From Ranitomeya imitator (lineage: Eukaryota), in assembly GCF_032444005.1 (NCBI RefSeq), contig NC_091283.1, forward strand, positions 27,032,001 through 27,096,000: a stretch of 64,000 nt of DNA, written 5' to 3'. The notes under the pieces were generated by a model, which worked only from the letters and a program-made list of their open reading frames with translations, did not search any database and had not been told where the DNA came from. A program made the position numbers and the translations under genes. This document shows, piece by piece, positions 1 through 64,000 of this stretch (positions within the stretch are counted from its first letter, which is position 1; each line of letters begins with the position of its first letter).

Positions 1-840
1 AAAAAAAAAAATATTATTCCCATAAATACATTTCTACATCTAAATAAGAAAAACAAACAATAAAAGTACACATATTTAGTATCGCCGCGTCCGTAACGAC
101 CCGACCAATAAAACTGGCCCACTAGTTAACCCCTTCAGTAAACACCGTAAGAAGAAGAAAAAAAAACGAGGCAAAAAACAACGCTTTATTATCATACCGC
201 CGAACAAAAAGTGGAATAACACGCAATCAAAAAGACAGATATAAATAACCATGGTACCGCTGAAAACGTCATCTTGTCCCGCAAAAAACGAGCCACCATA
301 CAGCATCATCAGCAAAAAAATAAAAAAGTTATAGTCCTGAGAATAAAACGATGCAAAAATAATTATTTTTTCTGTAAAATAGTTTTTATCGTATAAAAGC
401 GCCAAAACATAAAAAAATGATATAAATGAGGTGTCGCTATAATCGTACTGACCCGAAGAATAAAACTGCTTTATCAATTTTACCAAACGCGGAACGGTAT
501 AAACGCCTCCCCAAAAGAAATTCATGAATAGCTGTTTTTTGGTCATTCTTCCTCACAAAAATCGGAATAAAAAGCGATCAAAAAATGTCACGTGCCCGAA
601 AATGTTACCAATAAAAACGTCAACTCGTCCCGCAAAAAACAAGACCTCACATGACTCTGTGGACCAAAATATGAACAAATTATAGCTCTCAAAATGTAAA
701 AAGCGTCTTTCAGTGTGTGACGGCTGCCAATCATAAAAATCCGCTAAAAAACTCGCTATAAAAGTAAAACAAACCCCCCTTCATCACCCCCTTAGTTAGG
801 GAAAAATTAAAAAAATGTATTTATTTCCATTTTCCCATTA

Positions 841-1050
841 GGGCTAGGGTTAGGGCTAGGGTTAGGGTTATGGCTAGGGTTAGGGCTAGGGTTGAGGCTA
901 CAGTTAGGGTTGGGGCTAAAGTTAGGGTTTAGATTACATTTACAGTTGGGAATAGGGTTGGGATTAGGGTTAGGGGTGTGTCAGGGTTAGAGGTGTGGTT
1001 AGGGTTACCGTTGGAATTAGGGTTAGGGGTGGGTTTGGATTAGGGTTTCA
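841..1050 (+). repeat. Telomere-like (TTAGGG/CTAGGG)n degenerate tract inside the piggyBac-like element
   Basis: gggctagggttagggctagggttagggtta... read directly. Confidence 0.85.
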
Positions 1051-1059
1051 GTTATAATT

Positions 1060-2620
1060 GGGGGGTTTCCACTGTTTAGGCACATCAGGGGCTCTCCAAA
1101 CACGACATGGCGTCCGATCTCAATTCCAGCCAATTCTGCGTTGAAAAAGTAAAACAGTGCTCCTTCCCTTCCGAGCTCTCCCGTGTGCCCAAATAGGGGT
1201 TTACCCCAACATATGGGGTATCAGCGTACTCAGGACAAATAGGACAACAACTTTTGCGGTCCAATTTCTCCTGTTACCCTTGGGAAAATACAAAACTGGG
1301 GGCTAAAAAATATTTTTTGTGGGAAAAAAAATATTTTTTATTTTCACGGCTCTGCGTTATAAACTGTAGTGAAACACTTGGGGGTTCAAAGTTCTCACAA
1401 CACATCTATATGAGTTCCCTGGGGGGTCTAGTTTCCAATATGGGGTCATTTGTGTGGGGTTTCTACTGTTTAAGTACATTAGGGGCTCTGCAAATGCAAT
1501 GTGACGCCTGCAGACCATTCCATCTAAGTCTGCATTCCAAATGGCGCTCCTTCCCTTCCGAGCCCTCCCATGCGCCCAAACAGTGGTTCCCCCCACATAT
1601 TGTGTATAATCACACTCAGGACAAATTGGGCAACAAATTTTGGGGTCCAATTTCTCCTGTTATCCTCGGGAAAATACAAAACTGGGGGCTAAAAAAATTA
1701 TTTTTGTGGGAAAAAATTTTTGTTTTATTTTTATGGCTCTGCATTATAAACTTCTGTGAAGCCCTTGGTGGGTCAAAGCGCTCAAAACACATCTAGATAA
1801 GTTCCTTAGGGGATCTACTTTCCAAAATGGTGTCACTTGTGGGGGGTTTCTACTGTTTAGGCACATCAGTGGTTCTCTAAACGCAACATGGCGTCCCATC
1901 TCAATTCCTGTCAATTTTGCATTGAAAAGTCAAACGGCGCTCCTTCCCTTCCGAGCTCTCCCATGCGCCCAAACAGTGGTTTACCCCCACATATGGGGTA
2001 TCAGCGTACTCAGGACAAATTGTACAACAACTTTTGGGGTCCAATTTCTCCTCTTACCCTTGGGAAAATAAAACATTGGGGGCGAAAAGATAATTTTTGT
2101 GAAAAAATATGATTTTTTATTTTTACGGTTCTGCATTATAAACTTCTGTGAAGCACTTGGTGGTTCAAAGTGCTCACCACACCTCTAGATAAGTTCCTTA
2201 GGGGGTCTACTTTCCAAAATGGTGTCACTTGTGGGGGGTTTCAATGTTTAGGCACATCAGTGGCTCTCCAAACGCAACATGGCGTCCCATCTCAATTCCT
2301 GTCAATTTTGCATTGAAAAGTCAAACGGCGCTCCTTCCCTTCCGAGCTCTCCCATGCGCCCAAACAGTGGTTTACCCCCACATATGGGGTATCAGCGTAC
2401 TCAGGACAAATTGTACAACAACTTTTGGGGTCCATTTTCTCCTGTTACCCTTGGTAAAATAAAACAAATTGGAGCTGAAGTAAATTTTTTGTGAAAAAAA
2501 GTTAAATGTTCATTTTTATTTAAACATTCCAAAAATTCCTGTGAAGCACCAGAAGGGTTAATAAACTTCTTGAATATGGTTTTGAGCACCATGAGGGGTG
2601 CAGTTTTTAGAATGGTGTCA
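1060..2620 (+). repeat. Internal tandem module of about 390 bp (about 4 diverged copies) of the piggyBac-like element
   Basis: The motif tttaggcacatcag...gcgctccttcccttccgagctctccc...tcaggacaaat recurs. Identical ORF starts at 1888 and 2279 give a 391-bp offset. Confidence 0.75.
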
Positions 2621-2803
2621 CACTTGGGTATTTTCTATCATATAGACCCCTCAAAATGACTTCAAATGAGATGTGGTCCCTAAAAAAAAATGGTGTTGTA
2701 AAAATGAGAAATTGCTGGTCAACTTTTAACCCTTATAACTCCCTAACAAAAATAAATGTTGGTTCCCAAATTGTGCTGATTTAAAGTAGACATGTGAGAA
2801 ATG

Positions 2804-5327
2804 TTACTTATTAAGTATTTTGTGTGACTGTGTTTTAATTGCATAAAAATTCAAATTTGGAAAATTGCGAAATTTTAATAATTTTCGCCAAATTTCCGTT
2901 TTTTTCACAAATAAATGCAGGTACTATCAAATAATTTTTACCACTATCATGAAGTACAATATGTCACAAGAAAACAATGTCAGAATCACTGGGATCCGTT
3001 GAAGCGTTCTAGAGTTATAACCTCATAAAGGGACAGTGGTCAGAATTGTAAAAATTGGCCCGGTCATTAACGTGCAAACCACCCTTGGGGGTAAAGAGGT
3101 TAAAGGAAAAATAAATCCAAACCTAAAGGGCCCTGTGTGAAAAAGTGATTGCCCCCTAAACCTAATAACTGGTTAGGCCACCCTTAGGCTTTTTCTTTTT
3201 TTTTTTTTTTTTACACATACCGTGTTTTTCCTGGCCGTTTTTGCAGCCCCAATAGATTTCTATGGGGCCGCAAAATCGGCCAGCAAAAATTCCACTGTGC
3301 TCCGTGTGCCCCATGGCCGTGAAGGCCGTATTTGCGGTCGTGAAAAAAGATCGAGCCTATTCGATCTTTTTCACGGCATATGGACATGGCCCCCATTGCA
3401 AATCAATGGGTGCCACAAAAACAGCGGAAGTTGTTTTTGCGGTGCACCGTCACTTCCGATTTTGTGGAACGCCGTTTTTATTTTCCAATACTTCGTCTTC
3501 CCCAATACTTCTTCTTCCCAATACTTCTTGCGACCCATTTTGCGGCGATATTGCCCGCAAAAAAGGCCCGCATTAACGGGCCGCAAAAAACACGGCAAGT
3601 GTAAAAGTAGCCTTAACAGCAACAACTGAAATCAAGCATTTGCGATAACTGGTAATGAGTCTTTTACAACGCTCTGGAGGAATTTTGGCCACTCATCTTT
3701 GCAGAATTGTTGTAATTCAGCCACATTGCAGGGTTTCCGAGCATGAACTGTATTTTTAAGGCCATGCCACAGCATCCTAGTCGGATTAAGGTCAAGATTT
3801 TGACTAGGCCACTCCAAAGTCTTAATTTTGTTTTTCTTAAGTCATTTAGAGGTGGATTTGCTGGTGTGTTTTGGATCATTGTTCTGACTCAAGTGTGTTT
3901 CAGCTTGAGATCACAAACAGATGGCCGGATATTCTTCTTCAGGATTTTTTGGTTGACAGCAGAATTCATGGTTCTATGTACCACAAGTCAAAACAGCCCC
4001 AGACCATCACATTACCATCACCATATTTTCCTGTTGCTATGATGTTCCTTTTCTGAAATGCTGTATTACTTATTAAGTATTTTGTGTGACTGTGTTTTAA
4101 TTGCATAAAAATTCAAATTTGGAAAATTGCGAAATTTTAATAATTTTCGCCAAATTTCCGTTTTTTTCACAAATAAATGCAGGTACTATCAAATAATTTT
4201 TACCACTATCATGAAGTACAATATGTCACAAGAAAACAATGTCAGAATCACTGGGATCCGTTGAAGCGTTCTAGAGTTATAACCTCATAAAGGGACAGTG
4301 GTCAGAATTGTAAAAATTGGCCCGGTCATTAACGTGCAAACCACCCTTGGGGGTAAAGAGGTTAAAGGAAAAATAAATCCAAACCTAAAGGGCCCTGTGT
4401 GAAAAAGTGATTGCCCCCTAAACCTAATAACTGGTTAGGCCACCCTTAGGCTTTTTCTTTTTTTTTTTTTTTTTACACATACCGTGTTTTTCCTGGCCGT
4501 TTTTGCAGCCCCAATAGATTTCTATGGGGCCGCAAAATCGGCCAGCAAAAATTCCACTGTGCTCCGTGTGCCCCATGGCCGTGAAGGCCGTATTTGCGGT
4601 CGTGAAAAAAGATCGAGCCTATTCGATCTTTTTCACGGCATATGGACATGGCCCCCATTGCAAATCAATGGGTGCCACAAAAACAGCGGAAGTTGTTTTT
4701 GCGGTGCACCGTCACTTCCGATTTTGTGGAACGCCGTTTTTATTTTCCAATACTTCGTCTTCCCCAATACTTCTTCTTCCCAATACTTCTTGCGACCCAT
4801 TTTGCGGCGATATTGCCCGCAAAAAAGGCCCGCATTAACGGGCCGCAAAAAACACGGCAAGTGTAAAAGTAGCCTTAACAGCAACAACTGAAATCAAGCA
4901 TTTGCGATAACTGGTAATGAGTCTTTTACAACGCTCTGGAGGAATTTTGGCCACTCATCTTTGCAGAATTGTTGTAATTCAGCCACATTGCAGGGTTTCC
5001 GAGCATGAACTGTATTTTTAAGGCCATGCCACAGCATCCTAGTCGGATTAAGGTCAAGATTTTGACTAGGCCACTCCAAAGTCTTAATTTTGTTTTTCTT
5101 AAGTCATTTAGAGGTGGATTTGCTGGTGTGTTTTGGATCATTGTTCTGACTCAAGTGTGTTTCAGCTTGAGATCACAAACAGATGGCCGGATATTCTTCT
5201 TCAGGATTTTTTGGTTGACAGCAGAATTCATGGTTCTATGTACCACAAGTCAAAACAGCCCCAGACCATCACATTACCATCACCATATTTTCCTGTTGCT
5301 ATGATGTTCCTTTTCTGAAATGCTGTA
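2804..5327 (+). repeat. Essentially perfect 1262-bp direct tandem duplication (2804-4065 and 4066-5327)
   Basis: Seven ORF pairs are identical at a constant 1262 offset (for example 3222/4484). Junction microhomology ttactt. Confidence 0.95.
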
Positions 5328-6090
5328 TTACTTCTACGTCAGATCTAATGGGACATAGACATTCCAGAAAGTTCAACTTTTGTCAGTCCATAAAGTATAA
5401 AGTATTCTCGCCAAAGTCTTGGGGATTATCAAGATGTTTTCTGGCAAAACTCAGATGAGCCTTTGCTCTCATTGCTCAGCAGTGCTTTTGGTCTTGGAAC
5501 TCTGCCATGCAGGCAACTTTTGCCCAGTCTCTTTCTTATGGTGGAGTCATGAACACTGACCCTAACTGAGGCAAGTGAGGCCTGCAGTTCTTTAGATGTT
5601 GTTGTGGGGTCTTTTTTGACCTCTTGGATGAGTTGTATCTGTGCTCTTGGGGTAATTTTGGTCGGCCACTCCTGGAAAGGTTCACTATTGTTCCATGTTT
5701 TCACCATTTGTGGAGAATGGCTCTCACTGTGGTTCATTCAAGTTCAAAAGTTTTATAAATGGCTTTATAACCTTTTCCAGACTGATAGATCACAATTACT
5801 TTGTTTCCCATTTATTCCAGAATTTCTTTGGATCGCAGCATGATGTTTAGTTTTTGAGGATCTTTTGGTTTACTTCATTTTGTCAGGCAGGTCCTATTTT
5901 AGTGATTTCTTGATTGAGAATAGGTATAGCAGTAACCAGGGCTGGGTGTGGCTAGTTGAACTCCGTTTCCCAAAGAACTCAATCTTTGTCTAATATTTAA
6001 ATTTGTTTGGTGATCCGAAACATTTAAGTGTGAAAAACATGAAAAAGAATAGGAAATCAGGAAGGAGGCAAACACTTTTTCACATAACTG
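3133..6090 (-). mobile_element. Degenerate Tc1-like transposon (partly duplicated, interrupted by a MITE)
   Basis: Termini (c)tgtgtgaaaaagtg and cactttttcacataactg|TA. Transposase remnants MEWPSQNLDLNP and TKITPRAQ..LIQEVKKDPTTTSKELQASL...IRKRLGK. Confidence 0.85.
3187..3612. mobile_element. PIF/Harbinger-type MITE inserted in the Tc1 (second copy at 4449-4874)
   Basis: 3-bp TSD TTA on both sides (ccc-TTA-ggct... and ...gtagcc-TTA-acag), with a palindromic internal sequence. Confidence 0.75.
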
Positions 6091-6679
6091 TACATCACTG
6101 CTGCCCTCCACAGAGAACTACCCCACTGGCAGGAAAGACATGATTGCCTCAATCATCTCTCAGGTCTCCTTCACAAGTCCATTTAAAACCGGTACCGGTG
6201 TCATCAGCGGTTTCCTTTAGCGTGTCATCTGTGTGTTCCATTAGCGTGTCATCCGTGTGGTCATCACTGTTTTTCTGGTATGGATGAAGAAATAAATGAC
6301 AAATCTTCTCCTATACTTTGCAATGTTAAACACGTACCGCACACGGACTGTACACTGCTGCCATCCGTGTGCTCTACATGTTTTTCAAAGACCAGTAGAC
6401 TAGTATTGACCCTCGTCATCCATGCTACCATTAAAAAAAATGGACATGTCTCATGTTTTGCATGGACAGCAACATAAATTTAAAATGGGTATATCAGATA
6501 TCCGTTAAAAAAAATGTATAACACACGAACTGGAGACACAAAGGAGGCCTAACACTGCTTAAGAAAAATGGAAGCTCAGCTCTAATGGTCTGCATTGTTA
6601 AAATGAAAGCTGAGGTCTGATTGGCTATTCTGGTAAAAAGAAAGCCAAAATCTGCGAGGACTATGAGTTATGCTTAAGA

Positions 6680-7550
6680 CTATTATTCTGCACAGAAGGC
6701 ATGATGTTTTCCCCTAAGATTTTCTGATACTTGAGTGAATCCATGTTGCTCACCATACAATGGAGGTTTACAGTGCCACAGGAAATAAACCTGGGGCATC
6801 ACTGAGCCCCTGCCATGCCTCACTGTAGGCATCACAGAGCCCCCGTCATGCTTCACTATAAGCATCACCGAGCCCACGTCATGCTTCACTGTAGGCATTA
6901 CAGAGCCCCCATCATGCTTCACTATTATGATTACTGAGCCCCCGTCATGCTTCACTGTAGGCATCACAGAGCCCTGTCATACTTCACTGAAGGCAACAAC
7001 CAGCTCCCACTATATTCTCTATAGGCACCATCTTTTCAGTGAAGGCTTCACAATTCATCTTCCTGACATAATGCTCATCCACAGGCCCAACAAGTTTTAT
7101 TTTTATTTTATTCCTTTCTATCCTTTTGCCTCCTTGTCCTTGTTTGCAGAAGGAAAGTCTGTTAACAGGACCACTTTCATGACATTCCAAGAATATTAGT
7201 TACCTGGAGGACATTGCCCAAGAAGAATGGGCTAATATTCCTCGAGATCGTTGCCAGAAGCTGCTGTCTGACTACATGTCATGCTTACAACTGGTCACAC
7301 AAGCCATAAGGGAACTAAGTACTAAAGAAGCTGTCATGAAGAGGTGACTAATCTGAGACTGCAGTAGTCCGTAAAAGTGGTATTTTGTGGCGATACTGGA
7401 GAAACCACTTTTTATATTAGTGATGTTCAGGTATTTACATTGTTCTCATTTCATTGGTTTATTTCAAACATCAGAAAGTTTGTAAATTTTGCTAATTAGA
7501 ATAATTTGTTGGGGGTGCTCGGTGGGGTCAATGATTTTGATTGCAACTGT
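6680..7550. mobile_element. Rearranged Tc1-like remnant (minus-strand catalytic piece plus plus-strand C-terminal piece and TIR)
   Basis: Minus strand: VKHDGGSVM and KYQKILGENIMPSV. Plus strand: LEDIAQEEWANIPRDRCQKLL...STK. TIR ...ttttgattgcaactg|TA. Confidence 0.75.
6796..6993. repeat. 33-bp minisatellite (6 copies) derived from the Tc1 VKHGGGSVM coding motif
   Basis: Unit gcatcacagagcccccgtcatgcttcactgtag recurs every 33 bp; ORF 6683..6967. Confidence 0.9.
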
Positions 7551-7917
7551 ATATTTAATTGTATATGAGTATATTATGTATACTCTTAACAGCCATGTCA
7601 TTCTAAATCTATTCCTTGGGGCCGCTTCTTGTCTGAAATCTGTAATGAAATGAACTCGAGCTCTTTGATTGCAACAATTTGCTGTTAAAACCGCTTTATC
7701 TCTTGTCTAATAAAAGACACACAGCAAATTACCCAGCGAGGAGATTAGGCGCCGGGCAGCAGGGAAGCGTCAGGAGAGATGTTATTATCCAGGATGGAAC
7801 ACAACGTACGTTGCACTCTCCTTCTGATTTCAGGAATAAGATTTTCCTGAAAAGTGCCATATTGCGCAGTCATGGAGAATGGAGAGTTACTGCACCAGAA
7901 AGAGCCTAAAAAATCAG

Positions 7918-8205
7918 ATAAAGTAGAAGAAAACATGTTGGTCAAACTGCGCTGCTGGTTGTGTATTCACAATAACTTTGAGGTTTCAGATCATCTTTGC
8001 GGTTTTAATCTCAACGCGTTTCGAAGCATGGACACTTCATCAGGAGATCAGAACCACGATATTGAGGTTCTTCTGATGAAGAGATGTGCTAAGTAACTTC
8101 GAAACATGTTCAGATTAAAACCACAGAGATGATCTGAAACTGCATAGTTATTGTGAATACACAGCCAGCAGCGCAGTTTGACCAACATGTTTTCTTCTAC
8201 TTGGT
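7918..8205. mobile_element. Head-to-head inverted pair of Penelope-like pLTR fragments, each arm starting with a minimal hammerhead-like motif
   Basis: Arms 7918-8048 and 8068-8202 are diverged reverse complements. Both contain CTGATGAAG...CTTCGAAAC-palindrome-TT. Confidence 0.65.
8008..8048 (-). ncRNA. Minimal type I hammerhead-like motif
   Basis: Minus strand ATCTC-CTGATGA-agtgtccatgcttc-GAAA-CGCG-TT-GAGAT: 5-bp stem I, palindromic AACGCGTT stem III, weak stem II. Confidence 0.55.
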
Positions 8206-8722
8206 CTTTATGTTGAATTTACCAACCTGTTGGTGTTGCAGCTGCTACTAAAGCACAAACCTTCATTTTGATTCACGCAATCTCATAAGGTGAGCAGTTA
8301 CCGCATACTTTAATACTTCACTGGTTTATCAGTGAAAGACCCTACTGTGCTTGTCTTGTCCCCCCATGGCGGTTTAACAGTATTTTTTTTTCTGTAGCCA
8401 AAACCTTCACTCTTGGCAGTAAAAATACTGCGTTTTTCAGGTGGATTACATGTGTGATTTCTCTACAGTACATCTTAAAGCTAGTTTTATATATAAAAAA
8501 TGCAGCACAAATGTTATGCTGTTGTTTTGTTGAATTTTTGCACTTTCTCATTGCTTTATATGGGTGAAAAAACACTGCAAAAAAAGCTGAGAGAATTGAC
8601 ATGCTGCACATTTTCAAAAGTGCTGCAATGCTCAAATTCAGTCATAAAAATGCTGTGTGCGCATGAGATTTCTGAAATCTTATAACTTTTGCTGATACTG
8701 TGAATCGTAGCTTCATTTCTGT

Positions 8723-8890
8723 AGAATGTAAGCCCGCAAGGGCAGGGTCCTCGCCCCTCTGTATCAGTCCGTCATTGTTAGTTTGTTTACTGTATGTGAT
8801 ATTTGTAACTTGTATGTAACCCCTTCTCATGTACAGCACCATGGAATCAATGGTGCTATATAAATAAATAATAATAATAATAATAATAAT
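8723..8890 (+). mobile_element. L2-clade LINE 3' end
   Basis: tgtaagcccgcaagggcagggtcct...gtacagcaccatggaatcaatggtgctatataaataa followed by a (TAA)n tail. Confidence 0.75.
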
Positions 8891-9249
8891 TTCTGCAGAA
8901 ATAAACACAGCAAAAAATATATATATATATTATATATAAACTGCAAAAATGCCATGTGTGAACATAGCCTAAATCTTTTGGTCAGGCTTCCCAAGTGATT
9001 CCCTGTGTTACAGATTTGCAATGTGTCTGTACAATTCGGATGCTATACTGCGCCGCCGTATGGAGTCCAATGTTTTTTACGCACACATAGACTTGAGTGG
9101 GTGAGTTTCATCCAATTTACGGAAGAAACCAGTGAATGCTGCGATTTGTTTTCACATGCAAATTCGGTCATTGAGAAAAGGCCTTCATCTGCTCTGCCCC
9201 ACTGAACGATATTTTTCAGCGTGTCGTCCATTTTTCATAGATAGCACTT

Positions 9250-9556
9250 GCAAGGCTGTGGAGTCGATAAGTCAAACCTCTGACTCCTCAATTGTCCCGA
9301 CTTCACATCCCTGGTCACTACTGAGCATGTGCATAAAGTGCAGCACAGATTCATCTCAATTAAAAGCCGAGATCGTGAGATCAGGAACAGAACAGACATT
9401 TATAGGACATTTCATAACTTTCCAAAATTATTATGAAAACATTTACATTACATCTTGCACTGAACTACTGCACCCAATGTATTATACATTTTAAGAGTTG
9501 GTCCATTTTATACCGACTCCAACTCTGTCAAAATTGACACCGACTCCACAGCCCTG
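9250..9556. mobile_element. Non-autonomous DNA transposon (MITE)
   Basis: TIRs aggctgtggagtcg and cgactccacagccctg. Confidence 0.65.
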
Positions 9557-9941
9557 AGCACTTGGACAGAAAATACGCTCGTGGGAACGAGTCCTTACTT
9601 TCATACAACACTGGATACCCTTAGAATAAATGTCTGAAAGTCAAGCAGTCTGTTTTTTTCTTGTGAAGACCCCTGCTGTTAACAAGAACCCCAAAGAGCT
9701 ACAGGGTATTCTCAAAAGTTCCTGTCGCCAAAGCCAAGGATGGACAGGTTATAATTGGGCAATGAGAAAGAAATGGATTTTTGTCCTGAAGTCTGAGTGT
9801 TGACTGATGTATAATATGTGACAATAGATGTATGTTTTCTCTGGATATTGCAGTTAGAGTGGATCCCAGTTCCAGAGGATCCCCTCTCCCACCTCCCCCC
9901 AATCCCCAGAAGTAAATAATAGAGTATTTACCATTTCTAAC

Positions 9942-10153
9942 CTGTTTATGATGCTCTTGATTTGCGTGTCCTTCTCCATCTGCTGCTGCCGCAGCCTCTT
10001 CTCACTCTGCTCCAGGCGGGACTGATATTGCTGCAGCATTTTGCTTGTTTGCTCCTCCTGAGAGAGGAGACGGCGCTCATATTCTTCCAGCTTCCGGTTG
10101 GACATCAGGAGTCGCTCTTTCAAGGAGTAAATCTCCTCCTCATATTCCTTCAC
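9942..10153 (-). CDS. SYNGAP1: SYNGAP1 exon (about human exon 17): coiled-coil (trimerisation) region
   Basis: cttttag|GTG AAG GAA TAT ([30 protein letters not shown]...QIKSIIN) AG|gttaga; 212 nt. Confidence 0.95.
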
Positions 10154-10372
10154 CTAAAAGGATTGGTGAGATGGGAAGAAGAATAGAGTGGAGGAAAGAT
10201 AGAGGGGAAAAAGACACAATGAAAGGATAGAAGAGAGCGCGGAAGAACAATGGATCTCAGTGCACACAGAAAAGGACAGACTATGGAGGAAGACGTACAA
10301 CAGGAGAAAGGGCAGCAAGAGGTGAAGAGAGACAATTTATGATGTCCAGATCTGCAGGAGATATGTTCTCAC

Positions 10373-10546
10373 CCTCTCCAGACGACTCTCGTCCATGGAT
10401 TTTGAATACTCTTTCAATTTGTATTCTTCTCGTTCTATATGTGCGCTTTCAATGTCAGCGGACAGGTGAGGCATGTTTGACACCCAGGCAACTGTGCGTT
10501 CCGAGGCTGGAGTGACTGGGTTCAATGTGGCCTGTGCATGTGAGTG
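10373..10546 (-). CDS. SYNGAP1: SYNGAP1 exon (about human exon 16)
   Basis: ctctacag|CAC TCA CAT ([28 protein letters not shown]...SMDESRLER) AGG|gtgaga; 174 nt. Confidence 0.95.
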
Positions 10547-10627
10547 CTGTAGAGAAACAGGCCCACGTTACTAAAGAAATGGTCACAATGTAGAATATAA
10601 GAACTTGAATGTAGCTCAGAGACGTAC

Positions 10628-10901
10628 CTGCTTGGTTATGCTGGGTTTAAGTCCTCCTGCATCTTTCTCCACTGATTGCTGCCGTATTCTTGCTGCTCCG
10701 TACATTGGTTCGGGGCTTTGCAGGAGGTTACCGCTGCTTGGTCGGGGTTTATGGGCGGCCTGCACCGTCAGTTGTTGGGATTTGCCCCGGTGTAGGGGAG
10801 GGGGCTGTGAGTCTTGCCTCCGCTGCACTCCAGGGCCGATGGTGATTTGTGGAGGTGACAGCATGTGTTGCAGATTGTCTTGGAGGGAAAGCTGTCTCTT
10901 G
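10628..10901 (-). CDS. SYNGAP1: SYNGAP1 exon (3' part of human exon 15 equivalent)
   Basis: cattgcag|C AAG AGA CAG ([23 protein letters not shown]...RGKSQQL...RQQS...LKPSITKQ) CAG|gtacgt; 274 nt. Confidence 0.93.
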
Positions 10902-11028
10902 CTGCAATGTAAAGAAAAAGCACTAATTAAAATAAATCTGATGCAGAGGATATATATCCGCTGTCTAAATATACCACATAACAAACACACAATATAAGAC
11001 CCAAACAGTAGACACTAGTAGTGATGAG

Positions 11029-11329
11029 CGAATATACTTGTTGCTCGGGTTTTCCAGATCATGCTCAGGTGGTCTCCGAGTATTTGTTGGTGTTCGGAGA
11101 TTTAGTTTTCATCACGGCAGCTGAATGATTTACAGCTACTAGCCAGCCTGAGTACATGTGAGGGTTGCCTGGTTGCTAGGGAATCCCCACATGTAATCAA
11201 GCTGGCTAATAGCTGTAAATCAATCAGCTGCCGTGATGAAAACTTAAGCTCCGAACACTAATAAATACTCGGAGGTCACCCGAGCGTGCTCTGGAAAACC
11301 CGAGAAACGAGTACACTCACTCAACACTA
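11029..11329. mobile_element. hAT-type MITE, copy 1
   Basis: TIR tagtgatgagcga, palindromic body, perfect 8-bp TSD gacactag (11021-11028 and 11330-11337). Confidence 0.9.
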
Positions 11330-13066
11330 GACACTAGCATAAACGAGCCATCTCTGATTACAGGACGTAGAAATGAGATCTGCTACAGTCATTACCACCT
11401 GAAGGCCTGAAATTCGTGCCCCATGTAAGAGCATTTTTATTTTTACATTATAGATAAATGCCATCTCTCTTTAGGCAGCTGTAAATGTAAATGCTTTGTG
11501 TAACCTGCAGGTTTTTAGCTCCTTCTCTGCTTTCCCTGCGTAATTTGCTCCATGTCTGCTGAGTGTGCGGGTTCTTCGTGGTGTGATGTCAGAACTTTGC
11601 TATCTGTCATGAACCAATCAGATGTCTAACCCCCCCAAACCCATTTTACGCCATTTCACTAAAACATTGCAAAAGTGCAGCTGCAGCCCCCTTGTCCCTC
11701 AACTATGTCCGATTTATTGCACTTGATAGTTATTTGGTTACTTCAGAACATTTTGCAGGCAGGCCAAAGGGAACTACAGGTTATCTAAGGGAAAGAAGAA
11801 GCAGCTCGGTACAAACTAGCTAGTCTCCAAGGCAAAACATGAGAAATCCACCAATATGACTTATATCTGAGTTGCGTTAATGATGTTAAGTTTTTAGCGT
11901 TTTACAGTGGATGCTAGTTGTACTTATTACGTCCTTATGGAGAAAAGCTATTTTGCATACTGTTCTCAAGGAGTCTTTCTTTAAAGAGAAACTAAACTTT
12001 TATTATTTAATTATTGATCAATATTTGCAAAGTTATAAATTTTTCTGGTATTCGTTATTTTATTTTGCTTCCTTCTTTCCCAAACACCATGCTAAAAGTG
12101 TTGTTTTATTTGTGTAGTTCATGCTCCTTAAGGAGCTGCTTTGTACTGCTGCTGTAGCATGAATCTTTACTCCAGGGGTGTGGAACCTCACACCTGAGGC
12201 GGCCCTAGATGACCTTTTCTCGGGCCCCTGGCAGTGAACAGCATTTGCATAAAGTTTCTTGCTAGAGCAGCAGTTCAAAGCAACTTCTGAAAGAGCAATA
12301 ATTAAAATGTAACTAAACTTTTTTTTGTTTGTTTGTTTTTTTATTTAGGACCATTATCCTGCTTTCTGTTATACAGGACGGTCCATCTGTGACTCTTATC
12401 AGTGATATTCAAATGTCACAAATAACTCTTTGCAGCAGTTGTAAAATTAGATGTTCTTTACTAGTCAGGAATCAAGAGTATATTCATAACTGATTTTTAT
12501 ATTAAAAGAATAAAATAAAACAGTGATGATGGAATTTCCTTAAATTGGGTTTTCTCCATCTCTTTAATCAAAGATAACTAGTTTCTGCCTTTACACATAC
12601 AAATATATTTATCTATACTGAATGTCCTATTAAGCTCACAGCAATGTGGTTACTTTCAAGGGAATCTTGATATTTACTTCATTCAGCCCCACGATGTGTC
12701 AGATTTAAGATGCCGATTAAGGGCTCTTAACTTACAGTGCAAGCAATGCCCTTGTTACATTGACCGGCATCATCAATCCCCAATACCTCTCCACCCACCT
12801 CTTCATTTCAGTACCTACAACTGAAAAGCAGAAAAGGGCTGAAACCAACTATGAAGATGTTTTCATACAAGAATAACACCTCCGTCTACATTATATTATG
12901 GAATAAGTGTTGAACACTGACATGTGACACAAATATGGAATAACTATATATAAATATATAGTGATATATACATATATGATTATATATGTATATAGTGATG
13001 TGTTATACCACCTCTCTACTCTTCCCACCTGGACCCCAATCTTGCGCCCCCTAGCGGGGCTGGTAC

Positions 13067-13657
13067 CTGAACTCTGACCCCTGCCGGCTGAACTCGTCGC
13101 TGTAGCTGTGACTGTGCAGCATGTGCTTTCCGGAGCTTAAATCCTCACTCTTGCTGTAGCCATGGAATGGGGCAAAGGCATCAGCGCCCGGGTCCGGCCG
13201 ATGAGGAGCGGGGTGTGAGGGTGGTGCAGCTGGGCCATCGGGGGCCATGTGGAAGAGCGGGTTCTGGAAGGACAAGGGAATGCGCAGCTGCTGAGCTGAA
13301 AGCCCATCGGTAGTTACTCCCATCTGACTGAGCCGCAGACCAGCCGCAATACTAGACCCACTGCCCTGGGAGAGCCGGCCCCCTGGGCGAAGTCCCCCGG
13401 ATATAGAGGCCTGGCTGGAGTTGAGCAGGTCCCCTACAGCTTGCAAGTTGGACACACTGTTCATGCGGCTGTCCTGCAAGTCTAACATGGAAACACTTTT
13501 GTTCACGCTCAGCATCTTCTGGTCCGGCTCGGTGATGTCTGAGCTGCTGGTGCAATATGCAGGTGAAGAACGGGTGAGAGGGCGACGCGACACAAAGAAC
13601 ATATCCTTGGAGGACTTGTCCTTGGTCGGTGAAGGTAGACGAGTCATGTCAATGGAA
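13067..13657 (-). CDS. SYNGAP1: SYNGAP1 exon (5' part of human exon 15 equivalent): disordered C-terminal region
   Basis: ttccgtag|T TCC ATT GAC ATG ([12 protein letters not shown]...[15 protein letters not shown]...[16 protein letters not shown]) AG|gtacca; 591 nt. Confidence 0.93.
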
Positions 13658-13928
13658 CTACGGAAAGAGAAACATGAAAATGAGGATAACTAGTAAAGTA
13701 ACATGACAGGATGAGAAATTGATTCATAAAATGCAATGAGACAAGAGGTCAAGAGAATTCTTTCTGTGTGATCGAAACCTTATAAAATAAGCTAATGCAA
13801 TGGACTTTGATCACATAGGTGCATGTTCAATCACAACTTGGTAGAGAATGATATAACCGCCTGCTGTTTTTGTGCAGGTGAGTTTTATTATTGTGAAAGT
13901 ATTAAATATGATGGCCTTCTACACACAC

Positions 13929-14107
13929 CTGTTGAGGTCTCGCACCAGATAGCTCTGAAGCTCTGCTGATGGCCCCCTCAGGACGACAGGTTTGGGAGGT
14001 GGGAGCCTTTCTTGATGACTTGGTTGACGCTGGATGTGGGGGTTCCTGAGCGCTAGGCTGATGTCGTTGAGAAGGCGAGGGAGGGGCCCCAACTTTATAA
14101 GAGCATC
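13929..14107 (-). CDS. SYNGAP1: SYNGAP1 exon (about human exon 13)
   Basis: gagcag|GAT GCT CTT ([23 protein letters not shown]...[19 protein letters not shown]) AG|gtgtgt; 179 nt. Confidence 0.93.
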
Positions 14108-14351
14108 CTGCTCCAATAGTTGTAAAAGGGTAAAACACATATCAATGACATGAGGCTTTCAGATACCAACGCTACTATACTCTAATGAAACTGGATGTCC
14201 AGCAAATTACATATAATAGTATAGTACCATATATTATATAGCATATAATAGTATTGTACGTTATGTAACACAGTACATGCATTTCAATATAAGGAATAAA
14301 AAAACACACATCCAGCCCTGCATCTTCTGCCATAAATATCCTTATACTTAC

Positions 14352-14553
14352 TTTACTGAGCTGGGGAATCACTTCCCATAACAGGGCATGTAAAGTACTC
14401 AGCTCCCGCCCCAGGTCGATGTAGCCCTCAAAGTTGCTGCTGTTGGTCAGCGCATCAAGATTGGAGATCTCATATAGGAAATTCTGCATATTGGCCAACT
14501 CCGTCTCCAGAAACTCATTCATGAAGGACATGTGCTCTTCCTTACTGCTGAAT
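14352..14553 (-). CDS. SYNGAP1: SYNGAP1 exon (about human exon 12): RasGAP C-terminal part
   Basis: catcag|A TTC AGC AGT AAG ([16 protein letters not shown]...[24 protein letters not shown]) AAA|gtaagt; 202 nt. Confidence 0.95.
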
Positions 14554-14841
14554 CTGATGACAGCCAAAACTCAGTATTAATCTACATGACAAAACTTGAA
14601 GGACCAAGTTACTAAAGCAGTCATCCATCATTCAGTGTGAGCTAATTATTATGCAGATGTGTAAGTAGTCAGGACTTATTTTTATTGTAATGTTCTAAGT
14701 TGTCATTAGAGTTTCTAGGTTGCTGTGAGGTTGGCAGTATCTCACCCCAATAAACGGGTAAGTCTCTCACCCCAATAAACGGGCCAGTCTATGTTCCACT
14801 TTCTCTCCCTGTGCCATTCCCAACCCCTGGCCCCACTCTCA

Positions 14842-15105
<264 letters not shown>

Positions 15106-15451
15106 TTAAGAAAACACAACTTAAAAAATGATTAAAGTGCACCTCTCATCTACACACACTGAAGGCCGTGTCTATACCAAATTTGCTTTTAGTTAGTAGC
15201 GGACTTCATTATAGGTGCTAGGTACACTTTAAATGTAAAAGAAAAGGAAGCGGGAACACAGACTAACAAAGAGAAGGAAAATAGTTGTGAAGGCGAATAC
15301 AGTAGAAGTACAAGGATGGGAAACACAGAGGGGAAAGGACATTGTAACAGCACGAAGAGGGACAGGAGAGAAGTCAAATGTAATGGATAATGACTAACAT
15401 ATAATGTCTTATTCTGTTCCTGGAAATGACATCACATGACCAGACACTGAC

Positions 15452-15596
15452 CAATGGGAGTTGAAGACTTTGCAAAGCGCAAGTTCGCAGCACATCCTGA
15501 GATTGGCCTGGTGATCGGGCAGGGCAGAAGGCGGACAACGCATGGGGTCAACCTCGCAGTCCTCCTCTGATTCATACAGAGCCCGAATAAACTCAC
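15452..15596 (-). CDS. SYNGAP1: SYNGAP1 exon (about human exon 10): RasGAP
   Basis: cgaaag|GT GAG TTT ([18 protein letters not shown]...LCKVFNSH) TG|gtcagt; 145 nt, preceded by an 87-bp intron. Confidence 0.95.
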
Positions 15597-15683
15597 CTTT
15601 CGAAGGAGAATTAACAACATTAAGAAACATTGGGCATATGTAAAGATGATTTCTGCATACGTTTGAAGAAAGAACAGATTTAC

Positions 15684-15828
15684 CAATGGCTTCCTTGAGG
15701 TATCTCTGTCCTATCAGTTTCAGATATTCCTCTATGGCTTTAGTTGCAAGTGTGTTCTCACGGAGAATAAGGTGCTCTCTATCAAGGAAGCGATCAACCT
15801 CTGTCATAGCCATATCCGAGAGGAAGTC
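15684..15828 (-). CDS. SYNGAP1: SYNGAP1 exon (about human exon 9): RasGAP arginine-finger region
   Basis: cttctcag|GAC TTC CTC TCG ([48 protein letters not shown]) G|gtaaat; 145 nt. Confidence 0.95.
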
Positions 15829-16296
15829 CTGAGAAGAAACACATAGACTTTTCTGGCTGTAGGATATGCTGCCAACACGTCACATAGCAAGTAAAGAGTT
15901 ATTTAGTAAAATCTAATACTGAGTCCTGATGGGAAATGACCTAAATAACAAAGGAAATGAACTGAAAGGATAAATCTATCCAAGGTGGCCTCACTCTTGT
16001 GTCAAAACCTGCCCATATACATGAGACAACCGACAGCTGAAGGATCACATGGCTGATTCACATTCACCTTGATGATATCATGCTAGATGGACATGATATA
16101 AGAAGGAATTCAGATAAGTCCCACATCATGGAGGAATCAAAGGAAAAAAAAACAAATCTGCTCAATTACATTCTAGATTGGAAATGGAGGGCATATATCG
16201 TCTCTGTCTCTGTATTGGCCAGTGTTGCTAAGGCTATTTTACTAATTAAAATCAGTAAACGTTTATTCCAACATAATTTTTAATGGTGATTAAGAC

Positions 16297-16680
16297 TCAT
16301 CTCTTCTTCCCACAACTTCTCCCGTGCTTCCCCCATACTTCGGAACTCTCTACCACAACACATCAGACTCTCGCCTACAATAGAAACCTTCAAAAAGAAC
16401 CTGAAGACTCACCTCTTCCGACAAGCCTACAGCCTGCACTGATCCTCAACCTACTGAACTGCCGCACAACCAGCTCTACCCTCTCCTAGTGTATCCTCAC
16501 ACATCCCCTGCAGACTGTGAGCCCTCGCGAGCAGGGTCCTCCTTCCTTATGTACCTGTGTGCCTTGTTTTTTGCTCATGTTTAGTTGTATTTGTCTATAT
16601 TTTCTCCCTTTTCACATGTAAAGCGCCATGGAATAAATGGCGCTATAAAAATGTACAATAATAAAATTATAATAATAACA
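16297..16680 (+). mobile_element. L2-clade LINE 3' fragment
   Basis: Encodes the ORF2 end TFKKNLKTHLFRQAY, followed by the same 3' UTR and (TAA)-rich tail as the other copies. A shorter 3' end lies at about 16918-17017. Confidence 0.8.
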
Positions 16681-17846
16681 TCTTGTACAATGTATAGCCA
16701 TGCCTGAGGTCTTCCTCCACCGCAGATACTACGATTACCCCAATAATGCTGTCGGCCACAGTCCCAGGTAGGTGAAAAGACTGAAGTAAATTACGGTAAG
16801 TAACATCATACAGAAACTACTTCTGCCACTACCTCCTTAATCTTATTATCAGTCAAAAGATTTGTCGAGGATTAGAGGAAAACAGCATCACCACTTGTCC
16901 ATAGGTACTGATGGGGAATCTAGATTGTGAGCCCCATCGGGGACAGCGATGTTAGTGTGCAAACTGTAAAGTGCTGTGGAATATGTTAGCGCTATAAAAA
17001 ATAAAGATTATTATTATAGGTTGTGTGTGGTATTGCAGCTTATTATTTACTCGGATAAGGCGTTCTCTGTGCACGCTCGTGTGTTAACCGAGTATCTTCG
17101 GTAGGCTTGAAATATATGTTTGAGTCCCCGTGGCTGCATGTCTCGTGGCTGTTTGATAGCTGCAACACATGCAGGGATTGCCTAACAACCGAGAACGTTT
17201 GCTCATCACTATACTGCTGTAGAGTGAAGTTGCACCACCAGACACAATCTGAACACATACGTGGCATTGTTTTTGGAAGAAGGCTGACATGTTTTTCAAA
17301 TCCTGGGCAACCCTACCAACTGTTTTTGACACACGTTCTTGTATGTAACATCAGACAATGCTCACTCCAACCTGTTTATTTTTAATCACCCAAACATGAT
17401 TTTCTAGTAACTTGATGAACTGAAAGAGCTTTTAGAACCATCACAAAGGTGGAATATCAAACCTCACATCACAAAAAATTCAGTACACTGAGCTAACTAG
17501 AAGCAGGCGAGATCTCTGCAGTAACCAGCCAGATACAAAGCTGGAGGAGTCAATACTGCAGTCAATATCTAGAAAACAACCTTTGTGTCAGCTAAAAGTT
17601 CAGCCTCCACCTTCTAAAAAGTATTGAATAATTCAGCAATGCTTTAATGTGACAAAACATCTTGCCTTATCTCAAAGATATGATAGTGTGCAGCTGTACA
17701 ATCTCTACCATCAGATTTGTGTCTAAAAGTAGTGACTGTGTGATAAATGGAGTTTAACCCCTTTACTTTAAATTTTACAATTCTGACCATTATCACTTTA
17801 TGTGGTAATAACTCTGGAACGCTTCAATGGATCCCACTGATTCTAA

Positions 17847-18885
17847 GGCCATGTTCACACTGCGTTTTTTACTGCGGTTCCGCAGCTGTTTTCCATGCAG
17901 GGTACATAACAATGTAACCCTATGGAAAACAGTCACTGCTGTGCACATGATCCGTAATTTCGTTTAAAAAGCCGCGCAGAATAGCTGCGGCAAAAAAGAA
18001 GGAGCATGTCACTTCTTTTTCCTGAACCGCAGCGGTTCTGCACCCATAGACCTCCATTGTGAGGTCAAAATCGCAGTAAAACCCGCAGATCAAAAATATA
18101 TCTGCGGGTTTTACTGCGATTTGATGTGCAGAACCGCTGCAGCAGGAAGTGCGGGGGAGCGGGCGGAAGTGCGTGGGCGGAGTGTGGCTGCCCCCCGTGC
18201 TCCGATCCCGCCCCCCGTGCTCCGATGCCCCCCCCCGTGCTCCGATGCCCCCCCCCCAGTGCTCCGATGCCCCCCCGTGCCCTAATCTCCCCCCCTTATA
18301 CTTAGCCGGCGTCCCGGTGTCCGTCCGGCCGTCTTCTCCCTGGGCGCCGCCATCTTGCAAAATGGCGGGCGCATGCGCAGTGCGCCCGCCGAATCTGCCG
18401 GCCGGCAGATTCGCTCCAAAGTGCATTTTGATCACTGAGATATAACCTATCTCAGTGATCAAAATAAAAAAATAGTAAATGACACCCCCCCCCCACTTTG
18501 TCACCCCCATTGGTAGGGACAATAAAAAAATTAAGAATTTTTTTTTTTTTTTCACTAAGGTTAGAATAGGGGTAGGAGTAGGGTTAGGGTTAGGGGTAGG
18601 GGTAGGGTTAGGGGTAGGGTTAGGGGTAGGGTTAGGGGTAGGGTTAGGGTATTTTCAGCCATTTTAGCCTTAAAAAGCTTCCTAGGAAACACACAGTCTC
18701 TGCATAGAAAACTGCATAAAAAAAGGATAAAAAAACGCATCAAAAAACGCATCAAAAAACGCATCAAAAAAGGACAAAAAAAGGACCAAAAAAAGGACCT
18801 GCGTTTTCTGCCAAGAGCTGCAGTTTTTAAAAAAAAACTGTCCTGAAAAAAAAAGGATGGAAATCCTGAACGTGTGAACATACCC
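17847..18885. mobile_element. PIF/Harbinger-type MITE with a GC-rich palindromic core and a telomere-like tract
   Basis: TIRs ggccatgttcacac and gtgtgaacataccc, TSD TAA/TAA, (TTAGGGGTAGGG)n at about 18560-18650. Confidence 0.85.
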
Positions 18886-19766
18886 TAAGACTGTTTTTTC
18901 GTGACATATTGTAGTGCATGAAAATGCTAAAATTTATTCAATATGACTTGTGTTTATTTGTGGGGGAAAAAAAAACCAGAAATTTGGTGAAAATTTTCAA
19001 AAACTTAATTTTTATGCCCTTAAATCAGAATGTTACGTCACATAAAATAGTTAATAAATAACATTTCCCTCATGTCTACTTTACATGAGTACAGTTCTTG
19101 AAGCATAATTTTTTTGTTTGTTAGGATGTTAGAAGGGTTAAAAGTTGACAAGCAATTTTCATTTTTTCAACAAAATTGGCAAAACCATTTTTTTTTTAAT
19201 TTGAAGTGACTTTGAGGGGTCTATGAGAGAAAATACCCCAAAGTGACACCATTATAAAAACTGCACCCCTCAAGGTGCTTAAAACCGCATTTAAGACGTT
19301 TATTAACCCTTCAGGTGCTTCACAGGAATTTTTAGAATGTGGAAGGAAAAAATTAACATTTACCTTTTTTTCACAAATTTTTTTACTTTAGACCCAAATT
19401 TTATTTTCACAAGGGTAACCGTAAAAAAGGACCACAAGGTATGTTGTGCAATTTCCCCTGAGCATGCCATACCCCATGTGTGGAGAAAAAAATGGGTGCA
19501 TGGCAGGGCTTGGAAGGAAAGGAGCGCCATTTTACTTTCTGAATGCAAAATTTGCTGGAATAATTAGCGGACGCCATGTTGCATTAGGATAGCCACTGAT
19601 AAATGTGAGCTGAGCCTTTCTGCGATTTGTGGGAGACAGAATGAACACATCAACAGCAGGTGAAGAATTAGTTTTATTCATTTTTTACACACCGTTCCTC
19701 GTGCAGTATAAGTGATAAGGCGACTTTATTCTTCGGGTCGGTGTAATTACAGCGATACCAGATTTA

Positions 19767-21546
19767 CAGTGCCTTGCGAAAGTATTCGGCTCCCTGGAAC
19801 TTTTCAACGTTTTCCCACATATGCTTCAAACATAAAGATACCAAATGTAAATTTTTGGTGAAGAATCAACAACAAGTGGAACACAATTGTGAAGTTGAAC
19901 AAAATTTATTGGTAATTTTAAATTTTTGTGGAATTTCAAAAACTGAAAAGGGGCGTGCAATATTATTCGGCCCCTTTAACTTAATATTTTGTTGTGACAC
20001 CTTTTGCTGCGATTACAGCTGCAAGTCGCTTGGGGTATGTCTCTATCAGTTTATACATCGAGAGACTGAAATTCTTGCCCATTCTTTCTTGGCAAACAGC
20101 TCGAGCTCAGTGAGGTTACATGGAGATCGTTTGTGAACAGCAGTTTTCAGCTCTTTCCACAGATTCTCGATTGGATTGAGGTCTGGACTTTGACTTGGCC
20201 ATTCTAACACCTGGATACATTTATTTGTGAACCATTCCATTGTAGATTTTGCTTTATGTTTAGGATCATTGTGTTGTTGGAAGACAAATCTCCGTCCCAG
20301 TCTCAGGTCTTTTGCAGACTCCAACAGGTTTTCTTCAAGAATGATCCTGTACTTGGCTCCATTCATCTACCCATCAATATTAACCATCTTTCCAGTCCCT
20401 GCTGAAGAAAAGCAGGCCCAAACCATGATGCTGCCACCACCATGTTTGACAATGAGGATGGGGTGTTCAGAGTGATGAGCTGTGTTGCCTTTACGCCAAA
20501 CATCTCGTTTGGTATTGTTGCCAAAAAGTTTGATTTTGGTTTCATTTGACCAGAGCACCTTCTTCCACGATTGGTGTGTCTCCCAGGTGGCTTTTTGCAA
20601 ACTTTAAACAACACTTTTTATGGATATCTTTGAGAAATGGCTTTCTTCTTGCCACTCTTCCATAAAGGCCAGATTTGTGCAGTGTACGACTGATTGTTGT
20701 CCTATGGACAGACTGTCCCACCTCAGCTGTAGATCTCTGCAGTTCATCCAGAGCAGTGTTTCCCAAACTCCGGTCCTCACGGACCCCACAGGTCATGTTT
20801 TCAGGATTTCTTTAGTATTGCGCAAGTAGTGGAAGTATCATCAAGGCATCAGGAATTGTCTCACTTGTGCAACACTATGGAAATCCTGAAAACATGACCC
20901 ATGGGGTCCGTGAAGACTGGAGTTTGGGAAATACAGATCTAGAGTGATCATGGGCCTCTTGGCTGCATCTCTGATCAGTCTTCTCCTTGTTTGAGATGAA
21001 AGTTTAGAGAGACGGCCGGGTCTTGGTAGATTTGCAGTGGTATGATACTCATTCCATTTCAATATGATCGCTTACAGTGTTCCTTGGGATATTTAAAGTT
21101 TTGGAAATCATTTTATATCCAAATCCGGCTTTAAACTTCTCCACAACAATATCACGGACCTGCCTGTTGGGTTCCTTGGTCTTCATGATGCTCTCTGTGC
21201 AGGTGCATTTATAAGGAGACTTGATTAAACCCCGGTGGATTATATTTATCATCATTAGGCATTTAGGACAACATTGGATCATTCAGAGAACCACAATGAA
21301 CTTCTGGAGTGAGTTTGCTGCACTGAAAGTAAAGGGGCTGAATAATATTGCACGCCCCACTTTTCAGTTTTTGAATTTCCACAAAAATTTTAAATAACCA
21401 ATAAATTTCGTTCAACTTCGCAATTGTGTTCCACTTGTTGTCGATTCTTCACAAAAAATTTACATTTGATATTTTTATGTTTGAAGCATGATATGAGGGA
21501 AAAGGTTGAAAAGTTCCAGGGAGCCGAATACTTTCACAAGGCACTG
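19767..21546 (-). mobile_element. Tc1-like transposon (long-TIR type), degenerate DD34E transposase
   Basis: TA|cagtgccttgcgaaagtattcggc ... gccgaatactttcacaaggcactg|TA. ORF pieces [32 protein letters not shown]...[15 protein letters not shown]. Confidence 0.92.
20754..20936. mobile_element. hAT-Charlie-type MITE inserted in the Tc1 transposase
   Basis: TIR cagtgtttcccaaactcc. The 8-bp TSD atccagag/atctagag resembles the NTCTAGAN Charlie target. Confidence 0.8.
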
Positions 21547-22079
21547 TATATTGGATTTTTCCATTTGGCCGCTGTCACACACTAAAAGATGCTTTTTTTT
21601 TTTTTTTGCAAAAACTTTTGCATTGCCATATTTTGAGAGCTATAATTTTTTCCATATTTTCGCCAACAGTCATGTGAGGACTTGTTTTTGCAGGACGAGT
21701 TCACATTTTTATTGGTACCATTTTCAGCCACATGACATTTTTAATCGCTTTCTATTCCGATTTTTGGGAGGCAGAATGAACAAAATCCAGCAATTGAGGA
21801 TTTTTTTTTAGTGCTAATCTATGTGTGTTAAAATTGATAAGGCAGCTTTATTCATCAGAACGATTACAGTAGTACCACATTTATATTTTTTTATGTTTTG
21901 GCGCTTTTACACAATAAAAACTATTTTATGGAAAAAATAATTATTTTTGCATCGCTTTATTCTGAGAGTTATAAGTTTTTTAGTTTTCCACTGATGGAGC
22001 TGAATGGCAGCTTTTTTTTTTTAAGGACAAGATGACGTTTCCAGCGGTGCCATTTTTATTTACGTTCATCTTTTTTATT

Positions 22080-22230
22080 TTATTATTTATTATTATAGCG
22101 CCACTTATTCCATGGCGCTTTACATGTGAGGAGGGGTATACATAATAAAAAACAAGTACAATACTCTTAAACAATACAAGCCACGACTGGTACAGGAGGA
22201 GAGAGGTCCCTGCCCGTGAGGGCTCCTATC
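22080..22230 (-). mobile_element. L2-clade LINE 3' end
   Basis: (tta)n-tagcgccacttattccatggcgctttacatgtgaggagggg... is the reverse complement of the 39930-40148 copy. Confidence 0.75.
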
Positions 22231-23254
22231 TATTTTTATTTTTTGCAGTGTTCGCTGAAGATGTTAACTAGTGGGACAGTTTTATAGGTCGGGTCGTTCC
22301 AGAAGTGGCAATACCAAATATGTGTACTTTTATTGTTAATTTTATCATAAAAATATTTATGAGTACAAAATATATATATTTTTTAAATATTTTGTGATTT
22401 TTTCTTTTTTTTTAAATATTTTTCCAATTTTTTTTTATTTTGTCCCACTATGGGACTTTCACGTTTTACAGTCTGACTACTTGTAAAGCATAGGAATGCA
22501 GTGATTTCGATCACAGTATTTAGGGGGTTATAGTGCTGGGAGCGGTGCGGGGACCACTCCTGACACTCGGCGGTGATCGCATGCTCACAGCTACTTTTTA
22601 TATTAAATAGGTTGTCCTTGACTCAATAAATTCATTAATGACTTCTCCATAGGAACAGTAATTAAGTTATGATCAATGGTGCTGCAATCATGCAGTACCC
22701 CACTGCATGACCACCACTCCATTCACTTCTGTAAGGTCTATGGGAACAATAGTGAGCATGTGTGATGACCGTAGACTGTGAAGAGTGGTGGTCAGACATG
22801 TTGCTTGAATCAGATTGGTCTTTTAAAGAATATGGATACATATGGAGCATTTCTTTATATCAGTTATATGCATGTATTTTGTGGAAAAAATTTTTTTGTA
22901 AGGGTATGTGCACACCTTGCAGATTTGCCTGTGGAATTTTCTGTGCAGATTCTTCCCTCTCTTGCCAGAAAATGCAGGTGCGGATTTGCTGCGTTTTTGA
23001 TGCGGATTTGTCTGCGTTTTTGTAACCTAAATAAAGCTAATATACTTTAAAAAAAAAATAATAATTGTGATGTAATTTCTTGTCGAACCTCTTTATTTAC
23101 ATACTCCATTGAAGAATACTGTTTACATAGATAGATAGATAGTTGGAAGATAGATAGATGATAGATAATAGATAAATACCAAGCCCAATGTTTAGTAATA
23201 AACATAATAAAATGGTACATAGAGTTAAAGACACACACACAAAAAATCTGCGTT

Positions 23255-23432
23255 GGCCGGGGTCACACTTGTGAGAAACTCGTACAAGTCTCACACCTCA
23301 ATAACCGTCACTCGAGACTGGAGCGTGCATGTATTTCTATGTAGCTGAACGCTCCGGTCCTGAGTGACGGCAGCAGTGCTGGGTATTGAAGTGCAAGACT
23401 CGTACGATTTTCTCGCAAGTGTGACCCCGGCA
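23255..23432. mobile_element. Small Harbinger-type MITE nested in the 22902-27658 element
   Basis: TIRs ggccggggtcacactt and aagtgtgaccccggc; palindromic body. Confidence 0.75.
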
Positions 23433-24368
23433 TTAAACACAATATCCGTTTAATTTAAAAAAAAATAAATGGAGAAAAAAAAATTGCGTGGGCTCCCGCA
23501 CAATTTTCAAGCTCAGGGAGGGAAAGCCAGCGACTAGGGGCCGATATTTGCAGCCTGGGAAGGGGTTAATACCCATGGAGCTTCCCAGGCTATGAATATC
23601 AGCCCGCAGCTGTCTGTGTAGCCTTTACTGGCTATTAAAATAGGGGGACCCCCCTAAAAAAGCAACGTGGGGTCCCCCTAGAATTTATAGCCAGAAAGGT
23701 TAGGCAGACAGCTGCGGGCTGATATTCATAGCCTAGACAGGGGCAATGGATATTGCCCCCCGGCTACAGATACCAGCTCCCAGCCGCCCCAGAAATGGCA
23801 CCTATTCCGGCACTTAGCCTCTCTCTTCCCACTGCCCTGTAGCGGTGGCGTATGGGGTAATAAGGGGTTAATGTCACCTTTGGATTGTAAGTCTATAAAG
23901 ACACAGATGATTGGCCTCGGGGAGACCAAAACATCCAACACCGCGGAGACACCATCACGTGTTTCTCAACGCAGTGATTCCAGAACACTGCCCCCATCCC
24001 TTATGGGAAATATGCAGATGCATGTAAAGAAGCTGCGGAGACACCATCACGTGTTTCTCGACGCAAGCAGTGAATAGCCAGGCCTTTCCCCGGGAAGGAA
24101 CAACCACGGGAAGGGCAGCATCCTATGAAGGAAAGCCACCTATGCCAAGCATGGTATCCATCCACAGACAGCTGTTTCGGGGTTTCTTTACATGCATCTG
24201 CATATTTCCCATTCCCATAAGGGATGGGGGCAGTGTTCTGGAATCACTGCGTTGAGAAACACGTGATGGTGTCTCCGCGGTGTTGGATGTTTTGGTCTTC
24301 CCGAGGCCAATCATCTGTGTCTTTATAGCCTTTTTACTAGGCACTGCTCCTAATAGCCAGATTCCTAC

Positions 24369-24413
24369 TCCACACTGATGAGGGGCAAAAACCCCGAAAC
24401 AGCTGTCTGTGGA
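24369..24413 (+). ncRNA. Type I hammerhead ribozyme, unit 1 (predicted cleavage after 24407)
   Basis: TCCACA-CTGATGA-GGGG-CAAAAA-CCCC-GAAA-CAGCT-GTC-TGTGGA. Confidence 0.92.
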
Positions 24414-24721
24414 TGGATACCATGCTTGGCATAGGTGGCTTTCCTTCATAGGATGCTGCCCTTCCCGTGGTTGTTCCTTCCCGGGGAAAGGCCTGGCTAT
24501 TCACTGCTTGCGTCGAGAAACACGTGATGGTGTCTCCGCAGCTTCTTTACATGCATCTGCATATTTCCCATAAGGGATGGGGGCAGTGTTCTGGAATCAC
24601 TGCGTTGAGAAACACGTGATGGTGTCTCCGCGGTGTTGGATGTTTTGGTCTCCCCGAGGCCAATCATCTGTGTCTTTATAGCCTTTTTACTAGGCACTGC
24701 TCCTAATAGCCAGATTCCTAC

Positions 24722-24766
24722 TCCACACTGATGAGGGGCAAAAACCCCGAAACAGCTGTCTGTGGA
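24722..24766 (+). ncRNA. Type I hammerhead ribozyme, unit 2 (cleavage after 24760)
   Basis: Identical motif at +353. Confidence 0.92.
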
Positions 24767-25074
24767 TGGATACCATGCTTGGCATAGGTGGCTTTCCTTC
24801 ATAGGATGCTGCCCTTCCCGTGGTTGTTCCTTCCCGGGGAAAGGCCTGGCTATTCACTGCTTGCGTCGAGAAACACGTGATGGTGTCTCCGCAGCTTCTT
24901 TACATGCATCTGCATATTTCCCATAAGGGATGGGGGCAGTGTTCTGGAATCACTGCGTTGAGAAACACGTGATGGTGTCTCCGCGGTGTTGGATGTTTTG
25001 GTCTCCCCGAGGTCAATCATCTGTGTCTTTATAGCCTTTTTACTAGGCACTGCTCCTAATAGCCAGATTCCTAC

Positions 25075-25119
25075 TCCACACTGATGAGGGGCAAAAACCC
25101 CGAAACAGCTGTCTGTGGA
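25075..25119 (+). ncRNA. Type I hammerhead ribozyme, unit 3 (cleavage after 25113)
   Basis: Identical motif at +706. Confidence 0.92.
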
Positions 25120-25427
25120 TGGATACCATGCTTGGCATAGGTGGCTTTCCTTCATAGGATGCTGCCCTTCCCGTGGTTGTTCTTTCCCGGGGAAAGGCCT
25201 GGCTATTCACTGCTTGCGTCGAGAAACACGTGATGGTGTCTCCGCAGCTTCTTTACATGCATCTGAATATTTCCCATAAGGGATGGGGGCAGTGTTCTGG
25301 AATCACTGCGTTGAGAAACACGTGATGGTGTCTCCGCGGTGTTGGATGTTTTGGTCTACCCGAGGCCAATCATCTGTGTCTTTATAGCCTTTTTACTAGG
25401 CACTGCTCCTAATAGCCAGATTCCTAC

Positions 25428-25472
25428 TCCACACTGATGAGGGGCAAAAACCCCGAAACAGCTGTCTGTGGA
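25428..25472 (+). ncRNA. Type I hammerhead ribozyme, unit 4 (cleavage after 25466)
   Basis: Identical motif at +1059. Confidence 0.92.
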
Positions 25473-25780
25473 TGGATACCATGCTTGGCATAGGTGGCTT
25501 TCCTTCATAGGATGCTGCCCTTCCCGTGGTTGTTCCTTCCCGGGGAAAGGCCTGGCTATTCACTGCTTGCGTCGAGAAACACGTGATGGTGTCTCCGCAG
25601 CTTCTTTACATGCATCTGCATATTTCCCATAAGGGATGGGGGCAGTGTTCTGGAATCACTGCGTTGAGAAACACGTGATGGTGTCTCCGCGGTGTTGGAT
25701 GTTTTGGTCTCCCCGAGGCCAATCATCTGTGTCTTTATAGCCTTTTTACTAGGCACTGCTCCTAATAGCCAGATTCCTAC

Positions 25781-25825
25781 TCCACACTGATGAGGGGCAA
25801 AAACCCCGAAACAGCTGTCTGTGGA
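25781..25825 (+). ncRNA. Type I hammerhead ribozyme, unit 5 (cleavage after 25819)
   Basis: Identical motif at +1412. Confidence 0.92.
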
Positions 25826-26133
25826 TGGATACCATGCTTGGCATAGGTGGCTTTCCTTCATAGGATGCTGCCCTTCCCGTGGTTGTTCCTTCCCGGGGAA
25901 AGGCCTGGCTATTCACTGCTTGCGTCGAGAAACACGTGATGGTGTCTCCGCAGCTTCTTTACATGCATCTGCATATTTCCCATAAGGGATGGGGGCAGTG
26001 TTCTGGAATCACTGCGTTGAGAAACACGTGATGGTGTCTCCGCGGTGTTGGATGTTTTGGTCTCCCCGAGGCCAATCATCTGTGTCTTTATAGCCTTTTT
26101 ACTAGGCACTGCTCCTAATAGCCAGATTCCTAC

Positions 26134-26179
26134 TCCACACTGATGAGGGGCAAAAACCCCCGAAACAGCTGTCTGTGGA
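26134..26179 (+). ncRNA. Type I hammerhead ribozyme, unit 6 (one extra C in stem II or loop II; cleavage after 26173)
   Basis: TCCACA-CTGATGA-GGGG-CAAAAAC-CCCC-GAAA-CAGCT-GTC-TGTGGA. Confidence 0.88.
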
Positions 26180-27839
26180 TGGATACCATGCTTGGCATAG
26201 GTGGCTTTCCTTCATAGGATGCTGCCCTTCCCGTGGTTGTTCCTTCCCGGGGAAAGGCCTGGCTATTCACTGCTTGCGTCGAGAAACACGTGATGGTGTC
26301 TCAGCAGCTTCTTTACTTTGGATTGTAAGGTGATATTAAGCCCGGTTAGTAATGGAGAGGCATCAATAAGACACCTATCCATTACTAATCCTATAGTAGT
26401 GAGTTAAAAAAAAGACACAACCATAAAAAAGTATTTTAATATTCTTAATTTCCCCATACTTACAACCACGCCTAATTCCCCGAAGCCTTCAATCGCCTGC
26501 AAAAAATAAAAAATAATAAACCAACCGTATACTCCCTGCCCGACGCAGTCCAATTAATAACGAATGTCCCACGATGATCTCCCCTATAGACTGGTCACCT
26601 CAGGAGATGTGACAAATCTATAGACCTTCAGTGACACACTGACAGGAGACAATGGCTCCTGCAGTGTTATCATTGAGGGTTTAATGAGTTCATTGCTCTC
26701 ACTTTACGGCACTGCTGCATGAGAATTTTCCCACGCAGCTGTGCCGCAAGTGACAGTATGAACTTTACTGTACTCACAGCGGCGGAGGGATACAGTGCGG
26801 AAGGATACCTTCCGTCACTGTATCACCGAAGCCCCTGGAGAGCGGTAGCATCTGTTGATGTGACAGCTCTCCACAGGAGATTGTCGTGGGACACTCGTTA
26901 TTACATGGACTACTGCGTATCAGGGAGTATATTGTTGGTTTATTATTTTTATATTTATTACAGGAGAATCAAGGGCTTCAGGGACAAGGTGATTGGTGAG
27001 TATGTACTCTATGTTTTATGTTGTATGTACATATGTGTATACTGTCTGTACTCTATGTGTGTATGTGTTTTTTTTTTTACACTTGAACACAGTAGCCGGA
27101 TGACTATACTGTCCCATCATCCGGCTAGCTGTCACTGTAGCAGGCATAACCGGATGGGACTAGAAGTTCCATCGGACGATGCCTGCCTACGTACAGACCC
27201 GCACACACACAGCCCCGCACATCCCTGCACAGCACCGCAGACCCCCACACAGCTCCACAGACCCGCACACAGACACACACATAGCTCCGCAGACACAGAC
27301 AAAAGCACACAGAGACGCACATCTTCCACGCACACACACACAGTCTCCGCTCACAGTCTTTGCCCACATACTCTTCCCCCTCCCGATCTGCATTTCTCGC
27401 ACCCAACTCTGCAGCAAAACCGCAGATCCTACGGTTTTGCTGCAAATTTGACTGAATCAATGGAAGTCAATGGGTGCAGAAACGCTGCAGATCCGCACAA
27501 AGAATTGACATGGTCCTTTTTTTAATCTGCAGCATTTTCGGTGTGGATTTTTCCACACCATTAGCACAGCGGTTTTTTCCCCCATTGATTTACATTTTCT
27601 GTGCTGAAAAAAAAACCGATGCGGATCCGCAGGAAATCCGCAACGTGTGCACATAGCCTAATTGTTATTTTGTGGGGGATGATTTAATTATTGAACGCTG
27701 CAGAGCGTGTAAGGAAGGATTACTTCCTGACGCTGCCAGTGCCAGAATGTACTTTGTATGTAGAGTCAGCATGCTTTGTGCTTCAGTCTCACTTAAAACA
27801 ATGACAGCAGCAATGGCGCAAGCCGCTCCTATGATGTTT

Positions 27840-28960
27840 ATGCCCCAGCGTCTCCTGTGAAGTATATGCTCCAGCCCCTCCTGTGATGTATATGCCTCAG
27901 CATCTCCTGTGATGTATATGCCCAAGCATCTCGTGATGTATATGCGCCCACAGTATCTCCTGTAATGTGTATGCCTCAGCCACTTGTGCGATGTATATGC
28001 CCCAGCCTCTCCTGTGATGTACATGCCTCAGGCCCTCCTGTGATGTATATGCGCTAACTTCTCCTTTGATGTGTATGCTGCAGACCCAGTGTCTCCTGTG
28101 ATGTATATGCTCCAGCATTTCCTGAGATGTATATGTCCCAAAGCCTCCTGTGATGTGTATGCCACAGACCCAACATCTCCTGTTAATATGCCTCAGCGTC
28201 TCCTGAGATATGAATGCCCCTGTCTCCTGTGATATAGATGTCCCATGCCCCAGCATCTCATGATGTATATACGCCCCAGCATCTCCTGTGATGTATATAT
28301 GCCCCAGCATCTCATGTGATGTATATGCCCCAGCATCTCATGTGATGTATATGCCCCAGCATCTCATGTGATGTATATGCCCCAGCATCTCATGTGATGC
28401 TTATTCCCCAGCATCTCCTGTGATGTATATGCCCCAACATCTCATGTGATCTATATGCCGCAGGCTAAGCATCTACTTTGATGTGTATGCCCCATGTCCC
28501 AGCACCTCCTGTGATGTATATTCCCCAGTGTCTCTTGTGATGCATATATGCCCTAGCGTCTCCTGTGATATGTATTCCCCCAGTGTCTTCTGCAATGTAG
28601 ATGCCCCACTGTCTCCTGTGATGTATATTCCCCAGTATCTCCAGTGATGTATATATCCTACTATCTCCAGTGTATATCCCCCAGCATCTACTGTGATGTA
28701 TATGCCCTAGCCTCTTTTGTGATGTATATGCCCCAAGCGTCTCATGTGATGTATATGCCTCATCTCTAGTGTATCCTATGTTATGTATATACTCCAGTCC
28801 TAACATCTCCTGTGTAATGCATATCTTCCATCACCTCCTATATGATGTATATGGTGCAGATCAGGAGTCTCCTATGATTTATATTCTCCAGCCCCAGTGT
28901 CTCCTGTATGATGTATATACCGCAGTCTCGGTATCTCCTATGTGATGTATACTACAGACC
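27840..28960. repeat. Degenerate minisatellite of about 25 bp (gcatctcctgtgatgtatatgcccca)
   Basis: Dozens of variant units, near-perfect at 28290-28400. Confidence 0.9.
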
Positions 28961-29569
28961 TCTCACTGCTTGTCTATAAATGTAACATGAGGAGTGATGA
29001 ATTTCCCACTATGATACTTGTAGTGTAGTATACATCTGTCTTCAGAACTTACTGCTGCAAGTTCTTTTCAAAATTAATTGCAAAGAGTTGACTGCGCTCT
29101 AGATCAATGCAAATCAAGAAAACAGTTTCCTGTAGCAACATCATCAATACCATCTAACATGTCGCATCAAAGCAGAGCAGCTCCAGGCATCACATTAGGG
29201 GTGAGTTAATTAAATGTTTGACCAAATATAGCATAATAAATTTCCGAATGATGGTGTAAACATCCAAATGACCCCTGGAAGAGAAGAGGTTCACCATATC
29301 TGCTCTAAATGATATGTCAGTGTGAGCAGCATAGGCTGCAGACAATAATGCAGCAGAAAGGACAGCATGCGAATCAATGAGGACCAGAACAGTAAGGCAT
29401 GCAGGACAACAGATGGACAGGAAAGCTAGGTGCATCAATACTGATGCACAGCAGTCACACACAGGAGCAGTAAATAAGTAAATGCAGTCCAGAACTTGCA
29501 GCAGATATATGGTAAATAGCAGAGACATATGCAATAAGGAACTTGTAACAGAGACATGATTAAGCGGAA

Positions 29570-29980
29570 GGGTTCCTTTCCGAAGAAGCACTAGGCAAAA
29601 TGTGCATAAGAGGGTCTAAAGGTGGTAAATATGAAATGTTCATTTGTCCTAGGATGTGTATTTATGATTAATTTTGGTTCTCCTGTAGGCCTTGATGGTC
29701 ATGTACTTAGGTTGTGCCTGTTCCTATTAACACAGACGCACTTGCACTTTTACTTTGGTTATCTCCTTGACCTTCAGGCACCCCCAGATCTATGACAATC
29801 TTGCCAGTTTTGGTCTGGTCCTGTATTTACTAACATGAACAGGACCATGCTCCTAATATAAGCACTTGCACTTTATAATTTACTGTGTAACTGACTATTC
29901 TTATTATAATTTTTGTAACTAAATATTTTAACTTCGCAGCAACTATATTGATTCTTTTGGACTGAAATATTGTATAGCTG
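29570..29980 (+). mobile_element. Probable old Penelope-like pLTR remnant with a decayed hammerhead-like motif
   Basis: ccgaagaagc-actag-gcaaaa-tgtgca-ta can be read as a CpG-decayed cTGAnGAAGC...GCGAAACGCGCGT, followed by an AT-rich tail. Confidence 0.4.
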
Positions 29981-30000
29981 TGAGGTGTCATGCACATGTA

Positions 30001-31500
30001 CACCATGTTCCAAATTATTATGCAAATTGGATTTAAGTGTCATAAAGATTTAATTGTTTTGTTTTTCAAATAAACTAGTGGATGGTATTGTGTCTTGTGT
30101 CTTAGGGCTCAATGGATCACTAAAATCAATCTTAAACACATGTGATAATTAGTTTTACAGGTGATTCTAATGAAAGGAAAACTACTTAAAAATGATGTTC
30201 CACATTATTAAGCAGGCCAAAGGTTTTAAGCAATATGAGAAATAAAAAGGATCTCTAGGCTGCTGAAAAGCGTTAAAAAGTGCAATGCCTTGGACAAGGT
30301 ATGAAAACATTAGATACTTCACAAAAACTTTGTGATCATCATACTGTGAAGAGATTTGTGACTGAAATAGAGCACAGACAGAGTTCATGCAGATAAAGGC
30401 ATAATGAGGAAGGTTTCTGCCAGACAAATTCATTGGATTAAGAGAGCAGCTGCTAAAATACCATTACAAAGCAGCAGTTATTTGAAGCTGCTGGTGCCTC
30501 TGGAGTCCCTTGAACCTCAAGGTGTAGGAACCTACTATTCGGCCACCCCTAAACAGTGTTCACAAGCAGAAATGGTTGCAGTGGGCCCAGACATACATGT
30601 AGACTAATTTTCAAACAGTCTTGTTTACTGATGGGTGTCGAGCAACCCTGGATGGTCCAGATGGATGGAGTAGTGGATGGTTGGTGGATGGCCACCATGT
30701 CCCAACAAGGCTGCGACGTCAGCAAGGAGGTGGAGGAATCATGATTTGGGCCGGAATCATGGGGAAAGAGCTGGTAGGGCCCTTTAAGGTTCCTGAAGGT
30801 GTGAAAATGACCTCTGCAAAGTATATAGAGTTTCTGACTGACAACTTTTTTCCATGGTCTAAAAAACAGAAACGTGCCTTCAGGAGCAAAATCACCTTCA
30901 TGCTGACAATGCACCATCTCATACTGCAAAGAATCCCTCTGAGTCATTGGCTGCTATGGGCATAAAAGGAGATAAACTTATGGTGTGGCCACCATCTTCC
31001 CCTGACCTCAACCCTATAGAGAACCTTTGCAGAATCATCAAGCAAAAGATCTATGAGGGTGGGAGGCAGTTCACATCAAAACAGCAGCTCTGGGAGGCTA
31101 TTCTGACTTCAAAGAAATAAAAGCAGAAACTCTCCAAAAACTCATAAGTTCAATGGATTCAAGAATTGTGAACGTGATATCAAAGAAGGGTTCCTATGTT
31201 AACATGTAACATGGCAGGTTAGGAGGTTTTGGAGTTAAATAGCTGTTTTGTTCAGTGAATGTGACCTCCTAATGCTGCAAATTCCACAAATGAGCATTTT
31301 CAGTTCTTTAAAATGTATCAAATGTTTAGAAATTCTACTGTGCCTAATAATTTGGAACAGTGCATTGTGAGTTTTTATTCATTTTGGAGATTATACTGTT
31401 ATCATTGGGAGGTTTCTGCAATACAAATTTGATGTATACTCCAACGGGTGATGACTTTTATTAGACTGACTGTTATTGGCATCGACCATTTAGGAAAACT
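30001..31500 (+). mobile_element. Degenerate DD37E (TRT-type) Tc1-like transposon, right end truncated
   Basis: TA|caccatgttccaaattattatgc. Peptides FTDGCRATLDGPDGWS and RRQQGGGGIMIWAGI. D-(37 aa)-E counted from DNAPSH to DLNPIE. Confidence 0.85.
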
Positions 31501-31623
31501 AGGCCACAGGCTGTAGAGGGGAGGGCCTCATGACCAGGATGTATGCCAGGCCCTAATAGGGGTTACGCAGAAATAAACTAAAATGGAGTTTTAGGGGTGG
31601 AAGAGGGGGGAATTAGGATTTAA

Positions 31624-32581
31624 CCCCTTAATGTCCGCCAATCCGTCTTTTAACTGACCTGAGATATAAGAGAAAAGCATCCCCATACAGGTGACAATTC
31701 AGCAGCTGTCGGCTGTACACTATAGCTGACAACTTGCTGCATCAGCCACAATCAGTGTTTGCATCATCCAAATTTGTTGAACCCCTTAGATGCTGCTGTC
31801 AATAGTGATTACATCATTATAAATGGTTAACAGAGTGTGGGGGCTTCCTATTTATCCCCATCGGCACCCCCAGATCATGATTGTGTGGTCCTGATGTTTG
31901 TGATGGCAATTCATGGCCAAATAGCGGCCTTAGAGTCTGCTGGCTATAGTAATCTGTTCAGAAGTTAGAGGCATTTAGGCGGTAAAAATACACATTTTAA
32001 TTTCTGTCATGCCACTTTGCATTAATTCCTGAAAAGCACCTGAAGGGTTAATAAACTACCTGACAGCAGTTTTCAATATGTCAGGGGGTGCTGTTTCTAA
32101 AATGGTATCACTTTTGGGGGTTTCCCAATATATGGGACCCCTAAAGTCACTTCAAACATGGAAAAGTCCTTAAAAAATAAATTTTGTAAATTTCCTTGAA
32201 AAAATGAAAAATTACTGCTACATTTTTAAACCTTCTAAAATGCTAACGAAATAAAAGAACATTTTATAAATGGTGCTGGTGTAAAGCCGACATGTGGGAA
32301 ATGTTATTTATTAATGTTTTGCTATGGTATGACTATCTGGATTAAATGGATAATCATTCAAAGTTTGAAAAGTGCTAATTTTTTTACATTTTTCTCAAAT
32401 TTCTATTATTTTTTATAAATAAACACAAAACATATCAACCTAAATTTACCATTATCATAAAGTATAATGTGTCATAAAAAAAATTCTCAAAATCACTGGG
32501 ATTTGTTGAAGCATTCCAGAGTTATTACCATATAAATAGACACTGGTCAGAATTCAAAAATTTGGCTCCGTCACTAAGGGG
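31624..32581. mobile_element. Internally deleted piggyBac-like element (about 960 bp)
   Basis: TTAA|cccctta ... taagggg|CTAA, with internal modules shared with 1-3099. Confidence 0.75.
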
Positions 32582-35500
32582 CTAAAATGGTGGAATAAGG
32601 GAAGGTAGGAGGGGTTTCAGTTCAAAGCATGGTGGGAGTTAGTAAAAGGGGGTGTGAATGGGGCCATTTGATTGGTTAAGGGGACCTTGTATATAAGGGA
32701 GGATTGGAAGAGGCAGGGACAGTCTGTTAGATGTGAGTCAGGGACACAGTACCATGATGGAGGCTCTATTCCACGACTTTAAGAAGCTGGCAGAGACAAA
32801 GAGCACAGCATGGCTGCAGGAGCAGTTGCATCTGTTGAGTGGCAGCAGCGGCAGATCAGCTGTGGACCCAATGCCCCCAAAACGCCCTAGGAGGTCGAGG
32901 CCTTTTGAGAAAGTGAGCCCTGAACTGCAATCTAGGGCGCGGAGGAAGGCGGGGAGTCAATGCAGAGACCATCCGAGTTGGGATGTGAGCAGCTGGGAGA
33001 AGCAGGAGGCCTTGAATCCATGCCGGAAGTCTGCTCCGATTGCAAGCATACGTACGAGCCGGGAGGTAATGTCATCTTATGGTGTGAACGTGGCGGCGAT
33101 ATGCAGAAAGATGAGGTAACGGGGCGTCAGGAAGAAGAACAGGGAAGTGGCTGTAGTATCCGGGGAGTGAGGACCTGAGCGTGCAGTCCAGCGCTCTGCC
33201 TCCTTGGGAGGATGGAGCGTGGAGACTGGCCAAGGAAATGGAGAAAAGACCGAGAGGGCACCTGCTGCACCGCACAGGGGCAACAAAAGAGCAAGAAGCA
33301 GATGAGCTGTAGGACATAGGTAAGACGGATCGGTAGGGGAGGATTGATGGCTGCAGGCGTGCAGCTGAAGTGCCTTCCACCACCGCAGGGACTAAGGACA
33401 GTCGCAACACTCACGCAATAAGGGCCGAGGGGTTCTTGGTTGCTGGGGCATCGGCGGTGGAGTCTGAGAAGGGTCTGGCATCTACAGAAGAATCAGAGGA
33501 GGACCAGCAGGGTAGATACGCAGCGGCCGTTCTAAGGGGGGGCAAGAAGTTGGGCCGGTAAGCATTGAGGTCACTGTAAGGCAGCGAGTGGTTGTAAGAT
33601 GGGTGGCGAGCGACAGGTTGTGCCTGAGGAGTCGGCAGGGAGCGAGGTGTCACAGTTGTTGGGAATGATGCGTTAATTGATGGGCATGGCTAGGTCTTCC
33701 CCAGCGGCGGTGTGGCAAGGGGGTGGGCCACACATGGCGAAAATGGCTACAGTGGGGTGGCAAGTGATACTCAGGGTGGGGCCCCGCTTGAGGGGGCCCC
33801 CCCAGAGTCGGAAAGTGCGGTATTGACCCAGTGAGACTGGATAATAAAGCTCAGGGGGTAGTATATGTGTGTTTTCATAGGCCATTGGGTGCACATTTAA
33901 AAACGGAGGTGAAACAGAAGATATGGAGGGATGAATATGTATATTTTTTTGCTTTTGCCATAGAATAAGTTTAATTTGGACAGGGTGAAGTTGACGGAGA
34001 GTAAAAAAGAGGAAGAGGAAAGGCGGAGGTATTAGTTGATGCCCCGAACTTTTGCCAACTGGCTGCAGGTGTTCTCTATATTGGCTAGGGTGTGGGGCGA
34101 AAAAGACCCCGGAAAGTGTTCTTTTCTTTTTTGCTATCTGGATAGTATCTGGGAGGCTTGTCGTGGGACTGATTGGTTGCGGTACGACGAACAGTTTAGG
34201 CAAAGGAAGGCAGTTCGTCCAAGTTTGAGATAACAAGGGCATAAGTTTATGGATGCGTTTAATGTCGGCACCGAGAGTGTTGCTGTCTTCCTTTCTTGGG
34301 ACCACCAGGGTACCAGATAGTTCAGGGGCACCACCGGTGGGAGCCAAGAAGGGTTTGTGTTGGTGCTTTAATGAGAAGAAATGTACTTTTACGTCCTGTA
34401 GGTTTAAGCACAAATGTTCCGTGTTCCGGTTGCGGAGTACACCACAGCTTCAGTGTTTTAAGAGAGGAAAGGGAAAGCCTGGGGAAGCTGCGGTTAAGAG
34501 AGACGACTCCGGTGAGGGTACAGCAGATGGAGCAGTATTTAAATAATTACCCTGATACGGAGGCAGAATGTTTGTTGAAGAGAGGTTTTCGTTTTGGTTT
34601 CAAGATCCCTTCGGTTGTGAAGGATCGGTTTTGGTTCGGAATTTGAAGTCTGCTATGGAGCAACCGGAGTTAGTTGGTCAAACATTGGGTAAAGAAGTGG
34701 AGTTGGGCAGGATGGCCAGTCCATTTCGGGAATTACCGCATTTAAAGATTTCTCCTTTGGGTTTGGTCCCAAAGAAGGAACCAAATAAGTAATCAGTTGA
34801 TACACCATCTATTGTACTCAGAGGGGGAGTCGGTCAATGATGGCATTGATCCATAGTTGGTCTTGGTGTCTTATGTGTCATTCAATAAGGCGGTGGAATG
34901 GGTAAGGCGGTGTGGTCAGGGTGCACTATTGGCCAAGAGGGACATAGAGGTGGTTTTTTGATTGTTGCCGTTCATCCCGACAGTTTTCACCTGTTGGGCT
35001 GTTTTTGGGAAGGACATTATTACGTTGATTATTGTTTGGCCATCGGTTGTTCTATCTCATGTGCATATTTTGAGAAGTTTAGTTCCTTTTTGGAATGGGT
35101 GGTTTGCACGGAGGCAGGAGCAGATTCTATTATTCACTATCTTGATGATTTTTTGTGTATTGGACCAGCTAGATCTTCGATGTGTGCAATATTATTGCAA
35201 ACAATGGAACAAGTAGCGGAGAGGTTTGGGATTCCTTTGGCAGCAGAGAAGACTGTGGGTCCAACCACCACACTGTGCTTTCTGCGCATTGAGATAGATA
35301 CGGTGTTGATGGAATGTAATTTGCCACTTGAGAAGCTGGAGAATTTGAAAATGGTCATACAGGAGGTGTTGGGAGCCAGCAAGATTCGGTTGTGCCAGTT
35401 GCAATCTTTACTGGGAAAATTCAATTTTGCATGCAGGATTTTACCCATGGGAAGAATATTTACCTGGAGGGTGGCTGTAGCAACGGCGGACGCGACTCGC

Positions 35501-37583
35501 CCAAGACATTTTATTTGGTTGAATGCAGGGCAGAAAGCAGATTTACACGTGTGGGAGCAGTTATATTGGAAGATCGGTGTGGATGGACGAGGCTGACAAT
35601 GTTGACTTGGAGTTGGTTATGGATGCAGCAGGATCATTGGGATTTGGAGCCTATTTTCAAGGCAAACGGTTGGCCGGGAAGTGGCCGGATGAGTGGAGAG
35701 TTAATGGGCTGACAAAGAATTTTGTGGTCTTAGAGCCATTCCCTATTGTGGCAGCCGTGAAAGTGTGGGGGGAGCCTTTGCGAAACAAGGTGAGGTATTT
35801 GTGTGATAACATGAGTGTGGACTACCAGAGTATTAATCGCTTGTCAGCTCATTCTCCTCCTGTGGTGAACTTGATGCGTCACTTGGTACTTTGATGCTTG
35901 CATTTGAATGTATGGTAGAGGGCGACGCATGTCCCAGGAGTCAAAAATTCCATTGCTAATGCAATTTCTCGCTTTCAGTGGGGTCTGTTTTGGAAGCTGG
36001 CGCCTCAGTCAGAGCAGCACAGAACACAATGGCCGGCGAGCTTATGGAATCTGGTATCAGATCAGCAATGAGGTTGATTACGGAATCGGTGGCTCCTGGG
36101 ACATGGCATCGATATAATTCGGTGTGGGACTACTGGTATAGAGTGAAGGTGAGTATGGGGAGTTGTTAGTCAGATGACGATAGAGTGAATCTGTTGTTAT
36201 ACATGATCAGCAGGTCATGTGAGGAAGGGGTGTTGGTGTTGAATGGTCAAATGGCAGCAGTGGCATTTTTGTTCAAATTGTCTGGCGTGAAAGACGTTAC
36301 CAAGGCTTTTGTGATACGACAAGCTTTGAAGGGGTACAGGAAAGGAAGGGTGGTTCAGGATTGGAGGCATCCGATCTCATTTCATATGTTGGGTAGACTG
36401 TGTTCGAAAATGTGTCGGTCAAAATATGAGACATTACTGTTTCAGACGGCTTTTAGTTTAGCTTTCTTTGGCGTGTTTCGAATAACCGAATTAGTGAGTA
36501 AGAATTGTTTGCAATTCCATGATGTGGTATGTGAACCCAGGGTTATCCGTGGTATACTTCAGAGGTCAAAGACAGATATCTATAGCAAGGGTTGTATGGT
36601 GGAACTGTGGGTGGTGGAAGGATTAATGGAGTGTATATAGAACGTCTCAATTTTTGTTGGTAAAGGGCGATGCCGGAGGTTCTTTATTAATTCATCAGGA
36701 TGGTTTGGCTCTGTCTAAATTCCAGTTTATACCCATATTCAAGAGGTGCTTAGGTTCGATTGACATGGATGATTCTAAATTCAGTTCCCATTTATTTTGT
36801 ATCGGGGCAGCAACAGAAGCTGCCAGGTGGGGCCTTAATGCAGCAGCGGTGTGCAAGATTGGGAGATGGAATCGTTATGTTTTGCATCATATTTCCGTGC
36901 AGGAGTGCTGGATGTTTACCAGTGGCAAAGGGTTTTTTTAGCCTGTGGGGTTGCAAGTTACAATTTTGATTGTTTTTTTTTTTTACAGATGGTCCGCTGT
37001 TGGTGTGGGTGATAGGACACTTGTAGGTGGTGTGGGGAGATTTACAGGCTGACGTCAGACCATCCGGCTGGCAGCTTGGGTTAAGACAAGATGAAGTAAC
37101 AGTCAGGTGGATTGGGATTAGCAGAATGCTCTGGTCCAGGTTGGTCCAGAATTGTATTTTCATGTGGGTTTGGACAGACCCCTGGATGTTTTATTGATTC
37201 ACGTGGGGGTAATGATTTGGGGGTCTGCACTTCCAGGGATTTGGTTCGGGACATTAAGTTTGACTGTTTGTGGCTCATGGCTGCTCACTCGGTGATGGTC
37301 ATTGTTTGGTACAATATTGTGGCTCTTTTGGCTTGGAAATATGGTCGCTCAGTGGAACTCATAAATAGGGCCCGGATTAAGGTGAATCGGGAGGCGTTAT
37401 GTTTTTTGGCTAGGAATGGGGCGTTGGTAGTGCGGCATCGTGATCTGTGAGTGCCCTCCAGGCAGCATTTACGTCGGGATAGGGTGCATTTGACACCTAT
37501 CGGTAGATATCTGGGCGCTGGGTTTGAGAGAGGGTTAATAGAAGGCTGTTAAGGTGTGGAAGGACATTCATGCATAAGGTGTC

Positions 37584-38372
37584 TGTTACACCCGGTCTGT
37601 TTACTGTACCTCCAGGGGGTCTTCGTCAGGACTCTCGATCTGTGCCGCCTTCACGCTGTCTGGATGCAGCCCCCACCCCTCCTTCCTCTCCTGCTTCCTG
37701 GCGTGCGGCCAGCAGGTTCCCTGGCAGGGTTCTTAGGCCGCACGCGCGCGCGCTCCCAGTCTCTTAAAGAGACAGGGTGCATTTTCCAAATGTTGCCTCT
37801 AACCAATGGCGTGTGTTTGTCTATTATTTCTAGCCCTTCCACCATAGAGAGGGCACCGGAGCAACAAGTGTCTACTGTTGCTAACTTCCGGTTCCTGTTA
37901 TTCTGCGCGTCTGTTTCTGAAGTATCTGCAAGGAACTCCGCTTATTCTGTCTGTTTCCACAGATCTTCTGCTACCAGTTACTCGGCTAATCTGGACTGCA
38001 TCCGCAGTATCTACACTGACCCGTCTAGTCCTGCCAGTCCGCCAGCCTCACTTCCAGACCACGCCAGTACCACCGGCACCAGCTTCTACACCCGGTATCC
38101 TCCAGTCAACTCTGCAATACCCGCTAACCTTGCTGGTCCGTCCGTTCCGCTGGGACAGCCGCCACGAATACGGGGTCTAACTGAAGGTAGCACCCGTGTC
38201 CTCCAGGCATTCCATTCTGTCCCTCTTCGAGGGGACTTACTACGGGTGTCTGGGGCTCACGCAGTAACGCCCCCTTCGGAGCCCCCGGACTGTGGTCTAG
38301 TGGTTCCACATCAAACTTTAATAAATACAAATGTGAACTTCTACATCTGTGCCTCCGTTTCTATTCATTACA
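37584..38372. mobile_element. Solo LTR (789 bp) inserted in the Ngaro-like element
   Basis: TG...CA termini (tgttac...ttaca) with 5-bp TSD gtgtc (37579-37583 and 38373-38377). Confidence 0.8.
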
Positions 38373-38927
38373 GTGTCATGCATGTCTGTTGTGGCGGGAA
38401 CGGGTCTGCGGAGAGCCAGTTGATGGTAACAGAGGGGGGGAATAGGGGGCCCGTTTGGTGGGGCGATTACCTACCCCTCCCCTCTTTTGCTTCATTTGGT
38501 GGTCAGAGTATAATTTAAATAAAAGGGGTCCCTACTGGGCTGAGGTCTCATTTAATATGTGGCACCATTCAGTAGTATCCTCGAACCGATGTGGTGTGGT
38601 TGAGGGCATAAGCAGGAGGGTCCTCAAACCGGTGTAGTGTGGTTGAGGGCGCAACAAAGCTGGTGCACGGCTTTCATAGACCCCGTTCCTTATTTGTCAA
38701 TGTTATATTGATATGTTCATTTTTGTAATGTAAATATGTTAATAAACAGGGCTGCTGTGGCCTATTTATCCAAAAGGTTCGGAATGTGTCTGTGATTATT
38801 GTAGGTGTAGGGGGTTACATAAGATGGATTTTGAAAGGGGTGGGCTGAGTCAAACATTCCTAGGCCATGTTAAAAAAAAAAAAAAGCTAAAAGGAGGTAA
38901 GACAAAGTCCATTAAAAGTATTACAAA

Positions 38928-39238
38928 TAGTGATGAGCGAATATACTCGTTACTCGAGATTTCTCGAGCATGCTCGGGGGTCCTCCGAGTATTTTTTAGT
39001 GCTCGGAGATTTAGTTTTTATTGCCGCAGCTGAATGATTTACATCTCTTAGCCAGCATAAGTAAGTGTGGGGAATCCCTAGCAACCAGGCAACCCTCACA
39101 TGTACTTATGCTGGCTAAGAGATGTAAATCATTCAGCTGCGGCAAGAAAAACTAAATCTCTGAGCACTAAAAAATACTCGGAGGACCCCCAAGCGTGCTT
39201 GAGAAATCTCGAGTAACGAGTATATTCGCTCATCACTA
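38928..39238. mobile_element. hAT-type MITE, copy 2
   Basis: TIRs tagtgatgagcgaatatactcg and cgagtatattcgctcatcacta; perfect 8-bp TSD attacaaa. Confidence 0.92.
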
Positions 39239-39929
39239 ATTACAAACTCTCTTTTCAAAACAAGTTCACTGATAGATTCTAAGGTAACTCATTCTGTAAT
39301 GTGCAGGAAACCATAGTTTGTAAAAAGTCAAAAAAGTACATTTTTAATGAAACTTAGTTGCAAAAATAATTTTCAGCCCCAATCGGTCACCACCTTTGAT
39401 GTATCTAACCTATGAACTGAGGAGGCAGCGTTATCTTCCAGGCAATGTCCGCCAAAAAGCCACGAAGAGCTTAATTATATAACGAGATAAAATATTATTT
39501 TTCCACAAGAAAGCATCTGATATGAGGCATACAGATATGACTATTTTCAGGATTCTATAATCTGTATGCCCATATTAATAGGTTACATACATCATATGTG
39601 GTGACAGATTCCCTTTAAATAAAATCTCCATAAGGTCATCCATATTCATTAAGGTATTGTGAAATTTAATTCTACTCAGCCCAATAAACTAATATTAAAA
39701 AGAAAAACCCAGCATCGAGATAAAGTGAACTTCAGCTTTCTGCCGCCACAGTCCATATAGCTATCCCAGGAATCTGAGCCCGGCTCCAGAGGAACATTGT
39801 GTCATTCATTCTCCATTCATATGGCTTCAATATAATCACAAAGAAAAATCTAGAATCATTGGTTTTGTTCTCTTTCCCACAGATGTCAGGATATCACCTG
39901 TATCACATGTAACCACCGATTGACCAAAC

Positions 39930-40148
39930 CGCTGCACGGCCAGCTCTACCCTCACCTACTGTATCCTCACCCATCCCTTGTAGATTGTGAGCCCTCGCGG
40001 GCAGGGTCCTCTCTCCTCCTGTACCAGTTGTGACTTGTATTTTTCAAGATTATTGTACTTGTTTTATTATGTATACCCCTCCTCACATGTAAAGCGCCAT
40101 GGAATAAATGGCGCTATAATAATAAATAATAATAATAATAATAATAAT
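39930..40148 (+). mobile_element. L2-clade LINE 3' end
   Basis: tagattgtgagccctcgcgggcagggtcc...catgtaaagcgccatggaataaatggcgctataataaa(taa)n. Confidence 0.8.
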
Positions 40149-40985
40149 ATCACCTTCCATTCATAAAAATTAAAACTGCTCATTAAGAACAAGGTCATTA
40201 TCAATCTTTAATGTATGGGATCTGTGAGGGAGGATTGTATTATACAAAATGGATGGGAGAAAAAAAGACTAGCAGCTCTATACTTCTGGAAAATGTTTGG
40301 AGTACAAAGAGCTGAAAATCTGAGATCAGGATAAGGAGAAAAATGATTGCAACCCTCTAGATGTCCAATTACACTCAGTAATAATTAATGAATATCGCTT
40401 CTTTTACAGAAAACATTTCTGAATGAGAATCAAATACCAAAGCCCAAGTTATACAAAGTGGTACTCTGATGAGAAGGATATTGTTAGCCCCCATCATAGG
40501 AAAAACACAGATGCTTGGAAGAGATTTATGAACACCAGAGCAAAAAATATAATATGGTGGCCAAGCAAATTGCTCTTGCGACTTCATTTGTTGCTTTGGG
40601 TAATTGCTCCACTTCCTATCTACAGTCACCTAAAGGGATTCTGTCAGTAGAATCAAGCCTCTTAAGCCGTCTGTATGGGCATGCAGGTCATTGAAAATTG
40701 AATAAAATTATTCTTTTATATTTGCAATCCAATGTCTTATTCAGGAGAAATCCATATTTTTGTTAATATGTAAATGAGCTGTTAAGATCTATGGTCTGGA
40801 CACAGATCTCCCTGAGAATCTGCCTCCAGAGCTTGCTTAGAATGAAAGGTTGCATTATAGGTGAGATATGTGGATCAGGAGGGCAGGCTGTCAGTCACAC
40901 ACTGTTAAAGCCCTTTTCGTTTACAGTAAGCTCTGGGGAGATCTCAGTCCAGCCCATAGAGCTTAACAACTAATTTAAATATTAA

Positions 40986-41208
40986 AGGAATTGTCCAGGT
41001 TTGTGACAAGATGTTTTTGAATCCTCACAGTGCGTGAACCACACTCTGTCAGGATTCTCCATTCTCGGCATTATCCATATTTTCAGCCACATTACGACTA
41101 GACATGCTCGTCTTCGCTGAATTAACTTATATGAATATTGTGAGAATTCAAAAGTCTACAGTCACATTGAATGAGTTCAGACTTTCATCACAAACCTGGA
41201 CAATTCCT
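40986..41208. mobile_element. Kolobok/T2-family MITE
   Basis: TTAA|aggaattgtccaggtttg ... caaacctggacaattcct|TTAA. Confidence 0.85.
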
Positions 41209-42793
41209 TTAAGAAAAATGTGGACTAGGCGGGGCCACATGAGTGCATAAAAATCTGTCCCATTCTCGTGCAGAAAAGGGGGTACATTTTTGTCACTTGT
41301 CATACGTGTGCTGTCAGTGTGCAATCCATTTTTTTACTCAGCAGCTATTAATCTTGTACAGGACCCTTCATAATTTCCTTACAGAACTGCAATGTATCCA
41401 TAAAAATCGGATGCCATACTGTATGGTATCCGATTTTATTTCTCGCACCCATGCGATTTCGGTATTAAACCACAGAATTTTGTAATTTTTTTCATGCCGA
41501 ATACAGCTGAGAAAAAAAAATATGCAGATCTGCACTGTCTCATTAAATAGCACTGGTCAGAGTGAAATCCTTTTTTATTGGATTGCACTCATCTGATTTA
41601 TATGCTTTTATGAGCGAGCCCTTACTCTTTTGCAGATGTTAATGTATCATTTCATACAACTTTCTGTGACCTGCATGTCCATGAAGACAGTTAAGGGGGT
41701 TGATCCAACTGACATATTCCCTTTAGTAAATAATTAGATTATAGCCATCATTTCTATCTGTAGGACATTATGGGAACAATGCATAATTTCTACTTTTCTT
41801 AGTCTTAGCAAGGTGGGACAACGAAAAAAATTAACTGCAACAGTAACCTGTCACGTGCTATCCTATCTGTGGGAATCATGTTATAAAGCAGGAGAAGCTA
41901 ATTAGACTAATATAGGGGTTTGTGAGAAAATTTTAAGTATGTATTTTTTAAATTTAGATCCCTGCTCATTCTGGGATGAGAGTCCAGTGGATGGTCCTAA
42001 TTAGTTGCTGAGAGCCTACAGGAGGCCCCTACTAGGCTACTAAGCCCAAAATGAGCAAGGGTGTTCATTACGTGATATACTAAATCTTCTACAAAACTAC
42101 ATATCAATGAGTTTCACAAATACATTTTTTGGTGCTTACTATATGTCCCACTCTGCAGACTAAAAACCTAAATCTTGTAGAGACTCAGATTCAATACATG
42201 AAATAAAAAGGTGAAAAAAAAGGATTCAAGTCAACCCCACCAGTACTACTATACTTTGGCATTATAGTCATTATCCATGTTCCCTGCACTTTTTGCTAAG
42301 AATTTGTTACAATGGTGACTAATATTTATATATATTATATAAAGTGCCTTGCTGGTGAACTACATAATTTAAAGGAACACTATAGAAATTTACTATAAAG
42401 GCAGACCATGCAGCTACAGTAGGGCCCTTGCAGTAAGGATGCCTACCATGGATGGTCCTATCCTCTTTGCTACTGTGCAGCAAAAAATCTTGTATTGTTA
42501 CCAAATAAGCTGGGGGTGAATTGTCCCAATAAATATTAAAATGGTTTGGGGATGTGACGAGGACACGAGATTCTTCTACTCTAGATGGCAAGACTCATCA
42601 ATATAATGAGGACCTACTTGGATCCTTTCTATAGAACTCCTCAACCTTCTTTATATGTCATTAATTAAGACACCACTTGGTCTAGGCTTATCTTAATACC
42701 ATGTAACCATTACCAGCTTACCATCTACCATGCAACTCCAATTCCCAGTTCTGACACATAAGTACATGCAAACATATCTGTAAATCTGTATAC

Positions 42794-43348
42794 CTTAGCC
42801 TTCCCCGTGCTTTGTAATATATGTACCAACGCACAGGCCACCTCCTCTTTGCTCTTCACGCTCAGCACTGGCTCCAGCACAGCACACAACATCCGGTAGT
42901 TGTTGGTCACATATTCTGCAAATTCCTTATACAGCTCCATGGGGAGGATGCTCATAGTTTGGTATCGGGACTTTAGGCGGATGGAGGGACAGCTGCTCTT
43001 TCCTTTGTAGGATGTGGGCTGGGAGACTGGGTACCACTGCTCCACAAAATGGCGTCCGCTGATGCTGGCGATGGGCACGTTCACCATGCCCACATAGTTG
43101 CTCTTCTCTTTGCGCCTCTTTTTATCTGTGTCCTTATACAGGTGGAGGCGTAGGTTTCGGACAGCCGGCAGGTTGTTAAACTCAAAATGCTCCCCCCAGA
43201 AAACGGTCTCACCCCGGGCTTTGCTGGTGGTACGGGCATACAAAATGTCATCCAGGCAGAGCTCGCAGTAATAGCGCTTCTTGGGGGGAAGTTCACGAGC
43301 TTCAATTATCCACAACTTGAGGACATTATCCACTCTTCGACTGTTATC
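42794..43348 (-). CDS. SYNGAP1: SYNGAP1 exon (about human exon 8): C2 domain and start of RasGAP domain
   Basis: Acceptor ctttgtag|GAT AAC AGT ([10 protein letters not shown]...) and donor GCT AAG|gtatac (...STGKAK); 555 nt, phase 0-0; ORF 42725..43333. Confidence 0.96.
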
Positions 43349-44784
43349 CTACAAAGAGGACAGAACAAAAATCTGAGCAAAAAAATAAGAAACACTGGCC
43401 AATCAAAAAGAGGTTGAGATAAGATCCAAGTAGGGATTTAACCCTCCCCCTCCTAAAAAAAACCCCCAACATACTCTACAAGAGCATTTGATGAGGGGTG
43501 ACCCACAGTTATGCATATATTACACTATTCATATCTAAACATACCAGTCTCAGTCCTCCTTACAAAAAACGCATCTGCATATGGTTCAGTTTTGCCTTTG
43601 TTGAGTGTAACACAAGGGCTTAGAGTGGAGAAGCCGTCCATTGGGTAAACACTGAGAACTCACTACCAGAATAATCCATATAGGCTTACATTTATTTGTA
43701 TTTCAGGTTTCGTGAACCATAATTGTCTTAATAAGTTGAAAAAGTCTGCAAGAAACTTACATATATTTATATCAGCACTTGGGGCTCCACAAAAGATGCT
43801 ATATGACGTGAACAATACCACCAGGTCATGACATCAATGTGATAACCATAACAGTACAGATCGTAATACACAGAATCCGATACGAATATGTTGGAAATTA
43901 AAGTCTCATTCAGACATCAGTTTTTCATGTATAGGTTCCATCTGTGTTATTCATGGTTAGCACACATACCCATTATTGTTTACGTGGCTGTTCACATATC
44001 GTTTTTTTTTGTTTTTTTTTGGGGGGGGGGTGTAAAATGGAGAGATCCACAAAAAAAAAATAAATCAAAAAAGACATGACCTTTTTTATTCTAGTCATGG
44101 ATCAAACTCCCCATTCAAATTTGTGAAAAGCTCAGACAGCACACAGATGGCATCTTACTGATATCGTTTTTTCATGTTTGTTCGATAGAAGCTTGAGAAA
44201 CCTCCATTGTTTTTGTTTGCAGATGAGAAAAAACAATGAAACACTGATGGTAAAAACTGACACACTGACCAAATGCTGATGGAAATCTGTTAAAAAAAAA
44301 TACATGTCTTACGGAGCACACTCTCCTGATCTTATCCAATGTCAGAAGCATCACCTTCATGTTGTTCTAGAGTAAAGAACAACAAGACCTGAGGGTGGTA
44401 AGCATATTAAATTGTGACCTCGGCTGGGGATCTGATAATTTGGGCATCTGGTTTAGTGTATAATAATAATTTAGGGGACTGGCCTGGATTTTGAAATCAT
44501 GTATAAGTCTTATCTATTTTCTAGTCTCTCCTAGGGCATGAGGTCTGACAATTTTGGGGACTGAGCAATTTAGGGGTGTTGTCTAAGGCATTATAGCGAT
44601 CGGATATGGGTCAGGTTGAATTTAGGAACTTGTATACATTTATGGATCTGGCCTGATGTTGGATAATTTGGGATTTGATGAGTATTGATTTTGAGATTTT
44701 AATTTTAGGGTTTTAATTAATTTAGGGACCAGAAAGAATTTATGGTCTGAATGAATCTTGTGATCTGGTCTGGAGTCTAAATAC

Positions 44785-44940
44785 ATAGTAACATAGTTAG
44801 TAAGGCCGAAAAAAGACATTTGTCCATCCAGTTCAGCCTATATTCCATCATAAATCCCCAGATCTACATCCTTCTACAGAACCTAATAATTGTATGATAC
44901 AATATTGTTCTGCTCCAGGAAGACATCCAGGCCTCTCTTG
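44785..44940 (-). mobile_element. CR1 LINE 3' end
   Basis: catagtaacatagttagtaaggccgaaaaaagacatttgtccatccagttcagcc resembles the typical frog CR1 3' terminus in reverse orientation. Confidence 0.65.
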
Positions 44941-45520
44941 AAATACATTTAGGTGTCTTGTATGGGGTCTGAATTAAAGCACCAGATCAGCCTTTTTTTT
45001 ATTGCAGTGCTGGAGTGATGCTATTAATCTAATTTCCCTGCCTCTAGTCTTATACTTACCAGCCACTATCATCTTTTTTTGTCGCTGCTCTGGACGGTCT
45101 CGAGCAATTTGTGACCTGTTGGATTGCTGCAGTGCTTGCTGGATCAATCTGGAAGTCACAACTCAATGCAATTCTATGAGTTAGAACGTGGCTCTCAGAC
45201 TCACATTAACAGCTTGTGACCGTTACCACCGTCTTCTAGTTAGAAGTTGCGGTCACAAGATGGCGGCACGGGACCAGAGTGGCGCAGGGAAGAGCTGAAG
45301 ACAGAGCTGCTGGAATAATATAATACTAGGGTCAGGGAACTTACATTAGTCATACCACTCCAGCACTGAAATAAAAAAAAACAATGGAGTGGTTTTTTAA
45401 TTTAGTGGCCTGATCAGTCTATAATGAGGGACTAAAACTAGTTTAGTATGTGTCCTAGTTGTATCTTTTTTAATGGGTCTTGGCAACAAATTATATTTTT
45501 ACCTTATCTTGGAGCAGGTA

Positions 45521-46308
45521 CAGGTGAATCTCACAAAATTAGACTATAATCAAAAAGTTAATTTATTTCAGTTCTTCAATACAAAAAGTGAAACTCATAT
45601 TATATAGAGACATTACACACAGAGTGATCTATTTCAAGTGTTTATTTCTGTTAATGTTGATGATTATGGCTTACAGCCAATGAAAATAAATTAGAATACT
45701 TTATAACACCAGCTTGAAAAAATTATTTTAAAATCTGAAATGTTGGCCTACCGAAATGTATGTTCAGCAAATGCACTCAATACTTGGTCGGGGTTCCTTT
45801 TGCATCAATTACTGCATCAATGCGGCGTGGCATGGAGGCGATCAGCCTGTGACACTGCTGAGGGGTTATGGAAGCCCAGGTTGTTTTGATGGCAGCCTTC
45901 AGCTCATCTGCATTGTTGGGTCTGGGGTCTCTCATCTTCCTCTTGACAACATCCATAGATTCTCTATGGGGTTAAGGTCAGGCGAGTTTGCAGCCAATCA
46001 AGCCCAGTGATACCGTTGTTTTTAAACCAGGTATTGGTACATTTGGCAGTGTGGACAGAGGCCAAGTCCTGCTGGAGAATGTCATTTCCATCTCCAAAAA
46101 GCTTGTCGGCACACGGAAGCATTAAGTGCTCTAAAATTTCCTGGTAGACAGCTGCGCGGACTTTGGTCTTGATAAAACAGAGTGGATCTACACCAGCAGA
46201 TGACATGGCTTTGTAATGACTCTATCTAATATACGAGTTTCACTTTTTGTATTGAAGAACTGAAATAAATTAACTTTTTCATGATATTCTTTTTGTGAGA
46301 TGCACCTG
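45521..46308 (-). mobile_element. Internally deleted Tc1-like element
   Basis: TA|caggtgaatctcacaaa ... tttgtgagatgcacctg|TA. Remnant YQEILEHLMLPCADKLFGD...QQDLASVHTAK. Confidence 0.85.
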
Positions 46309-47321
46309 TATATAATTACATTTGAATAGAATGGGGGTGCCAAGCAAAAAGTTGGACATGTTGCATAGCCTTTTCTTTTTGTACCCCTCCCCATCCTGGA
46401 TGCTCTATGATGGTAACTGTTATGCAGATTTTCTACAGATAGCCACTGGAGTGTTTCCGTATCATTGTGACATTGATATGCACCAGTATATGTCAATCTT
46501 TCATAATCCTGAGTATTAAAATTCCATAATACTATTATCACAAATATCAGTGGTCTATCACCCAAGAGTCTAGAAAGTCTCTGTTCTATTTTTCAGGGGC
46601 TACATGAACATAGAGCCACATGTATTAGTGTTCTATAAATATAGGCCTTTTTTTAAGGAATCTGTGAGCGTAGAGTTTCATATGAAGTGCTTCACATATC
46701 AATGATCTCATTACCTCATACATGTGTAAGCACCAGGTACACTAGCATTGTACATCTTGCATACAGCTCCTGCCATACATTTACCAGAGCTGATCTTTGT
46801 ATCTGCTGCATAATTAGTTATATACTGTTACTTAGCAACTCCACAGAGCTTTGTATTAATACCAGAGCTCATGTACTCAGCCACCATTTGTAAAAAGAAA
46901 TAAGAGAATTCACTAAGCTGCTCATATGAAGATTTGTGGCATGAGAAAAATGAGAGTCAGTGGCACCTGACCCCATACTGTCATCTCAAAAGCCCCGACT
47001 CAGAGCACCACAACCTGACCAATACATCTCTTTACAACCTGACCCAATGCAACATTGATACAATCTGACCCTATACAGCATCTCTATACAGCATCTCTAT
47101 ACAGCCAGATCCTATACATTAGGTATCTCAAAAATGTGGCCCACGAGACAGACATCTTTTGACCATGGGGCAGCAAAGCTACTGACAGTAGAAAGCAATC
47201 TGAAGGAGGAATGCCCTGGCGCACCTTAGTGACATCACTATGTGATGGTGTATGGCGTCAGAGTGTGCTGTGTTGGAGATGAGGTATTCCTTTCCCGGAC
47301 TGGTGGATCACAGGTGGTGGG

Positions 47322-47632
47322 TAGTGATGAGTGAATAAACTCGTTACTCGAGATTTCTCGAGCACGCTCAGGGGGTCCTCCGAGTATTTTTTAGTGCTCG
47401 GAGATTTAGTTTTTCTTGCCGCAGCTGAATGATTTACATCTGTTAGCCAGCATAAGTACATGTGGGGGTTGCTTGGTTGCTAGGGAATCCGCACATGTAC
47501 TTATGCTAGCTAACAGATGTAAATCATTCAGCTGCAGCAAGAAAAACTAAATCTCCGAGCACTAAAAATACTCGGAGGACCCCTGAGCGTGCTCGAGAAA
47601 TCTCGAGTAACGAGTATATTCACTCATCACTA
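47322..47632. mobile_element. hAT-type MITE, copy 3
   Basis: Same TIR family; perfect 8-bp TSD gtggtggg (47314-47321 and 47633-47640). Confidence 0.92.
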
Positions 47633-48464
47633 GTGGTGGGTGAATATAAAGTTGTCTTTTACCCCTTCGTTATATATGATGTACATGTGTGGCAATGCAG
47701 GAATTGTCTTCCCACAAACCACCATAAATGTATGGCATAATGATGTTGCCAGCTCACAAGCACAGCTATCCCTAACATCAGGCTGACACCCAGCCGCAAT
47801 AGGCAATATCGGTATTAGCATAACCAATTAGATAGCGCAGTCAATTTTGATATCAGTGTCTAGATGGTTATTTGTGGGGGGTTGCTCTCTCTTTAAGCCT
47901 ATTGACACCCTGAGATCGCAATGACAGCCTGATGCCAAATAATGGCCATCAAATCAGTCAGCTATGATGGCTTGTAAGGCCCTGCAATAAGCAAGGTCTA
48001 ATAGGCGAAGTATCAGTGTAATTTTAACAGCTTGAATGTTCTTCTACACAAGAATTGCAAGATATTGGATCAGCGATTATTCAGGTAAAAGTTAAAGACC
48101 GTATAAAGACTTAACTTACAAAAAAAGTAAATAAAACTGTAAAAAGTATAAACAAAATTTAAAAAGTTCATGTTTGGTATAGCCGTGTGCGGAATAACCC
48201 AAGCTATAACTCTGTACCATAACCCAAACAATGAACACCGTAAAACATATGAAAAAAATGGCAAAAATGTTTTATTATACTGAAACACAAAAAATGGAAT
48301 ATGATCAAAAAGTCATGTAGAAAAAAATGGCATCACTAAAAATATTATCTTGTCCCACAAGGAATGCAATCCGTTAACTGAATCTTACCCTATAAAGCAT
48401 CTCTACAGCCTGATCCTATACAACCTGACCCAAAATAGCATTTTTCTACAACCTGTATGTATAG

Positions 48465-49290
48465 CCATATAAACCAAAAGAAAAACAGCACTATGAAGAA
48501 CCAAGTAAAACATGAATCAATCTTTATTAAAGTATAACTCCAGAAGGTAATAATAAAAAACAGTAAACAAAAAACAAGGAGAACAAAACCAGGCAAGGAC
48601 AATGATCACCAAACTCCGACAGTGTGGTGGCAGCAGGTAGTAACTATAATACAGACTGTTGTGATGCTATACCATATAGTAAATAATCCACCAGTAAATA
48701 ACAGCACTGCCTGATAAAGTGCAAGGGTGCATACTGCAAAGAGTAGCCGAATAACGCGCCGAAACGCGCGTTGGGGTCCCTGGCAGTGTGGTCTCATTTG
48801 CAGGTAACATGATAGACTTATTTTAGGTGTTATACTTGTTGATACTTACTATCACTGGCACTGATGTGCAGGTTAAGGTGCTATACATTGCACTAATGCT
48901 ATTCACTTATTCGGCTACTCTTTTCAGTATGCACCCTTGCACTTTATCAGGCAGTGCTGTTATTTACTGGTGGATTATTTACTATATGGTATAGCATCAC
49001 AACAGTCTGTATTATAGTTACTACCTGCTGCCACCACACTGTCGGAGTTTGGTGATCATTGTCCTTGCCTGGTTTTGTTCTCCTTGTTTTTTGTTTACTG
49101 TTTTTTATTATTACCTTCTGGAGTTATACTTTAATAAAGATTGATTCATGTTTTACTTGGTTCTTCATAGTGCTGTTTTTCTTTTGGTTTATATGGCTAT
49201 TGGTTATTGCACTGAACCCTAGATTTATATCCACGCACCTTGGATACTTTTTATTTATGGTGCTTTGTTTGATCTGGTTTATATGTTCCA
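48465..49290 (+). mobile_element. Penelope-like non-coding insertion with a 5' inverted arm and a 15-bp TSD
   Basis: Inverted arms 48461-48754 and 48907-49200. TSD aacctgtatgtatag (48450-48464 and 49291-49305). Half-hammerhead cgccGAAACGCGCGTT at the junction. Confidence 0.75.
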
Positions 49291-50441
49291 AACCTGTATG
49301 TATAGGTCACATAAGATACACTTAGTCTCTGCTATACAGTATCTCAACAACTCGATCCAATATAGTATCTCTCTACAACCTGTCTCTATACAACATTTCC
49401 CAACAATAAACTGCTTCCCTAGGAGTTAAAACTCAGAAAGAACTTGGTGGTGCAACAAATCCATATACAATAGTTGTAAAAAAATGTATTTAAATTCATT
49501 AAAATATTCAACACAAAAAAGCAATACACCCTAGTGAATAATGTCCACCAAACAATACAAAACTATGTCAAAGTGAACAAGAGACTAAAGCATCAAAGAT
49601 GATTTAAAAGCAAAATTTATTTTAAATAATCTATAAAACCGAAAAACTGACAACAGAACTGTACAATATCATATTACAAAAAATGATAAGTGTAGAAAAC
49701 AGATCCAAATAATATAATAAAAGATACCAGACAAAATGTACTCCAGGGGAGAAAACCCACATATACAGCTATAATGAGCCGACTGCTATGTTTGCTAATG
49801 ACAGGTGTTATGAAGACAATCCAGAAACACAGTGTGCTTAGCGATCAGTGCGCACACAGTGATCTGACAAATACCCAAAAATACAAGAACGAGCTCTGAG
49901 ACGTGGAAACTCTGTAGACTGCACACCTGATCCTATCCTAAACACAACTAAAAGCGGCTGTGGATTGCGCCTAACAACTACCTAGGCAACTCGGCACAGC
50001 CTAAGAAACTAGCTAGCCTGAAGATAGAAAAATAGGCCTGACTTGCCCCAGAGAAATTCCCCAAAGGAAAAGGCAGCCCCCCACATATAATGACTGTGAG
50101 TAAGATGAAAAGACAAAACGTAGGGATGAAACAGATTCAGCAAAGTGGGGCCCGATATTCTAGGACAGAGCGAGGACAGTAAAGCGAACTTTGCAGTCTA
50201 CAAAAAACCCTAAAGCAAAACCACGCAAAGGGGGCAAAAAAACCCACCGTGCCGAACTAACGGCACGGCGGTACACCCTTTGCGTCTCAGAGCTTCCAGC
50301 AAAACAAAAGACAAGCTGGACAGAAAAAAAGCAACAAAAAATCAAAAAGCACTTAGCTATACAGAGCAGCAGGTCACAGGAACAATCAGGAGAAGCTCAG
50401 ATCCAACACTGAAACATTGACAATGAGGAAGGATAGCAGCA

Positions 50442-53400
50442 TCAGGTGGAGTTAAGTAATGAAGCAGTTAACGAGCTCACCAGAACACCTGAGGGAGGAA
50501 GCTCAGAAGCTGCAGTACCACTTGTGACCACAGGAGTGAATTCAGCCACAGAATTCACAACAGTACCCCCCCCTTGAGGAGGGGTCACCGAACCCTCACC
50601 AGAGCCCCCAGGCCGACCAGGATGAGCCGCATGAAAGGCACGAACAAGATCGGAACCATGAACATCAGAGGCAAAAACCCAGGAATTATCTTCCTGAGCA
50701 TAACCCTTCCATTTAACCAGATACTGGAGTTTCCGTCTAGAAACACGAGAATCCAAAATCTTCTCCACAATATACTCCAATTCCCCCTCCACCAAAACCG
50801 GGGCAGGAGGCTCAACAGATGGAACCATAGGTGCCACGTATCTCCGCAACAACGACCTATGGAATACATTATGTATGGAAAAGGAGTCTGGGAGGGTCAA
50901 ACGAAAAGACACAGGATTGAGAACCTCAGAAATCCTATACGGACCAATAAAACGAGGTTTAAATTTAGGAGAGGAAACCTTCATAGGAATATGACGAGAA
51001 GATAACCAAACCAGATCCCCAACACGAAGTCGGGGACCCACACGGCGTCTGCGATTAGCGAAAAGTTGAGCTTTCTCCTGGGACAAGATCAAATTGTCCA
51101 CTACCTGAGTCCAGATCTGCTGCAACCTATCCACCACAGAATCCACACCAGGACAGTCCGAAGACTCAACCTGTCCTGAAGAGAAACGAGGATGGAACCC
51201 AGAATTGCAAAAAAATGGAGAAACCAAGGTAGCCGAGCTGGCCCGATTATTAAGGGCGAACTCAGCCAACGGCAAAAAGGACACCCAATCATCCTGGTCT
51301 GCAGAAACAAAACATCTCAGATATGTTTCCAAGGTCTGATTGGTTCGTTCGGTCTGGCCATTAGTCTGAGGATGGAAAGCCGAGGAAAAGGATAGGTCAA
51401 TGCCCATCCTACCACAAAAGGCTCGCCAAAACCTTGAAACAAACTGGGAACCTCTGTCAGAAACAATATTCTCAGGAATGCCATGCAACCGAACCACATG
51501 CTGAAAGAACAAAGGTACCAAATCAGAGGAGGAAGGCAATTTAGCCAAGGGCACCAGATGGACCATTTTAGAAAAGCGATCACAGACCACCCAAATGACT
51601 GACATCTTTTGAGAAACGGGAAGGTCAGAAATGAAATCCATCGAAATATGTGTCCAAGGCCTCTTTGGGACCGGCAAGGGCAAAAGCAACCCACTGGCAC
51701 GAGAACAGCAGGGCTTAGCCCTAGCACAAATCCCACAGGCCTGCACAAAAATACGTACATCCCGTGACAGAGATGGCCACCAGAAGGATCTAGCCACTAA
51801 CTCTCTGGTACCAAAGATTCCTGGATGACCAGCCAACACCGAACAATGAAGTTCAGAGATAAGTTTATTAGTCCACCTATCAGGGACGAACAGTTTCTCT
51901 GCTGGACAACGATCAGGTTTATTCGCCTGAAATTTTTGCAGCACCCGCCGCAAATCAGGGGAGATGGCAGACACAATGACTCCTTCCTTGAGGATACCCG
52001 CTGGCTCAGATAAACCCGGAGAGTCGGGCACAAAACTCCTAGACAGAGCATCCGCCTTCACATTTTTAGAGCCCGGAAGGTACGAAATCACAAAGTCGAA
52101 GAGGGCAAAAAATAACGACCAACGGGCCTGTCTAGGATTCAAGCGCTTGGCAGACTCGAGATAAGTCAAGTTCTTATGATCAGTCAATACCACCACGCGA
52201 TGCTTAGCTCCTTCAAGCCAATGACGCCACTCCTCGAATGCCCACTTCATGGCCAGCAACTCTCGATTGCCCACATCATAATTATGCTCAGCGGGCGAAA
52301 ACTTCCTGGAAAAGAAAGCACATGGTTTCATCACTGAGCAATCAGAACCTCTCTGTGACAAAACCGCCCCTGCTCCAATCTCAGAAGCATCAACCTCGAC
52401 CTGGAACGGAAGAGAAACATCTGGCTGACACAACACAGGGGCAGAACAAAAATGACGCTTCAACTCCTGAAAAGCTTCCACAGCAGCAGAAGACCAATTA
52501 ACCAAACCAGCACCCTTCTTGGTCAAATCGGTCAATGGTTTGGCAATGCTAGAAAAATTACAGATGAAGCGACGATAAAAATTAGCAAAGCCCAGGAACT
52601 TTTGCAGACTTTTCAGAGATGTCGGCTGAATCCAATCCTGGATGGCTTGGACCTTAACTGGATCCATCTCGATAGTAGAAGGGGTAAAGATGAACCCCAA
52701 AAATGAAACTTTCTGCACACCGAAGAGACACTTTGATCCCTTCACAAACAAAGAGTTAGCACGCAGGACCTGAAAAACCATTCTGACCTGCTTCACATGA
52801 GACTCCCAATCATCTGAGAAGATCAAAATGTCATCCAAGTAAACAATCAGGAATTTATCCAGATACTCACGGAAGATGTCATGCATAAAAGACTGAAACA
52901 CAGATGGAGCATTGGCAAGTCCGAACGGCATCACTAGATACTCAAAATGACCCTCGGGCGTATTGAATGCAGTTTTCCATTCATCTCCTTGCCTGATTCT
53001 CACCAGATTATACGCACCACGAAGATCTATCTTAGTGAACCAACTAGCCCCCTTAATCCGAGCAAACAAGTCAGATAACAATGGCAAGGGATACTGAAAT
53101 TTAACAGTGATCTTATTAAGAAGGCGGTAATCAATACACGGTCTCAGCGAACCATCCTTTTTGGCTACAAAGAAGAACCCTGCTCCCAGTGGTGATGACG
53201 ATGGGCGAATATGTCCCTTCTCCAGGGATTCCTTCACATAACTGCGCATAGCGGCGTGTTCGGGCACGGATAAATTAAATAATCGACCTTTAGGGAATTT
53301 ACTACCAGGAATCAAATTGATAGCACAATCACAATCCCTATGCGGAGGTAGAGCATCGGACTTGGGCTCTTCAAATACATCCTGATAATCAGACAAGAAC

Positions 53401-54191
53401 TCTGGGACCTCAGAAGGGGTGGATGACGAAATCGACAAAAATGGAACATCACCATGTACCCCCTGACAACCCCAGCTGGATACCGACATGGAATTCCAAT
53501 CCAATACTGAATTATGGGTTTGTAGCCATGGCAACCCCAACACGACCACATCATGCAGATTATGCAACACCAGAAAGCGAATAACTTCCTGATGTGCAGG
53601 AGCCATGCACATGGTCAGCTGGGCCCAGTATTGAGGTTTATTCTTGGCCAAAGGTGTAGCATCAATTCCTCTCAATGGAATAGGACACCGCAAAGGCTCC
53701 AAGAAAAACCCACAACGTTTAGCATAATCCAAATCCATCAGATTCAGGGCAGCGCCCGAATCCACAAACGCCATGACAGAAAACGACGACAAAGAGCATA
53801 TCAAGGTAATGGACAGAAGGAATTTGGACTGTACAGTACCAATGACGGCAGACCTAGCGGACCGCTTAGTGCGCTTAGGACAATCAGAAATAGCATGAGT
53901 GGAATCACCACAGTAGAAACACAGACCATTCAGACGTCTGTATTCCTGCCGTTCAACTCTAGTCATAGTCCTATCGCACTGCATAGGCTCAGTTTTAACC
54001 TCAGGCAGTACCGCCAAATGGTGCACAGATTTACGCTCGCGCAAGCGTCGACCGATCTGAATGGCCAAAGACAAAGACTCATTCAAACCAGCAGGCATAG
54101 GAAATCCCACCATGACATCCTTAAGAGCCTCAGAGAGACCCTTTCTGAACAAAGCTGCCAGCGCAGATTCATTCCACTGAGTACTGACCAT
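50442..54191 (-). CDS. Gypsy Gag(C-terminal)-Pol polyprotein: zinc knuckle, protease, RT, RNase H, integrase, chromodomain
   Basis: 1249-aa ORF with CFYCGDSTHAISDC, FVDSGA, VYLDDILI, VDASEIG, H...HPG...C..C, SDRGSQF and EYIVEKILDSR...YLVKWKGY. Confidence 0.93.
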   Translation of the reverse strand: MVSTQWNESALAALFRKGLSEALKDVMVGFPMPAGLNESLSLAIQIGRRLRERKSVHHLAVLPEVKTEPMQCDRTMTRVERQEYRRLNGLCFYCGDSTHAISDCPKRTKRSARSAVIGTVQSKFLLSITLICSLSSFSVMAFVDSGAALNLMDLDYAKRCGFFLEPLRCPIPLRGIDATPLAKNKPQYWAQLTMCMAPAHQEVIRFLVLHNLHDVVVLGLPWLQTHNSVLDWNSMSVSSWGCQGVHGDVPFLSISSSTPSEVPEFLSDYQDVFEEPKSDALPPHRDCDCAINLIPGSKFPKGRLFNLSVPEHAAMRSYVKESLEKGHIRPSSSPLGAGFFFVAKKDGSLRPCIDYRLLNKITVKFQYPLPLLSDLFARIKGASWFTKIDLRGAYNLVRIRQGDEWKTAFNTPEGHFEYLVMPFGLANAPSVFQSFMHDIFREYLDKFLIVYLDDILIFSDDWESHVKQVRMVFQVLRANSLFVKGSKCLFGVQKVSFLGFIFTPSTIEMDPVKVQAIQDWIQPTSLKSLQKFLGFANFYRRFICNFSSIAKPLTDLTKKGAGLVNWSSAAVEAFQELKRHFCSAPVLCQPDVSLPFQVEVDASEIGAGAVLSQRGSDCSVMKPCAFFSRKFSPAEHNYDVGNRELLAMKWAFEEWRHWLEGAKHRVVVLTDHKNLTYLESAKRLNPRQARWSLFFALFDFVISYLPGSKNVKADALSRSFVPDSPGLSEPAGILKEGVIVSAISPDLRRVLQKFQANKPDRCPAEKLFVPDRWTNKLISELHCSVLAGHPGIFGTRELVARSFWWPSLSRDVRIFVQACGICARAKPCCSRASGLLLPLPVPKRPWTHISMDFISDLPVSQKMSVIWVVCDRFSKMVHLVPLAKLPSSSDLVPLFFQHVVRLHGIPENIVSDRGSQFVSRFWRAFCGRMGIDLSFSSAFHPQTNGQTERTNQTLETYLRCFVSADQDDWVSFLPLAEFALNNRASSATLVSPFFCNSGFHPRFSSGQVESSDCPGVDSVVDRLQQIWTQVVDNLILSQEKAQLFANRRRRVGPRLRVGDLVWLSSRHIPMKVSSPKFKPRFIGPYRISEVLNPVSFRLTLPDSFSIHNVFHRSLLRRYVAPMVPSVEPPAPVLVEGELEYIVEKILDSRVSRRKLQYLVKWKGYAQEDNSWVFASDVHGSDLVRAFHAAHPGRPGGSGEGSVTPPQGGGTVVNSVAEFTPVVTSGTAASELPPSGVLVSSLTASLLNST

Positions 54192-54619
54192 TTCCTAAAT
54201 TTCTGACAATATACTTCTATATCATCCTGACCCTGGCACAAAGCCAGCAAATTTTTCTCAGCCTGATCCACTGAATTAGGCTCATCGTACAGCAATCCGA
54301 GCGCCAGGAAAAACGCATCGACACTACTCAATGCAGGGTCTCCTGGCGCAAGAGAAAATGCCCAGTCTTGAGGGTCGCCGCGCAAAAAAGAAAAAATAAT
54401 CAAAACCTGTTGAATAGGATTACCAGAAGAATGAGGTTTCAAGGCCAGAAATAGCTTACAATTATTTTTGAAACTTAGAAACTTAGTTCTATCTCCAAAA
54501 AACAAATCAGGAATAGGAATTATTGGTTCTAACATAGATTTCTGATCAATAGTATCTTGAATTTTTTGTACATTTATAACGAGATTATCCATTGAAGAGC
54601 ACAGACCCTGAATATCCAT
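54180..54619 (-). CDS. Gypsy Gag N-terminal part (retrotransposon capsid domain), frameshifted relative to the long ORF
   Basis: ORF 54083..54676 contains PDLFFGDRTKFLSF...SFLRGDPQDWA...LCQGQDDIEVYCQKFRKW. The start is inferred at MDIQG. Confidence 0.8.
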
Positions 54620-56169
54620 GTCCACACCTGTGTCCAGAATCACCCAAATGTCTAGGGGGAAAAAAAAAGTGAACACAGAGCAGAAAAAAAAAAAAATGAT
54701 GTCAGAACTTTTTCTTTCCCTCTATTGAGAATCATTAGTTTGGCTCCTTGTACTGTTATGTTTGCTAATGACAGGTGTTATGAAGACAATCCAGAAACAC
54801 AGTGTGCTTAGCGATCAGAGCGCACACAGTGATCTGACAAATACCCAAAAATACAAGAACGAGCTCTGAGACGTGGAAACTCTGTAGACTGCACACCTGA
54901 TCCTATCCTAAACACAACTAAAAGCGGCTGTGGATTGCGCCTAACAACTACCTAGGCAACTCGGCACAGCCTAAGAAACTAGCTAGCCTGAAGATAGAAA
55001 AATAGGCCTGACTTGCCCCAGAGAAATTCCCCAAAGGAAAAGGCAGCCCCCCACATATAATGACTGTGAGTAAGATGAAAAGACAAAACGTAGGGATGAA
55101 ATAGATTCAGCAAAGTGGGGCCCGATATTCTAGGACAGAGCGAGGACAGTAAAGCGAACTTTGCAGTCTACAAAAAACCCTAAAGCAAAACCACGCAAAG
55201 GGGGCAAAAAAACCCACCGTGCCGAACTAACGGCACGGCGGTACACCCTTTGCGTCTCAGAGCTTCCAGCAAAACAAAAGACAAGCTGGACAGAAAAAAA
55301 GCAACAAAAAAGCAAAAAGCACTTAGCTATACAGAGCAGCAGGTCACAGGAACAATCAGGAGAAGCTCAGATCCAACACTGAAACATTGACAAGGAGCAA
55401 GGATAGCAGCATCAGGCGGAGTTAAGTAATGAAGCAGTTAACGAGCTCACCAGAACACCTGAGGGAGGAAGCTCAGAAGCTGCAGTACCACTTGTGACCA
55501 CAGGAGTGAATTCAGCCACAGAATTCACAAAAGCCGACTATCCAGACTCAATAAAGTGCTTGTGCAAAATATAGTGAATGGTCTTTCAAAACAGCAAACT
55601 GTATTCAAGTCTTTAGAGAAATACTAGTACGAGTGTAAAGGTGATCTGTAGCTCACATGGACTCCCGAATCCAACGTACGTTTTGCCTCAGTGGCTTTTT
55701 CAAGGAGTGAAGTCTGGTACTACTATATTTTGCACAAGCACATTATTGAGTCTGGATAGTCGGCTCATTATAGCTGTATATGTGGGTTTTCTCCCCTGGA
55801 GTACATTTTGTCTGGTATCTTTTATTATATTATTTGGATCTGTTTTCTACACTTATAATTTTTTTTAATATGATATTGTACAGTTCTGTTGTCAGTTTTT
55901 CGGTTTTATGTCTTATTTAAAATAAATTTAGCTTTTAAATCTTCTTTGATGATTCATTAAAATATGCAAACATGTAAAAAGCAAAGTTACTCAAAACAAT
56001 GCACCTATTTTTTCTATTCTATTCCTGTATATACATTAAATGAGTATACTCGGGACAACAGAAGGACTTGGGTATTCCAGTTAAAAGTAAACTGACCAGC
56101 AGAACTCAATTTCAAGCAGCAGGTACAAAACCAAACAAGATTTTAGGATGTATAACAAGAGACAGAAAA

Positions 56170-56520
56170 TCCCGTGATCCCAACGTATTATAAAATCCTG
56201 CGATCCCAACATATTGTTACCCCTTTATAAATCACTGATGACATCTAGAATATGGGATGCAGTTTTGGGCGACACATTTTAAAAAGGATATTCAAAAATT
56301 GGAGTCAGTTCAAAGGCGGGCAACCAGATTATTACAAGGGATGGAAGGCCTCTCATATAGATTGGTTGGAAAAGTTGGGCTTGTTTAGTTTAGAAAAAAG
56401 ACGCCTCAGAGTAGATCTCATTTACATGTATAAATGTGTGGTCAGTACAAAGGACTGGCACATGACTTATTCCTTCCAAAGGCCATATTAACGACCAGGG
56501 GCACTCATTACAGGTGAAAA
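56170..56520 (+). mobile_element. CR1 LINE ORF2 3' fragment
   Basis: PLYKSL...QFWA...[18 protein letters not shown] and [23 protein letters not shown]. Confidence 0.8.
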
Positions 56521-56531
56521 AAAGGAAATCA

Positions 56532-56644
56532 ACTTTCCAGGAAACTGTTCATGTAGGAATGCTCGGACCGGACACCCATAATGTGATGGTGCACCATCTT
56601 CGGTGTCAGGTCCGAGCATTCCTACATGAAGTTTCCTGGAAAGT
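56532..56644. repeat. Near-perfect 113-bp inverted repeat with a palindromic loop
   Basis: Arms 56532-56576 and 56602-56644; the loop contains GATGGTGCACCATC. Confidence 0.85.
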
Positions 56645-56703
56645 GGATTGGTCATCATCGGCCAGTTGAATGGCCACCAAGGTCTCCCTATCTGACCCCA
56701 TTA

Positions 56704-57409
56704 AGGTACCGTCACACTGAACGATATCGCTAGCGATCCGTGACGTTGCAGCATCTTGGATAGCGATATCGTTCAGTTTGACAGGCAGCAGCGATCTGGA
56801 TCCTGCTGTGCCATCGTTGGTCGGCGCAGAAAGTCCAGAACTTTATTTCGTCGCTGGACCTCCCGCAGACATCGCTGAATCGGCGTGTGTGACGCCAATT
56901 CAGCGATGTCTTCACTGGTAACCAGGGTAAACATCGGGTTACTAAGCGCAGGGCCGCGCTTAGTAACCCAATGTTTACCCTGGTTACCAGCGTAAATGTA
57001 AAAAAAAAAAAAAACACTACATACTTACATTCCGGTGTCTGTCCTCCGGCGCTGTGCTTCTCTGCACTGTGTAAGCGCAGCAGCCGGAAAGCACAGCGGT
57101 GACGTCACCGCTGCGCTTTCCGGCCGGCGCTTAGTGCAGAGAAGCAGAGCGCCGGGGGACAGACGCCGGAATGTAGGAATGTAGTGTTTGTTTTTTTTAC
57201 GTTTACGCTGGTAACCAGGGTAAACATCGGATTACTAAGCGCCGCCCTGCGCTTAGTAACCCGATGTTTACCCTGGTTACCAGGGGACCGGCATCGTTGG
57301 TGGCTGGAGAGCTGTCTGTGTGACAGCTCTCCAGCGACCACACAGCGACGCTGCAGCGATCGGGATCGTTGTCTAGATCGCTGCAGCGTCGCTTAATGTG
57401 ACGGTACCT
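56704..57409. mobile_element. PIF/Harbinger-type MITE
   Basis: TIRs aggtaccgtcacact and atgtgacggtacct, TTA/TTA TSD, nested palindromes. Confidence 0.85.
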
Positions 57410-58655
57410 TTAGACTTTTATCTTTGGGGTCATGTGAAGGCAATTGTCTATGCTGTGAAGATATGAGATGTGCAGCATTTGAAACAGATACTGGAAGCCT
57501 GCGCTAGCATTTCTTCTGCGGTGTTGCTATCAGTGTGTCAACAGTGGCAGAAGAGGGTTGCATTGACAATCCAACAAAATGAGCAGCACTTTGAACATAT
57601 TTTATAAGTGGTTATAAACTTGTAAATAACTCATGAAAGAATAAAGTTACATCAAAACCAAGCACATTGTTTTTCTTGTGAAATTCTCAATAAGTTTGAT
57701 GTGCCACATGACCTTCTTCCCATTGAAAAAAATAAAGTTGGATCCAAAATGTCCGACTTCAAAATGGCCGCAATGCTCACCACCCATCTTGAAGTTTTCC
57801 CATATACTAATGTGCCAATCATTCCCATTTTATTTAGGTGTATCCATATAACTGGCTCACAATGTAGATCACATAGGAAATACAATAGGATCGCTACACT
57901 GAGACTGTTTAGACTTCACATATTATTATTGAAGATTGCTGTATACATCAAATTATTGAGATAATGCAGTATACATCCACATAAGATACAATGAGATTAG
58001 TATATACAGATATACAGTATATTACATAGAAAACGCAGAGACTGCAGTATATATCACATAGGATACACTGGTTCTACTGTATACATCACCTAGGATACAC
58101 TTAACTTCTGAAATAATCATCAAACACATAGGACTCACTGAGATTCTACTGTAAATATTACAGAGGATACATAAAGTCTGTTTATACATCACATAGGATA
58201 TACTGAGTCTCTTTTGAATACATCACATAGAATACACTGAGACAGTGCTGTACGGATAATATAGGATACACTGAGACTCTGCGGTACAAATACAGTAAAA
58301 TAGGATACACCAATTCTCTGCTGTATATAGACATTGCTGTACACATCACACAGGATATACCGAGACTGTTGTAAACATCACATATAATACAGTTTATGCT
58401 CTACATAAATCAGAGTAAACATTGAGACTTCATTGCATACATCCCATAGGATACACTGAGACTGCTGTATGTTATATACATCACTTAAGATACAATGAGA
58501 CTCTGCTGTATATACATCACATAGAATACAGTGAGATTGTACTGTTATCAGCACATAAGATATACCAGGACTTTACTGTGTATATAACATAGGCTATATC
58601 AAGACTGCTCTGTATATCAGATACAATATATAATGAGACTGCTGTATACATCAAA

Positions 58656-59030
58656 TCTATATATATAATTGTCTAAGGGTTTTTCTGTCTGTCTGTCCTG
58701 GAAATCCCGCGTCTCTGATTGGTCGAGGCCGCCAGGCCTCGACCAATCAGCGACGGGCACAGCATTGCGACGATGATGTCATAAAGGTTGCCTCGACCAA
58801 TCAGCGACGGGCACAGTCTGCCGCGAATTCGCCTCGACCAATCAGCGACGGGCACAGTATCGACGTAGATATCATAATGGTTGCCATGGCGACGATGATG
58901 TCATAAAGGTTGCCTCGACCAATCAGCGACGGGCAGTCTGCCGTGAATTCTGGAATCATCATTGTCCATATACTACGGGGACATGCATATTCTAGAATAC
59001 CCGATGCGTCAGAATCGGGCCACAATCTAG
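58656..59030 (+). mobile_element. Non-autonomous Helitron, copy A
   Basis: 5' A|TC start, subterminal hairpin cccgat-gcgtcaga-atcggg, 3' CTAG end. Confidence 0.75.
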
Positions 59031-60094
59031 TCTACTATATAATTGTCTAAGGGTCACTTCCGTCTTTCTGTCTGTTGCAGATATTCATTGGTCACGGCCT
59101 CTGTCTGTCATGGAAATCCAAGTCGCTGATTGGTCGTGGCAAAACGCCCGCGACAGGCACAGTCCGGTGGCAAAATAACCGCTCCTTTCTCCCCGCAGTC
59201 AGTGCCCGCTCCATACTCCCTTCCAGTCAGCCCTCACACAGGGTTAATGGCAGTGTTAATGGACCGCAGTGTAATGCACTCCGTTAATGCAGCTATTAAC
59301 CCTGTGTGACCAACTTTTTACTATTGATGCTGCGTATGCAGCATCAATAGTAAAAAGATCTAATGTTACAAATAATAATTAAAAAAAGGGTTATTCTCAC
59401 CCTCCGACATGGCAAGCTGTCCTCGGCAGTGCAAGCGGCAGGTTCCGGTGCCAAGGATGCTATGCAAGGACCTGCCATGACGTCACGGTCATGTGACCAC
59501 GACGTCATCACAGGTCCTGCGCTCATACCAACCCTGGGACCGAAGCTGCCGCGTACACCGCACACAGGCGCTAGGACTTCAAAGGGCAAGACTTGAAGGG
59601 GCCTTCGGAAGGTGAGTATATGTTTATTTTTTATTTTAGTCTTTTTTAACCACGCATATAGTGCCCACATTGCTATATACTACGTGGGCTGTGTTACATA
59701 CTGCGTGGGCTGTTATACACTACGTAGCGGCGCAATACACTACCTGACTGTTATATACTACATGGGCTGTGCAATATACTACGTGCCTGTAAAATATACT
59801 ACGTGGCTCTACAATATACTACGTGGCTCTGCTATATACTACGTGGCAGACCAATATACTACGTACCTGTGCAATACACTACATAGCTGTGCAATACACT
59901 ACGTGGCTGTGGTATATACTACATGGCTGTTATATACTACATACTATGTACGCTGTGTTACATACTACGTAGCTGTTATATACCACGTCAGTTGTTATAT
60001 ACTACATCACTGTGTAATATAGTGCATAGCCTGTGCTATATAATACCTACATATTCTAGAATACCCGATACGTTAGAATCGGGCCACCATCTAG
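59031..60094 (+). mobile_element. Non-autonomous Helitron, copy B (head-to-tail with A; internal minisatellite of about 23 bp)
   Basis: Starts TCtactatataattgtctaagggt, hairpin cccgat-acgttaga-atcggg, ends CTAG|T. Confidence 0.75.
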
Positions 60095-61418
60095 TAGAAT
60101 ATATTGGGCCATCTTTGTACATCACATAGGATACACAGACTAATTTTGTATTCATCACATAGGACATACTGAAACTTAGCAGTTATAATCCCTCAGGACA
60201 CAATGAGACTCTGCCGTATATATCACATATCAAACATTGATACTCTTTTGTAAACATCACATAGGATACAGTGAGACTTTATACATCCCAAATTACACAT
60301 TAAGATTCTGCTGCATATAAATCACATGGGATATACTGAGATTCTGATCGATGCATTACATAAAATACATTGAGACTTTGCTACATACATCACATATGAG
60401 ATAAAATAGAATTGATACACAGACTCTGCTGTTTAGACTTCACATTATATACTAAGATTGCTGTATACATACAATGAGATTAGTACATATATTACATAGG
60501 AAACACTGAGACTGCTGTATAGAATATGCTGGTTCTGTTGTATACATGACATAGGATACACTAAAAATTCTGTAATATGCATCATATACATAGGATCCAC
60601 TGAAATTCTACTGTAAACATCACATAGGATATACGGAGTCTCTGTTAAATGTATCACATAGGATACACAGTGTTTTATAGATCATATAGGATGCAGAGAC
60701 TCTCCTATACAAATATAGTAACCTCTAATACACCAATTCTCTGCTGTATATAGACATTGCAAAATACATCACACGGGATACACCGAGACTGCTGTTTACA
60801 TGACATAAAACAGTGTCTATGCTGTATATACATCACAGGAGACATTGAGACTCTGTTGCATACATCCCATAAGATGATGCATTATTTTACATATCACATA
60901 GGATAAACCAAGACTGCTTTATACATCAGAAAGGTTACACCGAGATTCTGTTAGACACATCACATAGAATACATATATTCTGCTATATACATCACATTGG
61001 ATACACTGAGACCCTGATGTATGCATCACATAGGATGCAGAGACACTGCTGGAGAAATCACACAGGATAAACTGAGACTTCCGTATATACATAAGATATA
61101 CTGAGACTTTGCTGTATATGTATCACAAAGGATATATTGAGAATCTGCAGTTATACAGCACATAGGATGCAGAGACTGCTGTGTATACATCACATAGAAT
61201 ACACCAAGATGCTGTATACATCATATAGGATACACTGTGACTGTGATGTATACATCACATAGGATACAATGAGACATTGCTGTATTCATCACACAGAATA
61301 CACTGAGACTGCTGTACATATCACATAGGATGTACTTAGACTCTGCCATACACTTTATATAGGATACACTGAGACTGCTGCATGCATTCAATAGGATACA
61401 GTGAGACTCTGCTAAATA

Positions 61419-62985
61419 CACTGCTCAAAAAAATAAAGGGAACACTTAAACAACAGAATATAACTAAAAGTAAATCAAACTTCTGTGAAATCAAACTGTC
61501 CACTTAGGAAGCAACACTGATTGACAATCAATTTCACATGCTGTTGTGCAAATGGAATAGACAACAGATGGAAATTATTGCCAATTATCAAGACACACTC
61601 AATAAAGGAATGGTTCTGCAGGTGGGGACCACAGACCACCTCTCAGTACCAATGCTTTCTAGCTGATGTTTTGGTCACTTGAACGTTGGTTGTGCTTTCA
61701 CACTAGTGCCAGCATGAGACGAACTCTACAACCCACACAAGTGGCTCAGGTAGTGTAGCTAATCCAGGATGGCACATCAATGCGAGCTGTGGCAAGGTTT
61801 TCCTGTGTCTGTCAGCGTAGTGTCCAGAGGCTGGAGGGGCTACCAGGAGACAGGCCAGTACACCAGGAGATGTAGAGAGGCCGTAGGAGGGCAACAACCC
61901 AGCAGCAGGACCGCTACCTCAGCATTTATGCAAGGAGGAGCAGGAGCACTGCCAGAGCCCTGCAAAATTACCTCCAGCAGGCCACAAATGTGCATGTGTC
62001 TGCACAAACGGTTAGAAACCAACTCCATGAGGATGGTCTGAGTGCCCGACGACCACAGATGGAGGCTGTGCTCACAGCCCAACACCGTGCAGGACACTTG
62101 GCATTTGCCACAGAACACCAGGAATGGCAAATTCGCCACTGGCACCCTGTGGTCTTCACAGATGAAAGCAGGTTCACACTGAGCACATGTGACAGACGTG
62201 AAAGAGTCTGGAGACGCTGTGGAGAGCGATCTGCTGCCTGCAACATCCTTCAGCATGAACGGTTTGGCCGTGGGTCAGTAATGGTGTAGGGTGGCATTTC
62301 TTTGGAGGGCCGCACAGCCCTCCATGTGCTCGCCAGAGGTAGCCTGACTACCAATAGGTACCGAGATGTAATCCTCAGACCCCTTGTGAGACCATAAGCT
62401 GGAGCGGTTGGCCCTGGGTTCCTCCTAATGCAGGACAATGCCAGACCTCATGTGGCTGGAGTGTGTCAGCAGTTCCTGCAAGATGAAGGCATTGAAGCTA
62501 TAGACTGGCCCATCCATTCCCCAGACCTGAAACTGATTGAGCACATCTGGGACATCATGTCTCACACCATCCATCAACATCACGTTGCACCAGACTGTCC
62601 AGAAGTTGTCGGATGCTTTAGTCCAGGTCTGGGAGATCCCTCAGGAGACCATCCGCCGCCTCATCAGGAGCATGTCCAGGCATTGTAGGGAGATCATACA
62701 GGCACGTGGAGGCCACACAAACTACTGGGCATCATTTCCTTGTCTTGAGGCATTTCCACTGAAGTTGGATCAGCCTGTAACTTCATTTTCCACTTTGATT
62801 TTGAGCATCATTCCATCTCCAGACCTCCGTGGGATATTAGTTGTGATTTATGCTGATCAAGCTTAGGTTTTATTATTCTCAATACATACCACTATGTAAT
62901 GAATAAAAATTTACAACCGGAATATTTCATTCAGTGATATCTAGGATGTGGGATTTTAGTGTTCCCTTTATTTTTTTGAGCAGTG
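61419..62985 (+). mobile_element. Tc1-like DD34E transposon, full-length but degenerate
   Basis: TA|cactgctcaaaaaaataaagggaacac ... gtgttccctttatttttttgagcagtg|TA. Peptides VFTDESRF and QDNARPH-...-LIE (34 aa spacing). Stops and frameshifts present. Confidence 0.92.
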
Positions 62986-63339
62986 TACATTACATAGGTT
63001 ACATTGTTACCGTTGTATACATCACAAAGGATACACTGTGATATGCTGTACATGTCACATAAGATACACCGAGTCTCTGCTATACACTTTACATAGAATA
63101 CACAGACTCTGCAGCACACATACCATAAGATACATTGAGACTCTGTTATATACATTATATAAGATTGGGGGAGTGCATAGAAATCATGGGTCCCCATAGC
63201 AGAAGTTCTAATTGGTTAACCGACCCCAAACAATAAATAATAAATATAAATTTTTGGCAGGGTCACAAATGAGCATATCTCACAACTTTGCAGCCTTTTC
63301 AAAGTAATTTTCATCCTACTGAAAACCTAGATTCCATGT

Positions 63340-64000
63340 TCATTCCACCCATAAAGTATGATGCCAACAAAAGTGCCCCACACAGCATGATACATAGCCC
63401 TCTATGAAGTATAAAGGCTCCCACATAGCCTTCCAAATACTACAATGGCCCCCACATAGCCCTCCAAATATAATGCCCGCCAACAGCCCTTCATATATTA
63501 TAACCCCCACATAGCCCTCCCTATGGTATAATGGGCCCCATAGTCCTCCACATTGTATGCTGCGCCCCATAATCCTCCATATAATGTACTGCATCCCAGT
63601 TTTCCAAACAGTATAATGTACTTTCCATAGTCCTCCATGCAGTACAATGCACCATAGTCCTCCATATAGTATAATGCACTCCCCAGTCTTCCATATATTA
63701 TACTGCACTCCCTATAGTCCTCCATACAGTATAATATACTCCTCGTAGTACTCCATACAGTATAATGCACTTCCCATAGTCCTCCATACAGTATAATAAA
63801 TTCCCCATAGTCCTCCATACAGGATAATGCACTTCCCATAGTCCTCCATACAGTATAATGAACTCCCCATACTCCTCCATGCAGTATAATGAACTCCCCA
63901 TAGTCCTTCATACAGTATAATGAACTCTCCATTTCTCCTCCATACAGTATAACGAACTCCCCATATTCCTTCATACAGTATAATGAACTCTCCATAGTCC
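63340..64000. repeat. Minisatellite of about 33 bp (ccatagtcctccatacagtataatgcact), running off the window end
   Basis: Tandem units read directly; they generate the repetitive ORFs at 63340-63995. Confidence 0.9.

Follow-up and report, generated by a model that had tools for sequence, protein, structure and literature searches.

A six-unit hammerhead retrozyme in a SYNGAP1 intron of Ranitomeya imitator, probably inserted by a Penelope-like enzyme

Within a high-copy host repeat of the Ranitomeya imitator genome we found a 2.4-kb insertion consisting of a 297-bp inverted partial unit followed by six direct units, and we consider it likely that the locus represents one non-LTR retrozyme insertion, made as multimeric cDNA that was target-primed on both nicked strands by the enzyme of a Penelope-like element (PLE). 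The window, that is, the whole stretch of DNA analysed, is 64 kb long, and the features on which this reading rests are listed in Table 1. A preliminary description of the same DNA had proposed a retrozyme or satellite-2-like element, and the analysis bears this out: the unit is tandemly repeated and non-coding, each copy carries a type I hammerhead with a helix III of 2 bp, the target-site duplication (TSD) is long, and there are many copies. The unit length lies within the 150-450 bp range of retrozyme tandem repeats, no LTR, no primer-binding site (PBS), no polypurine tract (PPT) and no coding capacity is present, and the 14-bp TSD exceeds the 4 bp of plant retrozymes; the GC content of the unit (51.3%) is slightly over the <50% given for metazoan retrozymes.

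Table 1. Positions of the insertion, its ribozymes and the flanking host exons (window coordinates)
Feature	Position	Strand	Evidence or remark
SYNGAP1 exon, RasGAP (next exon, within an ORF)	15409..15813	-	Pfam RasGAP; ORF list
Left TSD copy, 14 bp, CTTTGGATTGTAAG	23878..23891	.	perfect 14/14 direct repeat with 26316-26329
Inverted 5'-truncated partial unit, 297 bp	23889..24185	-	reverse complement of 24389-24685, 1 mismatch
Direct array, 6.0 units of 353 bp	24184..26316	+	Tandem Repeats Finder, repeat search, unit alignment
Hammerhead 1	24363..24417	+	predicted cut after C24407; full-length Rfam Hammerhead_HH9 match, 24.3 bits, E 0.0065
Hammerhead 2, identical to hammerhead 1	24716..24770	+	predicted cut after 24760; Rfam, exact string
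Hammerhead 3, identical to hammerhead 1	25069..25123	+	predicted cut after 25113; Rfam, exact string
Hammerhead 4, identical to hammerhead 1	25422..25476	+	predicted cut after 25466; Rfam, exact string
Hammerhead 5, identical to hammerhead 1	25775..25829	+	predicted cut after 25819; Rfam, exact string
Hammerhead 6, variant	26128..26183	+	predicted cut after 26173; no Rfam match at E<=10
Right TSD copy, 14 bp	26316..26329	.	repeat search; host-repeat paralogues
SYNGAP1 upstream exon, C2 domain and start of GAP domain	42725..43333	-	3bxj, E 2.4e-96; Pfam C2

Tandem Repeats Finder reported the direct array with a period of 353, 6.0 copies, 99% matches and a score of 4161, and a repeat search of the window gave the same 353-bp spacing between six head-to-tail copies, with no LTR-like terminal repeats. 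The array had earlier been placed at 23892-26315; the six units and their length stand, but the direct array starts at 24184, and the part to its left, previously counted as direct, was identified by inverted-repeat search and blastn as the inverted partial unit. Counted from the cleavage site, the direct array runs from unit position 136-138 to 142-143, so that it holds a whole number of units and both of its ends fall within one octamer, TTCTTTAC. When the six units were aligned, they were found to differ by 6 substitutions and 2 indels, each private to one unit, and they were therefore identical or nearly so on arrival. The monomer is predicted to fold with an energy of -133.8 kcal/mol (z = -3.9). 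Its sole ORF is an antisense frame of 101 amino acids that recurs in each unit; the length of the unit cannot be divided evenly by 3. A Pfam search with this ORF returned no match, and a coding role was therefore dropped.

Each hammerhead is of type I, open at helix I, with the core CTGATGA...GAAA and the cleavage triplet GUC. Helix I is formed by TCC-TAC-TCCACA and TGTGGA-T-GGA, with 6 bp (TCCACA/TGTGGA) beyond a UAC bulge; helix II consists of 4 bp (GGGG/CCCC) closed by the loop CAAAAA; and helix III is reduced to 2 bp (A-U, C-G) with the palindromic loop AGCU. A 33-nt string running from the core to the cleavage site, CTGATGAGGGGCAAAAACCCCGAAACAGCTGTC, occurs exactly five times, all on the plus strand (at 24375, 24728, 25081, 25434 and 25787), where 0 were expected from 100 shuffles. 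The sixth copy, at 26140, carries one added C on the 3' side of helix II (GGGG-CAAAAA-CCCCC), by which hammerhead 6 is possibly impaired, and the claim that every unit has a complete and identical hammerhead thus holds for five of the six. No further hammerhead core was found in the 64-kb window, and exact scans of metagenome and viral contigs with the 33-nt string gave 0 and 0 matches. The six cut sites proposed earlier were arithmetically right, and successive cuts would lie 353, 353, 353, 353 and 354 nt apart.

The covariance search suggested in the preliminary description gave a divided answer. At gathering thresholds, Rfam yielded 0 hammerhead matches in the whole window; below threshold, the best model was Hammerhead_HH9 (RF02275), which matched five of the six hammerheads at E<=10 with a best score of 24.3 bits against a gathering score of 52. 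The shortfall arises because helix III and the distal part of helix I are truncated. Over the whole model, the catalytic core, the UAC bulge and the CAAAAA loop of helix II agree with the HH9 consensus, as expected of the tertiary-contact arrangement that had been proposed for the bulge and loop II; type I architecture with such a contact between loop and bulge has been described before (PMC4209133).

Folding calculations support the view, also taken earlier on account of the short palindromic stem III, that the lone motif folds poorly and that the active form would be a dimer. A single hammerhead fold was calculated at -14.0 kcal/mol versus -19.2 for an inactive alternative. In contrast, the minimum free energy (MFE) structure for the co-fold of two copies is a double hammerhead (-43.9 kcal/mol vs 2 x -19.2) held by an 8-bp duplex of the palindrome ACAGCUGU, and for a transcript of two units this fold comes to within 0.8 kcal/mol of the MFE. 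Were the plus strand transcribed, neighbouring hammerheads would pair through this palindrome into double hammerheads. An intact motif is no guarantee of activity, as only one of nine Xenopus retrozyme dimers cleaved in vitro (bioRxiv 10.64898/2026.07.22.740005). In sequencing runs guessed to be RNA, the unit is present at high word depth and contigs cross the cleavage site, the molecule type of these contigs being uncertain.

The boundaries of the insertion are sharp. Host-repeat paralogues in 21 source-run contigs pass from the base equivalent to 23891 straight to the sequence that follows 26329; these empty sites confirm the 14-bp TSD, which has 36% GC and contains ATT. As perfect TSDs enclose both the inverted and the direct parts, the block arrived in one piece. 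The inverted copy is 99-100% complementary to the direct units over its 297 nt by inverted-repeat search (99.6% over 278 nt, plus 19 nt, by blastn), holds only the 3' half of the hammerhead, without the CUGAUGA box, and shares 3 nt (AAG) with the TSD and 2 nt (TT) with the direct array. Both parts cross the hammerhead cleavage site. The 3' end of the element has no poly(A) or microsatellite tail; its only terminal redundancy is the 8-nt octamer, and a PLE-type tail of 30-40 bp was not recognised. The two putative cDNA start sites lie 135 nt apart in the similar decamers GCTTCTTTAC and GCCTTTTTAC.

An inverted 5'-truncated copy that adjoins the direct array inside the TSD is what PLE insertions look like, in which partial tandems are accompanied by an adjoining inverted 5'-truncated copy (PMC8557442). 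For one PLE protein, work with the purified enzyme showed nicking and extension of both strands and an internal start of reverse transcription, downstream of the hammerhead (PMC11167929). The element would be a non-autonomous one that relies on PLEs for its mobility. We therefore propose that a retrozyme RNA of plus sense, multimeric and uncleaved or else ligated into a circle, would have served as template for the reverse transcriptase and GIY-YIG endonuclease of a PLE, which would have nicked the two target strands with a stagger of 14 bp. The bottom-strand nick would have primed cDNA synthesis at unit position 142/143 (142 nt downstream of the cleavage site) to give the six units, the top-strand nick would have primed a second cDNA at unit position ~274-278 to give the inverted copy, and the two cDNAs would have been joined through their 2-nt overlap. 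The whole-number array and the crossing of the cleavage site by both cDNAs fit a circular or uncleaved template. The number of units could have been altered after insertion by unequal crossing-over. The ORF list shows no PLE gene or RT-GIY-YIG ORF in the 64-kb window.

The same units could also have multiplied in place: a monomer or dimer, perhaps a 5'-truncated PLE tail, would have been inserted and then grown to six units by unequal crossing-over or slippage. This is the route favoured for Xenopus (bioRxiv 10.64898/2026.07.22.740005), the whole-number unit count is compatible with it since unequal crossing-over preserves the phase of the ends, and 75% of families have seven units or fewer. 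Later duplication, however, would have left changes common to neighbouring units, whereas all 6 substitutions and 2 indels are private; moreover, the TSD encloses the inverted copy along with the array, and insertion in tandem form is known for PLEs (PMC8557442). We thus regard local growth as unlikely. Distinctly less probable still is that the same retrozyme was moved by a LINE (L1, L2 or CR1-type) through classical twin priming. L1 twin priming is typically marked by TSDs of ~14 bp and 5' inversions, and the junctions show microhomologies of 1-3 nt, but the 3' end lacks a poly(A) or microsatellite tail; furthermore, retrozymes and hammerheads of this type are found together with PLEs and are similar to their pseudo-LTRs (PMC7761336; bioRxiv 10.64898/2026.07.22.740005), and in vitro a PLE enzyme has been shown to extend both strands (PMC11167929). 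A DNA-level event (reintegration of extrachromosomal circular satellite DNA) or a misassembly of the inverted and tandem structure is the most improbable of all, for while PLE-type tandem and inverted structures are known to trouble assemblies (PMC8557442) and source-run contigs contain many foldback joints of antisense to sense copies, the perfect TSD, clean junctions and private mutations favour a real locus and the contigs agree with the flanks.

Within the PLE-primed insertion that we prefer, a narrower reading, which we put forward tentatively and as rather doubtful, is that the locus preserves the trace of rolling-circle reverse transcription, in which a Penelope-like enzyme, acting on both nicked strands of the target, would have copied a circular 353-nt RNA. 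On this reading the bottom-strand cDNA ran from 142/143 through exactly six turns to 136-138, where an enzyme on a circle would come back to the place at which it began; the top-strand cDNA has its start in a similar GCYTYTTTAC motif and its end in the GC-rich helix II. If this reading were true and the pattern seen at other insertions, the template would for the first time be shown by structural evidence to be the circle and not a linear multimer, and it would mean that the family has a defined reverse-transcription start motif.

The insertion lies in a ~27-kb intron of SYNGAP1, between the RasGAP exon and the C2 exon. This location, given in the preliminary description, is confirmed by the match of the C2 exon to the rat SynGAP structure 3bxj (PDB) and by the Pfam domains of the host gene in the window (C2, RasGAP and DAB2P_C). 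The hammerheads are on the plus strand and the SYNGAP1 exons on the minus strand; the ribozymes are thus antisense to the host gene, the pre-mRNA of which contains only their inactive complement, so that they are unable to cut it. Co-transcription of the ribozymes with SYNGAP1 was dropped as an explanation, the gene being on the opposite strand, and a plus-strand transcript requires its own or an antisense promoter. A direct effect of the insertion on SYNGAP1 is unlikely. One exception concerns the 297-bp inverted repeat (1 mismatch), which would give double-stranded RNA in the intron.

The family extends well beyond this locus. Many dispersed and diverged contigs match the unit, in line with the expectation of further genomic copies: the source run contains thousands at 90-100% identity, a count that includes the flanking host repeat, and other runs contain hundreds of variant contigs, match identity across contigs ranging from 85-100%. 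Near-identity of the units had been taken to imply a young family; the insertion is young, but the family, with such divergence among contigs, is not uniformly so. The unit also occurs head-to-tail at 99.7% identity in two other organisms, in contigs of 383 nt (353+30) and 362 nt with 1 mismatch each. Retrozymes of this kind are already published in frogs, and the locus is not novel for anurans: hammerheads are known from X. tropicalis (PMC4209133) and 57 retrozyme families from Xenopus, where they descend from PLE pseudo-LTRs (bioRxiv 10.64898/2026.07.22.740005). A literature search for retrozymes of frogs or toads outside Xenopus returned nothing relevant.

In animals, retrozymes are known to give rise to abundant small circular RNAs; in Metazoa, dimer-dependent amphibian hammerheads and circularisation by RtcB have been described (PMC7229834). 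Their link to PLEs has so far rested mainly on co-occurrence and sequence similarity. The locus adds a clean example of integration, with a long TSD, an inverted 5' copy, no poly(A), a whole-unit count and crossing of the cleavage site. This is the signature expected of a PLE enzyme priming both strands, and it narrows the choice of template to either a circle or a multimer left uncleaved. Alone it is not a discovery; it is one data point for a survey of a genome very rich in such elements.

Among known systems, Rfam Hammerhead_HH9 (RF02275), which is intronic in amniotes, shares with the locus the UAC bulge, the 4-bp helix II, the CAAAAA loop and the core, but its helix III is longer and it occurs as one conserved copy in an intron, whereas the locus is a repeat that scores less than half the gathering threshold. 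Newt satellite 2, as far as the account of Epstein & Gall 1987 in PMC7229834 goes, resembles it in architecture, being a ~330-bp tandem repeat with a type I hammerhead that works as a dimer on account of its minimal helix III; as a satellite of caudates it forms long arrays, in contrast to the short, dispersed, TSD-flanked locus. Axolotl Rtz331 and Rtz353 (Cervera & de la Pena 2020, PMC7229834) are likewise amphibian, with units of 330-353 nt, a weak helix III and dimer-dependent cleavage. Helix III of the locus (2 bp and a palindromic tetraloop) is like that of HHR_Amex2, and its CAAAAA loop 2 like that of the Ax330 hammerhead. Compared by eye, the non-ribozyme parts of axolotl Ax353 are unlike those of the locus, and the agreement in length (353 nt) is probably a coincidence. 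In axolotl tissues, linear and circular RNAs have been proven (PMC7229834), whereas those of the locus are putative.

The hammerheads of PLE pseudo-LTRs (PMC4209133, PMC8557442, PMC11167929) and the architecture of PLE insertions offer a parallel for the insertion itself: a partial tandem with an adjacent inverted 5'-truncated copy, a hammerhead upstream of an internal reverse-transcription start, extension of both strands and an AT-rich target. Unlike PLEs, the locus has no RT/GIY-YIG ORF, its hammerhead is canonical, with tertiary-contact loops, rather than of the minimal PLE type, and its start sites are 135 nt apart as against a 30-40-nt tail. Finally, the non-LTR retrozymes of Xenopus (57 families in X. 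tropicalis, X. laevis and X. borealis; Li, Clavereau & Pollet 2026) share the anuran host and, in a likeness of architecture and not of aligned sequence, resemble the locus in their unit (~316 bp on average), their type I hammerhead per unit, their usual number of seven units or fewer, their frequent position in introns (~43% of copies) and their proposed dependence on PLEs (bioRxiv 10.64898/2026.07.22.740005). That preprint gives no TSDs or inverted 5' copies and prefers local expansion, whereas the boundaries of the frog locus are explicit.

Tandem Repeats Finder detected one array, at 24184-26316, with a period of 353 bp, 6.0 copies, 99% matches and practically no indels, and an independent repeat search of the window returned the same six copies at 353-bp spacing. 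The exact 33-nt hammerhead string, CTGATGA through the cleavage C, occurs five times on the plus strand (24375, 24728, 25081, 25434 and 25787) and 0 times in 100 dinucleotide shuffles. A scripted core scan located a sixth core at 26140, which carries one additional C 3' of helix II, and scanning both strands of the whole 64 kb yielded no hammerhead cores beyond these six. The preliminary description had proposed a six-unit array with a complete hammerhead in each 353-bp unit; the six direct units are upheld, but the left end (23889-24185) is an inverted, truncated copy, and the complete motif is present in five identical copies, the sixth being altered by its extra C. The predicted cut sites and fragment lengths were correct.

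The motif comprises a 6-bp helix I, a 4-bp helix II and a 2-bp helix III (A-U, C-G) with the palindromic tetraloop AGCU, and thereby matches the canonical layout of metazoan type I hammerheads described by Cervera and de la Pena (PMC4209133). Comparison with Rfam, as the preliminary description had proposed, produced zero matches anywhere in the window at gathering thresholds; under E-value reporting, the five identical copies matched the Rfam hammerhead model Hammerhead_HH9 over its full length (24.3 bits, E 0.0065; gathering score 52), while the sixth hammerhead was not among the reported matches. In this alignment the core, the helix I UAC bulge, helix II with its 4 bp and the CAAAAA loop coincide with consensus positions, and the score deficit was traced to helix III and outer helix I.

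The 60-nt motif alone is predicted to adopt an inactive alternative, in which the core CUG pairs with the helix III CAG (-19.2 kcal/mol, versus -14.0 kcal/mol for the catalytic single hammerhead). Two co-folded copies are predicted to form a textbook double hammerhead with an 8-bp ACAGCUGU helix III (-43.9 kcal/mol, versus 2 x -19.2). For a 461-nt two-unit transcript, the forced double hammerhead has a computed energy of -169.2 kcal/mol and the MFE is -170.0 kcal/mol; the 353-nt linear monomer is predicted to be closed by the helix I strands (-133.8 kcal/mol, z = -3.9), and the circular monomer has an MFE of -128.3 kcal/mol. These modelled energies fit a ribozyme that would need a dimer for activity. 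Experiments on elements of axolotl and newt have demonstrated dimer dependence (PMC7229834), and a 2026 Xenopus study obtained in vitro cleavage in 1/9 dimers (bioRxiv 10.64898/2026.07.22.740005).

To the left of the array, the 297 nt at 23889-24185 match the reverse complement of unit segment 24389-24685 with a single mismatch, and the element therefore starts with an inverted, truncated copy, which contains only the 3' half of the hammerhead. The 14-mer CTTTGGATTGTAAG is found at 23878-23891 and at 26316-26329, exactly enclosing the inverted copy plus the array. The flanks are part of a very abundant repeat (the host repeat). In 21 contigs of the source run (a run of assembled contigs) that derive from other copies of this repeat, 23891 joins straight to the sequence after 26329, several contigs jump over about 2447-2462 bp at the insertion site, and one such uninterrupted copy was found in another organism with matching contigs (organism B). 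The 14-mer is thus a real target-site duplication (TSD), as host-repeat paralogues lack the interruption. No poly(A) or simple-repeat tail is present at the element.

The direct part consists of six whole units and a few bases, and overlaps of 1 to 3 nt were found at the junctions (see table). The cleavage site is crossed by the direct as well as the inverted segment, which rules out a cleaved linear monomer as template and leaves an uncleaved multimer or a religated circle. A circular template, with the enzyme stalling on reaching its own start, is favoured but not proven by the whole number of units. Alternatively, the count could reflect a transcript whose 5' end has that phase or, with a rough probability of ~4% for a 5' end falling <=7 nt from the 3' phase, plain chance.

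Positions of junctions, SYNGAP1 domains and other repeats (unit positions are numbered from the ribozyme cleavage site)
Feature	Position	Strand	Detail
Direct array 3' end	unit 142/143		decamer GCTTCTTTAC
Direct array 5' end	unit 136-138		GCTTCTTTAC again, within octamer TTCTTTAC
Inverted copy start, beside left TSD	unit 274-278		decamer GCCTTTTTAC, 8/10 identical to GCTTCTTTAC
Inverted copy end	unit 335		within GC-rich helix II
C2	42725-43333	-	Pfam; same span as ORF matching rat SynGAP
RasGAP	15409-15813 and 14839-15066	-	Pfam
DAB2P_C coiled-coil region	9854-10153	-	Pfam
Host repeat around element	23492-23891 and 26316-26950		very high copy
Host-repeat hairpin	23587-23734		40-nt palindromic
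Minisatellite	27826-28759		26 bp, ~35 copies, 71% identity
Ty3/gypsy-type LTR retrotransposon	50191-55382	-	
Its protease-RT-RNaseH-integrase-chromodomain ORF	50442-54191	-	intact, 1249 aa
Its gag-like ORF	54083-54676	-	
Its terminal-repeat ORFs	50191-50412 and 55161-55382		73 aa, one residue apart
Putative DIRS-type ORFs	34250-36950	+	
Reverse transcriptase-like frame	34898-35596	+	
Tyrosine-recombinase-like frame	36185-36941	+	
Identical ORF sets	3222-3629 and 4484-4891		1262 bp apart
Tc1/mariner-like transposase remnants	20046-21282, 61990-62866 and 5429-5737		several broken frames

Taken together, the TSD, the inverted and direct cDNA, the missing tail and the continuity over the cleavage site show a single insertion event. 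We read the element as a non-LTR retrozyme inserted via Penelope-type target-primed reverse transcription, in which an enzyme of Penelope type would have primed at two T-rich decamers on a multimeric or circular RNA template. Insertions of Penelope-like elements (PLEs) take the form of partial tandems, and a 5'-truncated copy in inverted orientation frequently lies at their 5' end (PMC8557442). With a purified Anolis PLE, both target strands are nicked and extended, reverse transcription begins at internal RNA sites downstream of the hammerhead without target homology, AT-rich targets are preferred and insertion is independent of ribozyme cleavage (PMC11167929). Retrozymes co-occur with PLEs and resemble PLE pseudo-LTRs (PMC7761336; bioRxiv 10.64898/2026.07.22.740005); the window itself contains no Penelope-like ORF. 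Separately, many source-run contigs switch from an antisense to a sense unit copy at near mirror-image positions (for example 23992>24214 and 24141>24422), with offsets of about 10-40 nt. These switches are foldback junctions scattered over different places, and they suggest that the 353-bp family often carries inverted 5' copies.

Relative to the consensus of the six units there are six single-base changes, one 6-nt duplication (unit 1) and the additional C noted above (unit 6); none of these changes is shared between units, and the divergence amounts to about 0.3%. This low divergence and the perfect TSD indicate a young insertion, of very roughly a million years or a few if a vertebrate-like neutral rate is assumed. 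The family, which the preliminary description had also considered young, is larger and older than this recent insertion, as contigs at 85 to 100% identity occur in runs of several studies. Organism B and a further organism (C) have contigs of 383 nt (353+30) and 362 nt, with one mismatch each; a cyclic unitig assembled with k=31 would measure 353+30 nt, and these contigs imply head-to-tail units in both organisms as well.

Each of the six private substitutions affects a C when read in hammerhead sense (three C>T, three C>A; chance about 3e-4, given 25% C), and the single mismatch of the inverted copy is likewise C>A in unit sense, suggesting errors or damage at the RNA/cDNA stage, or plus-strand transcription, rather than ordinary two-strand decay. 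In some contigs the similarity is confined to the hammerhead core (about 24373-24408), and the sequence on either side of it differs (loose ends at 24373, 24380 and 24408/24409); other repeat families or PLEs, here and in a related organism, therefore carry the same ribozyme. Within each unit a 31-nt direct repeat, TGCGTYGAGAAACACGTGATGGTGTCTCCGC, also occurs twice (for example at 24509-24539 and 24601-24631; spacing 92/261 nt), each time with a CACGTG E-box and a predicted hairpin, and it may serve as a promoter element or a binding site for a protein.

The location in a SYNGAP1 intron was confirmed by a minus-strand ORF matching rat SynGAP (PDB 3bxj, E 2.4e-96) and by the Pfam domains. Given the exon positions on the minus strand, the element is antisense to SYNGAP1 and sits in an intron of ~27 kb that separates the C2 exon from the first RasGAP exon. 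SYNGAP1 pre-mRNA, holding the ribozyme complement, would escape cutting, and plus-strand ribozyme RNA needs a promoter other than that of SYNGAP1. Together with the first full unit, the inverted copy makes up a 297-bp inverted repeat whose arms are 203 nt apart and which would fold as a long dsRNA hairpin from either strand, SYNGAP1 pre-mRNA included; this predicted hairpin may be a substrate of ADAR or Dicer and may give rise to small RNAs that target the family.

In the source run, the contig depths of the host repeat add up to hundreds of thousands (contig depth is not equal to copy number). Its hairpin gave a sub-threshold plant miRNA-precursor match, the repeat itself is probably a MITE-like element, and the minisatellite lies just downstream. 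Elsewhere in the window, the Ty3/gypsy element, with near-identical terminal repeats, is probably young, and the identical ORF sets point to a tandem duplication or two adjoining copies of a repeat.

Newt satellite 2 is a known example of this class of hammerhead tandem repeats, and circular RNAs have been proven for axolotl retrozymes (PMC7229834). X. tropicalis has thousands of hammerheads (PMC4209133), and 57 retrozyme families, mostly of <=7 units and about 43% intronic, are reported from Xenopus, the mean amphibian unit being 316 bp (bioRxiv 10.64898/2026.07.22.740005). Hammerhead retrozymes are therefore already known in anurans, and the Xenopus literature settles the question of novelty raised in the preliminary description. 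It is solely in its explicit insertion architecture, at one locus, that the element described here takes us a little past the Xenopus and axolotl papers.
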